NCBI GenBank assembly: GCA_977020255.1 | Contig: CDROCS010001760.1 | Location: 62,001-126,000, forward strand | From: Obrimoposthia wandeli | Lineage: Eukaryota | DNA length: 64,000 bases | Direction of reading: 5' to 3' | In this document: one piece after another, positions 1-64,000 of the stretch | Numbering within the stretch: position 1 is the first letter of the stretch | Layout of the letters: the number at the start of each line of letters is the position of its first letter | The notes under the pieces: generated by a model | The model's input: only the letters and a program-made list of their open reading frames with translations | What the model was told of the DNA's origin: nothing | Databases searched by the model: none | Position numbers and translations under genes: made by a program

Positions 1-135
1 ATTCAGTAATATAAACGTTAGACATAAAATGTAGTGCTCTGGCATGCAAAGTCGCATTCTGATGGTATGACCAGTTTTAAAGCTTCAGATGATAAAAATC
101 AAGAGGTTTAATCAAAACAATGCCAACTATATGTT

Positions 136-162
136 TGATCTGAATTTGTGCTTGTCTCGTAT
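136..162 (+). promoter_or_regulatory. RpoE(ChrR-type) ECF sigma promoter
   Basis: TGATCT (136-141), 16-nt spacer, CGTAT (158-162); same geometry as the promoter upstream of rpoE itself. Confidence 0.75.
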
Positions 163-263
163 TACTTGTTAATAGTAACGTAGCGTTAGTAAATTGCATT
201 ACGTTTGAGTCATTGTTTAATTAGTTGTTCAACTAATTTTTGATTTCTAGGAGTAGTAAATAA

Positions 264-881
264 TTGTTCTCACATAAATTGTTAGGCGTTATATTCGACC
301 TTGACGACACCTTGGTATCGTCGTCTTTAAACTTTGATAAGATAAGAAAGTCGCTAGGTTGCCCACAAAATATCGACTTACTAGATTTTGTTGCTGCCTT
401 GCCTGCTGATCAGAAAATTGATGCCAATGAGCAATTGCTTACCTACGAAATCAATGATGCCATGAATGCTACAAATATGCCTGGTACTGAGCAATTATTG
501 GCGTTGTTGTCTAATTTAGCTATACCTTGCGCTATTGTTACCCGTAACTGTCGCCAAGCAGCTGCAATTAAAGTGAGCAATAACAATCTTGATATTGCAC
601 TGGTATTAACCCGTGAAGATCACAAAGCAAAACCCGCACCAGATGCGCTATTACATGTTGCAAAGTTATGGCAACTAGCACCAGAAAATTTACTTTATGT
701 TGGTGACTACTTATATGATTTACAAGCCGCGAACAATGCCAAAACAATGTCGAGTTTAGTGACCAATGGTAAAACGCTTGATTATGCTCATTTAGCGGAT
801 ATTGTTGTTGATAACCTGATTGAGCTAAGCGATAAAATTCAAGCCGAGTTTGTTGCTGATTCGGTTCATGTTGTTAGTTAG
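264..881 (+). CDS. HAD-IA family hydrolase (phosphoglycolate-phosphatase-like)
   Basis: Motif I IFDLDDTLV, VTRN, KAKPAPD, YVGDYLYD; TTG start with AGGAG upstream. Confidence 0.85.
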   Translation: MFSHKLLGVIFDLDDTLVSSSLNFDKIRKSLGCPQNIDLLDFVAALPADQKIDANEQLLTYEINDAMNATNMPGTEQLLALLSNLAIPCAIVTRNCRQAAAIKVSNNNLDIALVLTREDHKAKPAPDALLHVAKLWQLAPENLLYVGDYLYDLQAANNAKTMSSLVTNGKTLDYAHLADIVVDNLIELSDKIQAEFVADSVHVVS

Positions 882-936
882 TTGTTGTTGGCTAGTTGAT
901 TAAATAGTGATTTTTTAGTGATAAACAGGCGGGAAC

Positions 937-1554
937 ATGCGAAATATTACCAGGTTGTTATTGTTATCTATCAGTACCTTTAGCACTGCTCAAGGTTATG
1001 CTTGGCAGCAAGGGGATCTACAAATTAATCAGCAAAAAATTATCACTTCGAATAGCGAGAACGCCTTTATGATTGATTTTTCTCAGCAACACCGCCTTGA
1101 TAGCTGGCGCATTACTAATGATGGCGTAATGGGAGGAAAGTCCAAAGGCGAATTTTTATTGCAGGACCACAAGGCGTTATTTAAAGGTGATATTTCTCTG
1201 GATAATAATGGTGGCTTTAGTTCGGTATTTCACTCGATAGAGCCCTTGGCTGAAGCCCTAGATCAAGTCACTATTGATATCGAAGGCGATGGCTTAACTT
1301 ATCAACTCAGGATGGTGGTAAATCATGAAGGTTATCGCTTATCTTATAAACATGATTTTACTACCTTAGTAGAGCAACGACAAACCTTGCGTTTTTCTTT
1401 GGCTGACTTTCAAGCATCTTTTCGGGGCCGCATTCTTGATAACGCGCCGAGATTATTATCACAAGATATTCGCGAAATTGGCTTTTTAGTGACGAACAAG
1501 AATGCCGGGCCTTTCGAGCTAACTATTTTTAGTGTACAGCTCGCTAAAAAGTAA
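937..1554 (+). CDS. CIA30 family protein with N-terminal signal peptide
   Basis: WRITNDGVMGGKS and LDNNGGFSSV motifs typical of CIA30; hydrophobic leader. Confidence 0.85.
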   Translation: MRNITRLLLLSISTFSTAQGYAWQQGDLQINQQKIITSNSENAFMIDFSQQHRLDSWRITNDGVMGGKSKGEFLLQDHKALFKGDISLDNNGGFSSVFHSIEPLAEALDQVTIDIEGDGLTYQLRMVVNHEGYRLSYKHDFTTLVEQRQTLRFSLADFQASFRGRILDNAPRLLSQDIREIGFLVTNKNAGPFELTIFSVQLAKK

Positions 1555-1569
1555 CGGGTGTTAAATGAT

Positions 1570-1610
1570 AGCACTGTACTTGAGCTGCTATGCTGTTGAA
1601 GTACAGTGCT
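1570..1610. terminator. Stem-loop between convergent genes
   Basis: AGCACTGTACTT...AAGTACAGTGCT 12-bp inverted repeat. Confidence 0.5.
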
Positions 1611-1722
1611 GTAGAAGCAAAGTTTTTGAGATAGAACACTTTCGAATTAAAGCGCTTTCGAATCAAGGTATTATAAAAAATGAGCGCTATCAAGAGGCAG
1701 CATAGAAACTATGCTGCTATTC

Positions 1723-2469
1723 CTACCAATTAATAACTTCGCCTTGCCAGTCAAGGTAGCTTGCTGTTTGGTCTAATGGCGCATCTTCAACAATATTTAG
1801 CAGCTGTTGAGCCACAAATTCAGCGCTAAAAAGTTTATTCGCGGGCACATTTTTTTGAAAAGGTTTGGATAACGGTGTATCAGTTGTCCCCGGATGAAAA
1901 GCAATTAACTTGATGTTCTTTGCGCGTCGAGCAAGCTCTATTGATGCAGTTTTTACCATCATATTTAATGCCGCTTTAGATGCGCGGTAACTATACCAAC
2001 CACCTAAACGATTATCACTGATACTGCCAACTCGGGCACTAAATAGCACGAATTTGCAGGGTGACTTCCCTGTCAATAAAGGCGTTAACTTTTGTATCCA
2101 CAACATTGGCGTTAATGTGTTTGATGTCATGACTTGTAAAAATGCTTGTGCATCGAAATCTTCTAAGCGCTTTTCAGGTTTAATGCTGTCGCTATGCAAT
2201 ACACCATTGCAGACAAATACGCGACTGATCGGCGCGCTATCAAATACTGCCAATTGTGTCACGGCTTTATCGATTGACTCAGCTTGATAGTCTGCAACGG
2301 TGATTTTTTTTATCTTAGTTGTATCAAGGTCAAAATCGGCATTATCAAAATTGCTGAAGTCTCGGCTAATCAATATCAGCGCGGTATTTTTTTCGGCTTG
2401 TGTTTGTAGCGCAATAGCTTTACCTATGTCGCTATTTGCGCCGATGATCAGTGTTTGTTCGGTTATCAT
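1723..2469 (-). CDS. SDR oxidoreductase, C-factor (CsgA)-like
   Basis: IIGANSDIG, SARVGSISDNRLGGWYSYRASKAALN (YxxxK), HPGTTDT. Confidence 0.9.
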   Translation of the reverse strand: MITEQTLIIGANSDIGKAIALQTQAEKNTALILISRDFSNFDNADFDLDTTKIKKITVADYQAESIDKAVTQLAVFDSAPISRVFVCNGVLHSDSIKPEKRLEDFDAQAFLQVMTSNTLTPMLWIQKLTPLLTGKSPCKFVLFSARVGSISDNRLGGWYSYRASKAALNMMVKTASIELARRAKNIKLIAFHPGTTDTPLSKPFQKNVPANKLFSAEFVAQQLLNIVEDAPLDQTASYLDWQGEVINW

Positions 2470-2857
2470 AACAAGTTCCTGAAGTGCAGTGAGTGGTTTT
2501 TATATTGAATATTTTAGCCAGCAGAACCGAGATTTGGTGGCGATATTTAGCTAGCAATAAATACACAGCATGGCTTATTTCTTTAAATATTGGCCAATTT
2601 AGTGGTGCAACCCAAAAACCTTTGCCGACCAAAGTCCAAGCACGATGTGTAACCTCAAGGCCGAGCAAAAGTTGTCCGTTATAATGGCCATGTAAAATTT
2701 TCATGGCTTGATCAAAACTAACGTTAGGGTAGAGCAAAGCAAAACCTTGCTGGTGTATGTCGACTAAATTAATAAGCTGGTTATTATCATATTTTTTTAA
2801 CTTTGCCATTTCTGTCGCGCACATTGGGCAATGGCCGTCATAAAAAATTGTTAGCAT
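2432..2857 (-). CDS. DUF393 / DCC-family thiol-disulfide oxidoreductase
   Basis: IFYDGHCPMC (DxxCxxC) N-terminal motif. Confidence 0.88.
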   Translation of the reverse strand: MLTIFYDGHCPMCATEMAKLKKYDNNQLINLVDIHQQGFALLYPNVSFDQAMKILHGHYNGQLLLGLEVTHRAWTLVGKGFWVAPLNWPIFKEISHAVYLLLAKYRHQISVLLAKIFNIKTTHCTSGTCYDNRTNTDHRRK

Positions 2858-2932
2858 GAAATATCTCCAAAATACTTTGTTGATAGATGGTTAACGTTTA
2901 TCTATCTGAGCCGGCGTACTTCACCTGACTTG

Positions 2933-3598
2933 TTAGGTGAATAACTGCTCCGCCTCACCGTCAAGTGATAGTTTAGTCAGCAGTTGCTCTGGTTTAGCAT
3001 AGCTTAAACGCGATAGCCTTTTACTGGTGTGGTAGCTGTCTAAGCCAGAAACCATGACAGTATTTAATGATTCAATGTCAATATAACCATCGTCTTTAAT
3101 GGCTTCTTCTGGGCACATAATGTGAGTAATTTCGCCAATCACTAATAAGGTACCATTGAGTTCAATAGGGACTATTTCTTTTAGCGTTAACGAGTATTTT
3201 AGCTGACTTTCCTTAACGAATGGCGCATCAACACCTTCGATAATTTCAGGCGTTAATCCTGTTTGTTTAAATTCACATTCGTCAGCACTATAGTTTGCAG
3301 ACGTTTGGTGAGCCGCACGCCAAAAACTCTCATGCACTTGATTAATAGTAAAATTTTTAGTCTGCTGAATATTTTCTAGAGTATGACGTTCAACACTGTG
3401 TGGACGAGTAATAAAGCCGACTAAAGCAGGGGAAGCACCCAGATGAAAAACCGAACTAAAAATAGCCAAGTTATTAACACCTAAGTTGTTGCGGGTGCCA
3501 ATAAGGTTAGCACTTTTGAACCCAGACAAGCTATTGATGACATGAGCACGGTAACGTGGTGCCATGTTACTCAGTTCATTACTATTGATATTTTGCAT
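2933..3598 (-). CDS. Flavin reductase family protein
   Basis: INSLSGFKSANLIGT, NLAIFSSVFHLGASP, FTINQV. Confidence 0.85.
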   Translation of the reverse strand: MQNINSNELSNMAPRYRAHVINSLSGFKSANLIGTRNNLGVNNLAIFSSVFHLGASPALVGFITRPHSVERHTLENIQQTKNFTINQVHESFWRAAHQTSANYSADECEFKQTGLTPEIIEGVDAPFVKESQLKYSLTLKEIVPIELNGTLLVIGEITHIMCPEEAIKDDGYIDIESLNTVMVSGLDSYHTSKRLSRLSYAKPEQLLTKLSLDGEAEQLFT

Positions 3599-3636
3599 TT
3601 ACCTGTGGCCGTATAAATTTCCTTAGTGGTTAATTA

Positions 3637-3663
3637 TTACGTAATTAAGCACTTTTACGATCA
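3637..3663 (-). promoter_or_regulatory. RpoE(ChrR-type) promoter
   Basis: Minus strand TGATCG, 16 nt, CGTAA upstream of the flavin reductase-DUF393-SDR genes. Confidence 0.75.
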
Positions 3664-4144
3664 CTTATGTATTAACTCAGTGACAATTAACTGTGTTGAG
3701 AAGTATTAATGAGCATGCTAGCAAAGGTAAAAAATTTGTCTTAAAGGTCACTGATAATATTTTTCGAGGGAGTTGTAGTGGTTTATTTGTTAGAGTTTTT
3801 TTCATTTTAAAAGTTTAAAAAGGTCTTTCGAAACCTAGTTTTTTTCTGATAAATTATTATAGCGACAAAGCTGTTTCTAGTGACAATAGTAGGCGCTGTT
3901 AACACACCGGCAGATTAGAAAAATTAAACTAATATTTGTAACCTAGCCATAGCGTTAAAAGCATTTCTATCGTGTTAATTATTTTTTGAAATTAAAAACA
4001 TATTGAAAACTTAGCTGCTAGTATTATATTCAATATACTTCAACTCGACGAGGTAACGTCCTTCAGAAGTATATAGTTTATTAAACTTATATGTTCAGGT
4101 TATCAATAATAAGCACTAAAAAGTGCACGAGATAACATCAGAGG

Positions 4145-5155
4145 TTGAACGTTTTGCATACAAAAAATTCATTATTATCACTAATCATTGTACTAATTAT
4201 TATCGGCCTTGGGATTATCTCTTTTGATCTACAACATCTTTGGAGCAAGCCTAGGTATCACGTCACAATTGCAGTCTCAAAAACCCCTTTATCTAGTCCC
4301 TTTTATGTTGCTGAATCTATTAACGCCTTTGATGAAACCTGCGTTGAAGTCGAATATAAGGAAGTTGTAGGAGGAAAAGTTGCTTTTGATAAAGTGATGA
4401 ACAGCGAAGTCGATTTTGGCACTAGTTCTGACTCTGTTATTGCTTTTCAAACGCTAACTGACAATGCTTTTGTCACCCATGCAATGTTTGTACAGTCGGA
4501 TAATGATGTGAAGTTAGTCACTCGCACAGTTGATAACTTTAGATCTACAGAGGATCTAAAGGGTAAAAGAATAGGCGTTACCAAAGGAACGTCCAGTGAA
4601 TATCTGTTAAGTACTTTACTTGCTATTGAAGGTTTAAGTTTTGAAGATGTTGAACTGTATCACTATAAGCCAGAAGAGTTGATAAAGGGGTTTCAAAATA
4701 ATGAGGTAGATGCGATTCTTCCGTGGGAACCCTTTGTTTTTGAAGTGTCACAATTACTCGGTGAGCAAGTCAAGATTCATGATACTAAAAGCTTAAGTAC
4801 CTTGAGTTTCAATTTAATATCTCAAACGGCAGATGGTCAGTTGGTAGAGAAAGCAACGTGTGTTATCCAGGGGTTACGTACCGCTATAGACTATATTGCA
4901 CTGTACCCAGAAGAAGCTAAAAAAATAGTTATCGCTGAACTTGATTTAGAGCCTGCATTTATTGATTGGGTTTGGCCTGATTATATTTTTAAACTTGGTT
5001 TAAATCAGTCATTGGTACTCAACATTCGATCACAAGCGACTTGGGCGATGGAAACACAAATGAGTGAACCGAGGAGCATTCCGCATTCAGAGCATTTTGT
5101 CGATAGTCGAGCATTGCTACAAGTTGACCCTGGGGCTGTAAATATATCACGGTAA
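4145..5155 (+). CDS. ABC-type substrate-binding protein (NMT1/SsuA-like) with N-terminal membrane anchor
   Basis: DLKGKRIGVTKGTSSEY, DAILPWEP motifs; one N-terminal hydrophobic helix; no permease or ATPase nearby. Confidence 0.75.
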   Translation: MNVLHTKNSLLSLIIVLIIIGLGIISFDLQHLWSKPRYHVTIAVSKTPLSSPFYVAESINAFDETCVEVEYKEVVGGKVAFDKVMNSEVDFGTSSDSVIAFQTLTDNAFVTHAMFVQSDNDVKLVTRTVDNFRSTEDLKGKRIGVTKGTSSEYLLSTLLAIEGLSFEDVELYHYKPEELIKGFQNNEVDAILPWEPFVFEVSQLLGEQVKIHDTKSLSTLSFNLISQTADGQLVEKATCVIQGLRTAIDYIALYPEEAKKIVIAELDLEPAFIDWVWPDYIFKLGLNQSLVLNIRSQATWAMETQMSEPRSIPHSEHFVDSRALLQVDPGAVNISR

Positions 5156-5168
5156 ATAAGGGGGGGTT

Positions 5169-6452
5169 ATGAAGTTAAGTTTACAGCAACAAATTTACTT
5201 TTTTACGTTAAGTAGTTGCTTGTTTTTTATTTTATTGGTGTTCAGTACTTTATGGTCAATTCAAGTCCTGGAAGTTGCTTTAGAAAGAGAGCGCTATGCC
5301 AATAAAGTCGAGAACCATACTAATATTTTAAAGCAATTCATTAGCAGTGAAGATATTTATGCTGAAGATTACAATACGGACGATTGGTTAGCTTTAGAGC
5401 GAAGGTTCTCGAGCTTACTCAAACTCACGCCAAATTTGACAGCGCAACAGCAAACCATTCAAAACAGTATAGAAAGTCAAAATAAGAATGTACTGCGTCT
5501 ATTTAATGCCATAAATAAAAACAAATTAAAAAATGCTAATGACAGTATTAAAAAGCATTTGAAAGTCAGGCTAATAACACAGCTTGAGGCCATAAAATCT
5601 GATTCAATACAGCTTTATACGATTGTGCAAAAAGATATTAATCGTATTGTTAGGCAACAAATTATAATTATTTTATCTGTTTTGGCTTTTAGTCTTTTTA
5701 TTTTGCTTTATGGTGGTTTTAAGTTAAGTAAAGTATTTAGAACATCGCTGAATGAAGTTAAATTAGCCTTTTCAAAAAACCGCAGTGGTAGTTTTCAAAA
5801 GATAGAGCTTTCAATTGCGTCTGAAGAATTTGAAAGTATCGCTAATGCTTTTAATGATATGAATAAAGAGTTGAGTGAAACGACAATATCTTTGGAGTCG
5901 ATGACAAAAATTGTTGCTGAAAGAACAAAGGTATTAGAGCAGTTATCTAATACCGACCCGTTAACTAAAGTCGCCAATCGTCGGGCATTATTTGAACGAG
6001 GTCATGCTGAATTTTCTCGCGTTCAAAGAAGTAAAAACCCCTTTACGGTGATTTTACTCGATTGTGATTTATTTAAGGCGATAAACGACGATTTTGGTCA
6101 TTTATTTGGTGATGAAGTACTGAAGCATATTTGTAAAATATGTACTGAGGAAATACGTAATATTGATTTTTTTGCTCGCTATGGTGGTGAAGAATTTATC
6201 ATTATTCTACCTAATAGTGAGGTGAATGGTGCTATAAAAACAGCTGAACGTATCCAGTGTTCTCTGGTTAATAATAGTATTGAATTTGAAGGCAAAGAGA
6301 TCCCTGTTACTTTAAGTATGGGAATTTGTACTCTTAATGAAAAGCACACTAATTTTGAACAGTTAATAAAGGATGCTGATGCTGCCATGTATAAAGCCAA
6401 GGAGAATGGCCGAAATAGGATCGAAGTTGCAGATAACGAATTAGATATTTAA
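5169..6452 (+). CDS. Membrane-bound diguanylate cyclase (two TM helices, HAMP-like linker, GGDEF)
   Basis: TDPLTKVANRR, RNID I-site, RYGGEEF, ADAAMYKAKENGRNR. Confidence 0.92.
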   Translation: MKLSLQQQIYFFTLSSCLFFILLVFSTLWSIQVLEVALERERYANKVENHTNILKQFISSEDIYAEDYNTDDWLALERRFSSLLKLTPNLTAQQQTIQNSIESQNKNVLRLFNAINKNKLKNANDSIKKHLKVRLITQLEAIKSDSIQLYTIVQKDINRIVRQQIIIILSVLAFSLFILLYGGFKLSKVFRTSLNEVKLAFSKNRSGSFQKIELSIASEEFESIANAFNDMNKELSETTISLESMTKIVAERTKVLEQLSNTDPLTKVANRRALFERGHAEFSRVQRSKNPFTVILLDCDLFKAINDDFGHLFGDEVLKHICKICTEEIRNIDFFARYGGEEFIIILPNSEVNGAIKTAERIQCSLVNNSIEFEGKEIPVTLSMGICTLNEKHTNFEQLIKDADAAMYKAKENGRNRIEVADNELDI

Positions 6453-6577
6453 TCTTTTACCTATTAAATATCTAATTGTACATCCTCAATATTAATCCTG
6501 AGTCAGGGCAGCAATAGGCAAACCTATTTTTAAACACCATGATTACTGCAAATTAATGGCTAGTAAGCAATTGTTAA

Positions 6578-8350
6578 TCAGAGAGAGCTTTTATCAGCAA
6601 CAATATTATTATTAGATATCCACACCGTCTGATAGGGCGCTAGCATCAGCTCTTGAGTTAATTCTGTTATTTCTTTTCCACTAATCAGTTCATGCCATGT
6701 TTCAGTCACAATTAAATTTAACTCGCTTAATGGTAATACTATTGGCTGATTTGAAATGTTACTAATACAAAAAATACTTTGTTTTCTATTTTGGCTTTGT
6801 CGCCAAAAACCGAATAGTTGTAAGCCTAAATGCAAAGTGAATTGGGTCGCATTAGGATGAAATGCTGGCTGTTTAATACGAGTATTTAATAGTGCTTTTA
6901 AAGTGGATAGCACCTTTGAATGATGCAAATCGTTATTCGCTAAAGCTGCCTCTAGCGCATCTTCTTGCCAACTATGACGGTTAATCGCTCGGTTGTGATG
7001 GGTATTCGACAGCTTTTTATAATCATTTTGCGTTCCTAGCATGCTATGAATATAAACTCCCGGTACACCTTCAAGCGCAAACATAATGGCATGAGCACAA
7101 ATAAAGCGTTCAAAATTCCATTGATCTTTGCCTTCAACAGTACCTTGTAAAGCATCATAAAGGGCAATATTCATTTCATAGGCTTTCTGTTCGCCCGTGT
7201 CAGATGTTCGCCATGAAATTTTACCGCCAAAGTTTTCGATGGTATGAATTAAGCTATCAAGTTCATCGTCACTTAATAACCCTTCTGCAGGACGTAAACC
7301 AATACCGTCATGCGAGGCAATAAAGTTGAAATACATGGTGCCATCTTGTGATGGCGGCATGCTCATTAACCAGCGCTTTAAATACAAGCAGCTACCGGTT
7401 AGTAAAGTATTTATCAGTAATGGCGGTAATGAAAAGTTATAAATACCATGTGCTTCATTAGCGTTACCAAAGTAGGTTAAGTTTTGGGTATTTGGAATGT
7501 TCGTTTCGGTAATAATAATAGCTTTGGGATCAGCAGACTCAATTAACGTACGTAATAACCTAACAACTTCATGGGTTTGGGGTAAGTTAATACTGCTAGT
7601 GCCGACTATTTTCCATAAAAATGCGATAGCATCAAAGCGAAATATTTTGACGCCACTATCAAGGTATTGTCGAATAATGGAAGTAAATGCTTTTAGCACT
7701 TCAGGGTTACGAAAATCAAAGTCGACTTGGTCATGACTAAAAGTACACCAAACAAATTTTTGACCCGCACCCGTCATAACCTCTTTTAATAACGGCGATG
7801 TTCGTGGTCGAACAACGTGAGATAAGTCATCATCTAACAGGGCAGTAAAAAAGAAATCGTGCCCTATGCCTTCACCTTTAACAAAATTATCGAACCAAAC
7901 ACTGCGGCTAGAACAATGATTGATCACCAGATCAGACATCAGCTGATACTCTTGACTGATTGCTGATATATCTTGCCACGTACCTAGTGACTCATTGACC
8001 GAGGAATAGTCAATAACCGAAAAGCCATCATCAGAGCTATAGGGAAAAAAAGGTAAAATATGAACACTGTTAATGGTGTTTTTAATATGATTATCTAAAA
8101 ACTTCTTTAAAGTATGCAGTGGCGGTTGAGCCTTTTTAATGATGCTATCACCATAGGTGATCAAGACAATATCCGCTTCTGACCAATGGTTGGTAAAAGG
8201 CTTCGCTGAATCTACATCACTTGAGAGTCGCATAACGTCGAGCAGTGAATCAGCTATTTCAGCCTCAGATTGCTGAAGCTCTACATCATGGTAAATAGTT
8301 GAAAGCTGCTGAATCAACTTGTTTTTTAATGTTTCAACCGGCGCTGACAT
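6578..8350 (-). CDS. GH13_18 sugar phosphorylase, probably glucosylglycerate phosphorylase
   Basis: [47 protein letters not shown]; gene context. Confidence 0.85.
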
Positions 8351-8356
8351 AATTTT

Positions 8357-9604
8357 TTATTCCTTCGCTGCTGCATTGAGTGCTTGGCTAAACTCAGCAT
8401 TATCAAGTTCTACCGCTTCTTTGAGTTGCGATAAAATATCTGGAATAGCGCTAACAACACGGTTCCATGAAGGAATGAAAGGGGTTTCCATCGGATTCTC
8501 TAAGAAGGTGTTACCCGCGGTTAAAATATTTTCTGCGAACATTTCTACTGCTTTTTCTTCGTTGTGAATATCGAGTGCCAGTCCATTCATCATGGCGTCA
8601 TTACGATAGGTTTCAACATAATCTAAGGCAATGCGATAGTAAGTGGCTTTTAAGGTTCTAAATTTTTCAGATGTGAACGTTTCACCTTGAGTCGCCAATT
8701 TACGAATAAAAGCTTTGCTGATATCTATCGACATTTTTGACAGACCTCCAGCGGTATTATCTAGTGATAAATCCTGATGTTTATGGTCATAAGTTGCGGC
8801 GATATCAACTTGGCATAAGCGATTTGGAGAGTAGTTACGGTACATCTCAGATAATACGCCAATTTCTAAGCCCCAATCACTTGGAATACGAATATCACTT
8901 AGTACGTCTCGACGAAAAGAAAACTCACCAGCTAATGGATATAAGAAACTGTCCATGTATTCAAGGTAGTCGCAATGGCCCACCGTTTTTTTCAAGGCTT
9001 TAATCAGTGGCGTTACCAATAAGCGAGAAACACGACCATTTATTTTCCCTCCGGCGACACGGGCGTAAAAACCTTTGGCAAATTCGTAGTTAAATAATGG
9101 GTTCGCTACCGGATAAAGTAGTCGGTCGAGTAACTCTTTTTCATAAGTTAAAATATCACAGTCATGTAAGGCGATAGATTCTGCTTTTCCTGACGATAAA
9201 ATATACCCCATGCAATACCAAACGTTACGCCCTTTGCCGAGCTCTTTGGGGGCTAAGCCTAACGCTTGTAATTTCGCATCTATTGCTTGTAATCTTGGGC
9301 CGTCATTCCATAGTACACGGTGATGTTGCGGCAACTGGCCAAAAAATGATAGCGCATGTTTGTATTGTGCTAAATCAGCTCTGTCTAAGCCAATAACAAT
9401 TTCAGACAAGTACTTAACCTGTTTTATTTTACTAATAATATCAGGTAACGCTTTACCTTCTAGCTCAGAGAATAGCGAAGGTAAAATTAGCCCTAGTGAG
9501 CGGGTTTTTGAAAACTCAAGTAACTCATCAGCCATATTCTCTGGTTCGCGCTGAGCCAAGTTATGTAACGTTGTAACCGTACCATTTTGATAGAAATCAG
9601 CCAT
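8357..9604 (-). CDS. gpgS: Glucosyl-3-phosphoglycerate synthase (glycosyltransferase)
   Basis: MADFYQNG start, GKGRNVW, HDCDI, YPLAGEF, DWGLEIG, YDHKHQ. Confidence 0.82.
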   Translation of the reverse strand: MADFYQNGTVTTLHNLAQREPENMADELLEFSKTRSLGLILPSLFSELEGKALPDIISKIKQVKYLSEIVIGLDRADLAQYKHALSFFGQLPQHHRVLWNDGPRLQAIDAKLQALGLAPKELGKGRNVWYCMGYILSSGKAESIALHDCDILTYEKELLDRLLYPVANPLFNYEFAKGFYARVAGGKINGRVSRLLVTPLIKALKKTVGHCDYLEYMDSFLYPLAGEFSFRRDVLSDIRIPSDWGLEIGVLSEMYRNYSPNRLCQVDIAATYDHKHQDLSLDNTAGGLSKMSIDISKAFIRKLATQGETFTSEKFRTLKATYYRIALDYVETYRNDAMMNGLALDIHNEEKAVEMFAENILTAGNTFLENPMETPFIPSWNRVVSAIPDILSQLKEAVELDNAEFSQALNAAAKE

Positions 9605-9616
9605 GATTTACCTCAA

Positions 9617-10459
9617 TTAAATTGTCTGTGAAAGTAGTTGTTTCGCTAAGAGTTGTTGTATCGCTTCTGCCCAACCTTCAGGGCCATATAATTTGGTTTG
9701 AATGGTATTGTATTGTCGATACAGTGGTGGAAAATTGTGTACAGGCGAACGGATTTGCACGGCTATATCTGCCGCTTCTAGCATTGGCGTGTCGTTTTCG
9801 CCATCGCCTAAAGCTATGGTGTAAACCGCCTGATGATTAAAATCCTCACGGTATTGCTCGGTTAACCAGATCAGTGCTTGGCCTTTGTCACAATAATCAC
9901 CAATATGAATAAAACGACCGCCTTGGACAACGCTAGCACCCAATTCAACTAAGTGTTCAATAAAAGCCTTTTTGGTATTTTCGTCACCTAGCCATTGTAC
10001 GGGTTCGCCGTACTGTCGTTGTTTTGCCTGTTCAGCTTGTACTAAATCTAAACCAGTTATTTGGCAGAGAGCTTCAGTAGATAATGTAGAAAAACCGTGA
10101 TATTCATCATGAAATTTTTGGCAATGTTTCGCGAGTAAATCTAACCAATGTTGCCTTGGTAAGCAGAAGGATTTAACCCAATATTCACCAATAACTTCAG
10201 TATCAGCCGGTTGAACCTTAAAGGTATTAATGGGAATAAAAACTGCAGCGCCATTTTCGATAATAAATGGCGTGTTAAGGTTGAGAGTTTTACGAATAAC
10301 GTCCAACTCAGCAAGGGTTTTACTGGTATTTAAAATTACCGGAATATCTACGGCGCTCAATTGCTGTAGCGTTTGGCTCGCGGGGGTAAATTGATAGCTG
10401 TAATGGTCGAGTAAAGTGCCATCTAAATCGCTGAAGATAATGTTTTTTTTAGCATTCAT
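9617..10459 (-). CDS. gpgP: HAD-IIB mannosyl/glucosyl-3-phosphoglycerate phosphatase
   Basis: FSDLDGTLLDH, NTSKT, ENGAA, GGRFIH, ALGDGENDTPML. Confidence 0.85.
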   Translation of the reverse strand: MNAKKNIIFSDLDGTLLDHYSYQFTPASQTLQQLSAVDIPVILNTSKTLAELDVIRKTLNLNTPFIIENGAAVFIPINTFKVQPADTEVIGEYWVKSFCLPRQHWLDLLAKHCQKFHDEYHGFSTLSTEALCQITGLDLVQAEQAKQRQYGEPVQWLGDENTKKAFIEHLVELGASVVQGGRFIHIGDYCDKGQALIWLTEQYREDFNHQAVYTIALGDGENDTPMLEAADIAVQIRSPVHNFPPLYRQYNTIQTKLYGPEGWAEAIQQLLAKQLLSQTI

Positions 10460-11337
10460 ACCGTTTCGGTTACCGGCAGTGCTGAAATGTTTCTTGCGTA
10501 GTCTAAGTAAAAAATAGCATCTGCTGACTGTAAAATAGTATTACAAGCTTGTACGCTAAGTCTTTGAAAGTGCTGTGTGAAGTTTAATATACCCGCAGAC
10601 TCCATCATTTTTGAATTAGCTAAATCTTTATTTCTATCTTGTAATTTTTGCTCTTGCTCTAAACGCCATTGATAAACACAATCAAATGATGGTGCTTGCA
10701 ATGCTAGCCAAAAATCCATTTTTTCATACAAAGGTTGGTAATGATCTTTTAATTGCTGATTAACATAAGTGCGCCATTTACCGTCGCTATCGTGCTTTAA
10801 TTCTAGCTCATTGACCGGCGCTGTTAATTGTTCATCAGTTTGTGGCATTACGCCCCAACACCAGCCTTCTAATAAAATAATATCTGCTGGTTTTTCAATA
10901 GCTGACCATTGCGTTTCTGGGTAAGGTTCGTCAGTGGCTTTATTAAACCTTGGGATAGTAAAACCGGTGTTTTTTTCAGCTAAATTCTTCAGTGTTTTTT
11001 CGAGCAAGACCGTATCGTGTGTTCCTGGAACACCACGAGTAGCCAATAGTGGGTGCACGTCATGAGCGAGTTGCTGGCGCTTTTTTCCGGTGTAATAGAA
11101 ATCATCTAACGACATTACCACAATGTTTAGTTGGTAAGTTTGGGTTAAATATTCAGCAATAAAATCGGTTAATGTTGATTTACCACTGCCTTGGCAGCCA
11201 TTAATACCAACAAAATAAGGTTTGTCACTTTTACTAAACTGACTGAATATACGATCAGCGAGCGGTTGGTAGTGCTCTTCTGCTGTCAGTCTAAATTTTT
11301 CAGGTAATTTGTGTTGTGCAATAAAAGTTGAGAGCAT
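10456..11337 (-). CDS. Glycerate kinase (GLYK-type P-loop kinase)
   Basis: GINGCQGSGKST, SLDDFY, TRGVPGTHD, PRFNKATD, LEGWC. Confidence 0.82.
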   Translation of the reverse strand: MLSTFIAQHKLPEKFRLTAEEHYQPLADRIFSQFSKSDKPYFVGINGCQGSGKSTLTDFIAEYLTQTYQLNIVVMSLDDFYYTGKKRQQLAHDVHPLLATRGVPGTHDTVLLEKTLKNLAEKNTGFTIPRFNKATDEPYPETQWSAIEKPADIILLEGWCWGVMPQTDEQLTAPVNELELKHDSDGKWRTYVNQQLKDHYQPLYEKMDFWLALQAPSFDCVYQWRLEQEQKLQDRNKDLANSKMMESAGILNFTQHFQRLSVQACNTILQSADAIFYLDYARNISALPVTETV

Positions 11338-11928
11338 AATTTCTACTGTAGCTAAATATTGATCATGGTGAATATTATGCTTTCAACTCTTATGCCATGA
11401 TACTTAATGTTATCTTAGTTTATTTAACTCATTGTAAATTATGATTTATTGTTTTTATTTTGTGCGTTTATGTTTTAGTGCTAATTAATTTAAAAGTAGT
11501 TTAGTGTGCAGCAAGCAAACAGTTTGCCTTATTTTGGTGCAAATAATACGAGTATTGAGGCGATGTAAATAGCTGCCAATAGTTTGAAATATAGTAAGTA
11601 TGTGACTACGCATAATGATTGATATTAATCTCATTTACGGTCGATAGTGTTTAAAGGGATACAGCTAAAATTCTTTTTTGGAGAAGGGGGCTTTTAATCA
11701 TAATATTTATAAAAATAATTTCTCCCATATGTGTATTGATGCAGTTGAAGTGAATTCCTTGTTTCTACCGATAAAAAGGAATATTTCTCACTGTTAAGCA
11801 AAGCGACTTTAAATATGTCACGCTAATTTATTGATGTATCTGATATATTTCAGTATCGTTATGAGAAATAAATTTGATAGAAGGAAATAAGCCCTATTTA
11901 AGCAAGGATTATTTTCTCTTGATAAGCT

Positions 11929-12375
11929 GTTAGAAGCACTATGAAATATCTGCATATTATCCTAATAATACTACTTTCTGGTTGTGCCACAATTCCTAAT
12001 GGAGAGTGGAAAAAAGATTACGGTGATGGATATACTTGTTTACGAATAACGTCTGACCGGAGTTGTTTAGTTCTAACCGCTAGTGAAAACGATGGAATTG
12101 GCTTTGAGTGTATTATTGAAAGTGATGGTGTGAATTCGTACGTGTTAATTCCGTTAGAAAAGTATAGGGATATAGATTCTCCATATTTAGTAAAGTTAAA
12201 CTTTCAGCAAAACTCTGATATTGCAAATTTATCGTTCGGTAGTAATAAAATTGAATTACAAAGGGTAGAGTTAACGTGCTTCTAACAAGGGTTTTCAAGT
12301 CGGACAAATTACAGTTGGCTTTTTGTTCGTGCCTCACTTATTTTAGCCAACTGCAATTTGCCGCTTAAAACGATG
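11929..12375 (+). mobile_element. Integron gene cassette 1
   Basis: Starts at core site GTTAGAA (11929-11935) and the ORF ends in its exact reverse complement TTCTAAC (12280-12286), followed by an attC. Confidence 0.8.
11941..12285 (+). CDS. Hypothetical lipoprotein (cassette-borne)
   Basis: Lipobox LSGC; stop codon lies inside the R'' core site. Confidence 0.75.
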   Translation: MKYLHIILIILLSGCATIPNGEWKKDYGDGYTCLRITSDRSCLVLTASENDGIGFECIIESDGVNSYVLIPLEKYRDIDSPYLVKLNFQQNSDIANLSFGSNKIELQRVELTCF

Positions 12376-12381
12376 TTACCA
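12280..12381 (+). mobile_element. attC recombination site
   Basis: R'' TTCTAAC, L'' region TTTTCAAG versus L' CTTAAAA (one unpaired C), TCGGACAAATT versus AATTTGCCG (two more unpaired bases), CAGTTGGCT/AGCCAACTG stem, R' GTTACCA. Confidence 0.85.
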
Positions 12382-12983
12382 TGATTCGAACTTCAATATT
12401 ATCTACAGTTGTATTATCTCTATCTTTTTCACCAGTAATTTTTCTAATATGGTGGGATAAAGTCGATCCCCCATTCATTTCAAATAATACTTATAGTTTT
12501 CTGTTAACGACATTTTTTCCAATTTTAGCTATTGCGCTTTGTATTATTTTTTATTTTTTTCTTTATTCGTATAGTAGAGCAGGAAAAAATAATAGGTTAA
12601 GAGTTATTTTTAAAAATCATTTTTCTAAACAAAACAAAAAACGTTTAGCCTTAGAATTTATATTCCTACCTGTATTTGTTTACGGATGGATTTTTACTTT
12701 AGTATGCCTACCAATACAGTTGTGGGCATTTTATTCTGTTAATCCTTCATGGTCTCAAGATTATCACCTAATTAAAGTAAAAGACTGCGGTTATGATTAT
12801 GAAAAGGAATGTATCCACTTAACACTGTTAGAATTAAACACCAAAAATAAGCATACTCTCAGGTGGTACTCAGATAGTAAGCTGTTAGCGGAGTTAAATG
12901 ATAAAACAATAACGATTGCTGGTGAGGAAAGTTATTTTGGTTATATAGTTAATGGAATAGAGTTTTTATCAGGCCAGCCATAA
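12381..12983 (+). CDS. Hypothetical membrane protein (probable cassette 2, 3' end displaced)
   Basis: ATG directly after R'; several hydrophobic helices; very AT-rich (12 G+C in 12601-12660); stop codon lies inside the transposase left-end repeat. Confidence 0.65.
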   Translation: MIRTSILSTVVLSLSFSPVIFLIWWDKVDPPFISNNTYSFLLTTFFPILAIALCIIFYFFLYSYSRAGKNNRLRVIFKNHFSKQNKKRLALEFIFLPVFVYGWIFTLVCLPIQLWAFYSVNPSWSQDYHLIKVKDCGYDYEKECIHLTLLELNTKNKHTLRWYSDSKLLAELNDKTITIAGEESYFGYIVNGIEFLSGQP

Positions 12984-13444
12984 TAACTTGTCTATATTTT
13001 ACGCAATAAGCTACGCTTAATTTACCCGCATTACGCTTGGTGATTGTCATGGCTAAACCTCGTTCACAACAAATTAGTTTATCGGATACACCGTATTGTC
13101 GAAAGGCCATGAGACAATTTTTAAGGCCACCCATAATAACTTGTCTATATTTTACGCAATAAGCTACGCTTAATTTACCCACATTACGCTTGGTGATTGT
13201 CATGGCTAAACCTCGTTCACAACAAATTAGTTTATCGGATACACCGTATTATCATATTTGCAGCCGCACGGTACGAAAGGCCATGTGGCCAGACAAAGTC
13301 AATCATCTATATTTTACGCAATAAACTACACTTAATTTACCCTCATTAAGCATGGTGATTGTCATGGCTAAACCTCGTTCACAACAAATTAGTTTATCGG
13401 ATACACCGTATTATCATATTTGCAGCCGCACGGTACGAAAGGCC
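12971..13444 (+). repeat. Three tandem copies of the transposase left end and 5' coding region
   Basis: Shared TCTATATTTTACGCAATAA at 12991, 13144 and 13306, and ATGGCTAAACCTCGTTCACAAC three times. Confidence 0.95.
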
Positions 13445-14344
13445 TTTTTATGTGGCGTAGACAAAGAGACAGGCGTCAGTTTCGAACATCGACGTGCTTG
13501 GATTGAGCGACGTATATTCCAATTAGCTAAAGTATTCTCCATTGATATTTGCGCCCATGCGGTTATGCATAATCATTTACACCTGGTGTTACATGTCGAT
13601 AGTGAGCAGGTGAAAGGTTGGACAACAGAAGAAATCTTAACACGCTGGCATCGATTATTTAAGGGCACAATACTTACTCAACAATACACAAATAAACAGC
13701 CACTTGATAAATTTCAATGCGAGATGGTTGAAAACACCGCAGAGATTTACAAACAACGGTTAATCGATATCAGCTGGTTTATGCGTGCCCTGAATGAGCC
13801 TATCGCGCGACAAGCAAATCAAGAAGACAAGTGCACAGGGCATTTTTGGGAAGGGCGGTTTAAATCACAAGCCCTTCTTGATGAAGGTGCCATATTGTCC
13901 TGTATGGCCTATGTTGATTTAAATCCTGTACGTGCGGCTATTGCATTGACACCAGAGCAATCAGACTTCACCAGTATTCAATTACGCATTAAAGCCGCGA
14001 TAAAAGGCACACAACCCAACATATTGTTGCCTTTTATCGGCAATGAGCATGAAAGTAAAACGACAGGTATAGAGTTTAGCTTACAAGATTACTTAACACT
14101 GGTTGATGAAACGGGTCGCATACTCAGAGATGATAAACGCGGTGCTATTAGCTCTAAAACGACAAGCATACTCACAAGGCTACACATCAGTAATGAAAGC
14201 TGGTTAAAACTCACGACCGACTTTGAAAATATATTCACTGGTGCGGTAGGTACAGCAGAGCACTTATGTGAATTTAGTGAACATATAGGCTCAAAAAGAA
14301 CACATGGCCTAGCCAATGCTAAAGCGTGCTTGAATAGCGCATAA
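13352..14344 (+). mobile_element. Y1 HUH transposase, REP-associated tyrosine transposase (RAYT)-like; likely start ATG 13364
   Basis: TPYYHICSRTVR, HUH motif MHNHLHLV, FWEGRFKSQAL, catalytic-Tyr region AYVDLNPVRA. Confidence 0.88.
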
Positions 14345-14775
14345 GCTTCTGGCTTTAACCCTCGAATTCAATGTTAGCTTAATAGTGACGGGCAAAGTGC
14401 CGCTAACGTTCGACGATTAGCAAATATTGTGAAAAAATGATGCGTTAGCGCCAGTCAATTAAATAAATTACTTTTAAATTATCCAACGTTGAGTGCTCAG
14501 TACATTATCAGTATTGCTTGTATTTATCATGGGTGGCATAGTTGCAGTTGATAGTTTGATTGCTTGCTTGAATAGCGCAACTAACAGGTTTCACAAGGCT
14601 TTAACCCTCGAATTCAATGTTAGCTTAATAGTGACGGGCAAAGTACTAACGTTCGACGATTAGGAAATATTGAAAAAATGATGCGTTAGCGCCTCAATTA
14701 AATAAATTACTTTTAAATGGAAAGCATATCCAACGTTGAGTGCTCATTTATCAGTATTATTTATCATGGGTGGCA
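14327..14775 (+). repeat. Imperfect tandem duplication of the transposase 3' end and right flank
   Basis: Copies 14327-14538 and 14565-14775 both run from TGCTTGAATAGCGCA to TATCATGGGTGGCA and differ by many small indels. Confidence 0.9.
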
Positions 14776-15198
14776 TAAGTTAAGTTGCTCTGATATCATT
14801 CCGTTATTATAAGATTGGTTTGCTATGTCAACTCAACATCAGTTAAGCATGTTATCATGCTTAAGGGTTTAAGTTTGTATACAAACAAAGCTATTTGCTT
14901 TGTATTGAAGCCAATAGATGTTTTAGCTAAACCTGTAAAGTCTTTCAAAAGTAAAAATCAAGAAAACAGCAATTGTTACTGAGCGATAATCAATTAATGA
15001 TAAGTGTATTTAAAGCCGCAGAAAAGTAGCAGTTTCGCTAAACAAGTGACTATGGTCATTTTTTCCATACAATATCTACGTGAAGTAATTATTACTCCAT
15101 TGATACTTCCCCAATGAACCACGCTCACGAATGAAAGTCATTGATTGCACTTGGCTCGTGACGTCAACTCAACAAGTTAGCTAATAACAAATAGCTGT

Positions 15199-16071
15199 TT
15201 AGCTAATGAAAGTCATCATTGCGCTTTTGATATATTTACTGCGATTGTTTTCAAGAGAATGGCGATTCTGACATAAATACAACGTTTCATTCACGCCGTG
15301 AGGTAATGAATGTATGGTGATATTTTCTGGTTTATTGAAAGCATTAGCCGCATGCAGGGGTAACACGGTAAAGCCAAGTCCTCGGCTTACCGGCTCTAAG
15401 ATTAAACTAATTTGATTAGAAAAACCGTGCGCTTCAAATTGCTGAACATGCTCAAATTGGTGATAATTTTTACTCAACAGTAATTGTGCGTGATGCTCGC
15501 CATCAGGATGGCCGATAAAACCTAATTTAATTAATTTTTGCCACGTTATAGTAGTGATCTCATTCGAAGTGACCAATACCAATGGCTCTACAGCAACTTT
15601 TTGGCTAACAATATTGGGCGTTTTACTGAGTTCGGTGACTAAGCCAATATCAATTTTACGTTCAAGTAAGTCTTGTTCTATGTTCTTATTTGGCGCGAAC
15701 CGGTAATCAATAGCAAGTGCTGGATGCTGTTGTTGAATATCGAGCATATAGGGATAAAGCTTTAAGCCCACACTGCCTGGTGAAGCAATTTTTACTGTGC
15801 CGATATAAGGATCGTCTTGTTTGATAGCCTTCTCAAGTTCGGCAGACCCCTGCAATAAATGCTGCCCTTGTCGGTGTAACTTTATACCTGCGTCGGTCAA
15901 TGAAAATGATTTACCTTCGCGGATCAGTAATGGCGTATTCAATTGTTGTTCTAGCTTTTTCACTTGTTGGCTGACCCCAGATTGGGTCATAAAAAGCTGC
16001 TCGGCTGTTTTAGTGAAGTGGCCAACGTCAACTAACGTACAAAATGTTTTTAACCAGATAAGATTTATCAT
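15199..16071 (-). CDS. LysR-family transcriptional regulator
   Basis: HTH FTKTAEQLFMTQSGVSQQVKKLE; divergent from the glyoxalase gene. Confidence 0.92.
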   Translation of the reverse strand: MINLIWLKTFCTLVDVGHFTKTAEQLFMTQSGVSQQVKKLEQQLNTPLLIREGKSFSLTDAGIKLHRQGQHLLQGSAELEKAIKQDDPYIGTVKIASPGSVGLKLYPYMLDIQQQHPALAIDYRFAPNKNIEQDLLERKIDIGLVTELSKTPNIVSQKVAVEPLVLVTSNEITTITWQKLIKLGFIGHPDGEHHAQLLLSKNYHQFEHVQQFEAHGFSNQISLILEPVSRGLGFTVLPLHAANAFNKPENITIHSLPHGVNETLYLCQNRHSLENNRSKYIKSAMMTFIS

Positions 16072-16165
16072 AACGAAACGTACTCATGATTATAATTAAT
16101 GATAATTTTTTATAATCTATGCTGTTGGCTATACTTTGTCCATCAAATTAATTGAGGTTATTCAA

Positions 16166-16669
16166 ATGAGCAAAGCATACCCAAGAACATTTTCACATAT
16201 TGGCATTTCAGTACCTAGTGTCGAAAAGGCCGTTAAGTTTTATACCGAAGTACTGGGTTGGTATTTAATTATGGAGCCAACAGAAATTATGGAAGACGAT
16301 AGTGCCATTGGTGAAATGTGTACTGATGTATTTGGCGCTAACTGGGAGAAATTTAAAATTGCCCATATGTCGACAGGCGACCGTATTGGTGTTGAATTAT
16401 TTGAATTTAAAAATCAGCAAAACCCTGAGAATAATTTTGAATACTGGAAAACAGGTGTCTTTCACTTCTGTGTGCAAGATCCAAATCTTGAAGACTTAGT
16501 GGAAAAAATCGTTGCTGCTGGCGGTAAAAAACGTATGGCAGAGCCACGCTACTATTACCCAGGTGAAAAACCTTACCGTATGATTTACATGGAAGACCCT
16601 TTTGGTAACATCTTAGAAATTTATAGCCATAGTTATGAGTTAACTTATGCGCAAGGTGCTTATCAGTAA
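16166..16669 (+). CDS. Glyoxalase/VOC family protein; start placed at ATG 16166
   Basis: FSHIGISV, VELFEF, FHFCVQD, YMEDPFGNILEIYS; GAGG RBS before 16166. Confidence 0.88.
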   Translation: MSKAYPRTFSHIGISVPSVEKAVKFYTEVLGWYLIMEPTEIMEDDSAIGEMCTDVFGANWEKFKIAHMSTGDRIGVELFEFKNQQNPENNFEYWKTGVFHFCVQDPNLEDLVEKIVAAGGKKRMAEPRYYYPGEKPYRMIYMEDPFGNILEIYSHSYELTYAQGAYQ

Positions 16670-16691
16670 AAGTTACTATTAGCTTCCCCTT

Positions 16692-16719
16692 AACCCTATC
16701 GCATTTGCCATAGGGTTTT
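16692..16719 (+). terminator. Rho-independent terminator
   Basis: AACCCTAT...ATAGGGTT followed by T's. Confidence 0.6.
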
Positions 16720-16738
16720 CATCATACATATAAATTAT

Positions 16739-16765
16739 TGATCTTTGCACCCGACACCTTCGTAT
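16739..16765 (+). promoter_or_regulatory. RpoE(ChrR-type) promoter
   Basis: TGATCT, 16 nt, CGTAT; this implies the downstream ORF starts at ATG 16795, not at the ORF-track start. Confidence 0.78.
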
Positions 16766-16794
16766 TAGTTACAAACAGTCGACGGAGATTTATT

Positions 16795-17061
16795 ATGCAA
16801 TCAAATTCTACCCCTTATTTACGACCAACCATATTGGCTATTGCTGACTCAAGACATTATTTAGTCGGCGCGGTTGATGCCGATGATAATTTTATTGGTT
16901 TAGAACAAGGTAGTGCTGAAGTTGTTGATTCGTTAGTGGCAGCGAAAGCTTATCTGCGCCGTAATAATGTTTCTTCGGCATTGCTTGAAATACAAAGTGC
17001 TTACGATGAAATGTGTGGTCAATCTAGCTGTGGTCGCTATCGTGAACAGATTTCTTTTTAA
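16795..17061 (+). CDS. Small conserved protein, DUF6482-like
   Basis: GGAGA RBS; C-terminal LEIQSAYDEMCG pattern. Confidence 0.6.
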   Translation: MQSNSTPYLRPTILAIADSRHYLVGAVDADDNFIGLEQGSAEVVDSLVAAKAYLRRNNVSSALLEIQSAYDEMCGQSSCGRYREQISF

Positions 17062-17063
17062 TC

Positions 17064-17327
17064 ATGAAAAATAATAATGTAGCATTAACTGATTTATTGA
17101 GAGTGTTTAATGTCGTCACTACTCAAGGCATAAAAACTGATGGTAACTATCAATATCAGGGGATAAATGCCTGGCATGATTTTGACGGCTACACCTGTTT
17201 TTTAGGCTATAAAGACTTAACCTTAACGCTGTTGTTTCACGGCCGTTATACCTTTGATTATCAAGAGCCGGAAACGCTAGAAGTGTTCTTGTCTAAAGTT
17301 AACAAACTGGTGGCTGAAAAATCATGA
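17064..17327 (+). CDS. DUF3081-like protein
   Basis: YQGINAWHDFDGYTCFL, LFHGRYTFDY. Confidence 0.65.
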   Translation: MKNNNVALTDLLRVFNVVTTQGIKTDGNYQYQGINAWHDFDGYTCFLGYKDLTLTLLFHGRYTFDYQEPETLEVFLSKVNKLVAEKS

Positions 17328-17539
17328 ACAGAGTTAATCCTAAGGTATTACTGAATAGTAAATGGACTAAGTGCAGTGTTGAGAACAAAGAAAAACACTT
17401 TGTTATTACCAAGGTGGAATTTGATGACGACAAAAATGTTATTGAGTGTCTAATTACCGCGGTGATGAATAACAATGAATACTCTATAAATTGGCGTGAC
17501 TTAAAACAGCCATTGCTGTGGCGTTTTGGCTGGCAATAG
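17324..17539 (+). CDS. TIGR02450-like Trp-rich protein
   Basis: NPKVLLNSKWT, EKHFVIT, INWRDLK, WRFGW; ATGA overlap with the previous gene. Confidence 0.8.
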   Translation: MNRVNPKVLLNSKWTKCSVENKEKHFVITKVEFDDDKNVIECLITAVMNNNEYSINWRDLKQPLLWRFGWQ

Positions 17540-17923
17540 CTGGCTAACGCTATGATTGGAGTGCTAGCTAGCTATTAACACTTAGCCTGAGTTGTTCTAC
17601 TCGTTACAGTTAAGCCAGCATACTATTTGTAGATTAACTCTGCAGTCACAACGGGCAAGGGTTATTGCAATAACATAGTATAAAAACGCTATATAGCCGC
17701 TGTGAAGAATCTATTTTAAGATCTTAATACGCCATCAAGTACCAGCTATATTTAGAGCTAGTATCTCACCGATCACCTCAACTAAATTATTTACAATAAA
17801 TAGATTAATCAATGAATTAAATTTAGTTGAACGAGGTAAGAACAATTGCTCAGCTAGAGTAAATAGTCATAATGTAATGATCAAGCAAGCAGTTAGTTAA
17901 TGTCATGAGTAATCAATAGTGAG

Positions 17924-18400
17924 TTACAAGCACCAGACACTAAAAGCGACTATATGTAGTAATACGACGATTGAAGTGAGCTGCAGCCGCATATCGAAAT
18001 ATTGCTTATTTTCAACCTTAGTGCCTTCAACCTGAGCTTCATCAAGTTTATATTCGCAAAATAAAATGGCCAAATATGATACTGCCAATAATATCAGGGC
18101 AAAATTTTGAGGGATAAGTAAGGCTAAAAATGCCATTAAGCTAAATATGTTACTAAGGTACTGTCGCTTTATACTGAGTTGGTCGTTCTTTTTTCGCCAT
18201 AATGTTCCGGCGATAAAACTAAGAATAACGGCACTATAAAATATAAAAACTTGTTTGGGCGTTTGCTGAAACAATTCGATTATCAAGTTTTGAAAGCTTA
18301 GTGCGATTACAAAAGGGATTAAACCTAAGTATCCTAAAAGCTGCTTGGTTGTTATACCTGCATGTTTACTATGCATATCTATTTTATATTTTGCTTTCAT
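17924..18400 (-). CDS. DUF3429-like membrane protein
   Basis: LGYLGLIPF, YSAVILSFIAGTLW, MRLQLT. Confidence 0.75.
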   Translation of the reverse strand: MKAKYKIDMHSKHAGITTKQLLGYLGLIPFVIALSFQNLIIELFQQTPKQVFIFYSAVILSFIAGTLWRKKNDQLSIKRQYLSNIFSLMAFLALLIPQNFALILLAVSYLAILFCEYKLDEAQVEGTKVENKQYFDMRLQLTSIVVLLHIVAFSVWCL

Positions 18401-18495
18401 ATTTATATACTCTCTCGCGTTTCATCGTCAATAATGCTTTTAAATACCTTAAAACTCTGAAAAAGCATCCTCATGTGCTAAGTGCTTATTTATAT

Positions 18496-18522
18496 TTACG
18501 GCATAGGGCAGTGCTTAGATCA
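18496..18522 (-). promoter_or_regulatory. RpoE(ChrR-type) promoter
   Basis: Minus strand TGATCT, 16 nt, CGTAA. Confidence 0.72.
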
Positions 18523-18543
18523 TTAAAATAATTTACTGTCGAC

Positions 18544-18570
18544 TAATCTTATTTGCGATTTATACCGTAT
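18544..18570 (+). promoter_or_regulatory. RpoE(ChrR-type) promoter, weaker match
   Basis: TAATCT, 16 nt, CGTAT upstream of the DUF2878 operon. Confidence 0.55.
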
Positions 18571-18614
18571 TGGCTTCTAGCTGATAATAATTAAGTGCAA
18601 ACGAGGAGAGCTTC

Positions 18615-19163
18615 ATGACGAAAAACAGTATGATTTTTAATAAAATTAAACCGCACAGCGCCATGATACTTAATATAGCGGTATTCAATATTGCTTGGTT
18701 TGGCTTAGTTTTTATCGGTAACGTATTTATACCTGTTGCCGTTGTTTTGCTCAGCCTCCAGTTCTGGTGCTTCCCGATAGCAAAAAGCGAAATACTATTG
18801 ATTATTTTAGTGGTAATAATAGGTATTTTGCTTGATACGAGTTTGGTTTATTTTGGTGTTTTTACTTTTCCAACCACGCAAGGAATTCCCTTTTGGTTAA
18901 TGACATTATGGCTATGTTTCGCTAGTACCATTCGTCACAGTTTAGCATTCCTAGCAAGATCACGAATGCTGCAATGCTTCGTTGGTGCTGTATTAGCACC
19001 GCTGAGCTACCTTGCTGGCGCTAATGTTTCTGCTGTGCAACTATCGCCTTCATTTGCCATGAGTTACTTAATTTTGGCCTTTTTGTGGGCACCACTGATG
19101 ATGATTATATTTGCCATAAGTTCATGGCTATTAACGCTAGAGGAAAAAATAAATGGCGGCTAA
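18615..19163 (+). CDS. DUF2878-like membrane protein
   Basis: FNIAW, PFWLMTLWLCFA, GAVLAPLSYLAG. Confidence 0.75.
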   Translation: MTKNSMIFNKIKPHSAMILNIAVFNIAWFGLVFIGNVFIPVAVVLLSLQFWCFPIAKSEILLIILVVIIGILLDTSLVYFGVFTFPTTQGIPFWLMTLWLCFASTIRHSLAFLARSRMLQCFVGAVLAPLSYLAGANVSAVQLSPSFAMSYLILAFLWAPLMMIIFAISSWLLTLEEKINGG

Positions 19164-19821
19164 CGCTTATATTGCTATCGCGCGAGTGATATTGCTCTGT
19201 TTACTAGCATTACATGTTCAAGCTAGCACTGTTGAAGGCGTAGCTGGAATGACTGCTGAAGTGGCAACTCCTGCTCCGTTAATGAGTGAGAATGCTAAAA
19301 AATTAGCGCAATGTGATGGGGCTGAAAAAATAGCTAGCACGCGTGATGAACTGTTCAATTCAACGAAAAATTCAACGATAAATGCGCATTTCAAGCTATT
19401 GGGACAAGCAAAATTCTCAGTGTTATTTTGGGATATCTATAACAGCAAACTGTTGACTACTGATGGCGAACAACCATTTAGCAGTGCCTGTCAGTCTTCG
19501 TTGTTTGAAATACATTACTTACGTGATATCAGCAGAAAAGAGCTATTGGAAAACACGGTCGCGCAATGGCGTCATCTGGCACTTGAAGAAAACGTGTATA
19601 AAGCTTACGTGCCACTACTTGCCAGTATATGGCCAGATTTAAAAGCGGGTGATCGCTTATCTATGTTGAATCAGCACGGGATAACTGATTTTTATTTAAA
19701 TAGTAACAAAATTGGCGAAATTGAAAGTATAGATTTTGCTAAAACCTTTCTACGTATTTGGTTAGATGAAAACACCAGTGAGCCAAAGTTACGACAACAA
19801 TTATTAGGAGATAGTATATGA
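19153..19821 (+). CDS. Chalcone-isomerase-like (Chalcone_3) exported protein
   Basis: GQAKFSVLFWDIY, WPDLKAGD, FLRIWL, EPKLRQQLLG. Confidence 0.75.
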   Translation: MAANAYIAIARVILLCLLALHVQASTVEGVAGMTAEVATPAPLMSENAKKLAQCDGAEKIASTRDELFNSTKNSTINAHFKLLGQAKFSVLFWDIYNSKLLTTDGEQPFSSACQSSLFEIHYLRDISRKELLENTVAQWRHLALEENVYKAYVPLLASIWPDLKAGDRLSMLNQHGITDFYLNSNKIGEIESIDFAKTFLRIWLDENTSEPKLRQQLLGDSI

Positions 19822-20378
19822 GCAAATACACTCAGTTACTGGCACTTTTTTGCTTAACCTTTTCGCTTTCAAGTTGCACGGCAAAACTTGAAGACTACCA
19901 ATCCAGTTCTCCAAAACTCGACATTCAGCAATACTTTACGGGAAAGTCTATCGCTTGGGGCATGGTGCAAGATTATACCGACAATGTTACGCGCCGTTTT
20001 TGTGTTGAACTTGATGGCCAGTGGCAAGGAAATGAAGGGCTGTTAAAAGAAGTTTTCTACTTTGCTGATGGCGAAGTCACTTTTCGTAATTGGCAACTGA
20101 CTAAGTTAAATCAAGGTAAGTACCAAGGTCGTGCAGAAGATGTTATTGGTCAAGCCAGCGGCCAACAAGTAGGTTTTGCTTTTCAATGGCAATACGACTT
20201 ACTGGTGCCTATTGATGGTGAACAAGTACAGCTTTCACTTGATGATTGGATGTATCAAATTGATCAATACCGTGTTTTTAATAAAACAAAAATGAAAAAA
20301 TTTGGTATTACAGTGGCAGAAATTACTTTGTTTTTTGATAAACAAGCGCCGGTTAAAAACTGTCAGAAAGCGGTTTAA
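19818..20378 (+). CDS. DUF3833-like lipoprotein
   Basis: Lipobox LSSC; YFTGKSIAWG, DDWMY, KFGITV. Confidence 0.8.
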   Translation: MSKYTQLLALFCLTFSLSSCTAKLEDYQSSSPKLDIQQYFTGKSIAWGMVQDYTDNVTRRFCVELDGQWQGNEGLLKEVFYFADGEVTFRNWQLTKLNQGKYQGRAEDVIGQASGQQVGFAFQWQYDLLVPIDGEQVQLSLDDWMYQIDQYRVFNKTKMKKFGITVAEITLFFDKQAPVKNCQKAV

Positions 20379-20551
20379 TTTACTCTTGTAATGGATTGTT
20401 ATTACTTATTTTATATATTTTAGTTAATGGTTAAGTGCGACTTCAGCGCAACTTAACTAATGCCTAACGAACTTTTTATTCTTATTTTTTGCTTTACCTC
20501 GTGTTTGCCTTTTGCCTCTTATTTTTCTTTAAAAATACAGAGGCTTTTTTT

Positions 20552-20578
20552 TGATCGTTTTCCTGCTTTGTAGCGTAT
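20552..20578 (+). promoter_or_regulatory. RpoE(ChrR-type) promoter
   Basis: TGATCG, 16 nt, CGTAT. Confidence 0.78.
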
Positions 20579-20614
20579 AACAGGTATCAGTTCATTATTT
20601 TATATTGTAGACAT

Positions 20615-21232
20615 ATGCCAGCAACTAACTTACCTATTTTTCCGCTATCAATATTTTTGTTACCTCAAGGGGTGACACGACTACGTATTTTCGAAGCACG
20701 CTATTTAAAAATGGTCTCGCTAGCGATGAAAAGTAATGGTTTTGTTATCTTACCTGCTATTAGCAATACTGGCGGCGAGAGCAATGACGCAGAAAAGAGT
20801 AATGAAAATGATAGGGCGATCGTCACCGGTAGCTGGGTAGAGATTATCAACTTCGATCAGGGTGAAGACGGCTTATTGCTTATTGATGTGCGATGTAAAT
20901 GTTTAGTTGATATTACGGATATGACTCAAGATAAAGACAAACTACATCATGGCGATGTGACGATTAAGGCGCATTGGCCTAATGCGAATGTAGATGAAAC
21001 AACTGATGAATTCGCTCTCTCACTTGAAAAGCTTTTTGCAGAAAATATAGAGCTTAGTAGCCTGTACCCAAATAAGTACCTTGAACAGGGAAGTTGGGTA
21101 GTCGCACGTTGGTTAGAGCTATTGCCAGTTAACCTTGATGAAAAGCTTTTGTTCACCGAGCAAGGTTCATTTAATGAAGCTAAGCAGTTTTTAGAAAGCA
21201 TTATCTCGCCTGAGAACGGCATACAGCGCTAA
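20615..21232 (+). CDS. Stand-alone LON substrate-binding (N-terminal) domain protein
   Basis: LPIFPL, LRIFEARYLKMV, WVVARWLELLP; no ATPase or protease domain. Confidence 0.85.
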   Translation: MPATNLPIFPLSIFLLPQGVTRLRIFEARYLKMVSLAMKSNGFVILPAISNTGGESNDAEKSNENDRAIVTGSWVEIINFDQGEDGLLLIDVRCKCLVDITDMTQDKDKLHHGDVTIKAHWPNANVDETTDEFALSLEKLFAENIELSSLYPNKYLEQGSWVVARWLELLPVNLDEKLLFTEQGSFNEAKQFLESIISPENGIQR

Positions 21233-21276
21233 GTTAAGTTAGGTTAGGTTATAAAATTTAATTAATTAAATAAAAG

Positions 21277-21303
21277 TGATCCCTTAATATCACTGCTGCG
21301 TAT
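21277..21303 (+). promoter_or_regulatory. RpoE autoregulatory promoter
   Basis: TGATCC, 16 nt, CGTAT; matches the RpoE-ChrR consensus (TGATCC/CGTA). Confidence 0.85.
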
Positions 21304-21336
21304 AACCCAGTATCAGTAAAATAATGGGTCAATATT

Positions 21337-21963
21337 ATGCAGTCTGTGCATTCAGAGTTGCCAAGTCGTCAAACAGATGCTAAATCTATCAATATGACTA
21401 CTAAAATCGATCATCCTCAACTTTGTCAGTGGCTTAAAGAAATAGCTATTGATAGAGACAAACAAGCATTTACTGCGGTGTTTAAGTTTTTTGCACCTAA
21501 AATACAGCGTATTGCGCAAGGTAAAATCAATAGTGAAGCACTTGCCAGTGAAATAGTACAAGACACCATGAGCAATGTTTGGCGTAAAGCACATTTGTTC
21601 GATGACAGCAAAGGCGCTGCCACAACATGGGTTTATACTATTATGCGTAATGTAACCTTTGATTTACTGCGTAAAATTAAAGCCAACAAAGAAGATAACC
21701 TCAGTGATGATATTTGGCCACTTGCTGAATCAGCAAACGTCGAAGAAGAAGCTTTTAGCGATCACATTGAAAGTAGAAATTTAAAAGAAGTTATTGAAAC
21801 ACTGCCTGAAAATCAGCAACAAGTGGTGAAAGGATTTTATTTCCTTGAAATGTCACAAGAGCAGCTTGCTGTTCATCTGAATTTACCCCTTGGCACTATA
21901 AAGTCGCGACTTCGCCTTGCTTTGGGCAAACTGAAGTTGAAACTAGGAGATCATCATGATTAA
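21337..21963 (+). CDS. rpoE: ECF sigma factor of the RpoE-ChrR type
   Basis: EIVQDTMSNVWRKA, TWVYTIMRN, LPLGTIKSRLRLA; overlaps chrR. Confidence 0.9.
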   Translation: MQSVHSELPSRQTDAKSINMTTKIDHPQLCQWLKEIAIDRDKQAFTAVFKFFAPKIQRIAQGKINSEALASEIVQDTMSNVWRKAHLFDDSKGAATTWVYTIMRNVTFDLLRKIKANKEDNLSDDIWPLAESANVEEEAFSDHIESRNLKEVIETLPENQQQVVKGFYFLEMSQEQLAVHLNLPLGTIKSRLRLALGKLKLKLGDHHD

Positions 21964-22666
21964 ACACCACCCTAAATTTGAGCTATTAAAAAGTTTTGTT
22001 GATGGTGAATTACCCGCTTCACTTGCTGCTGGTATCGCTATTCATGCTGATATGTGTCCTTTATGCCAAGAAAAAATAAGCCAATTAACTGAACATGTTG
22101 CAGAAGATAGTTTTGAGCACGACTTGCTCGATAATCTGGCCATTGATACAAGTAATAGTAAAGCCATTAATGAAGACAATAGCTCAGAAATTGCTGAATT
22201 AAGTTTTGATGAAATGATTGCACAGATCACAGCCTCAAATGATATTGAACCGGTGAAAGCAGCGCCCGATGACCGTGTAATTGCTTTCAAAGGTACAACT
22301 TATACTTTACCAAATGCTATACGTAATATGGCGTTAGGTAAAACAGCTCAAATAGGTAAACTTTCTCGTGCTCGCGTACAATTAAATGAAGGTGAAATTC
22401 ATACCAGTTTATTGCACATTGCCCCAGGCGGTTCTATTCCTGAACACACTCACAAAGGTTTTGAGCTAACATTATTATTAGCGGGTACCTTTGCTGATGA
22501 GCAGGGTGATTATGTGCCGGGTGATTTTATTATGCTTGATAGTCGTCATCAGCATCAGCCAGCCACAGAACATGGTTGTTTGTGCTATACCGTTGTTAAC
22601 GACGCATTACATTTTACGCAAGGCATAAACAAGCTGCTTAATCCTATTGGCACTTTTATTTACTAG
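21956..22666 (+). CDS. chrR: ChrR anti-sigma factor (ZAS + cupin)
   Basis: HADMCPLC (HxxxCxxC); cupin PEHTHKGFELTLLLAG...HQHQP. Confidence 0.92.
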   Translation: MIKHHPKFELLKSFVDGELPASLAAGIAIHADMCPLCQEKISQLTEHVAEDSFEHDLLDNLAIDTSNSKAINEDNSSEIAELSFDEMIAQITASNDIEPVKAAPDDRVIAFKGTTYTLPNAIRNMALGKTAQIGKLSRARVQLNEGEIHTSLLHIAPGGSIPEHTHKGFELTLLLAGTFADEQGDYVPGDFIMLDSRHQHQPATEHGCLCYTVVNDALHFTQGINKLLNPIGTFIY

Positions 22667-22677
22667 TCGAGGTTACT

Positions 22678-23637
22678 ATGTTCAAACAATTTTCCAAAGA
22701 AGATATTATTATCGGCACCAGTGCGTGCTTAATCGGTGAAAAGGTTAGATTTGATGCCAGTAATAAGCCCTCGACCTTTTGTATTAAAGAATTAGGTCAA
22801 CATGTTACCTTTAAACCATACTGCCCTGAAGTCGCGGTAGGTTTACCTATTCCTAGGCCGACAATTCGCTTGATTAAAGACGAAGACATGATCAAAGTAT
22901 CACGACCTGATGGCTCTGGTGATGTAACAAGTGCTATAAAAGCTTACGGTAAAAAAGTAGCCAGCATGTCGAAAAACCTGAGTGGTTATGTCTTTTGCGC
23001 TAAAAGCCCAAGCTGTGGTATGGAACGCGTAAAGGTTTATTCTCCTACAGGTGACCCGTTGCAAGCGAAGGGTATTGGTGTGTTTTCACGAGAAATTATG
23101 AAAGCTAACCCATTACTACCTTGTGAAGAAAATGGCCGCTTAAATGATCCTATTATTCGAGAGAATTTTGTTGCTCGAGTATTTACTTATCGCCATTGGC
23201 AAGCTTTGGTTGAATCAGGCTTGAGCAAACATAAATTAACTAGTTTTCATGCCCAGTATAAATATACCGTTATGAGTCATGATCTTGTGGCATATAAAGC
23301 ATTAGGTCGTTTATTAGCACGAGCAGATATGACCGTTGAAGTAATGGCTGAGCAATATATTGCTGGCTTAATGGCGGCATTAACGCTTAGAGCGACCCGT
23401 AAGAAACATGCCAATACCTTGTCACATATTCAAGGTTACTTTTCTAAGTACTTAAACAAAGAGCAACGCGAAGAATTGTCTGGGCAAATTAATGCGTATC
23501 GCACTGGTATAATGCCTTTAGTTGTGCCATTAACTTTAATTAAACACTATTTGTTAGCGTATCCTAAGCCTTATTTAGCGCAACAAGCTTATTTAAATCC
23601 TTATCCTGAATCGTTAAAACTAAGATATGGTTATTAA
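22678..23637 (+). CDS. ybgA: DUF523/DUF1722 (YbgA-like) protein
   Basis: SACLIG, CPEV, KSPSCG, EENGRLND, YLNPYP. Confidence 0.88.
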   Translation: MFKQFSKEDIIIGTSACLIGEKVRFDASNKPSTFCIKELGQHVTFKPYCPEVAVGLPIPRPTIRLIKDEDMIKVSRPDGSGDVTSAIKAYGKKVASMSKNLSGYVFCAKSPSCGMERVKVYSPTGDPLQAKGIGVFSREIMKANPLLPCEENGRLNDPIIRENFVARVFTYRHWQALVESGLSKHKLTSFHAQYKYTVMSHDLVAYKALGRLLARADMTVEVMAEQYIAGLMAALTLRATRKKHANTLSHIQGYFSKYLNKEQREELSGQINAYRTGIMPLVVPLTLIKHYLLAYPKPYLAQQAYLNPYPESLKLRYGY

Positions 23638-23665
23638 GCGTCAGTACACATTTAATTATTAAGGA

Positions 23666-25066
23666 ATGTCCTTGTTACTTTGGTTTCGCAACGATATTAG
23701 AATTCACGATAATCCCGCCTTACACTATTTTCTTGAGCAGAGAACAAGCTTAGAAGCTGATAAGGCGATTTTTTTTGTCAGTGAAAAACAATGGCAAGAA
23801 CATGATTGGTCCGCGATAAAAATTGATCTGATTAAGCGTCATGTTAATGCCCTCGCTGAGCAATTATTGTCATTGAATCTTACCCTAGAAGTTGTTCATT
23901 GCGACGACTTTTCTGCCCAAACTCAATACCTAAAACAATACTGCGATGAGCATAACGTCAGTACAGTTTTTGCCAATCAAGAAATTGAATTCAATGAGGT
24001 GCAACGTGATAAAGCTTGTCTAGAACAAGGCGTTCCACTGCGTATGTTTGAAAGTGATGTTATTGTTGAGAAAGGTAAAGTTTTAAATAAAACTGGTGAA
24101 ATGTATAAGGTTTTTACGCCTTATAAACGTGCTTGGTTAGCTTTGGTACGAGCGCAAAGTTTCACTTATTTAGGTAAGCCTAGCCCGTCGGTAGATGCAG
24201 AGCAATTACAGGAAAAGCTCGCCTTACTTACGCCTTTACCTTGTTCAGGAGAGTCAGACTTATGGCCTTTAGCTGAGCAGGTAGAGCAGCAAGTTATTCC
24301 TGATTTTTATCGATATAAAGTTGCAGGTTACGGCGAAAAACGCGACTTTCCTGCAATTAAGGCTACGTCGGGTTTATCGCCATATTTAGCCATTGGTGCG
24401 ATCAGTCCTCGCTATTTATTGCTGTTATTTATCCAGCGCTTTCCTGATATTCTAACGGCCTCTGACAGTCCTGAATTTACTTGGCTAAATGAGCTCATTT
24501 GGCGTGAATTTTACCGTAATTTAATTTTTCATCAGCAAGGATTATGTAAGCATCAGTGCTTTAACGCTAAATATAGCGCCGTTATTTGGCCTAATAACCC
24601 TGCATTATTTAGTGCTTGGTGTGAAGGTAAAACAGGCTATCCGCTCGTTGATGCCGCTATGAGGCAACTAAACCAAACGGGTTGGATGCATAACCGCCTA
24701 CGTATGGTAGTTGCTAGTTTTCTGACTAAACATTTATTGATTGATTGGCGCTGGGGCGAAAAATATTTTATGCAAAAGCTGATTGATGGCGACCTGGCAG
24801 CGAATAATGGTGGTTGGCAATGGGCGGCAAGTACGGGGTGTGATGCACAACCTTATTTTCGCGTATTTAATCCGATACGCCAAAGCGAAAGATTTGATCC
24901 TAAAGGTGAATTCGTTCGTAAGTACATACCAGAGCTGGCGAAATTACCTGATAAAGAAATTCATTTTCCGCATCAATACCTCGCCAAAGAAAAATTAACG
25001 CTTTATTGGCCAGCGATTGTTGACCATAAGCAAGCTAGATTAGCCGCTCTTGAGTTTTATAGATAA
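23666..25066 (+). CDS. phrB: Deoxyribodipyrimidine photolyase (class I)
   Basis: WFRNDIRIHDNPAL, TSGLSPYL, ELIWREF, WMHNRLRM, DGDLAANNGGWQW. Confidence 0.93.
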   Translation: MSLLLWFRNDIRIHDNPALHYFLEQRTSLEADKAIFFVSEKQWQEHDWSAIKIDLIKRHVNALAEQLLSLNLTLEVVHCDDFSAQTQYLKQYCDEHNVSTVFANQEIEFNEVQRDKACLEQGVPLRMFESDVIVEKGKVLNKTGEMYKVFTPYKRAWLALVRAQSFTYLGKPSPSVDAEQLQEKLALLTPLPCSGESDLWPLAEQVEQQVIPDFYRYKVAGYGEKRDFPAIKATSGLSPYLAIGAISPRYLLLLFIQRFPDILTASDSPEFTWLNELIWREFYRNLIFHQQGLCKHQCFNAKYSAVIWPNNPALFSAWCEGKTGYPLVDAAMRQLNQTGWMHNRLRMVVASFLTKHLLIDWRWGEKYFMQKLIDGDLAANNGGWQWAASTGCDAQPYFRVFNPIRQSERFDPKGEFVRKYIPELAKLPDKEIHFPHQYLAKEKLTLYWPAIVDHKQARLAALEFYR

Positions 25067-25132
25067 CAGTAATGGATATCATGCTTGTTGAAATAAGTTC
25101 AAGAATAAAGGCGTAAGCAAGGAATAGTCTTT

Positions 25133-25612
25133 ATGTCAGATGAAAAATTTCAGCAAGCGAATGAATTGAATATTCAAACCCCGCATGCACCTTGGTTGGT
25201 TAAGTTTATCGATATCTATCAGCGCTTATCGGTTGATAATTTGCACTTGTTAGCCGAGCTTTATCATCAAGATATTATCTTTATTGATCCCATGCATCAA
25301 TTGAACGGCTTTGAGCAATTAGCCCGTTACTTTGATGGACTGTATCAAAAACTCAGCTATTGTAAATTCACTATTGATCAGGTGATAGCAGAAGAGAATG
25401 AAGCAGCTATTTATTGGCAGATGAGCTATCAGCATCCGCGATTAAATGGCGGTGAAGTCGTTCATGTCCAAGGCAGTTCTCATTTGAAAGGTTGCGATGA
25501 TAAAGTTATTTTTCATCGTGATTATATCGATTTAGGCGCCATGCTTTATGAACAAGTCCCTTTATTAGGGCGAATAATTCGTTTTCTAAAGCGCAGGGCG
25601 AGAAACTCATGA
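25133..25612 (+). CDS. SnoaL/NTF2-like protein
   Basis: FIDPMH, HRDYIDLG, YEQVPLLG. Confidence 0.85.
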   Translation: MSDEKFQQANELNIQTPHAPWLVKFIDIYQRLSVDNLHLLAELYHQDIIFIDPMHQLNGFEQLARYFDGLYQKLSYCKFTIDQVIAEENEAAIYWQMSYQHPRLNGGEVVHVQGSSHLKGCDDKVIFHRDYIDLGAMLYEQVPLLGRIIRFLKRRARNS

Positions 25613-26352
25613 ATGCCAAACGTACTATTCTTATTACCGGAGCAACCTCTGGCATTGGTGAATCTTTATTACATCATTACATAGCGAATGACTATCAAGT
25701 TATTGCCTGTGGCCGTAATAAAGAAAAGCTCAAGCAATTAGCTGATAATAACGCCGATGTTATTCCTCTTGCCTTTGACATAACTGATAGCACACAAATT
25801 GAAGCGGCTGCCGCTCAGCTCAAGCAAATACCACGCATTGATATTTTAATGTTTAACGCCGGTGATTGTCGTTATATCGATAATGCCAAGGCTTTTGATG
25901 GCGAGTTATTTGCTAGTGTTATCGCAACAAACCTGCAATCTTTAGGTTATTTACTTGCCTGCTTTTTACCAAAAGTTGGTGCTGGAGGGCAAGTTGTCTT
26001 TATCAGCTCTAGTGCGACATTATTGCCGTTTCCTCGAGCCGAAGCTTATGGGGCATCTAAAGCGGGTATTGATTATCTAGCCAATAGCTTACGCTTAGAT
26101 TTAAAAAAAGAAGATATAGCCGTTACTTTAGTGCATCCAGGTTTTATCAAAACGCCATTAACGGACAAAAATGATTTTTCAATGCCATTTTTGCTTTCTA
26201 GCCAACAAGCGGCTAGTCGAATTTATCAAGGCGTTAGCGCCAAAAAATCTTATCTACATTTTCCGAAAAGATTAACTTTGTTAATGAAAATGCTCGCGCT
26301 ATTTCCTGACGTTGTTTGGCAAAGTATTGCCTTAAAGAGTGAGAAAAAATGA
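25609..26352 (+). CDS. SDR oxidoreductase
   Basis: ITGATSGIG, YGASK, PGFIKTPLT. Confidence 0.9.
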   Translation: MNAKRTILITGATSGIGESLLHHYIANDYQVIACGRNKEKLKQLADNNADVIPLAFDITDSTQIEAAAAQLKQIPRIDILMFNAGDCRYIDNAKAFDGELFASVIATNLQSLGYLLACFLPKVGAGGQVVFISSSATLLPFPRAEAYGASKAGIDYLANSLRLDLKKEDIAVTLVHPGFIKTPLTDKNDFSMPFLLSSQQAASRIYQGVSAKKSYLHFPKRLTLLMKMLALFPDVVWQSIALKSEKK

Positions 26353-27620
26353 AACGTATCGCTATTATTGGTTCGGGTGTGTCGGGTTTAACTGCCGCCT
26401 ACTTATTATCTAAAAAACATCAAGTCAGTGTTTTTGAAAAGGCCGCGGCTATCGGCGGGCATACCGCTACGGTAGATGTCGAAGTTGATAACACATGGTA
26501 TGCCATCGACACGGGTTTTATTGTTTTTAATAATAAAACCTATCCCAATTATTTAGCCTTATTAGATGAAATAGGTGTCGGTAAGCAAGAAACACAAATG
26601 AGCTTCTCGGTACATAATACGGATACAGGAATGGAGTATAACGGCCATAACCTTGATACCTTATTTGCCCAGCGTCGTAATATAGTGAAGCCAAAGTTTT
26701 GGTTGCTGGTAAAAGAAATCCTCCGTTTCAATAAGCTTTGTAAGCTAAGTTATCACGCCAAAGACTATAGCGAATCGCTAACTTTAGGTGTGTTCTTACA
26801 AGAGAATAAATTTAGTGACTATTTTGCTGAACATTATATTTTGCCGATGGGCGCTGCGATTTGGTCTAGTTCTTTAGAGCAAATGGAGCAGTTTCAATTT
26901 CAGTTTTTTGTTAATTTTTTCCATCACCATGGCTTACTTAATATTGCCGACCGTCCTCAGTGGTATGTTGTACCAAAAGGTTCGAGAAGTTACCTAGCAC
27001 CATTGTCTCAGCCGTTTGCCGACAATATTCATCTTAATGCTGATATTAGTGCGGTAACACGAGAAAATAATCAAGTTCAGCTGCACTTTGCTACAGGTGA
27101 AATACAAACCTTTGATGAAGTGGTATTGGCTTGTCATTCTGATCAAGCGCTGGCTTTACTTGGTGATGCGAGCGAGCAAGAACAAAATATATTGGGTGCG
27201 ATACCTTATAGCGAAAATTCGGTAGTACTACATACTGATGTGCGTTTGTTACCGAAAAGAAAAAAAGCGTGGGCCAGTTGGAACTATCAATTAAGTTCGA
27301 ACAGAACTAAGCCCGCCAGCGTCACTTATAATATGAATATTCTGCAAGGTTTGAATAGTGAACATACTTTTTGTGTCACGTTGAACCAGCGTGAAGATAT
27401 TGATGAAAGTAAAATTTTGCGTGAGTTTACTTACCATCATCCGGTTTTTTCAACCAGTACGATCAACGCTCAGCGTCGACGCTTAGAAATCTGCGGTAAG
27501 CAAAATACTCACTATGCAGGCGCTTATTGGTATAGTGGTTTTCATGAAGACGGTGTGCGCAGTGCCGTTGAAGTCGCACAGCGCTTTGACTGTTATTTAG
27601 ATAGGCAGCAATTGAAATAA
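26349..27620 (+). CDS. FAD-dependent oxidoreductase (UfaD-like desaturase candidate)
   Basis: IAIIGSGVSG, GGHTAT, DTGFIVFN, YTHPVF-like TYHHPVF, GFHEDG. Confidence 0.85.
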   Translation: MKRIAIIGSGVSGLTAAYLLSKKHQVSVFEKAAAIGGHTATVDVEVDNTWYAIDTGFIVFNNKTYPNYLALLDEIGVGKQETQMSFSVHNTDTGMEYNGHNLDTLFAQRRNIVKPKFWLLVKEILRFNKLCKLSYHAKDYSESLTLGVFLQENKFSDYFAEHYILPMGAAIWSSSLEQMEQFQFQFFVNFFHHHGLLNIADRPQWYVVPKGSRSYLAPLSQPFADNIHLNADISAVTRENNQVQLHFATGEIQTFDEVVLACHSDQALALLGDASEQEQNILGAIPYSENSVVLHTDVRLLPKRKKAWASWNYQLSSNRTKPASVTYNMNILQGLNSEHTFCVTLNQREDIDESKILREFTYHHPVFSTSTINAQRRRLEICGKQNTHYAGAYWYSGFHEDGVRSAVEVAQRFDCYLDRQQLK

Positions 27621-27621
27621 C

Positions 27622-28449
27622 ATGATGATTGAGCATTCACAACATAGTCATATTTATCACGGCGAAATAAGTCATCGACGATTTTCGCCGAAAGCTCATC
27701 GCTTTAATTATCGCTTGTATATGTTGGCGCTTGATGTTGATGAAATGCAGGCACAGAAAAGACCCCGTGGCATTTTTGGCTTTTCATGGTTTAACTTGCT
27801 GAGATTTGTTGAAAATGATTACCTTAAAGGTGAACCTGGAAGTCTAAAGCAACGTATAAAGAATAAAGTAGCGACATTATCGGCTAGTGAGAATATAAGT
27901 TCTAGCGATGCAGATATAAGCCGTATCACCATGCTAGTGCAGGTTAGATGTTTAGGACTTTATTTTAGTCCCGCAAATTTCTATTTTTGCTATGACGCTA
28001 ATGATGACTGTAAACAAGTCTTGGTGGAAGTGAGTAATACGCCTTGGAACGAACGACATTATTATTTAGTGCCGCTAGATAATAATGAAGGTCATGAGAC
28101 GCCACATACAACCGATAAAGACTTTCATGTTTCGCCTTTTATGGATTTAAACATGCGTTACCAATGGCGTATTAAACCGCCAATGGTTAGTAGTTCAACA
28201 TTGTTAGTGCATATAGAAAATCATCGAAAAAATTCTGATGATGGCAATAAAGATAGCACTGAGCGAAAAGTATTTGATGCCACGATGAGGCTAAAAAAAT
28301 CACCTTTCACTCGAGCTTCATTATGGCGACTCTGGTGCAACTTACCGATAATGACATTACAAATTGTACTCGGCATATATTGGCAAGCGCTTAAGCTTTT
28401 CGTTAAACGTATACCCTTTATTGGTTACCAGAAAGGTAAATCAACATAA
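27622..28449 (+). CDS. DUF1365 family protein (UfaO-like candidate)
   Basis: HRRFSP, FSPANFYFC, EVSNTPWNERH, FHVSPF. Confidence 0.88.
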   Translation: MMIEHSQHSHIYHGEISHRRFSPKAHRFNYRLYMLALDVDEMQAQKRPRGIFGFSWFNLLRFVENDYLKGEPGSLKQRIKNKVATLSASENISSSDADISRITMLVQVRCLGLYFSPANFYFCYDANDDCKQVLVEVSNTPWNERHYYLVPLDNNEGHETPHTTDKDFHVSPFMDLNMRYQWRIKPPMVSSSTLLVHIENHRKNSDDGNKDSTERKVFDATMRLKKSPFTRASLWRLWCNLPIMTLQIVLGIYWQALKLFVKRIPFIGYQKGKST

Positions 28450-28481
28450 CCTAAGTCAATAGAACCTAAATCAGGAGTTTA

Positions 28482-29714
28482 GTGGTGGAACAAGTTTCAG
28501 GATTAAAAATAAGAAAACAAGCCAACTGGCTAGATAAACGTTGTCGTGGCCTAGTTTTTTCAGTTTTAGCAAAACTTGAGTATGGGCAAATTGAATTGGT
28601 TGATAATGGCGAACGCTTTCTCTTTCCCGAGTTTGTCGAAAACAATTCCTTGCTCGGTCGTATTAATATACATGATGCAAGCGTCTACCGTGACTTTGTT
28701 AAAGGTGGCAGTATCGGCGCAGCAGAAGCTTTTATTGCCGGTAAATGGAGTAGTCCTGATCTTACGATTGTTATTCGTATTTTTGCCCGTGCTCAGCAGC
28801 AAACTGATGCGCTTGAACAGAAAAAACCTTGGTTAACTAAGCTTAAATACGCCGTGTTACACAGCCGTAATCGTAACAGCCAAGCTGGTTCTAAAAAGAA
28901 CATTCTGGCGCATTATGATCTAGGTAATGAGCTTTACAGTCGTTTTCTTGATCCTGAAATGATGTATTCATCGGCTATCTATCCTGATCAGCAAGCGAGC
29001 TTAGCACAAGCACAGTTACATAAAATGTCGACCATTTGTGAAAGTTTAGACTTAACTGCAGACGACCATTTACTGGAAATAGGTACAGGTTGGGGTGGCT
29101 TAGCCATTTATGCGGCGCAGCAATATGGTTGTAAGGTTACTACAACCACCATTTCTGACGCCCAGCATGCCTACGCTAAAAATCGTATTGAGCAGTTAGG
29201 CTTAACAGATAAAATAACACTCTTAAAGAAAGACTACCGAGAACTCACCGGCGAGTACGACAAGTTAGTGTCAATCGAAATGATTGAAGCGGTTGGTTTT
29301 GAATACCTACCAAGCTTTTTTAAACAGTGTAATGCAAGGTTAAAACCGGGTGGCAAGTTACTGATCCAGTCAATTACTATTGCCGATCAGCGTTTTGAGC
29401 ATTACAAACGCAATGTTGATTTTATTCAACGTTACATTTTCCCAGGCGGTTTTTTACCTTCAGTGACGGTGCTGACTAAGCACTTGACTGAATATACCGA
29501 TTTAATCACTGAGTCAGTGAGTGATATCGGCTTAGATTATGCTAAAACATTGGCACACTGGCGTGAAGCTTTTTTAACTTCTTGGCCTGAACTAACACCC
29601 TTAGGTTATGACGAGCAGTTTAAGCGCTTATGGCTTTATTACTTTGCTTATTGTGAAGGTGCTTTTATTGAGCGCTCAACCAGTACGGTACATTTAGTGG
29701 CGAGAAAATCGTAA
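28482..29714 (+). CDS. cfa: CFA-synthase family fatty-acid methyltransferase (UfaM-like candidate)
   Basis: NILAHYDLGNE, MYSSA, LEIGTGWG, SIEMIEAVG, YIFPGG, YCEGAF. Confidence 0.9.
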   Translation: MVEQVSGLKIRKQANWLDKRCRGLVFSVLAKLEYGQIELVDNGERFLFPEFVENNSLLGRINIHDASVYRDFVKGGSIGAAEAFIAGKWSSPDLTIVIRIFARAQQQTDALEQKKPWLTKLKYAVLHSRNRNSQAGSKKNILAHYDLGNELYSRFLDPEMMYSSAIYPDQQASLAQAQLHKMSTICESLDLTADDHLLEIGTGWGGLAIYAAQQYGCKVTTTTISDAQHAYAKNRIEQLGLTDKITLLKKDYRELTGEYDKLVSIEMIEAVGFEYLPSFFKQCNARLKPGGKLLIQSITIADQRFEHYKRNVDFIQRYIFPGGFLPSVTVLTKHLTEYTDLITESVSDIGLDYAKTLAHWREAFLTSWPELTPLGYDEQFKRLWLYYFAYCEGAFIERSTSTVHLVARKS

Positions 29715-29834
29715 CAATAAATGATTAGCGGTTATTGATGAGCACTATCAATTGAAACTTTTCGTTAAAACTAACGATTAAAGATAAATTAGCAAGCCGA
29801 ACTTAGGTTGATGAAGCTAAATTCGGCTTAAACA

Positions 29835-31982
29835 TTAGTTTAATTTTTGCTGTTTTTGTTCGTTCAGTAGCTTAATAAAATGATCTAATTTTACAGGTCG
29901 GCTGAAGACATAACCTTGTACCGAATTACATTTATTTCTGACCAGAAAGCTTAACTGTTCTTCGGTTTCTACACCTTCTGCCGTAACGCAAAGATTTAAG
30001 TTATGTGCCATGGCAATCACGGCACGTACTATCGCTTTATCGTTATCATCAGTAACAATTTCTTTAATAAATGATCGATCAATTTTCAAATAATCTAAAG
30101 GTAGTTTCTTCAAATATGACAATGAACTATAACCGGTACCAAAATCATCAACCGATACGCTCATACCAATCATTCTGACTTTACTCAGTAGTTTTTCAGC
30201 TATTGAGTAATCATCAACGAGTAGATCTTCAGTGACTTCTAGTTCCAATAAGCACGGATTAACGTCGTTGTCTTTAATACAAGCGCGCAGATGAGAGAAT
30301 AGCTTTTCATCGCTGACTTGGGTTGGTGAAAGGTTCATGGATATTTTAATGTCAAAACCTAATGCACTGATTTTTTTTGATATTTGACAAGTGCGACGAA
30401 TAACCCACTCTCCGATAGCAACAATTAAACCGCTCTTTTCTGCGACCGGAATGAAATCGTTAGGGCTAATCAAGCCTTTTTCTGGGTGGTTCCAACGGAT
30501 TAATGCTTCAGCTTTATTGATGCAATTAGTTTTTATATCGATGATGGGTTGTAAATACAATTCGAATTCGTTGTTTGTTAACGCTAGTTTTAAATCTTGC
30601 TCTAATTTTATTAAATTATGCGAATCATCTTTCATTGATTTTGAGTAAAACAAGACAGAATTCTGTTTTTTTTGTTTACCGTTATAAGCACTCAAGTCAA
30701 CGAACTTCATTAATTCTTCCACACTTTGTGCGTCATGAGGAAAGTTAGCAGCACCGATACTAACGCTGATATGAAAATCTTCGGCTTTACTGGTGTAGAA
30801 CGGCTTATTGATATTGTCTATGATGCGTTGTATTGCGGATTCACAGCCGACTTGGTTATCAATGTTATTAAGAATAATGGCAAATTCATCACCGCCAACT
30901 CGAGCGATAAAATCTGAGGTTTTAATGACGCTACTGATGCGGTTACTCAGTTCTACTAACAGTTTGTCGCCTTCTTCATGGCCATAGAATTCGTTATGCT
31001 GCCTGAAGTTATTGATATCTACATACAGTAAATAAAAGGGTTGGCTTGATGTCACATGCCCTTCTAAGGTTTGCCAAAAAGAAAACCTATTTGGTCGCCC
31101 AGTTAGCATGTCTTGTAAAGCCAGTTGCTCATTGCGCTGTACTAGATGTTTTATCTTGCTGATGTCATTAGCAAATATGATCCAGTTTTCTACTTCGTTG
31201 AGTTTATTTTTTACCGGGTAAAAGCCAATTTTTAGCCATTTTAATGTCGCTGGCGGCAAAATCCAACATAACTCACCATCCCAACTTGAATTGGTTGATA
31301 ATATTCGTTCATATTCGGGAAGCTGATTTTTCATCAGATCGATGATGATATCGATTGGTCGAGTCGTTTGCGCATTCATCATTTTATTTTGCTCAAAAAG
31401 ACTCAGTGCCGCTGAATTTTCAATACTGGTGGTAAAATCACTGCTGGCAATTAATACCGCAAACTCGGCATTTTCAATTACTTTGGCCAATGTAGCTAAT
31501 ACATTACTTTGTTCGGGCGAGTTTTTTAGAATAGACAGTAAACGGGTATGTAAGTATTCATTTTTCAGAAAAAGTCGATCGTAGGATAGTAAAACCTCAC
31601 GTGCGAGCTGTTTGGTTTTTTGCTGAAGAGTAAAGTTTTCTAATTGATTCGCAATCACTAAAAGGTTTTGTTGATCATACTTGATTGCGATAGCTTCTAA
31701 GTGCAATTCTTTATTATTACTGGTGATTTCGGTCCATAAACCTGAGCGTAACTTTCCATTACTTGCTTCATGCCATATCAATCTGGCATCGATAAGAAAA
31801 TCGAGTAAGAAAGGTGTGTCTTCGTTAATCAGAAAACTTTCTTGATTGATAGCTTGCGGGAAAAGATCTTTTATCCATGCACTATCGCCTTCAAGCAACT
31901 TTATGCTGCCTTTGTCTATGTCGATTACTTCGAGTACAACTTGCTCTAAGGCATTTAAAACTTTATTTAGTAGTGACGTCAC
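29835..31982 (-). CDS. GGDEF-EAL protein with uncharacterised N-terminal region and a PAS-like segment
   Basis: RVGGDEF, AEALIRW, DDFGTGYSSL, AEGVET; GTG start with GAGGT RBS, overlapping the GTPase gene by 20 nt. Confidence 0.92.
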   Translation of the reverse strand: MTSLLNKVLNALEQVVLEVIDIDKGSIKLLEGDSAWIKDLFPQAINQESFLINEDTPFLLDFLIDARLIWHEASNGKLRSGLWTEITSNNKELHLEAIAIKYDQQNLLVIANQLENFTLQQKTKQLAREVLLSYDRLFLKNEYLHTRLLSILKNSPEQSNVLATLAKVIENAEFAVLIASSDFTTSIENSAALSLFEQNKMMNAQTTRPIDIIIDLMKNQLPEYERILSTNSSWDGELCWILPPATLKWLKIGFYPVKNKLNEVENWIIFANDISKIKHLVQRNEQLALQDMLTGRPNRFSFWQTLEGHVTSSQPFYLLYVDINNFRQHNEFYGHEEGDKLLVELSNRISSVIKTSDFIARVGGDEFAIILNNIDNQVGCESAIQRIIDNINKPFYTSKAEDFHISVSIGAANFPHDAQSVEELMKFVDLSAYNGKQKKQNSVLFYSKSMKDDSHNLIKLEQDLKLALTNNEFELYLQPIIDIKTNCINKAEALIRWNHPEKGLISPNDFIPVAEKSGLIVAIGEWVIRRTCQISKKISALGFDIKISMNLSPTQVSDEKLFSHLRACIKDNDVNPCLLELEVTEDLLVDDYSIAEKLLSKVRMIGMSVSVDDFGTGYSSLSYLKKLPLDYLKIDRSFIKEIVTDDNDKAIVRAVIAMAHNLNLCVTAEGVETEEQLSFLVRNKCNSVQGYVFSRPVKLDHFIKLLNEQKQQKLN

Positions 31983-32481
31983 CGCTTGTGCACCTCAACA
32001 ATAGTTTAGCCATCGTTAAAAACATTTCTTCTACATTTTCACCTGTCTTAGCGCTGGTGGAAAATTGCAGGTCAAATAAATTTTTGTAGATTTCGTTTTC
32101 ACTGTTATCTAAATGCCAAGTTGCGGGTAAATCACTTTTATTTATCGCTAATATGGCAGGGCAATCGGTGACTTGTCGTGCGAGGGTATTAATGTCGATG
32201 CCTTCAAGCAAGGATGACGCTCGCGTTTGATCGACTACAATAATGTACCCTGATGCACCGCGTAAGTATCGCTCTTGAAAAACATTGTAACTATCATTAC
32301 CTTCCATATCCCATAACATGAACTGGACTTCGTCGTTTTCGATGGTGATAGTTTTTTTGTCAATTTTAACGCCAATAGTGGTGAGATATTTTTCACTAAA
32401 AATACCTTGCACATACTGTTTGACCAGACTTGTTTTTCCTACGCTGGATGCGCCTAAAAGGCATATTTTTTTCTGAATCAC
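31963..32481 (-). CDS. Rab/Ras-like small GTPase (Rup-type)
   Basis: G1 GASSVGKTS, G2 YLTTIGV, G3 WDMEG, G4 NKSD, G5 SAK; single domain of 172 aa. Confidence 0.92.
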   Translation of the reverse strand: MIQKKICLLGASSVGKTSLVKQYVQGIFSEKYLTTIGVKIDKKTITIENDEVQFMLWDMEGNDSYNVFQERYLRGASGYIIVVDQTRASSLLEGIDINTLARQVTDCPAILAINKSDLPATWHLDNSENEIYKNLFDLQFSTSAKTGENVEEMFLTMAKLLLRCTSGDVTTK

Positions 32482-32558
32482 AGCTTCACCTCCATATTTG
32501 ACCGCTACGCTCTATTAAAATACTACGCTTATTTACGATAGAGTCACTCTATAATTTT

Positions 32559-34319
32559 TTACTCATGATTAATGTATATCACGTTAAACATTACAGTTCT
32601 TGCCGTACTGCTAATGCCAACAATATCTATTTGCCCTAAACCTAAAACATACATTTTATTTCGATCTAGACCTTTGTCTCTTAAAATGTCAGCACTGTTA
32701 TTGGCTCTTTTCATACTGAGAATATCGTTAGTTGCTTTATTACCCGTGCTATCACTGCTGCCCATAATTAATAAACCAAAATTAATATTAAGAGCATCAG
32801 CAAGCTGTTCTAATTGTTGTATGTATTGAAAGAGTCGCTGTAAAGACAATTGCATTTCAGGCGTAATATCTTCACTTGCGACAGAAAAATTTAATTGGAT
32901 TGATGCTATACGGCCAATGAGGTCGTCAAATAACGCCTGTTTAACTTGCTCGCTTGTGGTTAAAGATACGGGTGTTGTCTGTTGTAATTTTTCGGTGAGT
33001 AAGTTTCTATCTTGAGTAAACCCGGCAATGGTTAAGTTTGTGATTAATTGTTCAGTCTCAGTAATGCCTAGTGTACCAAAAAGGCTGAGTACATCGTCTT
33101 GCCAAGCTAAGTTAACACTGGGGAATTTTTTTATAATACGTTGAGCACGCAGTTGTAATATTTGTCGATCAAATGAATGAAAGTTACGTTCGGTGAGTTT
33201 TAACTGTGTTGTATCTACGCCATTACTTTCCAACCAGTCGGTAATGTCTAAGGCGTCAGGGTCTCGCAAAACATCTAAACTTATATCATTGAAGTTAGCA
33301 ATATTGAGTTGCTTTACGATGACACCTGGCTGAGCATCTAAGAGCATTATTTTTTCATGCAACTGTGAGCTCTTCAACCAATTAAAACTTTGGTAGCCAG
33401 CGTAAATAGAGATGATAACAACGATTGCCCAAGCAAACCAAGGACGTTTTTTCTTGCTGTTTTTTTCAGTTTTTTCTTCTGATAAAAGGCAGTCTCGCAA
33501 CAAGCTATCGGAGGCGGAAAAATATTGATTGTCACCATCAAAGTTATTCAACTCGTCATGATATAAGCTATGTATGTTTTCTAGTGTCAACTGTAGTTGA
33601 TCGTTTATTCGTTGTGGCGGGTTACCGATAATGGCAGCAACAACCAAAGCACTAGGACCTGGCTTAATTAACAAATTAAAGTTGTCGGTACTAACCGATT
33701 GAAGTTGTTCTTTTTGCCCTTCGTGGCTCGGTGAAAACGAATCACCAACAAAGTCATTAATCGCCGTTAACATGGCTGATACAATATCAGCGTCACTGTT
33801 ATCTTTGTTATCCAATGCGATGGTATTTAATAATAGCCCGGTTTCTCTGTGGATTAAAAAAACATGTTCAACACGATAAGCGAAGGTTTGTGAGGCGGCA
33901 TATTGCGCATAGCTAACACCGCTGCGTCGTGCTTCAAAGCGCCACTTTAAGCCTTTTATGGTTAAACTGTTTTCGAGTAACTGATTAGTTTTTTCCATAA
34001 AGTCGCTGAGAAAAGCAGCAACAGATTTTCTCACCAAACTACCCACCAGCGGGTATAGCGAACTGACCATTTGTTCACTATTATGGGCTACTGAGTTTTT
34101 AACTGAGTCTTCGACGAATGGCTGTAGTACTTTATTAACAGAGTTATCTTTTTTTTGCCTATCATGTAGTGCTTCAGTAATGACATCAGCGACTATATTG
34201 CGCGCATCTTTTTTTATGCACTCTGTTATTCTGCGGTTTTCTTGCCCCAGTATTAGTGAGCGTACTTGTTCTAGTTGTTGCTCTGACTCAGCATGTTCCG
34301 CTGTAGTATCAGTTGGCAT
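32559..34319 (-). CDS. Bitopic membrane protein: cytoplasmic domain, TM helix, periplasmic region, C-terminal OmpA-like domain
   Basis: TM PWFAWAIVVIISIYAGY; OmpA motif GSSDSTG...NDILSMKRA; TAATG coupling to the upstream gene. Confidence 0.8.
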   Translation of the reverse strand: MPTDTTAEHAESEQQLEQVRSLILGQENRRITECIKKDARNIVADVITEALHDRQKKDNSVNKVLQPFVEDSVKNSVAHNSEQMVSSLYPLVGSLVRKSVAAFLSDFMEKTNQLLENSLTIKGLKWRFEARRSGVSYAQYAASQTFAYRVEHVFLIHRETGLLLNTIALDNKDNSDADIVSAMLTAINDFVGDSFSPSHEGQKEQLQSVSTDNFNLLIKPGPSALVVAAIIGNPPQRINDQLQLTLENIHSLYHDELNNFDGDNQYFSASDSLLRDCLLSEEKTEKNSKKKRPWFAWAIVVIISIYAGYQSFNWLKSSQLHEKIMLLDAQPGVIVKQLNIANFNDISLDVLRDPDALDITDWLESNGVDTTQLKLTERNFHSFDRQILQLRAQRIIKKFPSVNLAWQDDVLSLFGTLGITETEQLITNLTIAGFTQDRNLLTEKLQQTTPVSLTTSEQVKQALFDDLIGRIASIQLNFSVASEDITPEMQLSLQRLFQYIQQLEQLADALNINFGLLIMGSSDSTGNKATNDILSMKRANNSADILRDKGLDRNKMYVLGLGQIDIVGISSTARTVMFNVIYINHE

Positions 34320-34864
34320 TATAGTTGGTCATCTTCTAAATTTGTTGCCATCGTTGCGAGTAATTTAGCGAGTGTTTTTCTATCGGTTTTCGATGAGGTT
34401 AAATCTTTTGAAACAGATTCAAGGTGAGTTTTTAATTGTGCAAGCTGATCATTGAAGTTACGGGTAAGCGACTGACTCTCACTGTCTAATGCTTGTTCTA
34501 TATTTTTAAAGTCTTGCTGAGTAACGCTAACAAACATTTCGTGTTCTGAGGTTAAACTAGTGAGGTTTTTTTCAATCGCAGTTTCATTATCTTCATGGCT
34601 TTTATCTGAACGTTGTATTTGCTGTTCTATCTCAGCAAAGCGTTCGCTAATATTATCTTGCATTTTGTCTAGACGATCGGTGAAGTTAATATTTTGCGTG
34701 TTAAGCGCTTGTTCCATGTCGTTGCGCGTTGAAATAATCTGTTTTTTAAGTTGCTGCTCAGCTACGCCAAAAACAATCTGCCGTAATTGATCTAGCTCAT
34801 TGACAGGGGCTGTGTCTTCTTCGGGAGATTTTTTGATATTTTTATGATTAGGCATCGACGACAT
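34319..34864 (-). CDS. Coiled-coil hypothetical protein
   Basis: Heptad-rich Q/E/L composition; C-terminal KTDRKTLAKLL; stop codon overlaps the next start. Confidence 0.75.
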   Translation of the reverse strand: MSSMPNHKNIKKSPEEDTAPVNELDQLRQIVFGVAEQQLKKQIISTRNDMEQALNTQNINFTDRLDKMQDNISERFAEIEQQIQRSDKSHEDNETAIEKNLTSLTSEHEMFVSVTQQDFKNIEQALDSESQSLTRNFNDQLAQLKTHLESVSKDLTSSKTDRKTLAKLLATMATNLEDDQL

Positions 34865-35185
34865 TCCATTTTTATGAGACTTTCATCTAAGTTTAGTGTA
34901 AATCCAGATTTTATAATTGCCTGTTTTTCTAGGTATTTAGTTATTATAAACCCAGCTCTTGACACACTATTACACTTGCGCTGCTTTGTCTATAATTTGA
35001 ACACACCTTTCATACTAGCTTGGTTGTTTTTAAGCATAATCTGGTGATTGAGGGGGGATATAATATTTGTTCTGGAGGCATCACTGATTGATCCTAAATT
35101 TATTTAGCTTAACCAGTTCCACTCAATGCCATTGGAATGGATTTCTATAACCTGGCAGCATGTGGAGTATGGTGGAGCATGCGAT

Positions 35186-35213
35186 AAAAAAAAGCCTCAA
35201 CGCTTGTTGAGGC
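35186..35213 (-). terminator. Rho-independent terminator of the hmu-like operon
   Basis: Minus strand GCCTCAAC-AAGC-GTTGAGGC followed by T8. Confidence 0.8.
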
Positions 35214-35266
35214 CTTGGTTTTTAAACCACGATAAATAGCATGTATTCGTACCAATGTTGTCGTTA

Positions 35267-38200
35267 TTATTTATTGTTGATAATAAAACCATGGTTTTTA
35301 TTTGGTTTTCTGTTCCTACTTTGCCAAACTGCTCCACAGGCTATTAATAACAAAATGCCCGTTAAGCTATAATAGATGAAGTGGTTCGGCTCTACAGTTT
35401 GTGCGCTTTGTTTTTCCAACTTTTGTCCTTCAACTTGCTGCTCGGTTTTAGTTTCTGCAGCAGAATCGTCATTTGGCTTCGCATTATGATCAGCAAGTTG
35501 TTGGTTGTTCATTGCTTGCTGTGCTTTAGCGCTAGCGGCCATAGCTTCTAAAGTTTTTGCGGCCAGTGGCGCTAAACCAAAACCTTCGGCGAGTTCATTT
35601 ACATGGGCTTTTACCGCATCATTTAGAATGACTAAGTCATTGTTATTCACCACATCAATATATTGCTCAACAAGTTGTTTTAAACGCTCAGGGTCTGTTT
35701 GCCAATAGTCTTTACGTTCTGCTTCTAGCATGCGTTCCATCATACGGGCAAAGGCAGCGGGGTTAATGTCTTTAAACCATTCGTTGAGCTTCAGGTCGAG
35801 TTTGTCATTAACATAAATGTCTAGGTACTCATCCCATTGATCGTTTCTGATCAGGTTAGGATCAACCACTTGCCAGCCAAAAAAGTTATCCATTTTCGAC
35901 GCTAATGATACAGCACCAGAATAACCTTCTTTTTGTAACTCTTTTATCCAGCGAGGATGAAACATGCGAGTACGTAATTCTTTGGCAAGGAATAAACCTG
36001 CATCTTCGGCTTTGGCATTTTTAGCGTCACGCAAGTTGGCGATGACCATGTCAGGACTTTTACCATCAATGTTACGTACCGCTAAACTGAGTGCGCCAAA
36101 GTATTCAAACGGATCATCAGTACTTAACATACCAAATAGGTTTGACGAGCGAGCAAACATGGCGATGTCAGTGCCTGATAATTGTTTGGCGTAAAGTTGT
36201 ACTTCTTTACCGTCAGTATTTGCCGCTTTTTGTCCCCAACGGCTATTGTCAGCACCGAAGAAGTAGCCCATTTTACCCAGGTAAGTATCTGATATTTTTT
36301 TATCAGTTTCCCAAGTATCACTAGCCCATGCAGCGTCATCAACCCCTGTACCATAATCACCTGATTGATTTGAAAAAAGACGAATAGTTGATAAATACTC
36401 TGCTTCCTTCTCTTCGACACCTTCGGCCAGTAAGTCTGCTTTTACTTTTTCACTATTTTGCCAAATCGAGTTGTTGTCTTCTTTTAATGCCGCGACCTGA
36501 TTGACCGCTTTTGCTAGCATTTGCATGACATTAGGAAAAGCATCACGGTATAGACCTGTGGCTGACACCACGACATCTATACGTGGGCGCTTTAATTCGC
36601 TGTAAGGAATGATTTCGGTGCCAATAACTCGACCACTTTTACTCCATTTTGGTTTAACGCCCATGGCGTATAATACTTGAGATTCAAGTACCCCGTAGTG
36701 ACGCATAGTTTCAATTGACCATAACGAGAAGGCCATTTTGTCAGGGTAACGTTGATGCTTTTGGTAGTAATTAGCGATCATTTGTTCTGTGAGTTCTTTA
36801 CCTTGCTCGTAAGCTGCTTGGGTAGGAACGCGAGCAGGGTTAAAGCCAAACAGGTTATAGCCAGTTGCTAAAGATTCAGGGTGGCGTATTGGATCGCCAC
36901 CTGATTTAACGGGGATATATGTAGCACTCAAAAAATCAACCATGGCATCTAGCTCATGAATGCTAGCCATACTTTGATAAAGCTTTTGGCCGCGTGCAAT
37001 ATCCGCTTGCAGCTCGGTTGTTAGCTCTGTAAATGGCACTGGGCGCTGGGCTGATTGATCGTCAGCAGCGGTAATGTAGTTTTTAACGGTTAAATAACCT
37101 GATAAGCGAGTAATGTCGTTTTCTGTCGATGTATCTAAACCCTGCTTGGCATTATTTTCATCATTACCTTTACCATTTCCTTCAGCATGATTTTTCTCAT
37201 GGCCTTTCTCATGGTAAGTATGACTATGATTATCGCGGTCATCTTCATTATTTTCACCCGTTAAGCTAGTAGAGTAATATTGATGCTCAAACTCACTGGC
37301 CCTAGCAGTAAAGTCGCTACCTAGCATTTGTACTAAGGTTGAAATGGTCAGTGGCTGCTCTGGAATATAACCAAAGGTATGTAAACCTAATGGCTGATTA
37401 GCCGTTGCTAACGCTTCTAAGTGAATATGCAAGGCGTCGATAAACTCGTCAAACGCTTGGTCAATTTGCGCTTGTTCCCACGCTAGGTCTTTACAAATAT
37501 TGGTGTCAAAACATAACTGAGTTAATTGCACGGCCGTTTTTTGTTTTACGCCGCCTTGATCGAGTTGTTTATATTGATGCATTAATTCATGGAGATTTCG
37601 AATCTCACCTTCTAACCCAGCAGCAGCAAAAGGCGGGGTCATATGTGAAATAACTGTTGCACGTCCACGTCGTTTGGTTTGCATGGCTTCACCAACATCA
37701 TCAACAATAAATGGGTATACCACGGGCGTATCCCAAACCGCTAAATTACCTTGGTCATAGATAGATAAACCTCGTTCTTTTCCGCCTAAATACTCTTGTG
37801 AACCGTGGGTACCTAAATGTACTATCGCGTCTGACTGCCAGTATTCGCGGGCATAATAGTACGCGGCTAAGTAGAAATGATTGATGGGTACTAAACCTTG
37901 ATGATAAATCATATTCTCGTCATTTTTATCATCAGATCGAGGAGGCTGGCGCATGATCAGCATATTGCCGTTGCGAATGCGTGGCAGGATAAAAAAGTGC
38001 TTACCGTCTTTTTCTACCGCCATAAAATTGTCTTGTGGTTGCCCCCAATGGTCAGTTATTTTTTGCGTTAATTCAGTTGGCAGGGCATTAAACCAACTTA
38101 AATAGTCGTCAATTGGCATTAATTCGGCCAAGTCATGATCTAGCAATTCGGTTAATTGATAATCACGGTAGAACGGGTCGAGAATTTTCTTGGCGTTGGC

Positions 38201-39601
38201 AACAAAATATTCTGCATCACGTTCTGCGGTTTTGTAGCCTTCATTAGCTAAGCGCTGACTAATGGCTTCAATACTTTCAGGAATATTCATAAATGACGCA
38301 CCAACATCTTTGTCGCCCCAAACAAATACCGTTAATTTTTTATCTTGGTTGGCTTTATATTTTAAGTTAACGACATTAATCGCTTTATTTACTAGATGCT
38401 CGAGTTGGTAGTCGATAACTTCAACATTTTGGTCACTCATATTCATCGCGGCTACAATCATAGGATCAATCACGCCGGCGTTTTCTGGTAACACTAAAGT
38501 GAATGACATCATATTGGCGCTGACGCCTTGCATATCAGCTTCCCATGTTTCTTTATCACCAGAATAATAAGTCATTGCTTGCATGACAGGCACATTGAAT
38601 TTTTCAAACTCGACTTTACGTTGATTAGCCCAATGAATGTTACGAAAGTTGATGATCAAATCAACATCGGTTTCTTTATTCGGCTCTTGGCCATTAATCT
38701 GCCCAACAACCTGGCCATCTTTAGTGATTGGTAGTTGTAGCAAATGGCTATAGTCGCTGGTAACAGGACTTAGTTTAAAAAAGAAGGGGACAACGTAAGC
38801 ACCTTTGGCTTCTAGCTGGGCGATGGTGGCATCAATTAATTGCGTTTGCTCAGACTCTATTAATGCGCGTTGCATTAATATCGCTATTTTAGGTTGTTGC
38901 GGTTTAACTGGGCGGCGTTTTTTATATTCGGCTAAATCTTTGATAATAACATCGGGCAATGTTGGGTGATAAATGCCTTGGTGTGGAAAAATAATAGGCG
39001 CGGGCACTTTACTGGCGCCGGCGGTTTTACTAACATCAGAAGCTGTTGAGTTTGCTCGCGATGACACTGCTTGCGTTGCAGCTTCTTGCTGTTGGGTGCT
39101 AAAATTTTCTGCAATGTAGGACAGCATATTATCGAGATTACGACGGCCAGCGTTCATCCAATAATCTTCTAAAGTACTGGCATTATCAGCGCTTAACGCT
39201 TTATTGAGTTTAGCGTTTTGTAAATATTTAAAAGCAACGACGGCAGAATTTACTTGGCTGATTGCTTCGGCGTAGTTATCAAAAGCGGCACTGGCTTCTC
39301 GCACTGATACGGCATCGAGAATGACTAAATCATATTGATTAAACAAGCTGACCAGTGTGCTTTTTTGGTTAGTCGCGTCGAGCAATGACTTTGCTGACTT
39401 TTGTTGGATATGCCAAGTTGTGGCTGTTTTTTCTTTTGCGAGCTTTTTTAATAGCGATATTTTTGCCGTATTCGCATGAGCTGTGCTGATAAATAACACA
39501 CGATGTTTGGTGCTGTTTTCTGCCGCGGTGGCGAAAGCGTTATATAAAATACTGACGAAGCCGAGCAAAATTACGGCCAATGTGATTAATTTTTTTTTCA
39601 T
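35267..39601 (-). CDS. CobN/BchH-like chelatase-family protein with signal peptide and C-terminal TM anchor (HmuS/BtuS-like)
   Basis: HLGTHGSQEYLGGK, YPFIVDDVGEAMQTKRRG, RPRIDVVVSATGLYRD, ELRTRMFHPRWI; N-terminal leader and C-terminal hydrophobic helix with basic tail. Confidence 0.88.
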   Translation of the reverse strand: MKKKLITLAVILLGFVSILYNAFATAAENSTKHRVLFISTAHANTAKISLLKKLAKEKTATTWHIQQKSAKSLLDATNQKSTLVSLFNQYDLVILDAVSVREASAAFDNYAEAISQVNSAVVAFKYLQNAKLNKALSADNASTLEDYWMNAGRRNLDNMLSYIAENFSTQQQEAATQAVSSRANSTASDVSKTAGASKVPAPIIFPHQGIYHPTLPDVIIKDLAEYKKRRPVKPQQPKIAILMQRALIESEQTQLIDATIAQLEAKGAYVVPFFFKLSPVTSDYSHLLQLPITKDGQVVGQINGQEPNKETDVDLIINFRNIHWANQRKVEFEKFNVPVMQAMTYYSGDKETWEADMQGVSANMMSFTLVLPENAGVIDPMIVAAMNMSDQNVEVIDYQLEHLVNKAINVVNLKYKANQDKKLTVFVWGDKDVGASFMNIPESIEAISQRLANEGYKTAERDAEYFVANAKKILDPFYRDYQLTELLDHDLAELMPIDDYLSWFNALPTELTQKITDHWGQPQDNFMAVEKDGKHFFILPRIRNGNMLIMRQPPRSDDKNDENMIYHQGLVPINHFYLAAYYYAREYWQSDAIVHLGTHGSQEYLGGKERGLSIYDQGNLAVWDTPVVYPFIVDDVGEAMQTKRRGRATVISHMTPPFAAAGLEGEIRNLHELMHQYKQLDQGGVKQKTAVQLTQLCFDTNICKDLAWEQAQIDQAFDEFIDALHIHLEALATANQPLGLHTFGYIPEQPLTISTLVQMLGSDFTARASEFEHQYYSTSLTGENNEDDRDNHSHTYHEKGHEKNHAEGNGKGNDENNAKQGLDTSTENDITRLSGYLTVKNYITAADDQSAQRPVPFTELTTELQADIARGQKLYQSMASIHELDAMVDFLSATYIPVKSGGDPIRHPESLATGYNLFGFNPARVPTQAAYEQGKELTEQMIANYYQKHQRYPDKMAFSLWSIETMRHYGVLESQVLYAMGVKPKWSKSGRVIGTEIIPYSELKRPRIDVVVSATGLYRDAFPNVMQMLAKAVNQVAALKEDNNSIWQNSEKVKADLLAEGVEEKEAEYLSTIRLFSNQSGDYGTGVDDAAWASDTWETDKKISDTYLGKMGYFFGADNSRWGQKAANTDGKEVQLYAKQLSGTDIAMFARSSNLFGMLSTDDPFEYFGALSLAVRNIDGKSPDMVIANLRDAKNAKAEDAGLFLAKELRTRMFHPRWIKELQKEGYSGAVSLASKMDNFFGWQVVDPNLIRNDQWDEYLDIYVNDKLDLKLNEWFKDINPAAFARMMERMLEAERKDYWQTDPERLKQLVEQYIDVVNNNDLVILNDAVKAHVNELAEGFGLAPLAAKTLEAMAASAKAQQAMNNQQLADHNAKPNDDSAAETKTEQQVEGQKLEKQSAQTVEPNHFIYYSLTGILLLIACGAVWQSRNRKPNKNHGFIINNK

Positions 39602-39614
39602 AGTGTTTCTATCG

Positions 39615-39920
39615 CTACTCTTTTACGTAAATCATGCTGCCGTCTGCCATTTCATAGGCGGTACCTGCTTTTTTACCTGTGCCTGCGCCCGTTTTGCCAT
39701 CACTTTTAAAGCTTTCGATGGTATTACCTTTTTTAACGATAATTTCCATATTATCTTTACCTGCGTTTTTAATGACGGTGACGTCTTCAGCAAGAAATGG
39801 ATTTAATGGGTTTTGTGCAATAGCAATGAGTAAAGCGGCAACAAGCACTAGAAAAACATCGACTAAATTAACCACGGAAAGTGCTGGGTTAATTCCTTCG
39901 TCTTCATCAAGCAACCTCAT
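39615..39920 (-). CDS. DUF2149 protein (HmuV-like)
   Basis: NPALSVVNLVDVFLVL, GTAYEMADGSMIYV. Confidence 0.85.
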   Translation of the reverse strand: MRLLDEDEGINPALSVVNLVDVFLVLVAALLIAIAQNPLNPFLAEDVTVIKNAGKDNMEIIVKKGNTIESFKSDGKTGAGTGKKAGTAYEMADGSMIYVKE

Positions 39921-40515
39921 AATCTTGCTCCACAGCTTTTACAGGTAAGGTAAGTGTTTGCTGATTAATTACCGGCGCTTTGTTGTTGATCAGCGGCATT
40001 AGGGCTACGAGTTCTTCAACCATCCAACGTTTTTTTACTGAAGCGATCCAAAAAGTGATTGAGGCGATAATCAAACCAAAAATAACCGCAGAAAATGCCA
40101 CGATTAAATTTTCGCTGATACCTTGTATATTGCCATCGGCTAAGCTTTTTAATGCCGGACCCATCGGGATCATAGTCGCGATTAAACCTAACATAGGCGC
40201 TAAACGGCTGACATTGCGCACACCTTCAAGTTCTTTTAATGCTGCGACATCCAGTTGATCTTGGCTGATAGTGGGGATCTCATTAGCTAAGCTTGCCATA
40301 GGGTAGCCGTTTAATGTCAGATCAGGGTTACTGCCTAATCTGCTATTAAGTAATTGAATGAACGACTTATAGTGACGACGACGCTGCATTGTTTGACTAA
40401 AAAACTGGCCAGTAGCAAATAATGAATAAATAAAAAGTAAGGCGATTAGGCAAAGCACAGGAGCCATAAAGAAATCAGACAGCTGGTACATGGTTTGTTC
40501 GATCAGGGCGATCAT
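39907..40515 (-). CDS. MotA/TolQ/ExbB family protein (HmuU-like)
   Basis: RLAPMLGLIATMIPMGPAL, NLIVAFSAVIFGL. Confidence 0.88.
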   Translation of the reverse strand: MIALIEQTMYQLSDFFMAPVLCLIALLFIYSLFATGQFFSQTMQRRRHYKSFIQLLNSRLGSNPDLTLNGYPMASLANEIPTISQDQLDVAALKELEGVRNVSRLAPMLGLIATMIPMGPALKSLADGNIQGISENLIVAFSAVIFGLIIASITFWIASVKKRWMVEELVALMPLINNKAPVINQQTLTLPVKAVEQDYEVA

Positions 40516-40570
40516 AATATTTCCTAACAGGTAGTTAATTTAAGTGATAAACAATGAGGGTGAGTCAGGG

Positions 40571-40602
40571 ACTCAAGGCGCAGGAGAGGTTACGCCTTGA
40601 GT
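40571..40602 (-). other. Intercistronic stem-loop without U-tail
   Basis: ACTCAAGGCG...CGCCTTGAGT 10-bp stem just downstream of the hmuY-like gene. Confidence 0.6.
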
Positions 40603-40619
40603 ATGAGGTTTACTCAGGT

Positions 40620-41801
40620 TTACTCGCTAGCGGCTTTGCCAACAAGCTCAGTTACTTCATCAGCTCTAAAGCTGTAGTTACCAGAAGTAACGCTTTCATC
40701 GTAGTAGCTGGTTATTTGTAGTTTATGAGTGGCTGTCGGTGTTTTAACTAAATAAATGTCGAATTGCGACCATAATAAATGACCACCATTAAGTGCATAT
40801 TGATACCAGTCATGTGCAAACGATTTGAAAGCATTTTCAGAATAACTACTGGTTTTAAAGCCTAAGAAATCAGCTGATGCAGGATCGATAGCATCATAGC
40901 TATTGTCGAAGTCTTGTAGTGCTGTAGCGTCATCAGCAAGATTAATCTCGAAGCTTGCGCTAGTTTTATCTTCAGCACATGGCAAGCTAATATCCCAAGC
41001 GTCAGCCGACGTGACTTCTTGATTGGTATCAAAATCAATATAGACAGCGGTTACGTCACCCGAACAAGTTAAAGCCGTGTCAATTTCAAGTGTTTGTTCT
41101 GCTGCAAAAGCAACATCGCTGCTGCCTTGGTAAGCTGTTTGTAGGGTGATTTGCCCCATGCCTCGACCTACAGTGGTAATACTGGTTGCTCTGAATTTGG
41201 TATAAGCACCGTCTGAGTCAGAAATAAAGTACTTAGTATCAGCGGCAGTGACCACATGTGTGGTTGAGTTGTAGTCGTAGAAGCCGGCGATTATATTGGC
41301 GGTAACGTCACCGATAAAGTCTGTTTCACCCGTTGGAATATCGCTGGTGGTTACGGCTAAATAGTCAGCTAACTCAGTTTCCGCAGTGGCAGCAATAAAG
41401 CTGGTAGCAATAGGAGCGCCATCGGCATCAAAAAAGTCGCTGTTATTACCTGTTGAATAAGCCGTTACTGCATTTTCACTGTTTTGATTAAGATAAATGC
41501 CCGTACGTTTGAAGGCAATATCCCATACGGTGTTCGCTGCGGCTTCTTCTGTCGCTAATTCAACAACGGCTTTAGTATCTAAATCATAATATACGAGTAC
41601 TGGTTCTTTAGCAGTGCCAGTGCTATGTGGCCCACTAATATCACCTTGCGTTGGTGCTGTTGGAGTTGTAGGTGCAGTCGGTGTCGTTGGCTCAGGTGTG
41701 ATTTCCTTACTTGAACTACCGCCGCCACAAGCTGTTAGTAAAACGCACAGTGCTAAGCTGGTTAATTTGAATGTTGGGTTTAAATTTTTGTTAAGTCTCA
41801 T
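40620..41801 (-). CDS. HmuY-family lipoprotein, probably two HmuY domains
   Basis: Lipobox LTAC, Pro/Thr linker, WDIAFKR, FYDYNSTTH, WDISL, WYQYALNGGH...KLQITSYYD. Confidence 0.8.
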   Translation of the reverse strand: MRLNKNLNPTFKLTSLALCVLLTACGGGSSSKEITPEPTTPTAPTTPTAPTQGDISGPHSTGTAKEPVLVYYDLDTKAVVELATEEAAANTVWDIAFKRTGIYLNQNSENAVTAYSTGNNSDFFDADGAPIATSFIAATAETELADYLAVTTSDIPTGETDFIGDVTANIIAGFYDYNSTTHVVTAADTKYFISDSDGAYTKFRATSITTVGRGMGQITLQTAYQGSSDVAFAAEQTLEIDTALTCSGDVTAVYIDFDTNQEVTSADAWDISLPCAEDKTSASFEINLADDATALQDFDNSYDAIDPASADFLGFKTSSYSENAFKSFAHDWYQYALNGGHLLWSQFDIYLVKTPTATHKLQITSYYDESVTSGNYSFRADEVTELVGKAASE

Positions 41802-41819
41802 GTTGTTTTCCTATATTCC

Positions 41820-43793
41820 CTAAAATTTATAGCTAATGCCAGCACTTATGGTGCGGCTACTAACAGGTCTTGCATCAAATAAATTTTGACTGCTGGCAGT
41901 CGGTTTTTTGTGTTCATTGAAGATGTTGTCGACACTTATTCGCCACGACAGTTTGTCTGTTATGGCTTGATTAAATACCGTGTTAAAGGTGGTGTATTCG
42001 TTATTTTCTACACCTTGATAGCTGTCAGGTACGGCTTCACCTGCTTGATAAACCGCGTAGGCGATAATTTCGATATCGTAAGCGTCGATATCATAATTAA
42101 TGTTGAATTTTATTTGATGACGCGGACGGGAAAGTAGGCGTTGGTTATTTTCATCTTCGCTGGTTAAGTAGCTGTAATTTAATTGTGTTTTCCATTGACT
42201 AAAGGTCAGTTGCGTACTGATATCAACACCGTGAATTTTCGCTTCGCTGATGTTTTGATACTGATAAATAGATAAGCCGGTTGCTTGTGATTGCTCGGTA
42301 TCAATGATCGAGTCAATTAGGTTGTCAGTTTTTGAGTAATGGACACTAATATCACTACGTAAGTCGACTTTGTTATCCGCCAAAGTGGTGTTAAACGTTA
42401 AACTTGAGTTAAATGAATTTGCTGTTTCTGGTTCAAGGTCTTTGTTGCCTAATACCATGTAGCCTAAAGCGCTATGATCGAAGACATAGAAACGCTCTTT
42501 TAAGTTGGGTACACGATAGCTTTGACCTATGCCTGCACGCCATTGCAATTTACCTGCACCTAAAGCAAAGTTTTTCATTGTGCTAAGGCGTAAGGCGTTA
42601 TGCCAACCAAAATCTGAGTCATATTGGCTACGCATACCAGCAAGAATTTGATAGTCTGATTTTAGCCAATTACCTTGCACAAAAACTTCAACGCTTTCAC
42701 GGCTTTCATCATCGACTTCAATAACGTTTTCAACGGGTTTATCTTGTGTCAGTTGGTCAGCATGAACAACCGCCCCCGTAACTAGCTCAATATTGTTGAA
42801 TTGAAAAACTTTTTGGCCATTAATTTCAGACAGAATAATATGGGTGTCACGTAAGCTATTTGATTGACCACTGGTTTCTTGATGATTAATGTAGCGGGCG
42901 TTAAGCTGCCAAGGTGATTTTGGATGCTTAGTACTTTTTAAGCCCAAATCTATTTGCTGTTGATCTACGTCTGTTCTATAGAAAATAACTTCGCTTTGTC
43001 CAGGGATTATCGAACTATCACGGAGCTTTTCATCACTTAACCATTGGTATTTAATATTTGTAGCGAGATCTTGAAAAGTTTTATTCGTACTTACTGTAAT
43101 AAACTTTTTATCAACACTGGCCGCATCTTGGCTGACAGTATTACTATCGTAATCATAACCTTGGTCATCAATGATGAGCGCGTTAAGCTGGGTACGCCAA
43201 CCAGAAAAATTTTCCACTGCATTTATTTTTAGTGTGTGGTTTAAGTCGCCATCTTCAAGCGTATTGCCTTGATATTGACTGACATCATAATCAAGCTTTA
43301 GTGCCGGTTCGTCAGATTTATGGGTAATAATATTAATTACGCCCCCCATGGCTGAGCTGCCATACATAACCGAAGCCGCGCCGCGAATGATTTCAATTTG
43401 GGCAATATTACTGGCGGGAACTTGGTCTAGATCAGCGGATGAGCCAGTAGGGCTTATAATGGGTTGACCGTCAATTAAGACTAAAACATGGTCTCCATCA
43501 AAACCTTGCATTTGAATGTTATAGCCGTCTTTCACACTTCGTTTCACGACTACGCCAGGAATATAATTCAGTGCTTGCGCTAAAGTGCCATGACTAATTT
43601 TGGCAATGGTTTCACCGTTAATAACATCGACTAATACCGGAGAGTTACTTAAAAGTTTTGCGGTACGGGTGCCGGTAACAACAATGTGTTCAGTTTGACT
43701 TCTGTCTGGTGCTATTTGCGCTATGGTGTTCATGGGCAAAGTTAAAATGAGAGCGGATAGGCTAGCTTTAATATACATGTTTATCAATACCAA
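41820..43793 (-). CDS. TonB-dependent receptor (HmuR-like); start may be ATG 43778
   Basis: TonB box EHIVVTGT, IEIIRGAASVMYGSSAMGGVINIIT, LEPET, DNIFN, C-terminal Phe. Confidence 0.92.
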   Translation of the reverse strand: MVLINMYIKASLSALILTLPMNTIAQIAPDRSQTEHIVVTGTRTAKLLSNSPVLVDVINGETIAKISHGTLAQALNYIPGVVVKRSVKDGYNIQMQGFDGDHVLVLIDGQPIISPTGSSADLDQVPASNIAQIEIIRGAASVMYGSSAMGGVINIITHKSDEPALKLDYDVSQYQGNTLEDGDLNHTLKINAVENFSGWRTQLNALIIDDQGYDYDSNTVSQDAASVDKKFITVSTNKTFQDLATNIKYQWLSDEKLRDSSIIPGQSEVIFYRTDVDQQQIDLGLKSTKHPKSPWQLNARYINHQETSGQSNSLRDTHIILSEINGQKVFQFNNIELVTGAVVHADQLTQDKPVENVIEVDDESRESVEVFVQGNWLKSDYQILAGMRSQYDSDFGWHNALRLSTMKNFALGAGKLQWRAGIGQSYRVPNLKERFYVFDHSALGYMVLGNKDLEPETANSFNSSLTFNTTLADNKVDLRSDISVHYSKTDNLIDSIIDTEQSQATGLSIYQYQNISEAKIHGVDISTQLTFSQWKTQLNYSYLTSEDENNQRLLSRPRHQIKFNINYDIDAYDIEIIAYAVYQAGEAVPDSYQGVENNEYTTFNTVFNQAITDKLSWRISVDNIFNEHKKPTASSQNLFDARPVSSRTISAGISYKF

Positions 43794-43802
43794 TAGGAAT
43801 CT

Positions 43803-43823
43803 AAATACGAATGATTATCGATT
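43803..43823 (-). promoter_or_regulatory. Putative Fur box
   Basis: Minus strand AATCGATAATCATTCGTATTT contains the GATAATCATT core, directly upstream of the receptor gene. Confidence 0.6.
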
Positions 43824-44410
43824 GCGATCGTAATGGTAAGGAGAATAAATAGCAAGTGAATTCAACTGATTTTTATTCATACTATTGTAATACTTATTGT
43901 TTACTTAGTGATAATTAGGTGAGTACTGAGTAAATTTATTTGCATGGATATGAGCTAGTAAACTTAATATGACTGGGCTTGCGGGAGATAATTGTTATTT
44001 TTTATTGGTATTATGTTGCTTTGATGTGGTCGAATGTAAAGAAACGTAAAGTCGCGAACTTAGTGTCTTTATAGTGACTCTATATTGCCGGTAAGTTTAT
44101 TGAATAAGCTCTTTAAGTCAGAATTTTAGCCCCTTATTTTATTTTAAACTGAGTATTCTTGAACATTGGCAGTGAATAGAGATCATTAGGTGGAGTAGTT
44201 TATGCAAAATAATAGTCAGCTTAAAGTTATAAACCCATGGGTTAATCAAGTCTATTTTGTGGCTTTGTTTATGCTGTTGGTCGCCATTGCTTTGGTCGCA
44301 TAAATCACAACGACAATGGCATTTACTCGCATTATTCAAGCAAGTTACATTTTTTGCTGATAGTTCTATCTGCATATCAAATCGGATGATTCTTCTGATC
44401 ATCTACTGCT

Positions 44411-44472
44411 TTGTCACATTTACGTTATAAAGTTTTCATCGTTCGGTCATTTTTCTTTTACCTTACTGTCAT
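44411..44472 (+). promoter_or_regulatory. Pho box array (six half-sites)
   Basis: TTGTCAC, ACGTTAT, TTTTCAT, CGGTCAT, CTTTTAC, CTGTCAT at exact 11-bp period starting 44411; PhoB half-site consensus is CTGTCAT. Confidence 0.8.
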
Positions 44473-44556
44473 TTTTAGTGATTAGCATGCTGGTGATGTT
44501 AGTGCATGTGCATTAGCAAAACTTACTTCACTAAAAACAACACTAAAGGAAGCATT

Positions 44557-46140
44557 ATGAACTCGACCTGGGTTTCACTTTCAGCTTTGTCATCTTTTTT
44601 ACTCTCTAGCGTTGCTGTCGCTGGCGTTTTACCTAATGTGCAAAAAGATAGCCAATGGTTTGTTGATGGTCAACAAACAGTTATGGCTAAAACAAAACTT
44701 ACAACACGCAATAAAGCAAAAAATGTCATTTTATTTGTTGGTGACGGTATGGGGCTTTCCACCTTAACAGCAGCACGTATTTTAGACGGGCAAAATAAAG
44801 GCCAGTCGGGTGAAGAGGGCTATTTAAGCTTTGAAGAGTTTCCTTATTCTGCACAAGTAAAAACCTACAATGTGGATGCACAAACGCCAGATTCTGCCGG
44901 CACCATGACGGCAATGATGTCAGGTGTTAAAACTGATGTTGGGGTCATTGGCGTTGACGAAGATATTGAGCGTGGTGATTGTTCAACCGTCAGTGGTAAT
45001 GAATTAGTCACCTCATTAGAAGTTGCTGAGATTAAAGGCCTATCGACGGGTATCATCTCAACGGCACGTATAACCCATGCAACACCGGCAGCAACTTATG
45101 CAAAATCAGCTGATCGTAATTGGGAAGATGTTTCTGATATGCCAGAAGCTGCGGTAACTGCCGGCTGTGTTGATATTGCTACTCAACTTATTGATTTTGA
45201 AAAAAACCTCGAAAAACGTTTTCCAGGTGTTGATGTTGACGGGATTGAAGTGGCATTTGGTGGTGGTCGTCGTCACTTTTTACCTAAAGATGCCAGCTTT
45301 AATAGCGCCGATGCAGTTAGTGCTATTGAAGGCGATCGCACTGATGGCGTAGATTTAACGGCTAAATGGCAAGAACAATATCAAAATGGTAAATATATTA
45401 TCGACCAAGCGGGCTTTGATGCCATTGATGCTAGCAGCACCGAACGGGTGTTGGGCTTGTTTAATGAGTCTCATATGCAATATGAAGCTGACCGTAGTAA
45501 TGATATTGCCGGTGAGCCTTCGTTAACGCAACTTACTAGTAAAGCCATTGATATTCTTGATAATAATGACAAAGGTTATTTTCTTGTTGTTGAGTCAGGG
45601 CGTATTGACCATGGTCATCATGCCGGCTCTGCTTATAACGCTTTAAGCGATACCATCGAATTCTCTAACGCGGTACAAGCCGCTATCGATAGCACTAACC
45701 CTGAAGAAACTTTAATTTTAGTGACGGCTGATCATAGTCATGTCTTTACGATTGCCGGCTATCCAAAACGTGGTAATCCTATTTTAGGCAAAGTGGTTAA
45801 TGTTGGGGCAACTGAGCCTGCTTTAGCGGGTGATGGCATGCCATACACCACTGTTGGTTATACCAATGGTAAAGGTTTTAGAAACTTAGTAAACGAGACT
45901 AATGCTGATTTAAGCTATAACGATGATGCGTTAGCCGGTCGCCAAAACTTAGCAACGGTTGACACGACAACAACGGGTTTTCATCAAGAAACAACTGTAC
46001 CACTGAGCTCTGAGACCCATGCGGGCGAAGATATTAGTTTACATGCCTCGGGACCTGGTGCGCATTTGGCGCAAGGCGTTATCGAGCAAAGTGTCGTGTT
46101 TCATCTCATCAATCAATCTCTTGGCTTAATTGCTAAATAA
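44557..46140 (+). CDS. phoA: Alkaline phosphatase 1 (secreted); start placed at ATG 44557
   Basis: FVGDGMG, PDSAGT (Ser nucleophile), ESGRIDHGHH, TADHSH, ETHAGED; AAGGA RBS; signal peptide. Confidence 0.92.
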   Translation: MNSTWVSLSALSSFLLSSVAVAGVLPNVQKDSQWFVDGQQTVMAKTKLTTRNKAKNVILFVGDGMGLSTLTAARILDGQNKGQSGEEGYLSFEEFPYSAQVKTYNVDAQTPDSAGTMTAMMSGVKTDVGVIGVDEDIERGDCSTVSGNELVTSLEVAEIKGLSTGIISTARITHATPAATYAKSADRNWEDVSDMPEAAVTAGCVDIATQLIDFEKNLEKRFPGVDVDGIEVAFGGGRRHFLPKDASFNSADAVSAIEGDRTDGVDLTAKWQEQYQNGKYIIDQAGFDAIDASSTERVLGLFNESHMQYEADRSNDIAGEPSLTQLTSKAIDILDNNDKGYFLVVESGRIDHGHHAGSAYNALSDTIEFSNAVQAAIDSTNPEETLILVTADHSHVFTIAGYPKRGNPILGKVVNVGATEPALAGDGMPYTTVGYTNGKGFRNLVNETNADLSYNDDALAGRQNLATVDTTTTGFHQETTVPLSSETHAGEDISLHASGPGAHLAQGVIEQSVVFHLINQSLGLIAK

Positions 46141-46163
46141 CCTGCTAATCGAAAGGAATTAAC

Positions 46164-47996
46164 ATGAAAACAGTAAAACTTTTATCTTTAGCCGTGTTGG
46201 CGGCATTAGCCGGTTGTGGTGGTGACGATGGTACCAATGGCGCTAATGGTAGCAATGGTGTTAACGGCAGTAGCGGTATCAATAGTCTGATCAGCCAAAC
46301 ATTATTAAATGTTGGTAATGCGCAATGCCTGAATGGCGGCGTACAAATTGATTCTGGCCTAGATGATGATGGCTCTGGTGTATTAGATGCTGGTGAGATT
46401 GATGCGACTGAATTTGTTTGCTCACCCACCTTAACACAAGCACAAGGTTCAGCATTGGCGGCGACAACAAATAACCTCTGGTATGAACAAGGACAAAGTG
46501 TTTTAGCGCAAGCTGAGCTTAATGCGCAATCTTTGGTGAATACTAAAGGTAAAGCGAAAAACGTGATTCTATTTGTTGGTGACGGCATGGGAATTTCTAC
46601 CGTGACCGCAACGCGTATTTTAGCCGGACAAAAGTTAGGTAAAATGGGCGAAGAACATCAACTGAGCTTCGATAAACTGCCGTTTTCTGGTTTTGCAAAA
46701 ACTTATAATGTTGACGCACAAACACCGGACTCTGCGGGCACGATGACGGCGATGATGTCAGGCGTGAAAACCGATGTTGGTGTTATTGGTGTCAGTGAAG
46801 CGATTAGCCGAGGTGATTGTTCTACGGTATCAGGCAACGAGTTAGTCACCGCCTTAGAATTAGCTGAAATAGCGGGTAAATCAACGGGAATAATTTCTAC
46901 TGCCCGTATTACTCATGCTACGCCGGCGGCAACTTATGCAAAATCAGCGGACCGAAACTGGGAAGATATTTCTGATATGCCAGCCGCTGCTGTTACGGCT
47001 GGTTGCGTTGATATTGCTTCACAGTTAATCAGTTTTGAAAGTGATATGGAAAGTAAGTTTGCTGGCGCTGATGTTGATGGTATCGACGTGGTATTAGGTG
47101 GTGGAAGACGACACTTTTTACCAAAAGACGCAGCATTTAATAGTACTGATGCGTTAAGTGCTATTGAAGGAGATAGAACAGATGGCCGAGATTTAACCGC
47201 AGAATGGAAAGCACAGTATCCGGCGGGTAGCTATGTGATGGACCAAGCAGGCTTTGACGCTGTTGATGCTAACACCACATCGCATTTGTTTGGTTTATTT
47301 AATGAATCGCATATGCAATATGAAGCTGATCGTGAGAATGATATTGCCGGAGAGCCTTCTTTAAAAGAAATGACCAGTAAAGCAATTGATGTGCTTGATA
47401 ACAACGAAGACGGTTTTTTCCTGATGGTTGAAGCCGGCAGAATTGATCATGGTCATCATGCTGGTAGTGCTCATGGCGCGTTAACTGACGCGATGGCTTT
47501 TGCTGATGCGGTACAAGCGGCTGTTGATGCTACTGACCCAGAGGAGACCTTAATTATTGTTACCGCCGACCATAGTCATGTATTTACTATGGCTGGCTAT
47601 CCTAAACGTGGTAATCCTATTTTAGGCAAAGTAGTGAGTGTCGGTAGTACAGAGCCAAGTCTAGCAAGCGATGGTATGCCTTATACCACTTTAGGTTATA
47701 CCAACGGTAAAGGTTTTAGAGACTTAGGAACAGAAACAAATGCTGATGCTGGTTATAACGGTGATGCCGTTACAGGACGTGTGGATTTAAGTGCTGTTGA
47801 TACCACTTCTGCTGGTTTTCATCAAGAAGCCTTAGTACCCATGGGCTCTGAAACGCACGCGGGTGAAGATGTTGGTATTTATGCATCAGGGCCAGGGGCA
47901 CATTTAATTACCGGTACGAATGAGCAAAGTGTCATTTTTCATGCCATGGATTATGCCGCTGATTTAGTCACCAAGGCTGAGCAAGCACTAAACTAA
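46164..47996 (+). CDS. phoA: Alkaline phosphatase 2 (lipoprotein with Gly-X-Y spacer)
   Basis: Lipobox LAGC, DGTNGANGSNGVNGSSG, and the same catalytic motifs as paralog 1. Confidence 0.92.
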   Translation: MKTVKLLSLAVLAALAGCGGDDGTNGANGSNGVNGSSGINSLISQTLLNVGNAQCLNGGVQIDSGLDDDGSGVLDAGEIDATEFVCSPTLTQAQGSALAATTNNLWYEQGQSVLAQAELNAQSLVNTKGKAKNVILFVGDGMGISTVTATRILAGQKLGKMGEEHQLSFDKLPFSGFAKTYNVDAQTPDSAGTMTAMMSGVKTDVGVIGVSEAISRGDCSTVSGNELVTALELAEIAGKSTGIISTARITHATPAATYAKSADRNWEDISDMPAAAVTAGCVDIASQLISFESDMESKFAGADVDGIDVVLGGGRRHFLPKDAAFNSTDALSAIEGDRTDGRDLTAEWKAQYPAGSYVMDQAGFDAVDANTTSHLFGLFNESHMQYEADRENDIAGEPSLKEMTSKAIDVLDNNEDGFFLMVEAGRIDHGHHAGSAHGALTDAMAFADAVQAAVDATDPEETLIIVTADHSHVFTMAGYPKRGNPILGKVVSVGSTEPSLASDGMPYTTLGYTNGKGFRDLGTETNADAGYNGDAVTGRVDLSAVDTTSAGFHQEALVPMGSETHAGEDVGIYASGPGAHLITGTNEQSVIFHAMDYAADLVTKAEQALN

Positions 47997-48020
47997 TTAG
48001 CGCTGACTTAGTTTATTTAG

Positions 48021-48056
48021 GGAAGTTGCCATCATAAAAATGGCAACTTCCTTTTT
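48021..48056 (+). terminator. Rho-independent terminator
   Basis: GGAAGTTGCCAT/ATGGCAACTTCC stem followed by T5. Confidence 0.85.
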
Positions 48057-48124
48057 CGCTAGTATGTATTAATCTTATTTATCAATCGTATTTACTAGTA
48101 ATAACTACACAACTACATGTTCTA

Positions 48125-48868
48125 ATGGGTTTTATTATGAAAATTATTGCCGCCTTATTATTCACCTTATCGTTAAGTGTTAGTGCTAAAGAGTGTGAAG
48201 TTTCTGCTGATGTGATCAGTGCTTATTATCAACTTGATACGCAAACTACCCACAACGAATTGAAACAACCGCCCGTTCAGCAATTATTTGAATTGCATCG
48301 TAATAATAATCAAATTTTACAACGCAATATCAGTAAAGGTATCAATGACATTTGGTCATTACATGCCAATCGTTTATCGCTCAGCAGAGTATTTGACCAA
48401 TACCAGCATATTATTGACTATCAACCGAATGAATTGAGATATCAGCCACAGTGGCAAGAAGTTTTTCAGTTGCTTGCCATACCCGCACTTAATCAAATGC
48501 AGCTGGTTGAGCAAAAGGGATCGGGGTGCTTGCTTGAAGAGCACTATTTATTGAAAGGTAAGATATTGAAAGGTCAGCATCAGAGTTTTCAACTGGTTTG
48601 GTTGCCAAATTTACGCTTAGTAAAATCACTTAAATTGCAAAGCGCGCAGTTAACGCGACAATGGCAGCTAACAAAATATCAACATAATGATGAGAAAATG
48701 TCAGCGCTATTTAAGCAATATGAAACTTATCAAACAACTGATTATGCTGATGTGGGAGATAACGAAGGCATTCCATTTTTAGCTAAGATGATTAACCAAG
48801 GCTTTTCAATACCAGCATCTGTATCGACAAATCATGCCGTTATGACGAATACAGGGCACCAGCATTAA
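48125..48868 (+). CDS. Hypothetical exported protein
   Basis: Signal peptide ending SVSA-K; YADVGDNE motif; no family recognised. Confidence 0.6.
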   Translation: MGFIMKIIAALLFTLSLSVSAKECEVSADVISAYYQLDTQTTHNELKQPPVQQLFELHRNNNQILQRNISKGINDIWSLHANRLSLSRVFDQYQHIIDYQPNELRYQPQWQEVFQLLAIPALNQMQLVEQKGSGCLLEEHYLLKGKILKGQHQSFQLVWLPNLRLVKSLKLQSAQLTRQWQLTKYQHNDEKMSALFKQYETYQTTDYADVGDNEGIPFLAKMINQGFSIPASVSTNHAVMTNTGHQH

Positions 48869-48927
48869 CTATCAACGCTAGGTCATCAACACTCCATCAA
48901 CATTAAGAGTGCTGAAAGCGGTAGCTA

Positions 48928-49893
48928 CTAACTGCCGCTATATAAATGCTTTTTAGTAATTTGACTTTCGGCTAAGGCTCTATTGCTAGGTAGCTCTATT
49001 GCGCCATCGAATAAATAAATTACTTTTTCGCCGCGCTCTGCTAGATCTAAAGCATGCTGAACGTTGATTAAGATATTTGAAGCTATGTCTTGAGGGAACT
49101 TACTGGCGTCGCGTCTGATATATTCAATGATATCGGTATTTACGGCTTGGTCGTAAAACACCGCATCAGCAAATTGCATTTCTCGGTGTGCGCTAAGTGT
49201 TAAATTATCAGGGTTACCATCACCGGTATGAATAAAAACTATTTCACCTTCAGGTGGCGGTGTTTGTGTTTGTAAACTGGCGATGAGTTGTTGCTCAGCT
49301 TGGGTCGTTTTACCTTCTAGAATAGCTTGCCCAATACTGCCACGTAACGTGCGTTCCCAAAAACTACGTCGGTCACGTATGCTTTTTACCCGAGCTTTAA
49401 CATGATCTCTAAATTTAAAAGAAAAATCAGCTAACTTGCCATAGCCATAGGGTAAGGTTTTTTCGATTTGCTCGCGTAACATGCGTAACAATATTGGCGC
49501 ACTGCCTGAGCTCGACATGGCAATGATCATAGGAGCACGGTCAATAATCGCTGGCGTTATATAATTACAAAGCTCAGGTTGGTCGACAACGTTAGTTAGT
49601 AACTTTAAGTGTGTACTTTCTGCTGCTACAGCACTATTAACTTCACTACTGTCTGTTGCGGCAATAACAATATTACAACGTTCAAGGTGACCTGGTTGAT
49701 AGTTATGTTTAAGCCACGTTAATTGATTTACATTTACTAGGCGTTCAACACTACTATTAAGTGTTTCAGACATTATGGTGATGTTCGTTGTCGACTTTAA
49801 TAATAAGTCTATTTTACGGGCCGCAACTTCACCGCCACCTATTATCATGGCGTTAATATGTTTGGCGTCTAGATAGATAGGAAAATACTTCAT
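48928..49893 (-). CDS. cysG: CysG-like precorrin-2 dehydrogenase/ferrochelatase with degenerate, truncated methyltransferase domain
   Basis: MKYFPIYL, GGGEVAARK, NVVDQPELC, GSAPILLR; C-terminal TGDGNPD in place of GAGPGD. Confidence 0.8.
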   Translation of the reverse strand: MKYFPIYLDAKHINAMIIGGGEVAARKIDLLLKSTTNITIMSETLNSSVERLVNVNQLTWLKHNYQPGHLERCNIVIAATDSSEVNSAVAAESTHLKLLTNVVDQPELCNYITPAIIDRAPMIIAMSSSGSAPILLRMLREQIEKTLPYGYGKLADFSFKFRDHVKARVKSIRDRRSFWERTLRGSIGQAILEGKTTQAEQQLIASLQTQTPPPEGEIVFIHTGDGNPDNLTLSAHREMQFADAVFYDQAVNTDIIEYIRRDASKFPQDIASNILINVQHALDLAERGEKVIYLFDGAIELPSNRALAESQITKKHLYSGS

Positions 49894-49961
49894 TATGTTG
49901 GCACTCTAACGTTAAGGTTGCTTATAAACTTAGTAACACTGCCGTGACTAAAGTTTTTTTA

Positions 49962-50444
49962 TTAAAACGATAATAATGTTTTACTGATCGCTAAGCCATT
50001 ACTATCACCATAAATATATTGACCTGGAATAAAACTTAGCTCGGCAAAGTTAATTATGTTGTTAATTTCACCTTTACCTAGCTTTTCTGTCTTTATCGGG
50101 CAGCAACCGAGGGCTTTAACGCCAAGCGCTAAAGTTGCTATAGTGCCAGCGTCACGAATACAGCCATTAATAACGATTGCTTGCCAACCATTTTTTACTG
50201 CCTGTTCAGCTAACATATCGCCAAGTAACGCATTGGTAATACTCGCTTTGCCATCAACCACCATCACTTTATTTGTTCCGTCGGTGGCAACGAGCTCTTT
50301 AACTTTAGAATTATCGTTATAGCAACTAACCGTTACTATCTCGCCAAAGAATATTTTCTTGCCACCGTAATCATTAAAAATAGGAGCTGCCAAGCTAAGT
50401 TCATGGGGATGTTCGTCGAATAAATCAGGCAGTAGATCTAACAT
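49962..50444 (-). CDS. RraA family protein / putative HMG aldolase
   Basis: PDLFD, YGGKKIFFG, DNSKVK, ALLGD, GCIRD, GDSNG. Confidence 0.88.
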   Translation of the reverse strand: MLDLLPDLFDEHPHELSLAAPIFNDYGGKKIFFGEIVTVSCYNDNSKVKELVATDGTNKVMVVDGKASITNALLGDMLAEQAVKNGWQAIVINGCIRDAGTIATLALGVKALGCCPIKTEKLGKGEINNIINFAELSFIPGQYIYGDSNGLAISKTLLSF

Positions 50445-50842
50445 AGGTATCCTTAATATTTAGGTTGTGACTAATTTTTATCTGATGCAATGTTCGATAA
50501 AACGTCATGATAATTACTTTAGCAGAACAGTGAGCATGGATCTGTTACTCAAAACTATATTCACTATCAAGTAATGTTATATCGACTTTACTAAGCGCCG
50601 AGCGAGAACGAATCGAATACGATCAGCATTATTTCCCTTCTTATATAGAAGGGAAGTAATGGCTTCTATACGGGTGCTATATATCGTCAGGTTTATAGTG
50701 TACGAGTGCCGCTGATGGTTTTGGCATACATCGTATGCGACATAGTTTTGCTAAAAGGGTCACCGTTGAGTTTTTGTCAGGTTATAGTTTTTTGTCACGT
50801 TATAGAGTGATAAACTAGCAAAAAAATTTAATGAGAATAAAA

Positions 50843-51724
50843 ATGCCTTGGATCCAGCTTCGATTGAGTGCAAATGAAGAGACAGCGGAAAAATATAGTG
50901 ATTGGCTAAGTGCCTGTGGCGCACAAGCTGTCACTTTTATTGATGCTAAAGACACACCTATATATGAACCTCTTCCTGGCGATGAAGTGATTTATTGGAA
51001 TAATACCGTTGTTATGGGTTTATACGATGCTAGCCATGATATGGACAAAGTGTTGAATTACTTAAAAGGCATTCACCCAGATAAAGCCAACATGGTTTAT
51101 AAGCTTGAGCAGTTAGAAGATAAAGACTGGGAGCGCGAGTGGATGGATAACTTTCATCCAATGAAATTTGGTCAACGCTTATGGATTTGTCCAAGCTGGC
51201 GCGATGTACCTGATCCAACCGCGGTTAATGTCATGCTTGATCCAGGTTTAGCATTTGGTACAGGTACACACCCAACAACAGCTTTATGCTTAACTTGGCT
51301 TGATGGTTTAGACCTTGAAGGTAAAACTGTTGTCGACTTTGGTTGTGGCTCGGGTATTTTGTCACTTGCTGCGCTGAAATTAGGTGCGAAGAAAGTGATC
51401 GGTATTGATATCGATCCACAAGCATTACAAGCAAGTTTAGAAAATGCAAAACGTAACCAATGTGAAGACCGTTTAGAATTATTCTTACCAAAAGACCAAC
51501 CAGAATTTAAAGCTGATGTTGTGGTCGCTAATATTTTGGCAGGTCCATTACGTGAACTTGCGCCGGTCATCATCGAGTATGTTACTAGCAATGGTGTCTT
51601 GGCATTATCAGGTGTTTTGGAAGAACAAGCTGAGCAATTACAGACTATATATGGTGAGTTTTGTCAGATGGATGCTATTACTGTTCAAGATGAATGGGTA
51701 CGTTTATCCGGTGTCCGTAAATAG
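50843..51724 (+). CDS. prmA: Ribosomal protein L11 methyltransferase; start placed at MPWIQL
   Basis: [34 protein letters not shown]. Confidence 0.95.
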
Positions 51725-51921
51725 TCGGCTAAAAATGAATTAAAAAATGAGCAGCTTTTGTTATCAAATTGTACAAAATCTGCTCGCATCAACACTTTAT
51801 AAAATGTCAATATAAAAAACGTGAAAAAAAGCGCTTTTTGTTCAATTTATATCCTTTTCAATCTGAAAAAAAACACGTAAACTTAGCGCCCTTTTGACTA
51901 GTAGCTCAAAAAAACAACAAC

Positions 51922-52899
51922 GTGAAGATAGGTCCATATACTTTAGCAAGTAATACCATACTTGCACCCATGGCGGGTATTACCGATCAACCATTTAGAC
52001 AATTATGTTGTCAGATGGGGGCAGGATTAGCTGTATCAGAGATGATGTCATCTAACCCTAAGGTTTGGAATACCGGTAAATCTCAGCGTCGTATGTTGCA
52101 TAGTGATGAAGCAGGCATACGTTCCGTGCAAATTGCCGGTTCTGACCCTGAAGAGTTAGCTTTTGCTGCTAAGTTTAATGCTGATAATGGCGCTCAAATT
52201 ATTGATATCAATATGGGCTGCCCAGCAAAAAAGGTAAATAAGAAATTAGCAGGTTCAGCGTTACTGAAAGAACCCGGGTTAGTCGAGCTGATTGTTAAAG
52301 CTGTGGTTAGTGCGGTCGATATTCCTGTAACGTTGAAAATTCGTACTGGCTGGTGTGAAAACACTCGCAACGGTATTGAAATAGCCAATATTGCTGAGTA
52401 TAACGGAATACAATCACTTGCTGTGCATGGCCGTACACGTAACGACTTTTATAAAGGCGATGCGGAATACGATACCATTAAAGCAATCAAGCAAGCGGTG
52501 AACATTCCTGTTATTGCTAATGGTGATATTACTTGCGCTGAAAAAGCAGAGCAAGTGCTGAATTACACTGGGGCTGATGCCATTATGGTTGGTCGTGGTG
52601 CCCAAGGGAGACCTTGGATTTTTCGAGAAATTAATCATTTTTTGAAAACGGGTAGACATTTGTCTGCTCCAACAACGGAAGAAGTACGTTCAATTTTAAT
52701 TGGGCATGTAATGGAATTACACAAATTTTACGGTGAATTTATGGGTCTTCGTTTTGCCCGTAAACATGTTTCTTGGTACATGCAAACGCATGAACAAGGA
52801 AAATCGTTTCGTTCTATTTTTAATGCACTTGAGTCAGTTACTGAACAACTCGACGCATTAACTATGTATTTTGATAATTTAACTTTAGAAAGAGTCTGA
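51922..52899 (+). CDS. dusB: tRNA-dihydrouridine synthase B
   Basis: [21 protein letters not shown]; upstream of fis. Confidence 0.95.
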
Positions 52900-52904
52900 A
52901 CTTT

Positions 52905-53192
52905 ATGTTTGAACAAAATATTTCCTCTCCATTTATTACCGGTGATCTACAAACTCAGACAAAGGCCTCGCCTTTACGCACACAAGCAAAAGTAGCTATT
53001 AAAAACTACTTGTCTCAGTTAAACGGTAATGACGTTGATGATATGTACGACCTTGTACTTTCAGAAATTGAAGCGCCAATGCTTGAAGAAGTTATGAAGT
53101 ATACGCGCGGTAACCAAACACGCGCAGCTAACTTACTAGGTATCAATCGCGGTACTTTACGTAAGAAGTTAAAAAAATACGGCATGAACTAA
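52905..53192 (+). CDS. fis: Nucleoid protein Fis
   Basis: [28 protein letters not shown]. Confidence 0.97.
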
Positions 53193-53219
53193 GAAATACG
53201 ACAGGTTAGCCTGTCAATT

Positions 53220-53249
53220 AAAAGCACCCTCGGGTGCTTTTTTGTTTTT
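53220..53249 (+). terminator. Rho-independent terminator
   Basis: AAAAGCACCC-TC-GGGTGCTTTT followed by a T run. Confidence 0.85.
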
Positions 53250-53400
53250 AGGGATATAAAAGTTATCCAGTTAGTCAGGTTTTTAGTCCCTAAAATAAAA
53301 TATCATCAGAATGGAGATGATATCGAGTATTACACTCACCGCCAAGGACATGTGTCATAGGCCAGACAACCATTTTAATTTATAGGTAATTAGAAAAACC

Positions 53401-54996
53401 ATGGATACACCACGCCCAATCAAACGTGCACTATTAAGTGTTTCAGATAAAACCGGTATTGTTGAATTTGCTCGCTCGCTATCATTAAAAGGTGTTGATC
53501 TTTTATCAACGGGTGGCACGGCGAAGTTATTGGCAGAAAATGGCATTAAAGTAACAGAAGTATCTGATTACACAGGTCATCCAGAAATTATGGATGGTCG
53601 AGTTAAAACACTTCATCCAAAAATACATGGTGGTATTTTAGCACGCCGTGATATGGACGAAGCGGTTATGGCTGAAAATGATATCAGTGCTATTGATTTA
53701 GTTGTGGTAAATCTTTACCCATTTGCTGATGCAGTTGCCGATGAAAATTGTTCATTAGAAAATGCGATTGAAAACATTGATATTGGCGGGCCAACAATGG
53801 TGCGCGCAGCAGCTAAAAATCATAAAGACGTAACTATTGTGGTCAATGCACAAGATTACGCACGTGTTTTAGCTGAAATGGATGTTAATAATGGTTCTTT
53901 GGTTTATCAAACACGTTTTGATCTTGCTATAGCCGCTTATGAACACACTGCAGCTTATGACGGTATGATTGCTAATTATTTTGGTCAAATGTTGCCAGTA
54001 CATGGCAGTAATGAAACGGCAAGTGTGGAAAAGAAAAAATTCCCACGTACCTTTAATAGCCAGTTCATTAAAAAACAAGACTTACGCTACGGTGAGAACT
54101 CACATCAAGATGCGGCGTTTTATGTTGAAGCGAATCCAGAAGAAGCTTCAGTGTCTACAGCTAAACAAATTCAGGGTAAGGCTTTATCGTATAACAATAT
54201 TGCTGATACTGATGCTGCACTTGAATGTGTTAAAGAATTTGATGAGCCGGCATGCGTTATTGTGAAACATGCAAACCCATGTGGTGTTGCTATTGGTGAT
54301 GATATTTTAGCCGCTTATGAAGGTGCTTATAAAACCGACCCAACATCTGCTTTTGGTGGCATTATTGCTTTTAACCGCGAGTTAGATGAAGAAACAGCAC
54401 AAGCTATTGTTTCTCGTCAATTTGTTGAAGTTATAATCGCGCCAAGTATTTCTGATGCGGCAGCAAAAGTTGTCTCTACTAAACCTAATCTGCGTCTACT
54501 CGCTTGTGGCCAATGGTCTTCTAAAACAACAGGGTTTGATTTTAAACGTGTAAACGGCGGCTTATTAGTACAAGACACAGATCAAGGCAGTGTAACCAGC
54601 GATGATCTAACTGTTGTGACTAAGCGTCAACCTACGTCTGAAGAAATGCGCGATTTGCAGTTCTGTTGGAAAGTAGCGAAATACGTTAAATCAAACGCCA
54701 TTGTTTATGTTAAAAACAGTTCAACTATTGGTGTTGGTGCTGGTCAAATGAGCCGCGTATATTCAGCTAAAGTTGCGGGCATTAAAGCGGCAGATGAAAA
54801 CCTAGAAGTGGCAGGTTCAGTCATGGCATCTGACGCGTTCTTCCCATTTCGTGACGGTTTAGATGCAGCAGCCGAAGCTGGCATTACCGCAGTAATTCAA
54901 CCGGGTGGTTCAATGCGTGACAATGAAGTTATTGCTGCTGCAGACGAGCATAACATCGCCATGGTATTTACGGGTATGCGCCACTTCCGTCATTAA
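53401..54996 (+). CDS. purH: Bifunctional AICAR transformylase/IMP cyclohydrolase
   Basis: [35 protein letters not shown]. Confidence 0.97.
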
Positions 54997-55013
54997 TCAC
55001 TAAATTAATGATG

Positions 55014-55046
55014 AAAAATGCTCAGATAATTAATCTGAGCATTTTT
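55014..55046 (+). terminator. Rho-independent terminator
   Basis: AAAAATGCTCAGAT/ATCTGAGCATTTTT inverted repeat. Confidence 0.8.
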
Positions 55047-55072
55047 ATTGCAGAAATCATTGTTGAGTGATG

Positions 55073-55265
55073 TATACCCGCTCCACTTCAAAAGGCAGAT
55101 TTCAGCAAGTCGAGAAAGGGTTAGCACCAAGGCATTGATCGACGGGAATAGTTATTCTATTTTCGAAATCAATAAGGCTGGAGATGACCCATTATCGGCG
55201 TATCGCGCCTTGATCTGAATTCCTAGCTTAGCTCTGAAACTGCATCTTGAAGTGGAACGGGTATA
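55073..55265. mobile_element. ERIC-like MITE (193 bp)
   Basis: TA-bounded terminal inverted repeats TATACCCGCTCCACTTCAA...TTGAAGTGGAACGGGTATA, extending about 32 bp with few mismatches; no ORF. Confidence 0.8.
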
Positions 55266-55411
55266 TATGTCGTAATATTGTCTTGCGACATACTCAATTA
55301 AGTTCAAATGCTGTTTTTCGTCGATAAGATAACAATAACGGCACTGAACATCTGAAAGAAATCTGCTATAACTAGCGTCTATAAAAATTTACTAGTTACG
55401 GGAAGATAACA

Positions 55412-56239
55412 ATGCATACAACAGCTCAAACTATCAAAAAAGTTTTTACCGCCTCAATCGTTTCTGCGACCTTATTATGTTCTGGGTTTGCTAACGCTCA
55501 TCAAGACGCTGATCATCTAAGTCAGCTTGAACAAGCTATTGCTGGCGATCACCGTTCAGCAAAAAATAAAGCACGTGATGAATTTCGTCATCCGAAAGAA
55601 ACTTTAGAATTCTTCGGTTTTAATTCATCTATGACCGTGGTTGAAATTACACCTGGCGGCGGCTGGTATACCGAAATATTAGCACCAGCAGTAAAAGGTC
55701 AAGGTAAGCTTTATGGCGCTCATTACCCTGATACGGGTGAAAATAACTATTATAGTAATTCACGCAAGCAATTAGTTGCAAAGCTAGCGAGTAACGCTGT
55801 ATTTAGTGAAGTAGAACTGACGAACTTTGTGCCGCGTCAAGCAAGCGAACTTGCACCTGCTGGCACCGCTGATTTGGTATTAACTTTCCGTAATTTACAT
55901 AACTGGCGTGATGAAGGTGTAGAACAGGCATTTAAAGATGCTTATAAAGCCTTGAAAAAAGGTGGCGTTTTAGGTGTTGTTGAACATCGCTTACCTGCTG
56001 GTGTTGATGCTGAAAAAGCAAAAGGCTATGTTTTACAAAGTAAAACTATTGAGCAAGCACAAGCTGCTGGTTTTACTTTAGCAGCAAGCAGTGAAATAAA
56101 TGCTAATGCTAAAGACACCGTTATCTATCCAAAAGGTGTTTGGACATTACCGCCGGTTTTACGTCTAGGCGAGCAAGATAAAGCAAAATATATGGCGATT
56201 GGCGAAAGTGATCGTATGACATTAAAATTTGTAAAATAA
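55412..56239 (+). CDS. Class I SAM-dependent methyltransferase-like protein with signal peptide
   Basis: RDEFRHPKETL, VVEITPGGGWYT, DLVLTFRNLHNW, GESDRMTLKF. Confidence 0.85.
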   Translation: MHTTAQTIKKVFTASIVSATLLCSGFANAHQDADHLSQLEQAIAGDHRSAKNKARDEFRHPKETLEFFGFNSSMTVVEITPGGGWYTEILAPAVKGQGKLYGAHYPDTGENNYYSNSRKQLVAKLASNAVFSEVELTNFVPRQASELAPAGTADLVLTFRNLHNWRDEGVEQAFKDAYKALKKGGVLGVVEHRLPAGVDAEKAKGYVLQSKTIEQAQAAGFTLAASSEINANAKDTVIYPKGVWTLPPVLRLGEQDKAKYMAIGESDRMTLKFVK

Positions 56240-56315
56240 CATAAATGATATTGGAACGAAGTGAGCTTGTATCACTTCGTTTCGAGTTAACAATAAATAT
56301 TAGGGATTTACGTAA

Positions 56316-57602
56316 ATGAATGTTTTGGTAATTGGTGGTGGTGGTCGTGAACATGCACTTGCATGGAAGGCTGCTCAATCATCTTCTGTCACGAAAGTCT
56401 ATGTTGCACCGGGTAATGCTGGCACAGCAACCGAAGCTAAATTAGAAAATGTAGCTATTTCAGTTGGTGATATTCCTGCTTTAGTCGATTTTGCTAAACG
56501 CAATGACGTTACATTGACTATTGTTGGTCCTGAACAGCCATTAGTTGACGGTGTTGTTGATGCTTTCCAAGCTGAAGGTTTAATGATTTTTGGCCCAAGC
56601 GCAAAAGCGGCACAGCTGGAAGGTTCAAAAGCATTTACTAAAGACTTCTTAGCAAGAAATAACATTCCGAGTGGCACTTATCAAAACTTTACTGAAATAG
56701 AACCTGCACTTGCTTATGTTCGTCAGCAGGGCGCACCTATTGTAGTTAAAGCTGATGGTCTAGCGGCAGGTAAAGGCGTTATTGTTGCTATGACCCTTGA
56801 AGAAGCTGAAGATGCCATAAAAGACATGCTTGCGGGTAATGCTTTTGGTGATGCAGGTCATCGTGTAGTAATAGAAGAGTTTCTAGAAGGTGAAGAAGCC
56901 AGTTTTATTGTTATGGTTGATGGCAAGAATGTTTTAGCATTTGCGACCAGCCAAGATCATAAACGTGCATATAATGGTGATAAAGGTCCAAATACTGGCG
57001 GCATGGGAGCATATTCTCCAGCTCCAGTGGTTACACCTGAAATACACCAACGCGCGATGAATGAAGTTATTATGCCGACAGTTGAAGGTATGGCAAGAGA
57101 AGGAGCACCTTATACTGGCTTTTTATATGCTGGTTTAATGATTGATAGTGACGGTACACCAAAGGTTATCGAGTACAATTGTCGTTTCGGGGATCCTGAA
57201 ACTCAACCCATTATGATGCGATTAAATTCAGATCTTGTTCAATTGTGTATCATGGCTTGTCGTGGTGAATTAGACAAAGCAACCATTGACTTTGATCCTC
57301 GCCCAGCTGTCGGAGTAGTTCTAGCTGCTGCTGGCTATCCGAGTGATTACCCGAAAGGCGATATTATCTCTGGCCTCGATATTAATAAAGCTACAGATAG
57401 AAAAGTATTTCATGCCGGCACAGCAGAACAAAATGGAGCTGTAGTGACTGCCGGTGGTCGTGTTTTATGTGCAACTGCTCTAGGTAATAATGTCACTGAG
57501 GCACAAAAAGCAGCCTATGAATTATTGCAGCAAGTGTCTTGGCAAGGCGTAGAGTATCGTACAGATATTGCTTATCGCGCTATTGAACGTGAAAAGGCTT
57601 AA
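56316..57602 (+). CDS. purD: Phosphoribosylamine-glycine ligase
   Basis: GGGGREHALA, KADGLAAGKGV, GPNTGGMGAY, EYNCRFGDPE. Confidence 0.97.
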   Translation: MNVLVIGGGGREHALAWKAAQSSSVTKVYVAPGNAGTATEAKLENVAISVGDIPALVDFAKRNDVTLTIVGPEQPLVDGVVDAFQAEGLMIFGPSAKAAQLEGSKAFTKDFLARNNIPSGTYQNFTEIEPALAYVRQQGAPIVVKADGLAAGKGVIVAMTLEEAEDAIKDMLAGNAFGDAGHRVVIEEFLEGEEASFIVMVDGKNVLAFATSQDHKRAYNGDKGPNTGGMGAYSPAPVVTPEIHQRAMNEVIMPTVEGMAREGAPYTGFLYAGLMIDSDGTPKVIEYNCRFGDPETQPIMMRLNSDLVQLCIMACRGELDKATIDFDPRPAVGVVLAAAGYPSDYPKGDIISGLDINKATDRKVFHAGTAEQNGAVVTAGGRVLCATALGNNVTEAQKAAYELLQQVSWQGVEYRTDIAYRAIEREKA

Positions 57603-57634
57603 TTCAAAATAGCCTATAGTGACTGTTTTGTAAT

Positions 57635-57664
57635 AAAAAAGCCCAGCGATTGCTGGGCTTTTTT
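57635..57664. terminator. Bidirectional terminator
   Basis: A6-GCCCAGC-GATT-GCTGGGC-T6. Confidence 0.88.
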
Positions 57665-57710
57665 AGGACTATTTTTTGTGATTTAGCTATTATTCAAATT
57701 GTTATTAAAA

Positions 57711-58454
57711 CTAATCATCTAGTTTAGCTAACATTTCTTTATTAGCGCCACCGGCTATTGCTGCAGCGATAGCAGAATCTTTATCGAAACCAGAGTCAAT
57801 AGCAGCATTAACAATATCGTTGTTATGACTATCAGAACTTTGATGAACTGCCGTAGTTACCACCGTATCAGCTTGGCCTGGAAACAGCTGTAATATTTCT
57901 TTAACTATATTTGTCGCTTGTTCAGGAATAGCTGTAATAGCAGCGGTAAGAATACTTAACATTTCACTAGGATAATTCGTCGCAGTATTGTTAATGATAT
58001 TATTAGTATCATAAGGTTCAGTTCTTATTGCAACGCGAACAATACTTTCAATTTCACTTGGATTAAATTTCACTGCTGTATTCACTATTTCCTGAGCATA
58101 TGCAGGCTCTGCTTCTATCGCAATAATCACCAACTCACTACTTGGAGCAACATTCGCTTTAATCGCGTTTTCGATGACATTACAAGCGAGTACGGGTTCA
58201 GCAGCTAACGCGCCTAACATTATTTGACGGTACTGACTTGGGTAACGCTTAAAGGCAACAGACATGACAATATCAACTTTCTCTGGATAACGAGACAGAA
58301 TTGAATGTACGCTGCTCTGAATTGTTCTATGTTTTTTTACTTGTTGGTTTAATATCTTAGTAATTAAACGTTCTTGTCTATACTCGGCAATATCCTTCGC
58401 CATAACTGTACTACTAATACCGACAAGCATTAACAAGATGATAAGTTTTTTCAT
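57711..58454 (-). CDS. Exported helical-repeat hypothetical protein
   Basis: Signal peptide; recurring 15-aa xxP-(helix) units. Confidence 0.65.
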   Translation of the reverse strand: MKKLIILLMLVGISSTVMAKDIAEYRQERLITKILNQQVKKHRTIQSSVHSILSRYPEKVDIVMSVAFKRYPSQYRQIMLGALAAEPVLACNVIENAIKANVAPSSELVIIAIEAEPAYAQEIVNTAVKFNPSEIESIVRVAIRTEPYDTNNIINNTATNYPSEMLSILTAAITAIPEQATNIVKEILQLFPGQADTVVTTAVHQSSDSHNNDIVNAAIDSGFDKDSAIAAAIAGGANKEMLAKLDD

Positions 58455-58704
58455 TTGTTATGCTCTTTATATGCTTTGCATGGTGAAACCCAGGCTATTT
58501 GCATTTTATTATTCTTAGTATCAAACCAATATAGAGTATAAATATCTTTATAGCACCTGTGTTTTTATACATAAGAATAGACTTGGTTGTCAAAACTATT
58601 AACTAATGTGTAGCTAATTACTGATGGTTTAGTCCTTAAAATAAACAATTAGTTCAATTAAAAAGCAAACAAACATTTATTAGTAAATAAAGTGTATTTA
58701 GGTG

Positions 58705-58738
58705 TTGACGTGAGGCGAGAAATCTCTAAAATGCGCTC
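58705..58738 (+). promoter_or_regulatory. rrn P1 promoter
   Basis: TTGACG, 16 nt, TAAAAT, GC-rich discriminator GCGCTC. Confidence 0.8.
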
Positions 58739-58873
58739 CACTTCTTCGGGACAAGTCGAAGAGGTTGTTTTAATGAGTTATCTCTTTCAGTTTAGGCTGA
58801 TTTGGTTAACTTAACGTTTTAAAGATTGGTTTTGAAAGTTTTAAAAACTTTTAAAATAAATTCAAATAAAACG

Positions 58874-58907
58874 TTGACATTAAAACAGAGTTGCGTAGAA
58901 TGCGCAT
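58874..58907 (+). promoter_or_regulatory. rrn P2 promoter
   Basis: TTGACA, 16 nt, TAGAAT, discriminator GCGCAT. Confidence 0.8.
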
Positions 58908-59003
58908 CTCGCTTCAGGCAAGGCCTGCAGCAACGAATTACTTACGGTATAGAGCGAATGAGATTCTGTATCGGTTAGTTCACCTCCTCCGAGGAAGCTA
59001 ACT

Positions 59004-59015
59004 TTCTTTAACAAT
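59004..59015 (+). promoter_or_regulatory. boxA antitermination site
   Basis: TTCTTTAACAAT; a second copy lies in the 16S-23S spacer near 61218. Confidence 0.75.
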
Positions 59016-59252
59016 TAGTTATCATGCAATTTGTGTGGACACTCACATTAACGTTGATTTTACATAGTTATCCTCGGATAACAAAAAAACAGCTTAATAT
59101 GATGTCACACAAAAATAAGTATCATTTAGGTCTTCGGATTTAAATAATACGTTTTATGTAGTTACTTTCTTCTTTAGTCGGATAGGAAGTAACACGACAG
59201 AATTCATTGAGCAGTAACACATCGCTTGCGATGAGGTTACACAAACGATTTT

Positions 59253-59589
59253 TAATTGAAGAGTTTGATCATGGCTCAGATTGAACGCTGGCGGCAGGCT
59301 TAACACATGCAAGTCGAGCGGTAACAGAGATAGCTTGCTATCTGCTGACGAGCGGCGGACGGGTGAGTAATGCTTGGGAATATGCCTTTGAGTGGGGGAC
59401 AACAGTTGGAAACGACTGCTAATACCGCATAACGTCTACGGACCAAAGGGGGGGATGCTTCGGCACCTCTCGCTCATTGATTAGCCCAAGTGAGATTAGC
59501 TAGTTGGTAGGGTAATGGCCTACCAAGGCGACGATGGGTAGCCGGCCTGAGAGGATGAACGGCCACACTGGGACTGAGACACGGCCCTT

Positions 59590-59632
<43 letters not shown>

Positions 59633-59753
59633 CAAGCCTGATCCAGCCATGCCGCGTGTGTGAAGAAGGCCTTTTGGTTGTAAAGCACTTTAAGCGAGGA
59701 GGAAGGTTAGTAGTTAATAACTGCTAGCTGTGACGTTACTCGCAGAAGAAGCC

Positions 59754-59792
<39 letters not shown>

Positions 59793-60014
59793 GGGCAAGC
59801 GTTATCCGGAATCACTGGGCGTAAAGGGTGCGTAGGTGGTTTGTTAAGCAAGATGTGAAAGCCCCGGGCTCAACCTGGGAACTGCATTTTGAACTGGCAA
59901 GCTAGAGTTTTGTAGAGGGTAGTGGAATTTCCAGTGTAGCGGTGAAATGCGTAGAGATTGGAAGGAACATCAGTGGCGAAGGCGGCTACCTGGACAAAGA
60001 CTGACACTGAGGCA

Positions 60015-60072
<58 letters not shown>

Positions 60073-60167
60073 TCAACTAGCCGTCTGTGGTCTTGAACCG
60101 TGGGTGGCGTAGCTAACGCGCTAAGTTGACCGCCTGGGGAGTACGGCCGCAAGGTTAAAACTCAAAT

Positions 60168-60217
<50 letters not shown>

Positions 60218-60294
60218 CAACGCGAAGAACCTTACCATCCCTTGACATCCAGAGAAGAGACTAGAGATAGACTTGTGCCTTCGGGAACTCTGTG

Positions 60295-60326
<32 letters not shown>

Positions 60327-60332
60327 TGTGAA

Positions 60333-60367
<35 letters not shown>

Positions 60368-60408
60368 ATCCTTATTTGCCAGCGCGTAGTGGCGGGAACT
60401 CTAAGGAG

Positions 60409-60461
<53 letters not shown>

Positions 60462-60554
60462 CTTACGGGATGGGCTACACACGTGCTACAATGGCAAGTA
60501 CAGAGGGCAGCAATACCGCGAGGTGGAGCGAATCCCACAAAGCTTGTCGTAGTC

Positions 60555-60605
<51 letters not shown>

Positions 60606-60616
60606 TAGATCAGAAT

Positions 60617-60673
<57 letters not shown>

Positions 60674-60732
60674 GGTTGCAAAAGAAGTGGCTAGTTTAAC
60701 CCTTCGGGGAGGACGGTCACCACTTTGTGATT

Positions 60733-60763
<31 letters not shown>

Positions 60764-60796
60764 CCTAGGGGAACCTGGGGTTGGATCACCTCCTTA
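59253..60796 (+). rRNA. rrs: 16S rRNA (apparently mosaic)
   Basis: AGAGTTTGATCATGGCTCAG to GGATCACCTCCTTA. Confidence 0.98.
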
Positions 60797-60899
60797 TCTT
60801 GAAGTAAAACAGCTTAATGAGAACCTCGGTTCTACGAGTGTTCACACAAATTACATGATAACAAATTAGAAGAAGAAAACGTAAACCCTAGTATAATAA

Positions 60900-60975
60900 G
60901 GGGCTATAGCTCAGCTGGGAGAGCGCCTGCCTTGCACGCAGGAGGTCAGCAGTTCGATCCTGCTTAGCTCCACCA
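60900..60975 (+). tRNA. tRNA-Ala(TGC)
   Basis: GGGGCTATAGCTCAG...TTGCAC...TTCGATC...CTCCACCA. Confidence 0.96.
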
Positions 60976-61009
60976 CTTATTATACAGTATCGATGTTTTG
61001 ATACGATGC

Positions 61010-61025
61010 AGGTCTGTAGCTCAGC

Positions 61026-61058
<33 letters not shown>

Positions 61059-61086
61059 GGCAGTTCAAGTCTGCCCAGACCTACCA
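61010..61086 (+). tRNA. tRNA-Ile(GAT)
   Basis: AGGTCTGTAGCTCAG...CTGATAA...TTCAAGT...CCTACCA. Confidence 0.96.
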
Positions 61087-61515
61087 ATCTTCTTCACTAA
61101 AGAAAGAAACATTTTCTCTCTTTATAAGAGACCAAATTAAGTTACGCTTTTAAAATGAGATGATTTAAGTTTGGTTTTTTAAACCACGATTTATGCCGAA
61201 TGCGTGCATTAATTGAATTCTTTAACAATCTGGAAAGCTGATATAAATACCGGTATTTATATGGCAAACACGGTGTCGCGCTGTTGTTTGTAAATTATAA
61301 ATACCAAGCTGTTATTAATAGGAATATCGCCTGTTAATAATGGTGATTACGGGTCCTCCTCGGAAACGTAATCAACCCGGTAATAAATCGTAAGATTTGT
61401 TACCACTCTTATTCAAGACACACTTTGTGTGCGTGAAAATGTCAGACTTTACAATTGCGTTGGTTTAGTCACCAATGTGTACTTTGTTTTCTTTCGAGAC
61501 TACTTAGGGTTGTAT

Positions 61516-61960
61516 GGTTAAGTGACTAAGCGTATGTGGTGGATGCCTTGGCAGTTAGAGGCGATGAAGGACGTGTTAATCTGCGAAAAGCTCAGGTGAG
61601 GTGATAAAAACCGTTATAGCCTGAGATGTCCGAATGGGGAAACCCACCCGTCGTAAGGCGGGTATCATTAAGTGAATACATAGCTTAATGAGGCGAACCG
61701 GGAGAACTGAAACATCTAAGTACCCCGAGGAAAAGAAATCAACCGAGATTTCCTTAGTAGCGGCGAGCGAACGGGAATTAGCCCTTAAGTGGTTTGTAAG
61801 TTAGTGGAATCTACTGGAAAGTAGAACGATACAGGGTGATAGTCCCGTACACGAAAATAAACTTATCATGAAATCGAGTAGGTCGGCACACGTGAAACGT
61901 TGACTGAACATGGAGGACCATCTCCCAAGACTAAATACTACTTAGTGACCGATAGTGAAT

Positions 61961-61991
<31 letters not shown>

Positions 61992-62480
61992 GGAAGGGGA
62001 GTGAAATAGAACCTGAAACCGCATACGTACAAGCAGTGAGAGCCGGATTTAGTCCGGTGATTGCGTACCTTTTGTATAATGGGTCAGCGACTTATATTCT
62101 GTAGCAAGGTTAACTGAATAGGGGGAGCCGTAGCGAAAGCGAGTGTTAACTGCGCGTTTAGTTGCAGGGTATAGACCCGAAACCCGGCGATTCTACCCAT
62201 GGGCAGGTTGAAGGTTGAGTAACATCAACTGGAGGACCGAACACACGTATGTTGAAAAAAATGCGGTGATGACTTGTGGTCGGAGTGAAAGGCTAATCAA
62301 GCCGGGAGATAGCTGGTTCTCCCCGAAATCTATTTAGGTAGAGCCTCGCACGAACACCATTGGGGGTAGAGCACTGTTAAGGCTAGGGGGTCATCCCGAC
62401 TTACCAACCCTTTGCAAACTCCGAATACCAATGAGTGATATGCGGGAGACACACTACGGGTGCTAACGTCCGTTGTGAAG

Positions 62481-62513
<33 letters not shown>

Positions 62514-63385
62514 AAAGTACTAGTTAAGTGGGAAACGATGTGGAAAGGCATAGACAGCTAGGAGGTTGGCTTAGAAGCAGCCATCCTTTAAAGAAAGCGT
62601 AATAGCTCACTAGTCGAGTCGGTCTGCGCGGAAGATGTAACGGGGCTAAACTAGTCACCGAAGCTGCGGATTTGAACTTAGGTTCAAGTGGTAGGGGAGC
62701 GTTCTGTAAGCCGTTGAAGGTGAATTGAGAAGTTTGCTGGAGGTATCAGAAGTGCGAATGCTGACATGAGTAACGATAAGGGGAGTGAAAAACTCCCCCG
62801 CCGAAAGACCAAGGTTTCCTGTCCCATGTTAATCAGGGCAGGGTAAGTCGGCCCCTAAGGCGAGGCGGAAACGCGTAGTCGATGGGAAACAGATTAATAT
62901 TTCTGTACTTCTATATATTGCGAAGGAGGGACGGAGTAGGCTAAACAAGCACGGCGTTGGTAGTCCGTGTGAAAGTATGTAGGTGGTTGTCTTAGGTAAA
63001 TCCGGGACTTCATTAACACTGAGATACGAGACGAGACTCTACGGAGTTGAAGTTGTTGATGCCATGCTTCCAGGAAAAGCTTCTAAGCTTCAGATATATA
63101 GGAACCGTACCCCAAACCGACACAGGTGGTTAGGTAGAGAATACTAAGGCGCTTGAGAGAACTCGGGTGAAGGAACTAGGCAAAATAGTACCGTAACTTC
63201 GGGAGAAGGTACGCTCTCTAGTGTGAAGCCCTTGCGGCGTAAGCACAGGAGAGTCGAAGTAACCAGGTGGCTGGAACTGTTTATTAAAACACAGCACTGT
63301 GCAAAATCGAAAGATGACGTATACGGTGTGACGCCCCCGTGCCGGAAGGTTAATTGATTGGGTTAGTTTTCGGACGAAGCTCATG

Positions 63386-63480
<95 letters not shown>

Positions 63481-63863
63481 CATGGCCACACTGTCTCCAC
63501 CCGAGACTCAGTGAAATTGAAATTGCGGTTAAGATGCCGTATACCCGCGGCTAGACGGAAAGACCCCGTGAACCTTTACTATAGCTTGACAGTGAACATT
63601 GCTCCTACATGTGTAGGATAGGTGGGAGACTATGAAACCATGTCGCTAGATGTGGTGGAGTCTACCTTGAAATACCACCCTTGTATGCGTGATGTTCTAA
63701 CCTAGGGCCCTTATCGGGCTTGGGGACACTGTCTGGTGGGTAGTTTGATCAGGGGCGGTCTCCTCCTAAAGAGTAACGGAGGAGCACGAAGGTTGGCTAA
63801 GTACGGTCGGACATCGTACGGTTAGTGCAATGGCATAAGCCAGCTTAACTGCGAGACAGACAC

Positions 63864-63962
<99 letters not shown>

Positions 63963-64000
63963 ACCGCCCAAGAGTTCATATCGACGGCGGTGTTTGGCAC
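61516..64000 (+). rRNA. rrl: 23S rRNA (runs off the window end)
   Basis: GGTTAAGTGACTAAGCG...GGATGCCTTGG start; conserved GAACTGAAACATCTAAGTA and GGTAGCGAAATTCCTTGTC. Confidence 0.98.

What the first reader, a model, noticed from the sequence alone, without database searches (positions are those of the whole stretch)
29835..34864. Four-gene module coupling a Rab-like GTPase to a peptidoglycan-anchored membrane protein and a c-di-GMP enzyme
Seen: four co-directional genes, with a TAATG overlap (genes 1-2), a 77-nt gap (genes 2-3) and a 20-nt overlap (genes 3-4). They encode a coiled-coil protein, a TM+OmpA-domain protein, a 172-aa GTPase with all G1-G5 motifs and a Rab-like TIGV effector loop, and a GGDEF-EAL protein with both catalytic motifs intact. 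Known: prokaryotic Rup-family Ras GTPases are described from genomics but, to my knowledge, have no experimentally defined function, unlike MglA. Inference: a spatially anchored GTPase switch controlling local c-di-GMP turnover.
Basis: partly seen in the sequence, partly recalled or inferred. Interest (0 to 1): 0.88.

Follow-up and report, generated by a model that had tools for sequence, protein, structure and literature searches.

The report
Known bacterial Ras-like GTPase signalling operon
This is a real four-gene operon that couples a small Ras-like GTPase to a cell-wall-anchored membrane protein and a c-di-GMP enzyme, but the same gene set was described from genomes in 2014 as the "Group 1 Rup" system, whose function I found no experimental test of.

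Summary
There are four co-directional minus-strand genes with the stated overlaps. They encode a coiled-coil protein, a TM + OmpA-domain protein, a 172-aa Ras-like GTPase and a GGDEF-EAL protein.

The module is strongly conserved. In 80 related loci from many phyla, the GTPase lies directly downstream of the OmpA-protein gene in 72 of 76 loci with room for it. The coiled-coil gene lies directly upstream in 80 of 80.

It is not new. Wuichet & Søgaard-Andersen (2014, PMC4316618) described this neighbourhood as the Group 1 Rup system. [quoted passage not shown] Both features are met here. Six literature searches found no experimental study.

- The "unknown" cytoplasmic domain of the OmpA protein is predicted to be longin-like, the fold of Rab GEF platforms and close to the MglB roadblock fold.
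- The output protein's N-terminal domain is PAS-like, with a conserved Q/R pair on its exit helix.
- The output is interchangeable (histidine kinases, HD, PP2C, cyclases, GGDEF/EAL), so the trio is a generic transducer and not specific to c-di-GMP.

The parts
34319..34864 (-). g1: 181-aa cytoplasmic coiled-coil protein (DUFY of the Group 1 Rup system). Conserved N-terminal LDxxRxI(L/V)FG motif and C-terminal K(T)DRxxLA motif.
   Evidence: ORF. No Pfam or Atlas family. A homologue lies directly upstream of the g2 homologue in 80/80 loci (jackhmmer). Invariant F32, G33 and K159; R28 and D161 at 90% or more (A7).
32559..34319 (-). g2: 586-aa bitopic membrane protein (DUFX:OmpA of the Group 1 Rup system).
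   Evidence: ORF. Homologues in Colwellia, Thalassomonas and Thalassotalea. The cytoplasmic region matches 3586 representatives of 50%-identity clusters. AF2 model with mean pLDDT 86.
33966..34304 (-). g2 residues 6-118: two long cytoplasmic helices. The N-terminal LxxVRxLxLG motif resembles the one in g1.
   Evidence: DSSP of the model (pLDDT about 70). hhalign of A7 against A2 gives a 25-column match, E 1.3e-3, probability 18%: weak.
33468..33911 (-). g2 residues about 137-284: predicted longin-like (longin/roadblock) domain, a candidate GTPase platform acting as GEF or GAP.
33372..33437 (-). g2 transmembrane helix (about residues 295-316). It has no acidic residue.
   Evidence: Hydrophobic stretch WFAWAIVVIISIYAGYQSF. 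Helix 294-325 in the model.
33027..33323 (-). g2 residues 333-431: two small periplasmic alpha/beta domains of unknown family.
   Evidence: Model pLDDT above 90. No Pfam hit. No match to this stretch among the 50 listed structural matches.
32568..32951 (-). g2 residues 457-584: OmpA-like peptidoglycan-binding domain.
31963..32481 (-). g3: 172-aa single-domain Ras-superfamily GTPase (Rup Group 1 type). The catalytic Gln is replaced by Asn62. No C-terminal Cys motif.
   Evidence: Pfam Ras E 5e-30. Nearest solved structures are Rab35 and Rab5, E about 1e-22. G1-G5 are conserved in 73 sequences; position 62 is E/I/N/R/A.
29835..31982 (-). g4: 715-aa output protein, with a PAS-like N-domain, a signalling helix, a second PAS-like region, GGDEF and EAL.
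   Evidence: ORF. Pfam GGDEF and EAL. The N-terminal region is specific to syntenic orthologues.
31644..31982 (-). g4 residues 1-113: Rup-system-specific PAS-like domain (g4N).
31524..31643 (-). g4 residues 114-153: long exit helix carrying the LQxAR(E/D) motif. Q125 matches the 'invariant glutamine' of Wuichet & Søgaard-Andersen; R128 is equally conserved.
   Evidence: Helix 114-153. Q125 and R128 are invariant within Alteromonadales (A1) and at least 90% conserved across phyla (A4).
31143..31505 (-). g4 residues about 160-280: second sensor-like region, probably PAS. This is inferred.
   Evidence: No Pfam hit in the window protein. A homologue, P0315, carries PF13426 PAS_9, though where in that protein is not on record. 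Conserved block in A1.
30660..31121 (-). g4 GGDEF domain (residues 288-441). The GGDEF motif is intact. The I-site is KxxD, not RxxD.
   Evidence: Pfam. Motif counts in 115 orthologues: GGDEF in 100, and almost all lack RxxD.
29895..30599 (-). g4 EAL domain (residues 462-696). EAL and DDFGTG are intact.
   Evidence: Pfam E 1e-73. DDFGTG in 115/115 orthologues and EALIR in 99/115.
35191..35216 (-). Intrinsic terminator of the upstream CobN-like gene. It marks the 5' boundary of the operon.
   Evidence: 11-bp stem followed by a T run.
29795..29828 (-). Hairpin just after the g4 stop codon, a possible operon terminator.
   Evidence: Read directly from the sequence: AGCCGAATTTAG...CTAAGTTCGGCT. 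The consensus scan did not call it, because no clean T run follows.

Best explanation
The locus is a Colwelliaceae member of the published Group 1 Rup system, a four-protein signalling module of the inner membrane.

**Proposed mechanism.** Only the first step rests on data; the rest is inferred.
1. g2 spans the inner membrane. Its OmpA-like domain holds the peptidoglycan, and its cytoplasmic longin-like domain serves as the docking and regulatory platform (GEF or GAP) for the Rup GTPase g3. This is likely as a dimer and together with the coiled-coil protein g1.
2. g3 lacks its own catalytic Gln, as Rap does, so it stays GTP-bound until a partner supplies a catalytic residue.
3. GTP-bound g3 binds the PAS-like N-domain of g4. 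That domain's exit helix carries the conserved Q125/R128 pair. The helix passes the signal to the GGDEF-EAL part and changes c-di-GMP turnover. The EAL phosphodiesterase is the more strictly conserved half.
4. The Q/R pair, or residues of the longin domain, then complete GTP hydrolysis and reset the switch.

In other phyla the same g1-g2-g3 trio is wired to kinases, phosphatases or cyclases. It is therefore a generic envelope-linked transducer, with c-di-GMP as the output in this lineage.
For: **Gene order**
- Of 78 loci with an intact g2 ORF, 72 of the 76 with room have the GTPase directly downstream. These loci span Gammaproteobacteria, Gemmatimonadota, Acidobacteriota, Nostocales, Alphaproteobacteria, Myxococcota/Desulfobacterota and others.
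- g1 homologues lie directly upstream in 80/80 loci.
- The g4N domain is present in the output proteins of 49 loci.

**Published description**
- The four components, the missing G3 Gln and the invariant Gln in the output N-terminus are all in PMC4316618.
- Its Table S2 lists Glaciecola, Marinomonas, Alteromonas and P. atlantica members. Relatives from those genera are among my syntenic loci.

**Fold predictions**
- g4N is PAS-like, with Q125/R128 on the exit helix.

**GTPase features**
- G1-G5 are invariant.
- Position 62 is never a conserved Gln.

**Peptidoglycan binding**
- The OmpA-like domain keeps D523 and R538.

**Established knowledge (my own, not tested here)**
- Longin and roadblock domains are recurrent platforms and GEFs or GAPs for small GTPases (abstract of PMC3747258).
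- Rap lacks Gln61, and its GAP supplies an Asn in trans.
Against: - No interaction, nucleotide-binding or localisation data exist. A shared fold does not show function.
- The direction of signal flow is not determined.
- Q125/R128 sit on a PAS exit helix. Conservation there could reflect signal transmission or dimerisation and not catalysis.
- About a third of the systems have outputs without g4N, such as PP2C phosphatases and cyclases.
- Two related loci (L033, L045) keep g1, g2 and a g4N-GGDEF-EAL output but have no GTPase gene. g2 and the output may therefore work together without the GTPase.
- The models are AlphaFold predictions. The longin assignment comes from a 586-residue model that was not searched domain by domain.
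Confidence: 0.6

Rival explanations
1. Signal flows the other way. The PAS domains of g4 sense a cytoplasmic cue and control the nucleotide state of g3. The GTPase is then the output, as proposed for the actinobacterial conservon, and acts through g2/g1 on the envelope, for example on peptidoglycan anchoring or on recruiting envelope proteins.
For: Wuichet & Søgaard-Andersen propose the GTPase as the output of the analogous conservon. The protein carrying g4N has sensor-type PAS folds. The conserved Q/R on g4N would fit a GAP acting on g3.
Against: The variable partner carries classic output enzymes (kinase, cyclase, phosphatase, DGC/PDE), while g1-g2-g3 are constant. That is the usual pattern of a constant input or transducer with swapped outputs. 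g2 has no recognisable enzymatic or effector domain beyond peptidoglycan binding.
Confidence: 0.15
2. It is a polarity or positioning module like MglA/MglB. The GTPase cycle mainly decides where in the cell the output enzyme sits (pole, septum), giving local c-di-GMP pools.
For: g2 is fixed to the wall by an OmpA-like domain with intact binding residues. It has a longin/roadblock-type domain like the one in the MglA regulator MglB. The coiled-coil partner could act as a scaffold.
Against: Nothing in the sequence indicates a polar or septal address. The system occurs in filamentous cyanobacteria and many non-motile lineages, with outputs unrelated to motility. Allosteric control and localisation are not mutually exclusive.
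Confidence: 0.15
3. The genes are neighbours without a shared function. Alternatively g2 is a MotB- or ZorB-like stator or defence component and the GTPase is incidental.
For: Some databases name g2 homologues 'flagellar motor protein MotB'. Structural matches include the MotB, PomB and ZorB peptidoglycan-binding domains. g1 has a weak PADLOC hit to the ZorA tail, E 5e-4.
Against: There is no MotA/ZorA-type channel gene in the operon, and the g2 TM helix has no acidic residue. g2, g3 and g4 have no PADLOC hit. Synteny of g1-g2-g3 across many phyla, with 72/76 and 80/80 adjacency, argues against chance. The matches to MotB and ZorB cover only the generic OmpA-like domain.
Confidence: 0.03

Closest known systems
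Group 1 Rup system (Wuichet & Søgaard-Andersen 2014, Genome Biol Evol 7:57; PMC4316618)
   Same: All defining parts are shared. These are a single-domain Rup GTPase without the G3 Gln, an upstream coiled-coil protein (DUFY), DUFX-TM-OmpA, and an output DGC/PDE with an N-terminal region carrying a conserved Gln. The gene order is the same as in the listed Glaciecola, Marinomonas and P. atlantica members.
   Different: The 2014 table lists no Colwellia.
MglA/MglB polarity switch of Myxococcus xanthus
   Same: A bacterial Ras-superfamily GTPase is paired with a regulator from the roadblock/longin structural class. It links to other signalling systems.
   Different: g3 has the canonical Asp in DxxG, where MglA has Thr (PMC3000849 abstract). 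The regulator domain here is fused to a wall-anchored membrane protein and is not a free MglB. Partners and outputs differ.
Actinobacterial conservon (CvnA-D; Mfp in mycobacteria)
   Same: [quoted passage not shown] It is proposed to form a membrane-associated complex.
   Different: Its GTPase is of the MglA group, not Rup. Its roadblock protein is free-standing. It has no OmpA anchor, coiled-coil protein or g4N domain.
Eukaryotic Rab GTPases with longin-domain GEFs (Mon1-Ccz1, TRAPP, DENN, CPLANE)
   Same: The nearest solved structures to g3 are Rab35, Rab5 and Rab1, and g3 has a TIGV switch I. The g2 domain matches longin domains of the Rab GEFs Mon1-Ccz1, TRAPP and CPLANE.
   Different: g3 has no prenylation motif and no catalytic Gln. 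Sequence identity to longin domains is only 5-19% across the listed matches. GEF activity is untested. The context is bacterial signal transduction, not vesicle traffic.
Rap / RapGAP (own knowledge, not tested here)
   Same: The GTPase lacks the switch II Gln, so catalysis probably needs a residue supplied in trans.
   Different: No RapGAP-like domain is present. The candidate donor (Q125/R128 of g4, or the longin domain) is hypothetical.

Membership tests
Group 1 Rup system | Single-domain Ras-superfamily GTPase with G1-G5 | tested here: met
   172 aa, Pfam Ras E 5e-30. G1-G5 are conserved in 73 sequences.
Group 1 Rup system | No catalytic glutamine after DxxG in G3 | tested here: met
   WDMEGN, with Asn62 aligned to the Gln of Rab35. 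Across the family the position is E28/I10/N8/R7/A6.
Group 1 Rup system | Adjacent gene for a cytoplasmic coiled-coil protein (DUFY) | tested here: met
   g1 lies directly upstream with a TAATG overlap. A homologue holds the same position in 80/80 loci. The coiled-coil character is inferred from composition and weak Pfam hits, and was not tested with a dedicated predictor.
Group 1 Rup system | Adjacent gene for DUFX + inner-membrane helix + OmpA domain | tested here: met
   This is the g2 architecture. The GTPase is directly downstream in 72/76 loci.
Group 1 Rup system | Adjacent output protein (DGC/PDE or histidine kinase) whose N-terminal region holds an invariant Gln | tested here: met
   g4 is GGDEF-EAL. 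Q125 is invariant in A1 and at least 90% conserved across phyla in A4.
Group 1 Rup system | Falls in the Rup Group 1 clade in a tree with MglA, Rup2 and eukaryotic references | not tested
Indirect support comes from syntenic relatives in genera listed as Group 1 in Table S2: Glaciecola, Paraglaciecola and Marinomonas.
MglA family | Thr in place of the conserved Asp of the G3 DxxG motif | tested here: not met
   D58 is invariant in 73 sequences. The feature is as stated in the PMC3000849 abstract.
Roco (Roc-COR) proteins | Roc GTPase domain embedded in a large multidomain protein with COR | tested here: not met
   The ORF is 172 aa and bounded by its own SD/start and stop. Pfam Ras scores above Roc, 104.6 against 85.3 bits.
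Eukaryotic Rab family | C-terminal Cys prenylation motif and catalytic Gln in switch II | tested here: not met
   The C-terminus is ...RCTSGDVTTK, and family C-termini have no terminal Cys motif. Asn62 replaces the Gln. The database name 'Rab family GTPase' reflects similarity only.
MotB/PomB/ZorB stator subunits | Conserved acidic residue in the TM helix and a MotA/ZorA-type partner gene | tested here: not met
   The TM helix has no Asp or Glu. No MotA-like gene is in the operon. g2 has no PADLOC hit.
OmpA-like peptidoglycan-binding domains | Fold plus the conserved Asp and Arg that bind the peptide stem | tested here: met
Longin / roadblock GTPase-platform domains | beta2-alpha-beta3-alpha2 sandwich fold; binding to and regulating a small GTPase | tested here: inconclusive
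Bifunctional GGDEF-EAL enzymes | Intact GG(D/E)EF, EAL and DDFGTG motifs | tested here: met
   The motifs are present and conserved in orthologues. All NCBIfam equivalog scores are below cut-off, so it is not DibA, DosP or another named enzyme.

The most novel reading that the evidence does not exclude
The 'DUFX' domain of the OmpA protein may be a genuine bacterial longin-domain regulator (GEF or GAP) of a Rab-like GTPase, tethered to the cell wall. The pairing of a Ras/Rab-like GTPase with a longin platform, a hallmark of eukaryotic membrane traffic, would then exist as a widespread bacterial signalling device that reads the envelope and drives interchangeable second-messenger or phosphorylation outputs. 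In that case the conserved Q125/R128 on the output's PAS exit helix would act as a trans catalytic pair, making the effector also the GAP.
Probability: 0.3. Interest if true: 0.7.

Novelty: already known. Interest (0 to 1): 0.38.

Why it matters
Rup GTPases are the bacterial Ras-superfamily group that clusters with eukaryotic Rab/Ras/Rho/Ran (bioRxiv 10.1101/2024.02.28.582541). I found no experimentally characterised member. The system is widespread: the g2 cytoplasmic region alone matches 3586 representatives of 50%-identity clusters, and 562 stretches were confirmed in a collection holding one genome per species.

Working out one member would define a new mode of bacterial signal transduction, a G-protein relay between the envelope and c-di-GMP, kinase, phosphatase or cyclase outputs. 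It would also bear on how old the GTPase-longin partnership is. This particular locus adds no new kind of system. Its value is as a clean, compact example in marine Colwelliaceae, now with testable fold-based hypotheses.

Tried and rejected
1. **Anti-phage defence (Zorya-like).** PADLOC gave no hit for g2, g3 or g4, and only a weak match of g1 to the ZorA tail, E 5e-4. Rejected.
2. **MotB-type stator.** There is no acidic TM residue and no MotA partner. Rejected.
3. **Roc fragment or MglA.** Rejected on architecture and on the G3 motif.
4. **Foldseek of the full g2 model against the PDB.** It returned only OmpA-like matches and said nothing about the cytoplasmic domain. The VIA wide search was needed.
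5. **Homology between g1 and the N-terminal helices of g2.** Only a 25-column motif match was found, at probability 18%. Left as a lead.
6. **Expression evidence.** One marine metatranscriptome holds 90-95% similar fragments of g1-g3 at low depth. DNA carry-over cannot be excluded, and no contig bridges the gene junctions. Not informative on co-transcription.
7. **Literature.** Six searches found no experimental work on Rup systems and no prior longin assignment for DUFX. The library holds open-access papers only, so absence is not proof.
9. **Pairwise complex models.** The structure tool folds single chains only.
10. **Protein Atlas search for g1.** It returned only unnamed 'hypothetical protein' clusters.
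Full report
**1.

ORF listing and the sequence itself show four co-directional genes on the minus strand:
- g1, 34864..34319, 181 aa
- g2, 34319..32559, 586 aa
- g3, 32481..31963, 172 aa, GTG start preceded by GGAGG
- g4, 31982..29835, 715 aa, GTG start

A strong intrinsic terminator ends the upstream CobN-like gene at 35216-35191. A hairpin follows the g4 stop codon at 29828-29795. The four genes therefore look like one operon, although the simple scan called no promoter upstream of g1.

Domain assignments:
- Pfam assigns OmpA to g2 residues 478-566, Ras to g3 (E 5e-30, ahead of Roc and Arf), and GGDEF plus EAL to g4. g1 gets only the weak hits typical of coiled coils.
- NCBIfam equivalog scores for g4 are all far below cut-off, so it is not one of the named c-di-GMP enzymes.
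- The G1-G5 motifs and the TIGV switch I of g3 are present.
- GGDEF, EAL and DDFGTG in g4 are intact.

**2. The genes are a conserved unit**

Homologues of g3, g2 and the N-terminal region of g4 occur in the same set of Colwellia, Cognaticolwellia, Thalassomonas, Thalassotalea and Shewanella genomes. In several cases their longest contigs have the same length, as expected if they lie on the same contigs.

The cytoplasmic part of g2 (residues 1-290) matches 3586 representatives of 50%-identity clusters at E up to 1e-3. It returned 80 loci from:
- Alteromonadales, Marinomonas and Thiotrichales
- Gemmatimonadota, Acidobacteriota and Armatimonadota
- Nostocales, Alphaproteobacteria and Myxococcota/Desulfobacterota
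- Binatia and Ghiorsea

In these loci:
- 78 have an intact g2 ORF.
- 72 of the 76 with enough flank have a g3-type GTPase starting within a few dozen bases of the g2 stop.
- All 80 have exactly one g1-family ORF, and it lies immediately upstream of g2.
- 72 have a further gene after the GTPase.

**3. The module is already in the literature**

Wuichet & Søgaard-Andersen (2014, PMC4316618) divided prokaryotic Ras-superfamily GTPases into MglA and Rup families. [quoted passage not shown]
- a coiled-coil cytoplasmic protein
- a protein with a domain of unknown function followed by an inner-membrane helix and an OmpA domain

They noted that this glutamine is noteworthy because Group 1 Rup lacks the catalytic G3 glutamine. 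They proposed a signalling complex analogous to the actinobacterial conservon.

Their Table S2 lists Alteromonas, Glaciecola, Marinomonas mediterranea and Pseudoalteromonas atlantica T6c with the order DUFY>OmpA:DUFX>Rup>. Paraglaciecola, Glaciecola and Marinomonas loci are among my fully syntenic relatives (L010-L022).

Each defining feature was tested here and met:
- g3 has Asn62 where Rab35 has the catalytic Gln.
- Across 73 family members that position is E/I/N/R/A, while G1-G5 are invariant.
- Q125 of g4 is invariant in Alteromonadales and at least 90% conserved across phyla.

The window's operon is thus a Colwelliaceae member of a described kind.

Six full-text searches found no experimental study of a Rup system. 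The 2014 paper itself says that none had been characterised. A 2024 preprint still treats Rup1 only as a phylogenetic group that clusters with Rab/Ras/Rho/Ran.

**4. What the parts look like**

*g2.* An AlphaFold model built on 78 homologues (mean pLDDT 86) shows:
- two long N-terminal helices (residues 6-118)
- an alpha/beta domain (about 137-284)
- a TM helix (294-325)
- two small periplasmic alpha/beta domains (333-431)
- an OmpA-like domain (457-584)

A search that does not depend on Foldseek matched residues about 140-284 to longin domains:

The order of strands and helices is that of a longin domain. The best-conserved motifs of the family lie in this domain. The 2014 paper called it a domain of unknown function. 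Two earlier notes of this scan proposed the same fold from sequence alone.

The conserved LQxAR(E/D) motif, with Q125 and R128, lies on the exit helix. That is where PAS sensors pass signals to downstream domains.

The EAL half is more strictly conserved than the GGDEF half. DDFGTG is present in 115/115 orthologues and GGDEF in 100/115. The allosteric I-site is KxxD, not RxxD.

*g1.* It is a real family and not generic coiled coil. F32, G33 and K159 are invariant, and R28 and D161 are at 90% or more, within the motifs LDxxRxILFG and KTDRxxLA. It has no Pfam or Atlas family. The N-terminus of g2 carries a similar LxxLRxLLxG motif, but the profile match is short and weak.

**5. The output is interchangeable**

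Pfam scans of the gene after the GTPase in 48 loci outside Alteromonadales gave:

| Class of output protein | Domains found |
|---|---|
| With g4N (25 proteins) | HATPase_c in 17, seven of them hybrid kinases with receiver and Hpt; HD_5 in 4; GGDEF in 3; EAL in 2 |
| Without detectable g4N (23 proteins) | PP2C/SpoIIE in 7-8; PAS in 8; class III cyclase in 5; one GAF kinase |

A second conserved domain of about 130 aa follows the GTPase in 25 loci. It is a separate gene in Nostocales, fused to the output elsewhere, and fused ahead of g4N in two loci.

The constant part is g1-g2-g3 and the enzyme is swapped. This is why I read the trio as a transducer, with c-di-GMP as the lineage-specific output.

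**6. Most likely mechanism**

What the data show is the architecture, the conservation, the folds (as predictions), the missing catalytic Gln and the conserved Q/R pair. The following steps are inferred:
- g2, fixed to the wall, presents a longin platform that loads or unloads g3.
- g3-GTP engages the PAS-like domain of g4 and changes DGC/PDE activity through the exit helix.
- Hydrolysis needs a residue supplied in trans, as Rap needs its GAP (my own knowledge). That residue would come from Q125/R128 or from the longin domain.

I put about 0.75 on the four proteins forming one signalling pathway. I put about 0.45 on the specific direction g2 to g3 to g4.

Points against this reading:
- No interaction data exist.
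- Outputs without g4N exist.
- L033 and L045 keep g1, g2 and a g4N-GGDEF-EAL output but have no GTPase gene, and in them the residue aligned with Q125 is Lys. This is compatible with a link between that Gln and the GTPase, but these are only two closely related loci.
- Conservation on a PAS exit helix can have reasons other than catalysis.

**7. Verdict**

The kind of system was already described, and its function is still open. The fold assignments and the wider range of outputs are modest additions. They make the published hypothesis more concrete and easier to test.

Noticed in passing
L055:8245-8646 (+); also L058, L060-L062, L069 and L074. Fused forms occur in L026, L030-L032, L035, L037, L038, L040, L044, L046, L051, L053, L066 (split over two ORFs), L067, L076 and L077. 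L041 and L079 carry it ahead of g4N.: A second conserved domain of about 130 aa sits immediately after the Rup GTPase in 25 loci. It is a stand-alone fifth gene in Nostocales. Elsewhere it is fused to the N-terminus of the output protein, which in these classes carries PAS, cyclase or GAF-kinase domains. In two loci it is fused ahead of the g4N domain. It is absent from the window's own operon.
   Followed up: partly
L033:5333-9597 and L045:4816-9085: Two related gammaproteobacterial or Thiotrichales MAG loci keep the coiled-coil gene, the OmpA-protein gene and a g4N-GGDEF-EAL output, but have no GTPase gene; the gap is only 34-36 nt. In both, the residue aligned with Q125 is Lys.
   Followed up: partly
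L029:2838-3452 (-) and L048:2101-2724 (-): In two Deltaproteobacteria/Desulfobacterales MAG loci the only GTPase hit lies upstream on the opposite strand. It is about 205 aa and scores weaker. This may be a rearranged variant or an unrelated small GTPase.
   Followed up: no
window 34750-34790 (g1 residues 26-38) and 34230-34270 (g2 residues 17-30): g1 and g2 both start with a similar L(D/E)xxRx(I/L)(L/V)xG motif. The profile-profile match is 25 columns, E 1.3e-3, probability 18%. It could be a shared docking motif.
   Followed up: partly
window 35267-39601 (-): The gene upstream of the operon encodes a 1444-aa CobN/Mg-chelatase-family protein (Pfam E 2.8e-282). It is separated from the Rup operon by a strong terminator.
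   Followed up: no
window 28482-29714 (+): A convergent neighbour downstream of the operon is a cyclopropane-fatty-acyl-phospholipid-synthase-type methyltransferase (Pfam CMAS E 3.6e-79).
   Followed up: no
window 5937-6422: A second, unrelated GGDEF-domain coding stretch lies elsewhere in the window (28% identity to the g4 GGDEF domain by tblastn).
   Followed up: no
window 33027-33323 (g2 residues 333-431): Two confidently modelled small periplasmic alpha/beta domains lie between the TM helix and the OmpA-like domain. They have no Pfam hit, and no match to them was among the 50 listed structural matches. They are a possible sensing or spacer region.
   Followed up: no

What the first reader, a model, noticed from the sequence alone, without database searches (positions are those of the whole stretch)
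33480..33876. Predicted longin/roadblock-like domain on the cytoplasmic side of the OmpA-domain protein: candidate GEF or GAP
Seen: the segment VEHVFLIHRETGLLL...DADIVSAMLTAINDFVGDSF...LQSVSTDNFNLLIKPGPSALVVAAIIG lies just before the TM helix and has a strand-strand-helix-strand pattern. Known: longin and roadblock domains regulate small GTPases (Rab GEFs such as Mon1-Ccz1, and MglB as GAP for MglA). Inference from pattern resemblance only: this is the cognate regulator, linking a periplasmic cell-wall sensor to the GTPase.
Basis: inference. Interest (0 to 1): 0.75.

Follow-up and report, generated by a model that had tools for sequence, protein, structure and literature searches.

The report
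Membrane-anchored longin domain beside Rab-like GTPase
The cytoplasmic part of this cell-wall-anchored bacterial membrane protein is confidently predicted to fold like the eukaryotic longin domains that hold and switch Rab GTPases. This makes it the obvious, still untested, partner of the Rab-like GTPase encoded next door.

Summary
Residues 150-232 carry the quoted motifs, and a transmembrane helix follows at 293-312.

No PAS, GAF or profilin fold competes. The fold claim is therefore confirmed, and the domain is longin-type rather than roadblock-type.

The gene sits in the four-gene "Group 1 Rup" GTPase system described by computer analysis in 2014. There, this domain was left as "unknown". 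Gene order is kept in all 80 related loci long enough to show it. The module also occurs without the OmpA part, still beside the GTPase.

GEF or GAP activity cannot be tested here. The domain has no invariant Arg or Gln, and its most conserved element is the single-helix face that longin and roadblock dimers use to bind GTPases. I therefore favour a platform or GEF-like role over GAP.

The scan already reached the same reading on another piece of this dataset (s1-204576, s1-204521).

The parts
33471..33884 (-). Longin-type domain, residues 146-283 of the 586-aa protein. Element order: b1 146-157, b2 163-168, a1 175-194, b3 208-210, b4 215-220, b5 224-232, a2 236-258, a3 265-275.
33885..34064 (-). 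Conserved pre-longin helical segment, residues 86-145. It holds P90, G93, R97, K98, N112, W126, R127, A130 and G134, all invariant or nearly so.
   Evidence: This is the most conserved stretch of the cytoplasmic region: mean identity 50% and entropy 1.62 over 71 sequences. It is modelled as helices with only moderate confidence, pLDDT 63-69 over residues 91-120.
34065..34319 (-). Variable N-terminal helices, residues 1-85.
   Evidence: AF2 models helices at 5-24, 27-58 and 60-79. Mean identity is 31%.
33384..33443 (-). Transmembrane helix, residues 293-312, preceded by a Lys/Arg-rich stretch.
   Evidence: The hydropathy window reaches 1.45. AF2 models a helix at 294-319.
32889..33383 (-). Periplasmic linker region, residues 313-477, with no family match.
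   Evidence: No Pfam or NCBIfam hit. Conservation is low. Longer relatives show weak BON-domain hits here.
32622..32888 (-). OmpA-like peptidoglycan-binding domain, residues 478-566.
   Evidence: Pfam PF00691, E 7.9e-08, 33 bits against a cut-off of 27.2. D523, N531, S535 and R538 are invariant among 17 homologues.
34319..34864 (-). Upstream 181-aa coiled-coil protein. Its stop codon overlaps the start of the OmpA-family gene by one base (TAATG).
   Evidence: ORF list. Only weak coiled-coil-type Pfam hits. The overlap was read directly. The gene is present upstream in 79 of 80 loci.
31963..32481 (-). 172-aa Rab-like small GTPase (Group 1 Rup type). Its G3 motif is WDxEG[I/N/V]D, without the catalytic Gln.
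   Evidence: Pfam Ras E 5e-30 and Roc E 4.8e-24. The best solved relatives are Rab35 and Rab5 at about E 1e-22. The G3 column holds I, N, V, T or S in 78 of 78 sequences.
29835..31982 (-). 715-aa output enzyme with the layout PAS - long helix - PAS - GGDEF - EAL. It overlaps the GTPase gene by 20 bases.
31521..31643 (-). Inter-PAS helix of the output enzyme, residues 114-154. It carries the invariant Q125, A127 and R128 (motif Q-x-T-L/K-Q-x-A-R-E).
   Evidence: Alignment of 44 orthologues. AF2 models a helix at 114-154. This corresponds to the invariant glutamine noted in PMC4316618.
35191..35216 (-). Strong terminator hairpin of the upstream CobN-like gene. It marks the 5' limit of the four-gene operon.
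   Evidence: An 11-bp stem followed by a T-run.

Best explanation
Residues 146-283 of the OmpA-family protein form a longin-type domain of the longin/roadblock superfamily. It is held at the inner face of the cytoplasmic membrane by the transmembrane helix that follows it. That helix is tethered in turn to peptidoglycan by the periplasmic OmpA-like domain.

Shown here:
- the fold
- the topology
- the conserved four-gene context
- the conservation pattern

Inferred:
- Like other longin and roadblock domains, it pairs side by side, here probably as a homodimer.
- It offers its single-helix face (helix 175-194, with invariant D189 and D193) as a platform for the Rab-like Rup GTPase encoded 78 bases downstream.
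- Together with the highly conserved helices just before it (invariant R97 and R127), it sets where the GTPase sits and in which nucleotide state. This would most likely be as an exchange factor or a state-specific membrane anchor.
- The GTPase lacks its own catalytic glutamine. The switch-off residue would more plausibly come from the invariant Gln125/Arg128 helix of the PAS-PAS-GGDEF-EAL output enzyme, as proposed in 2014.
- The output of the pathway is c-di-GMP turnover.

My odds for the individual steps:
- longin/roadblock fold: 0.93
- direct binding of the GTPase: 0.6
- GEF-like role: 0.3
- GAP role: 0.15
For: Fold:
- The AF2 model has mean pLDDT 84.2, and 75-97 within the domain.
- Foldseek against the PDB returns only longin and roadblock proteins at E 2.6e-4 to 5e-3: TRAPP Bet5/Trs23, AP sigma, Mon1-Ccz1, Fuzzy, LAMTOR and MglB.
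- The exhaustive search of 48,161 chains gives 50 of 50 top rows in this superfamily.

Faint sequence echoes:
- Fuz_longin_1 matches 4 members of the domain alignment, Sybindin 3 and Intu_longin_3 one, out of 71.
- An Asgard roadblock aligns on helix a1 to strand b5 at E = 1.

Context:
- The operon matches the Group 1 Rup neighbourhood of PMC4316618.
- Gene order is identical in 80 loci from Colwelliaceae to Vibrio and Marinomonas.
- Planctomycetota relatives keep the GTPase nearby.
- A variant made of the module plus a transmembrane helix only has the GTPase 72 bases downstream.

Conservation:
- The cytoplasmic part is 43-86% identical, against 24-73% for the periplasmic part.
- Within the domain, helix a1 has the lowest entropy, 1.01. 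This is the face that binds GTPases in known longin and roadblock platforms (PMC3747258).
- No other roadblock or longin gene lies in the operon.
Against: - No interaction was tested, and the tools offer no complex prediction.
- Pfam, NCBIfam and PDB sequence searches give no significant match for the domain. Homology therefore rests on a predicted structure.
- The best structural matches are SNARE longins (VAMP7, Sec22b, Ykt6), which bind helices rather than GTPases.
- The domain has no invariant Arg or Gln, so any catalytic contribution must be indirect.
- Conserved gene order shows a shared pathway, not physical contact.
Confidence: 0.55

Rival explanations
1. The longin domain is a GAP platform. 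It would bind Rup-GTP and promote hydrolysis, either allosterically as MglB does for MglA or as part of a composite GAP with the output enzyme's Gln/Arg helix.
Against: MglB works by repositioning Arg and Gln residues that belong to MglA itself (PMC3747258), and Rup has no such Gln. No Arg or Gln is invariant inside residues 146-283; R149 is kept in 69% of sequences and R158 in 65%. The best-matching GTPase regulators are GEFs: Fuzzy, Mon1-Ccz1 and TRAPP.
Confidence: 0.15
2. The longin domain does not touch the GTPase. Instead it binds a helix, as SNARE longins and the dynein or LAMTOR roadblocks do. The helix would be either the protein's own N-terminal helices (autoinhibition) or the upstream coiled-coil protein. 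In this reading the domain serves as a scaffold or dimerisation module.
Against: The module stays beside the GTPase even when the OmpA part is lost. No other candidate GTPase platform exists in the operon. The two roles are not exclusive.
Confidence: 0.2
3. The domain is a small-molecule sensor of the PAS, GAF or profilin-like kind that only resembles longin domains superficially.
For: These folds share an alpha/beta sandwich core with roadblock domains (PMC10933270).
Against: No PAS, GAF or profilin chain appears among the top 50 of the exhaustive search. By contrast, the true PAS domains of the neighbouring enzyme retrieve only PAS and LOV chains with the same tools.
Confidence: 0.04
4. The fold is an artefact of structure prediction from a shallow alignment.
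For: The alignment has only 71 sequences, pTM is 0.58, and helix a1 has pLDDT 75-78.
Against: All five models score mean pLDDT 78-84, and the strands and C-terminal helices score 90-97. Independent faint sequence hits to longin families agree with the fold.
Confidence: 0.03

Closest known systems
Group 1 Rup GTPase system (Wuichet and Sogaard-Andersen 2014, PMC4316618)
   Same: The same four genes are present: a coiled-coil protein, an unknown domain followed by a transmembrane helix and OmpA, a Rup GTPase without the G3 glutamine, and a GGDEF-EAL output with an invariant Gln in its N-terminal region.
   Different: The paper left the cytoplasmic domain unassigned ('Unc') and proposed no regulator fold. 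Here it is resolved as a longin-type domain, and the output N-terminus as PAS-helix-PAS. I found no experimental work on the system.
Eukaryotic longin-domain Rab GEFs: Fuzzy-Inturned (CPLANE), Mon1-Ccz1, TRAPP Bet5/Trs23
   Different: Sequence identity is only 8-19%. There is a single longin domain per chain instead of tri-longin or multi-subunit assemblies. The domain is fused to a transmembrane helix and a peptidoglycan-binding domain. GEF activity is untested.
MglB / MglA (bacterial roadblock GAP and Ras-like GTPase)
   Different: MglB is a soluble stand-alone roadblock with the order alpha-beta-beta-alpha-beta-beta-beta. This domain has the longin order with two C-terminal helices and is membrane-anchored. 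MglA carries its own catalytic Arg and Gln, and Rup lacks the Gln.
SNARE longin domains (VAMP7, Sec22b, Ykt6)
   Different: They sit at the N-terminus before a SNARE helix and regulate fusion, not a neighbouring GTPase. No SNARE motif is present here.
MotB / Pal-type OmpA-like anchors
   Same: The layout is the same: N-terminus in the cytoplasm, one transmembrane helix, and a periplasmic OmpA-like domain with the conserved Asp/Arg pair.
   Different: The cytoplasmic part is about 290 residues long with a folded signalling module. There is no stator or Tol partner gene.

Membership tests
Longin/roadblock structural superfamily | Five-stranded antiparallel sheet with one helix on one face and two on the other | tested here: met
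Longin/roadblock structural superfamily | Longin order of elements (b-b-a-b-b-b-a-a), as opposed to roadblock order (a-b-b-a-b-b-b) | tested here: met
Longin/roadblock structural superfamily | Significant match to a Pfam longin or Robl_LC7 profile | tested here: not met
   The window protein has no hit at E <= 1. Only faint sub-threshold hits appear in 8 of 71 members: Fuz_longin_1, Sybindin and Intu_longin_3.
Longin/roadblock structural superfamily | Side-by-side dimer that binds a small GTPase on the single-helix face | not testable with these tools
   No multimer prediction is available. The only indirect support is that helix a1 is the least variable element.
Group 1 Rup system | Conserved neighbourhood of a coiled-coil gene, an Unc-TM-OmpA gene, rup, and a GGDEF/EAL or histidine-kinase output | tested here: met
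   for the window. All 80 loci with enough sequence keep the order. A histidine-kinase plus response-regulator variant occurs in Planctomycetota.
Group 1 Rup system | GTPase lacks the catalytic Gln of the G3 motif | tested here: met
   The column after DxEG holds I, N, V, T or S in 78 of 78 sequences.
Group 1 Rup system | Output protein has an N-terminal region with an invariant Gln | tested here: met
   Q125 is invariant in 44 orthologues, together with R128; Q220 is also invariant.
MglB-type GAP | Partner GTPase supplies its own catalytic Arg and Gln, which the roadblock dimer repositions | tested here: not met
   The G3 motif has no Gln, and I saw no Arg in the switch I stretch of the window sequence.
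Longin-domain GAPs with an arginine finger (FLCN, NPRL2 and SMCR8 type; this feature is from my own knowledge) | Invariant catalytic Arg within the longin domain | tested here: not met
   No invariant Arg lies in residues 146-283; R149 is kept in 69% of sequences and R158 in 65%. The invariant R97 and R127 lie outside the domain.
Longin-type Rab GEFs | Stimulates GDP release from the cognate GTPase | not testable with these tools
OmpA-like peptidoglycan-binding domain (PF00691) | Profile match above the curated cut-off, and the conserved Asp/Arg pair | tested here: met
   33 bits against a cut-off of 27.2. D523 and R538 are invariant in 17 homologues. That this pair binds peptidoglycan is from my own knowledge.

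The most novel reading that the evidence does not exclude
The domain is a true homologue, not a look-alike, of the longin domains of eukaryotic Rab GEFs (the Fuzzy/Mon1/HPS1 and TRAPP type). Together with the Rab-like Rup GTPase it would form a bacterial Rab-longin exchange pair, wired to the cell wall on one side and to c-di-GMP on the other. The longin-Rab partnership is currently traced only to Asgard archaea and eukaryotes. If this reading holds, the partnership is widespread in bacteria across many phyla, and is either older than thought or was exchanged horizontally.
Probability: 0.2. Interest if true: 0.85.

Novelty: new variant of a known kind. Interest (0 to 1): 0.62.

Why it matters
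No Rup GTPase has been characterised at the bench, and no regulator has been assigned to any. Resolving the "unknown" domain as a longin-type platform gives a concrete hypothesis that can be tested directly: which protein loads or holds the GTPase, through which face, and with which residues.

It also bears on evolution. A 2013 review stated that prokaryotes have no longin domains (PMC3747258), and later work found them in Asgard archaea (PMC10933270). Here a longin-type domain sits beside a Rab-like GTPase in a family with 1,206 protein clusters at E <= 1e-30. The family reaches Gammaproteobacteria, Planctomycetota, Thermodesulfobacteriota, Nitrospira, Acidobacteriota and Verrucomicrobiota.

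For bacterial physiology, it suggests a route from the peptidoglycan layer to c-di-GMP through a small GTPase switch.

Natural soluble versions of the module exist, which makes the biochemistry practical.

Tried and rejected
- **Sequence searches of the cytoplasmic region.** The searches were against the PDB with a single sequence, the PDB with a profile of residues 1-320, the PDB with a profile of the domain, and Pfam and NCBIfam. None gave a significant hit. Only the E = 1 alignment to an Asgard roadblock is topologically sensible.
- **Shared motif between the coiled-coil protein and the N-terminal helices.** BLASTP between the two, to test an apparent shared L-x-x-L/V-R motif, found nothing.
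- **A roadblock or longin domain in the GGDEF-EAL protein's N-terminus.** Rejected. That region is PAS-helix-PAS.
- **A PAS, GAF or profilin reading of residues 146-283.** Rejected by the exhaustive fold search.
- **Stand-alone short homologues.** The search returned mostly gene fragments on short contigs. Two apparent stand-alone cases, L085 and L087, look like frameshifted assemblies with split genes and were not used.
- **Paper searches.** One search for 'Rup' was swamped by the plant RUP1/RUP2 literature. Narrower searches found no experimental work on the system.
- **Co-variation between the domain and the GTPase.** Not attempted. About 78 paired sequences are too few.
- **N-terminal helices 1-145.** These were not searched as a separate model, so I make no statement about their fold class.

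Full report
**What is at the site.**
Four genes lie head to tail on the minus strand:
- a 181-aa coiled-coil protein (34864..34319)
- a 586-aa OmpA-family protein (34319..32559)
- a 172-aa small GTPase (32481..31963)
- a 715-aa GGDEF-EAL protein (31982..29835)

The first two genes overlap by one base (TAATG), and the last two overlap by 20 bases. A strong terminator hairpin at 35216..35191 closes the preceding CobN-like gene. The four genes therefore form one operon.

A hydrophobic helix follows at 293-312, after a Lys/Arg-rich stretch. Pfam finds an OmpA domain at 478-566, above its cut-off. The protein thus has about 290 cytoplasmic residues, one transmembrane helix, and a periplasmic part ending in a peptidoglycan-binding domain. 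The close homologues are from Colwelliaceae, with Cognaticolwellia at 84% identity.

**The fold.**
No sequence method assigns the cytoplasmic region. I collected homologues down to 29% identity from a search of 1.84 billion cluster representatives. That search found 3,627 clusters at E <= 1e-3 and 1,206 at E <= 1e-30, and the whole of residues 10-315 is conserved as a unit. I aligned 71 of them (A3) and ran AlphaFold2.

The model has mean pLDDT 84.2. Its elements are:
- helices over residues 5-145
- strands at 146-157 and 163-168
- a helix at 175-194
- strands at 208-210, 215-220 and 224-232
- helices at 236-258 and 265-275
- the transmembrane helix at 294-319

The structure searches agree with one another:
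- Foldseek against the PDB returns only longin and roadblock proteins at the top. These are TRAPP Bet5/Trs23, AP sigma subunits, Mon1-Ccz1, Fuzzy, Rag C-terminal domains, LAMTOR, MglB and Asgard roadblocks, at E 2.6e-4 to 5e-3.
- A search that does not depend on Foldseek, against 48,161 PDB representatives, gives the same picture. All 50 top rows belong to this superfamily, and no PAS, GAF or profilin chain is among them.

Longins align across residues 146-283, including both C-terminal helices. Roadblocks align only across 147-259. The domain is therefore longin-type.

Two faint sequence signals point the same way:
- The domain profile aligns helix a1 through strand b5 to an Asgard roadblock at E = 1.
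- Among the 71 members scanned one by one, sub-threshold Pfam hits recur to Fuz_longin_1 (4 members, best E 0.006), Sybindin (3 members, best E 0.0035) and Intu_longin_3 (1 member).

**The system it belongs to.**
The operon is the "Group 1 Rup" neighbourhood of Wuichet and Sogaard-Andersen (PMC4316618). [quoted passage not shown] The output's N-terminal region carries an invariant glutamine. The authors suggested that this glutamine replaces the one missing from the GTPase.

I confirmed each feature:
- The GTPase is Rab-like: Pfam Ras E 5e-30, and the best solved relatives are Rab35 and Rab5.
- The residue after DxEG is I, N, V, T or S in 78 of 78 orthologues.
- The output enzyme's first 287 residues fold as PAS - long helix - PAS.
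- Q125 and R128 in that helix are invariant in 44 orthologues.

I found no experimental study of any Rup system, and no paper assigning a fold to the unknown domain.

**Evidence that the domain and the GTPase belong together.**
- A scan of species-representative genomes gave 171 relatives. In the 80 loci kept, the gene order is identical wherever the contig is long enough. These come from Colwelliaceae, Paraglaciecola, Alteromonas, Glaciecola, Marinomonas, Vibrio and Oceanospirillaceae.
- The cytoplasmic part is 43-86% identical across these loci. The periplasmic part is 24-73% identical and the coiled-coil protein 27-85%.
- Relatives at 34-38% identity keep a Ras/Roc GTPase and the small upstream gene nearby. 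These include Planctomycetota and Thermodesulfobacteriota. In one arrangement a histidine kinase and response regulator replace the GGDEF-EAL output.
- Natural variants exist without the OmpA part. One has only the module plus a transmembrane helix, with the GTPase gene 72 bases downstream. Two others end right after the longin domain.
- No other roadblock or longin gene is present in the operon.

**How it probably works.**
In known longin and roadblock complexes, two domains pair through strand b3 and helix a1. The GTPase sits on the face that carries that single helix. The domains are platforms rather than catalysts, and other parts supply GEF or GAP chemistry (PMC3747258; also PMC10933270 and PMC13408092).

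The conservation pattern here fits that picture:
- Helix 175-194 is the least variable element, with entropy 1.01 and invariant M183, F190, D189 and D193. Strands b1 and b5 come next.
- No Arg or Gln is invariant inside the domain. That argues against an arginine-finger longin GAP.
- The GTPase lacks the intrinsic Gln, which argues against an MglB-type mechanism.
- The invariant basic residues R97 and R127 lie in the helices just before the domain. Residues 86-145 are the most conserved segment of the protein, yet residues 91-120 within it are modelled with only moderate confidence. This is the pattern expected of a partner-binding element.

My best reading is therefore a membrane-proximal longin platform, probably dimeric. 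It would bind the Rup GTPase and, with the preceding helices, act as an exchange factor or a state-specific anchor. The Gln125/Arg128 helix of the output enzyme remains the better candidate for the switch-off step.

The link to peptidoglycan is inferred only from the OmpA-like domain and its invariant Asp523/Arg538. All interaction and enzymatic steps are inferred, and none is shown.

**Rivals.**
- A GAP role remains possible (0.15).
- A helix-binding scaffold role is suggested by the SNARE longins being the top structural matches, and by the many helices around the domain (0.2). It is not exclusive of GTPase binding.
- A small-molecule sensor fold and a prediction artefact are both unlikely.

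**Novelty and earlier notes.**
- The operon type is known from computation.
- As far as the searchable literature goes, assigning its unknown domain to the longin type is new.
- The architecture of longin, transmembrane helix and OmpA-like anchor is also new on the same basis.
- The scan itself reached the same reading earlier on another piece of this dataset (s1-204576 for the domain, s1-204521 for the operon). My tests were run independently and agree with it.
- I rate this a new variant of a known kind, with moderate to high interest. It turns an uncharacterised bacterial GTPase system into a set of direct experiments.
- It also places a longin-type domain beside a Rab-like GTPase in many bacterial phyla.

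Noticed in passing
window 31122-31982 (-), residues 1-287 of the GGDEF-EAL protein: The unannotated N-terminal region folds as PAS - 40-residue helix - PAS, like NifL, DosP and PpsR. The helix carries an invariant Q-x-T-x-Q-x-A-R-E motif (Q121, T123, Q125, A127, R128, E129). This is the 'invariant glutamine' of the 2014 paper, now placed in a structural element.
   Followed up: yes
window 31963-32481 (-): The Rab-like GTPase has the G1 motif GASSVGKT, G4 NKSD and G5 SAK, but its G3 motif is WDxEG[I/N/V/T/S]D in 78 of 78 orthologues. The Ras Gln61 equivalent is never Gln.
   Followed up: yes
window 33960-34049 (-), residues 91-120 of the OmpA-family protein: This stretch lies in the most conserved part of the protein (invariant R97, near-invariant K98 and N112) yet has the lowest model confidence, pLDDT 63-69. 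It may become ordered only on a partner.
   Followed up: partly
L086:4001-5379; proteins P0284, P0294, P0279: Natural versions of the cytoplasmic module exist without the OmpA domain. One keeps only a C-terminal transmembrane helix and has the GTPase gene 72 bases downstream. Two end right after the longin domain and would be convenient soluble constructs.
   Followed up: partly
L082 and L083 (Planctomycetota), 1772-7277: A rearranged version of the system has the order GTPase, histidine kinase, GerE-type response regulator, small upstream protein, then the module protein (758 aa, no Pfam OmpA hit).
   Followed up: no
P0174 residues 403-449; P0180 residues 450-506: Longer relatives show weak BON-domain hits in the periplasmic stretch between the membrane helix and OmpA. 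The equivalent region of the window protein (residues 313-477) has no family match and might be BON-like.
   Followed up: no
window 35191-35216, both strands: A perfect 8- to 11-bp hairpin with T-runs on both strands lies between the CobN-like gene and the Rup operon. No sigma-70-like promoter was found on the minus strand in the 325 bases upstream of the first operon gene.
   Followed up: no
L085 and L087: In two long-contig assemblies the module, OmpA and GTPase genes appear split or fused into odd products, for example one 368-aa product with both OmpA and Ras hits. These are most likely frameshift errors of the assemblies.
   Followed up: no

What the first reader, a model, noticed from the sequence alone, without database searches (positions are those of the whole stretch)
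35267..43823. Bacteroidetes-style hmu locus with an exported CobN-like protein in a marine gammaproteobacterium
Seen: an operon of TonB receptor, HmuY-like lipoprotein, MotA/ExbB, DUF2149 and a 1444-aa CobN-like protein with signal peptide and C-terminal anchor. There is a Fur-like box upstream, and no cobS/cobT or other B12 genes in the window. Known: true CobN is cytoplasmic and needs CobST, whereas hmuYRSTUV of Porphyromonas/Bacteroides pairs HmuY and HmuR with a CobN-like HmuS, a MotA-like HmuU and DUF2149 HmuV; from recall, HmuS has been reported to remove iron from heme. Inference: periplasmic heme or metalloporphyrin dechelation for iron scavenging, distinct from the HutZ/HemS route typical of gammaproteobacteria. 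Here the gene order is rearranged and no hmuT is present.
Basis: partly seen in the sequence, partly recalled or inferred. Interest (0 to 1): 0.78.

Follow-up and report, generated by a model that had tools for sequence, protein, structure and literature searches.

The report
Iron-regulated hmu-like heme system in Colwellia
A cold-marine Colwellia bacterium carries a five-gene, apparently iron-repressed operon that most likely pulls iron out of heme between its two membranes, using a cousin of the gut-bacterial enzyme HmuS; the same module is widespread in marine Proteobacteria and I found no description of it there.

Summary
A minus-strand operon (43825-35191) encodes a TonB-dependent receptor, an HmuY-fold lipoprotein, a MotA/ExbB-like protein, DUF2149 and a 1444-aa CobN-family protein with an N-terminal export signal and a C-terminal anchor. 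It runs from a Fur-like box to a terminator. No B12 riboswitch or cob genes are present.

In a tree, the CobN-like protein lies in a proteobacterial clade that is sister to Bacteroidota HmuS, the heme dechelatase, and outside true CobN/BchH.

It is not an HmuS member in the strict sense:
- His-1209 is Asp, as in CobN.
- Met-79 is absent.
- The Met-rich insertion is replaced by a His/acid-rich one.
- hmuT is missing.

Three results favour heme-iron extraction (confidence about 0.55):
- Fur-like boxes are enriched upstream of 35 homologous loci.
- Sister loci replace the receptor/HmuY pair with canonical heme receptors and have no heme ABC importer nearby.
- The lipoprotein matches HmuY structures at Z 15.8.

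Homologous modules elsewhere respond to zinc (Pseudomonas PA1922-25), sit among nickel genes (Runella) or follow B12 riboswitches, so the substrate remains inferred. This scan had already noted the B12 variant on other DNA of the same sample.

Verdict: a new variant of a known kind.

The parts
43807..43825 (-). Fur-like box GCAATCGATAATCATTCGT, 28 nt upstream of the receptor ATG
   Evidence: Sequence read. It matches the consensus in 12/19 positions, but a Fur-like motif recurs within 150 nt upstream of the receptor in homologous loci. No Zur-like box scored above background.
41820..43778 (-). TonB-dependent outer-membrane receptor (652 aa from the ATG; has a signal peptide)
   Evidence: Plug and barrel Pfam domains. 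Best NCBIfam models are TonB-hemin at 174 bits and TonB-B12 at 168 bits, both below cut-off. It has only a degenerate YRVP..H435..NKDL in place of the FRAP/NPNL heme boxes.
40620..41801 (-). HmuY-fold lipoprotein (393 aa) with an inserted beta domain of about 150 residues
   Evidence: PF14064 at 44.8 bits. AlphaFold2 model with mean pLDDT 85. VIA-align Z 15.8, rmsd 3.2 A over 162 residues to heme-bound HmuY (3h8t). All eight HmuY-family structures score Z 12-15.8 and the next hit scores 3.7. Invariant H182, H341, C246 and C275 in 19 homologues.
39907..40515 (-). MotA/ExbB-like proton-channel protein (HmuU-like)
   Evidence: PF01618 at 35 bits. About 29-30% identical to HmuU in the B. thetaiotaomicron loci (L103, L202). 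Always adjacent to DUF2149 and next to or near the CobN-like gene.
39615..39920 (-). DUF2149 protein (HmuV-like) with a single transmembrane helix and a conserved Asp21
   Evidence: PF09919 at 97.5 bits. About 43% identical to HmuV in the B. thetaiotaomicron loci (L103, L202). The NLVDV stretch is at least 95% conserved in 74 sequences.
35267..39601 (-). Exported, C-terminally anchored CobN-family protein (1444 aa), candidate periplasmic dechelatase
   Evidence: PF02514 at 940 bits. Best solved relative is HmuS 9d26 at 419 bits, against ChlH 340 and CobN 313. The tree places it in the sister clade of HmuS. Topology.
37802..37819 (-). HLGTHG motif (residues 595-600); His599 corresponds to the catalytic His-538 of HmuS
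   Evidence: Alignments. The motif is conserved across the superfamily according to PMC12583661.
37112..37279 (-). His/Asp/Glu-rich low-complexity insertion (about residues 775-830) at the position of the HmuS Met-rich insertion
   Evidence: The insert holds 0-25 His (3 or more in 30 of 35 clade sequences) and 0-3 Met across the clade, against up to 25 Met in HmuS.
36095..36118 (-). DDPFEYFG motif (residues 1162-1169); Asp1163 replaces His-1209 of HmuS and Glu1166 is kept
   Evidence: Asp-Asp occurs in CobN; Asp-His occurs in HmuS and BchH.
35324..35380 (-). C-terminal transmembrane anchor followed by a basic tail (QSRNRKPNK)
   Evidence: Hydropathy scan. The anchor is shared with HmuS and absent from CobN and BchH.
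35191..35216 (-). Intrinsic terminator that closes the operon
   Evidence: 11-bp stem, 5 G-C pairs, T run.

Best explanation
This is a Fur-repressed, TonB-dependent system for taking iron from heme or a closely related iron tetrapyrrole.

Proposed steps:
1. The HmuY-fold lipoprotein captures the ligand.
2. The receptor brings it into the periplasm.
3. The CobN-family protein faces the periplasm, tethered to the inner membrane by its C-terminal helix. It removes the metal without breaking the ring, as HmuS does in Bacteroides.
4. The MotA-like/DUF2149 pair, a stator-like unit with a conserved membrane Asp, most likely couples the proton gradient to the CobN-like protein. On this reading it stands in for the cytoplasmic AAA+ partners of true chelatases.

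Shown here: the gene set, the HmuY fold, the predicted topology, the phylogenetic position and the enrichment of Fur motifs.

Inferred: the substrate, the direction of the reaction and the energy coupling.
For: - The gene set and domains are confirmed.
- The lipoprotein has the HmuY fold: Z 15.8 to heme-bound HmuY, with all eight HmuY-family structures well above background.
- The best solved relative of the large protein is the heme dechelatase HmuS.
- In the tree, the exported, MotA/DUF2149-linked proteins form one clade (SH-aLRT 97) apart from CobN/BchH. The window's protein sits in the sister group of HmuS (SH-aLRT 99).
- The N-terminal signal and the C-terminal anchor with a basic tail are shared with HmuS and absent from CobN/BchH.
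- Fur-like boxes are enriched upstream. At least 13/19 matches occur in 31 of 35 loci against 8.6% of control windows, and the core motif occurs in 24/35 against 283/4996. Boxes of 17-18/19 sit upstream of sister loci.
- No Zur boxes were found. There is no B12 riboswitch here or in front of the system in 12 related loci.
- About 19 sister loci replace the receptor/HmuY pair with heme/hemoglobin-family receptors. The two scanned against NCBIfam (L030, L022) score above the curated cut-offs, and L030 carries FRAP/NPNL boxes.
- In the three sister loci whose flanks were scanned, no heme ABC importer or HemS/HutZ gene lies nearby.
- Nine sister loci carry their own TonB-ExbB-ExbD directly upstream of MotA-like/DUF2149. 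This suggests the MotA-like/DUF2149 pair serves the CobN-like protein and not the receptor.
- The Asp in the DUF2149 helix is conserved.
- Contigs in RNA libraries that are 90-95% identical to the window cover the receptor-to-DUF2149 part of the operon that was laid (39600-44100).
- HmuS is a proven heme dechelatase (PMC12583661).
Against: - Features that define HmuS are missing. The His-1209 position holds Asp, as in cobaltochelatase CobN. Met-79 is Val. The HGR motif is not aligned. The Met-rich insertion is replaced by a His-rich one.
- The window's receptor is not a recognisable heme receptor. It scores equally on the hemin and B12 models, both below cut-off, and has no FRAP/NPNL boxes.
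- The heme ligands of the HmuY-like protein could not be mapped.
- The window's own Fur box matches only 12/19 positions.
- HmuS chemistry was shown anaerobically, with NADH and membranes, and whether it would work in the likely oxygenated habitat of a cold-marine Colwellia is unknown (my own concern, not tested).
- Homologous modules elsewhere respond to zinc (PA1922-25; PMC4542158), sit among hydrogenase nickel genes (Runella) or follow B12 riboswitches (earlier notes s1-229469 and s1-229572). The module itself therefore does not fix the metal or the ligand.
- The HmuS sequences in the tree were collected by their own motif, so intermediate forms may have been missed.
Confidence: 0.55

Rival explanations
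1. This is an iron-regulated system for a non-heme iron chelate. The CobN-like/MotA/DUF2149 trio would be a general periplasmic metal-release engine. Here it would strip iron from a siderophore-like or other organic complex brought in by the receptor, and the HmuY-fold protein would bind that ligand.
For: Some sister loci pair the trio with CirA-like, catecholate-type receptors that also carry Fur boxes (L068, L067). The window's receptor is not clearly a heme receptor. The His/acid-rich insertion resembles a cation-binding loop.
Against: The CobN superfamily is known only to handle tetrapyrroles. The HmuY fold is known only from heme-binding (or, in divergent copies, possibly corrinoid-binding) proteins (PMC10100974). 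Most sister loci use canonical heme receptors.
Confidence: 0.15
2. This is an uptake system for another divalent metal (zinc, cobalt or nickel). It would resemble the Zur-regulated PA1922-PA1925 operon of Pseudomonas aeruginosa or the module in the Runella hyp cluster. The CobN-like protein would handle the metal or a metallophore.
For: PA1922-25 has the same parts except the HmuY-like protein and rises 44- to 147-fold under zinc limitation (PMC4542158, PMC9431628). In Runella the same trio, with a receptor and a gene the record names 'urease accessory protein', lies inside the hyp genes. The active-site Asp-Asp is as in the cobalt enzyme CobN, and the insertion is His-rich.
Against: No Zur-like box was found here or in the related marine loci, whereas Fur-like boxes are enriched. 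No nickel, cobalt or zinc genes were seen among the window ORFs scanned, 28482-54996. An HmuY-fold partner is present, and sister loci use heme receptors.
Confidence: 0.12
3. The system salvages or remodels corrinoids (B12). The exported CobN-like protein would insert cobalt into, or remove it from, an imported corrinoid, as proposed for the riboswitch-controlled hmu-like operons (BtuS1 type).
For: The receptor scores almost as well on the BtuB model as on the hemin model. Position 1163 holds a CobN-like Asp. Hmu-like operons with B12 riboswitches and divergent HmuY/HmuR exist in Bacteroides (PMC10100974). A riboswitch-controlled version of the trio was noted on other DNA of this sample (s1-229469, s1-229572).
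Against: There is no cobalamin riboswitch upstream, even at permissive thresholds, and none in front of the system in 12 related loci. A Fur box is present instead. No cob or btu genes were found among the window ORFs scanned, 28482-54996.
Confidence: 0.08
4. The protein is a true cobaltochelatase or Mg-chelatase large subunit working in the cytoplasm with CobST or ChlID encoded elsewhere.
For: NCBIfam's nearest model is named CobN (NF004644, 1155 bits, just under its cut-off of 1248). Public records annotate the homologues as 'cobaltochelatase subunit CobN'.
Against: The protein branches outside CobN/BchH taken from real cob and bch operons. Its signal peptide and C-terminal anchor are absent from those enzymes. 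Its operon partners are a receptor, a lipoprotein and a stator pair. The cobS/cobT noted elsewhere in this sample lies in a Photobacterium lasso-peptide cluster (s1-237359), not in this organism.
Confidence: 0.03

Closest known systems
hmuYRSTUV of Bacteroidota (Porphyromonas gingivalis, Bacteroides thetaiotaomicron); HmuS is a heme dechelatase (PDB 9d26)
   Same: It has an HmuY-fold lipoprotein, a TonB-dependent receptor, MotA-like HmuU, DUF2149 HmuV and an exported CobN-family protein anchored at both ends. The catalytic His of HFGTHG is kept, as is the Glu that partners His-1209. The two protein groups are sisters in the tree.
   Different: The order is R-Y-U-V-S, not Y-R-S-T-U-V. There is no HmuT. 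His-1209 is Asp and Met-79 is Val, and the HGR motif is not aligned. A His/acid-rich insertion replaces the Met-rich one, and there is a clade-specific VEGQKLE motif before the anchor. The lipoprotein is twice as long, with an inserted domain. The host is a cold-marine gammaproteobacterium whose operon has a Fur-type box.
Pseudomonas aeruginosa PA1922-PA1925 (Zur regulon)
   Same: It has a receptor, a CobN-like protein, a MotA/ExbB-like protein and DUF2149 in one operon in a gammaproteobacterium (PMC4542158, PMC9431628).
   Different: That operon is induced by zinc limitation through Zur and has no HmuY-like gene. Its order is receptor-CobN-MotA-DUF2149, and its receptor is called CirA-like. 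Here the box is Fur-like and no Zur box is found. I could not retrieve the PA1923 sequence, so its place in the tree is untested.
B12-riboswitch hmu-like operons (Bacteroides fragilis BtuS1; a variant of the trio noted earlier in this sample)
   Same: An exported CobN-like protein with MotA-like and DUF2149 partners and a receptor.
   Different: Those operons are preceded by cobalamin riboswitches and sit with btu/cob genes. Here there is none.
CobNST cobaltochelatase and BchHID/ChlHID magnesium chelatase
   Same: The same superfamily fold (PF02514) and the HxGxHG motif. The Asp-Asp at the second active-site motif is as in CobN.
   Different: Those enzymes are cytoplasmic, have no signal or anchor, need AAA+ partners and lie in cob or bch operons. 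They form the outgroup in the tree.
Classical proteobacterial heme uptake (HutA/HemR/PhuR receptor, periplasmic binding protein, ABC importer, HemS/HutZ/heme oxygenase)
   Same: Fur-controlled, TonB-dependent entry of heme. Sister loci use receptors of exactly this family.
   Different: No binding protein, ABC importer or cytoplasmic heme-degrading enzyme is encoded at the locus or in the sister loci examined. Iron would be released in the periplasm with the ring left intact.

Membership tests
HmuS heme dechelatase family (as defined in PMC12583661) | Methionine-rich insertion in domain IV | tested here: not met
   The insert at that position has 6 His, 1 Met and 20 Asp/Glu. The clade shows 0-25 His (3 or more in 30 of 35 sequences) and 0-3 Met, against up to 25 Met in HmuS.
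HmuS heme dechelatase family (as defined in PMC12583661) | His-1209 within LSLDHxxEFMGG, with Glu-1212 | tested here: not met
   The window has LSTDDPFEYFGA. Asp1163 stands at the His position and is invariant in the clade. Glu1166 is kept.
HmuS heme dechelatase family (as defined in PMC12583661) | Head/neck heme ligands Met-79 and His-254 (HGR motif) | tested here: not met
   Met-79 aligns with Val98 (AVS). HGR aligns with RNI. An invariant His323 lies two residues further on, so a shifted ligand cannot be excluded; the alignment is weak here.
HmuS heme dechelatase family (as defined in PMC12583661) | Catalytic His-538 in HFG(T/A)HG | tested here: met
   HLGTHG at residues 595-600, invariant in the clade. 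This motif is superfamily-wide and so does not discriminate.
HmuS heme dechelatase family (as defined in PMC12583661) | Membrane anchors at both ends with the large domain outside the cytoplasm | tested here: met
   An N-terminal hydrophobic signal and a C-terminal helix with a basic tail, shared with 14 HmuS sequences and absent from CobN/BchH. This is a prediction from sequence only.
HmuS heme dechelatase family (as defined in PMC12583661) | Falls inside the HmuS clade in a tree | tested here: not met
   HmuS is monophyletic (SH-aLRT 100). The window's protein lies in the sister clade (SH-aLRT 99).
HmuS heme dechelatase family (as defined in PMC12583661) | Converts heme to protoporphyrin IX and Fe(II) | not testable with these tools
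   This needs biochemistry.
Complete hmu operon (hmuYRSTUV) | All six genes present and consecutive | tested here: not met
   Five of the six are present. HmuT has no homologue in the window or in 80 related loci. The order is rearranged.
HmuY hemophore-like family | HmuY fold and Pfam PF14064 above the gathering score | tested here: met
   44.8 bits against a cut-off of 27. Z 12-15.8 to all eight solved family members, with the next hit at 3.7.
HmuY hemophore-like family | Two axial heme ligands (His/His or Met/Met) at the known positions | tested here: inconclusive
   Sequence alignment to HmuY covers only the N- and C-terminal strands. Two invariant His residues (H182, H341) exist, but their positions in the fold could not be measured.
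CobN cobaltochelatase subunit | Cytoplasmic protein in a cob context with CobS/CobT, scoring above the NCBIfam cut-off | tested here: not met
   The best CobN model gives 1155 bits against a cut-off of 1248. The predicted topology is exported. No cob genes were found among the window ORFs scanned, 28482-54996. The protein lies outside the CobN clade.
Zur-regulated PA1922-PA1925 type system | A Zur box and induction by zinc limitation | tested here: not met
   The best Zur-consensus matches are 13-15 of 23, at scattered positions. Regulation itself was not tested.
Heme/hemoglobin TonB-dependent receptor family (TIGR01785/TIGR01786) | Score above the curated cut-off, and FRAP/NPNL boxes | tested here: not met
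   The window's receptor scores 174 bits against a cut-off of 317 and has no FRAP/NPNL boxes. Receptors of sister loci do meet the scores (L030: 379 and 344 bits; L022: 523 and 414 bits); L030 carries both boxes and L022 only NPDL.

The most novel reading that the evidence does not exclude
The MotA-like/DUF2149 pair is not a spare Ton motor for the receptor. It would be a proton-driven stator that powers the periplasmic CobN-like protein. It would take the place of the AAA+ ATPase subunits of cytoplasmic chelatases, because the periplasm has no ATP.

The trio would then be a portable, proton-motive-force-driven metal extraction (or insertion) engine. Evolution would have plugged it into different receptors and regulators: heme with Fur in marine Proteobacteria, heme in Bacteroidota, zinc with Zur in Pseudomonas, nickel in Runella, and corrinoids behind B12 riboswitches.
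Probability: 0.3. Interest if true: 0.85.

Novelty: new variant of a known kind. Interest (0 to 1): 0.62.

Why it matters
Heme is a major pool of iron in the iron-starved ocean. Marine bacteria are thought to use it through ABC import followed by ring cleavage.

If this module works like HmuS, many marine Gamma- and Alphaproteobacteria would take iron from heme in the periplasm and leave the porphyrin ring intact. The genera include Colwellia, Psychrosphaera, Thalassotalea, Pseudoalteromonas, Catenovulum, Methylophaga and Teredinibacter, with Kangiellaceae and Cellvibrionaceae among the families. Heme dechelation has so far been shown only for anaerobic gut Bacteroidota, where the complete operon was reported to be phylum-restricted (PMC10100974).

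The finding also gives the unexplained Pseudomonas PA1922-25 zinc operon a mechanistic frame. The comparison raises a testable idea: a MotA/ExbD-like stator may drive a chelatase-family enzyme.

Thousands of database entries for this clade are named 'cobaltochelatase subunit CobN', which is probably wrong.

Tried and rejected
- **B12 control.** Rfam found no cobalamin riboswitch at gathering or permissive thresholds, and none in front of the system in 12 related loci.
- **Zur control.** Consensus scans gave only background matches.
- **True CobN.** Rejected on the tree, topology and context.
- **Strict HmuS membership.** Rejected on motifs and the tree.
- **HmuT hidden elsewhere or fused.** No BLAST match.
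- **Orthology of the receptor with Bacteroidota HmuR.** Identity is only about 25%, no better than to CirA-like receptors.
- **Mapping the HmuY heme ligands by profile alignment.** Only the terminal strands align.
- **Placing Pseudomonas PA1923 in the tree.** A word search seeded with the most distant relative (L076) returned only freshwater Betaproteobacteria and methylotrophs.
- **The exhaustive representative-protein search.** Not run. The operators had flagged it as costly, and its top 150 hits would probably all have fallen within the proteobacterial clade.
- **Transcription start.** RNA libraries gave contigs only, so no start site or expression level could be read.
- **Human contigs.** The hmu loci fetched from human-gut metagenomes are bacterial contigs. 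None was taken for human DNA.

Full report
**1. What is there**

On the minus strand there are five genes with spacings of 18, 104, -14 and 13 nt.
- A TonB-dependent receptor, 43778-41820.
- A 393-aa lipoprotein, 41801-40620.
- A MotA/ExbB-like protein, 40515-39907.
- A DUF2149 protein, 39920-39615.
- A 1444-aa CobN-family protein, 39601-35267.

Pfam and NCBIfam confirm each assignment. HmuY PF14064 scores 44.8 bits against a cut-off of 27, DUF2149 scores 97.5 bits, and CobN-Mg_chel scores 940 bits.

An 11-bp-stem terminator follows the last gene at 35216-35191. The genes further downstream belong to a Ras-like GTPase operon that the scan had already described (s1-224211). Two alkaline phosphatase genes run divergently upstream.

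The upstream region holds GCAATCGATAATCATTCGT at 43825-43807, 28 nt before the ATG. There is no cobalamin riboswitch at gathering or permissive thresholds.

The closest relatives of the proteins are 87-88% identical and come from Colwellia/Cognaticolwellia.

**2. The large protein**

It begins with MKKKLITLAVILLGFVSILYNAFA-TA and ends with a hydrophobic helix followed by QSRNRKPNK. By the positive-inside rule the bulk of the protein is periplasmic.

A hydropathy scan of 54 superfamily members shows that both features are shared by HmuS and the proteobacterial relatives. They are absent from CobN and BchH taken from real cob and bch operons.

The best solved relative is the heme dechelatase HmuS (9d26, 419 bits), ahead of ChlH (340) and CobN (313).

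For a tree I collected the following.
- HmuS genes from metagenomes, found by their family-specific motif. One of them, L103, is essentially identical to the solved B. thetaiotaomicron HmuS.
- CobN from the Ralstonia, Sphingobium and Marinobacter cob operons.
- BchH from a Tateyamaria photosynthesis cluster.
- 35 proteobacterial relatives.
- A Runella plasmid homologue.

With CobN/BchH as the outgroup, all MotA/DUF2149-linked proteins form one clade (SH-aLRT 97). That clade splits into HmuS (100) and a sister group (99). The sister group holds Runella, a Burkholderiaceae sequence and all marine proteobacterial proteins, with the window's protein nested deep inside. One caveat is that HmuS was sampled by its own motif.

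**3. It is not a strict HmuS**

Here His-538 is kept (HLGTHG), but that motif is superfamily-wide. The motif LSLDHxxEFMGG reads LSTDDPFEYFGA, with Asp1163 at the His-1209 position, and this Asp is invariant across the clade. Met-79 aligns with Val98. HGR aligns with RNI, with an invariant His two residues further on.

The insertion is rich in His, Asp and Glu and not in Met. Across the superfamily, Asp-His occurs in HmuS and BchH, which are porphyrin enzymes, and Asp-Asp occurs in CobN, which is a corrin enzyme. The window's clade has Asp-Asp. I cannot explain this. It is the main reason the substrate remains uncertain.

**4. The lipoprotein**

An AlphaFold2 model built on 19 homologues has a mean pLDDT of 85. 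It matches heme-bound HmuY (3h8t) at Z 15.8, rmsd 3.2 A over 162 of 182 residues. All eight solved HmuY-family proteins score Z 12-15.8, and the next hit scores 3.7 (Foldseek agrees).

The fold spans residues 50-384 and is interrupted by an extra beta domain of about 150 residues. Two His residues (H182, H341) and a Cys pair are invariant. Whether they form a heme site could not be determined.

**5. Comparative context**

In 80 loci from GTDB genomes, MotA-like and DUF2149 are adjacent to each other. They are adjacent to or near the CobN-like gene wherever the contig allows.

About 35 loci carry the same receptor plus HmuY-like pair. These come from Colwellia, Psychrosphaera, Thalassotalea, Pseudoalteromonas, Bowmanella, Catenovulum, Algibacillus, Teredinibacter, Agarilytica and Marinagarivorans.

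About 19 others carry instead a receptor of the heme/hemoglobin family. These include Methylophaga, Kangiellaceae, Emcibacter, Kordiimonadaceae, Maricurvus and Cellvibrionaceae. The two scanned against NCBIfam score above the curated cut-offs: L030 gives 379 and 344 bits, and L022 gives 523 and 414 bits. L030 carries both FRAP and NPNL boxes. A few loci carry a CirA-like receptor.

The two architectures are interleaved in the tree, so the receptor module has been exchanged repeatedly.

No heme ABC importer and no HemS/HutZ gene lies beside the three examined loci (L030, L022, L041). This fits processing in the periplasm.

Nine loci carry their own TonB-ExbB-ExbD directly upstream of MotA-like/DUF2149. 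It therefore seems unlikely that the latter pair is simply the receptor's motor, as is currently assumed for HmuU/HmuV. DUF2149 has a conserved Asp at the start of its membrane helix, as do ExbD, TolR and MotB (from my own knowledge).

**6. Regulation**

Within 150 nt upstream of the receptor gene, the best match to the 19-bp Fur consensus is at least 13 in 31 of 35 loci. The same threshold is reached in 8.6% of control windows and 12% of shuffles. It is at least 15 in 26% of loci against 0.3% of controls. The core TGATAATNATT, with at most one mismatch, occurs in 24 of 35 loci against 283 of 4996 control windows.

Sister loci with heme or CirA-like receptors have boxes matching up to 18/19. 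Zur-consensus matches stay at background. No cobalamin riboswitch precedes the system in 12 related loci.

Iron control is thus well supported for the clade. For this particular site, which matches only 12/19 positions, the support is moderate and rests mainly on the clade-wide pattern.

**7. Expression**

Contigs 90-95% identical to the window cover the receptor-to-DUF2149 part of the operon. They occur in two marine metatranscriptomes and two transcriptome runs. These are contigs from RNA libraries. DNA carry-over cannot be excluded, and no start site or expression level can be read.

**8. What is already known**

The complete six-gene hmu operon was reported only from Bacteroidetes, with HmuS and HmuV homologues noted in Proteobacteria in passing (PMC10100974).

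Pseudomonas aeruginosa PA1922-PA1925 has the receptor, the CobN-like protein, the MotA-like protein and DUF2149. It is induced 44- to 147-fold by zinc limitation, and its mechanism is unknown.

A Runella plasmid places the trio, with a receptor and a gene the record annotates as 'urease accessory protein', inside the hyp genes. Earlier notes of this scan describe a B12-riboswitch version on other DNA of the same multi-organism sample.

My searches found no paper describing the Fur-linked, HmuY-containing proteobacterial operon.

**9. Verdict**

The most likely function is periplasmic release of iron from heme by an HmuS-like mechanism (confidence about 0.55). That the operon is an iron-acquisition system of some kind is more secure, at about 0.8.

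It is a new variant of a known kind. It has the same parts list and topology as hmu. It differs in clade, active-site residue, insertion chemistry, gene order, regulator and host ecology.

The most interesting reading left open is that MotA-like/DUF2149 energise the CobN-like enzyme.

Noticed in passing
L013 (8932-13089 and 17347-21405), L053 (4543-8775 and 8908-13143), L057 (4883-8956 and 8833-13152): Three genomes (Psychrosphaera, Catenovulum maritimum, Maricurvus) carry two CobN-like paralogues at the locus, in tandem in two of them. One has the GM[LI][ST][ST]DDPFEYFG type of motif, like the window's protein. The other has the A[LM][LM]TNDDPFQYFGG type. This recalls BtuS1/BtuS2 in Bacteroides fragilis.
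   Followed up: partly
L081 (Runella slithyformis plasmid pRUNSL01), 3122-11156: A receptor, a 208-aa gene annotated 'urease accessory protein' (no NCBIfam match), MotA-like, DUF2149 and a CobN-like gene lie between hypF and hypC-hypD-hypE. This suggests a nickel-supply version of the module for hydrogenase.
   Followed up: partly
window 35390-35420 (residues about 1387-1397 of the CobN-like protein): A short VEGQKLE motif just before the C-terminal membrane helix is nearly invariant in the proteobacterial clade, within an otherwise low-complexity linker. It is absent from HmuS. It is a candidate contact site for the MotA-like/DUF2149 pair.
   Followed up: partly
window 44506-47996 (+): Two consecutive alkaline phosphatase genes (544 and 610 aa) lie divergent from the operon. 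The second has an N-terminal DUF7151 domain.
   Followed up: no
window 48928-49893 (-): A CysG-like ORF of only 321 aa has the NAD-binding and dimerisation domains but only the first third or so of the tetrapyrrole methylase domain. It may be truncated, or a siroheme synthase lacking most of the methylase.
   Followed up: no
window 59253-64000 (+): An rRNA operon: 16S, two tRNAs, and 23S cut off by the end of the window.
   Followed up: no
L041 74-2244: Imelysin (Peptidase_M75) and di-heme oxidoreductase (DHOR) genes lie next to the heme receptor, TonB-ExbBD and the CobN-like cluster. They form a second iron-related pair at the same locus.
   Followed up: no
L057 13276-13366 (+) and 360-513 (-): A c-di-GMP-I riboswitch lies directly after the CobN-like gene of Maricurvus. 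A cobalamin riboswitch on the opposite strand points away from the cluster.
   Followed up: no
window 44139-44402 (-): An 87-aa ORF with no family match lies in the 700-bp gap upstream of the Fur-like box. It is probably not a gene.
   Followed up: no
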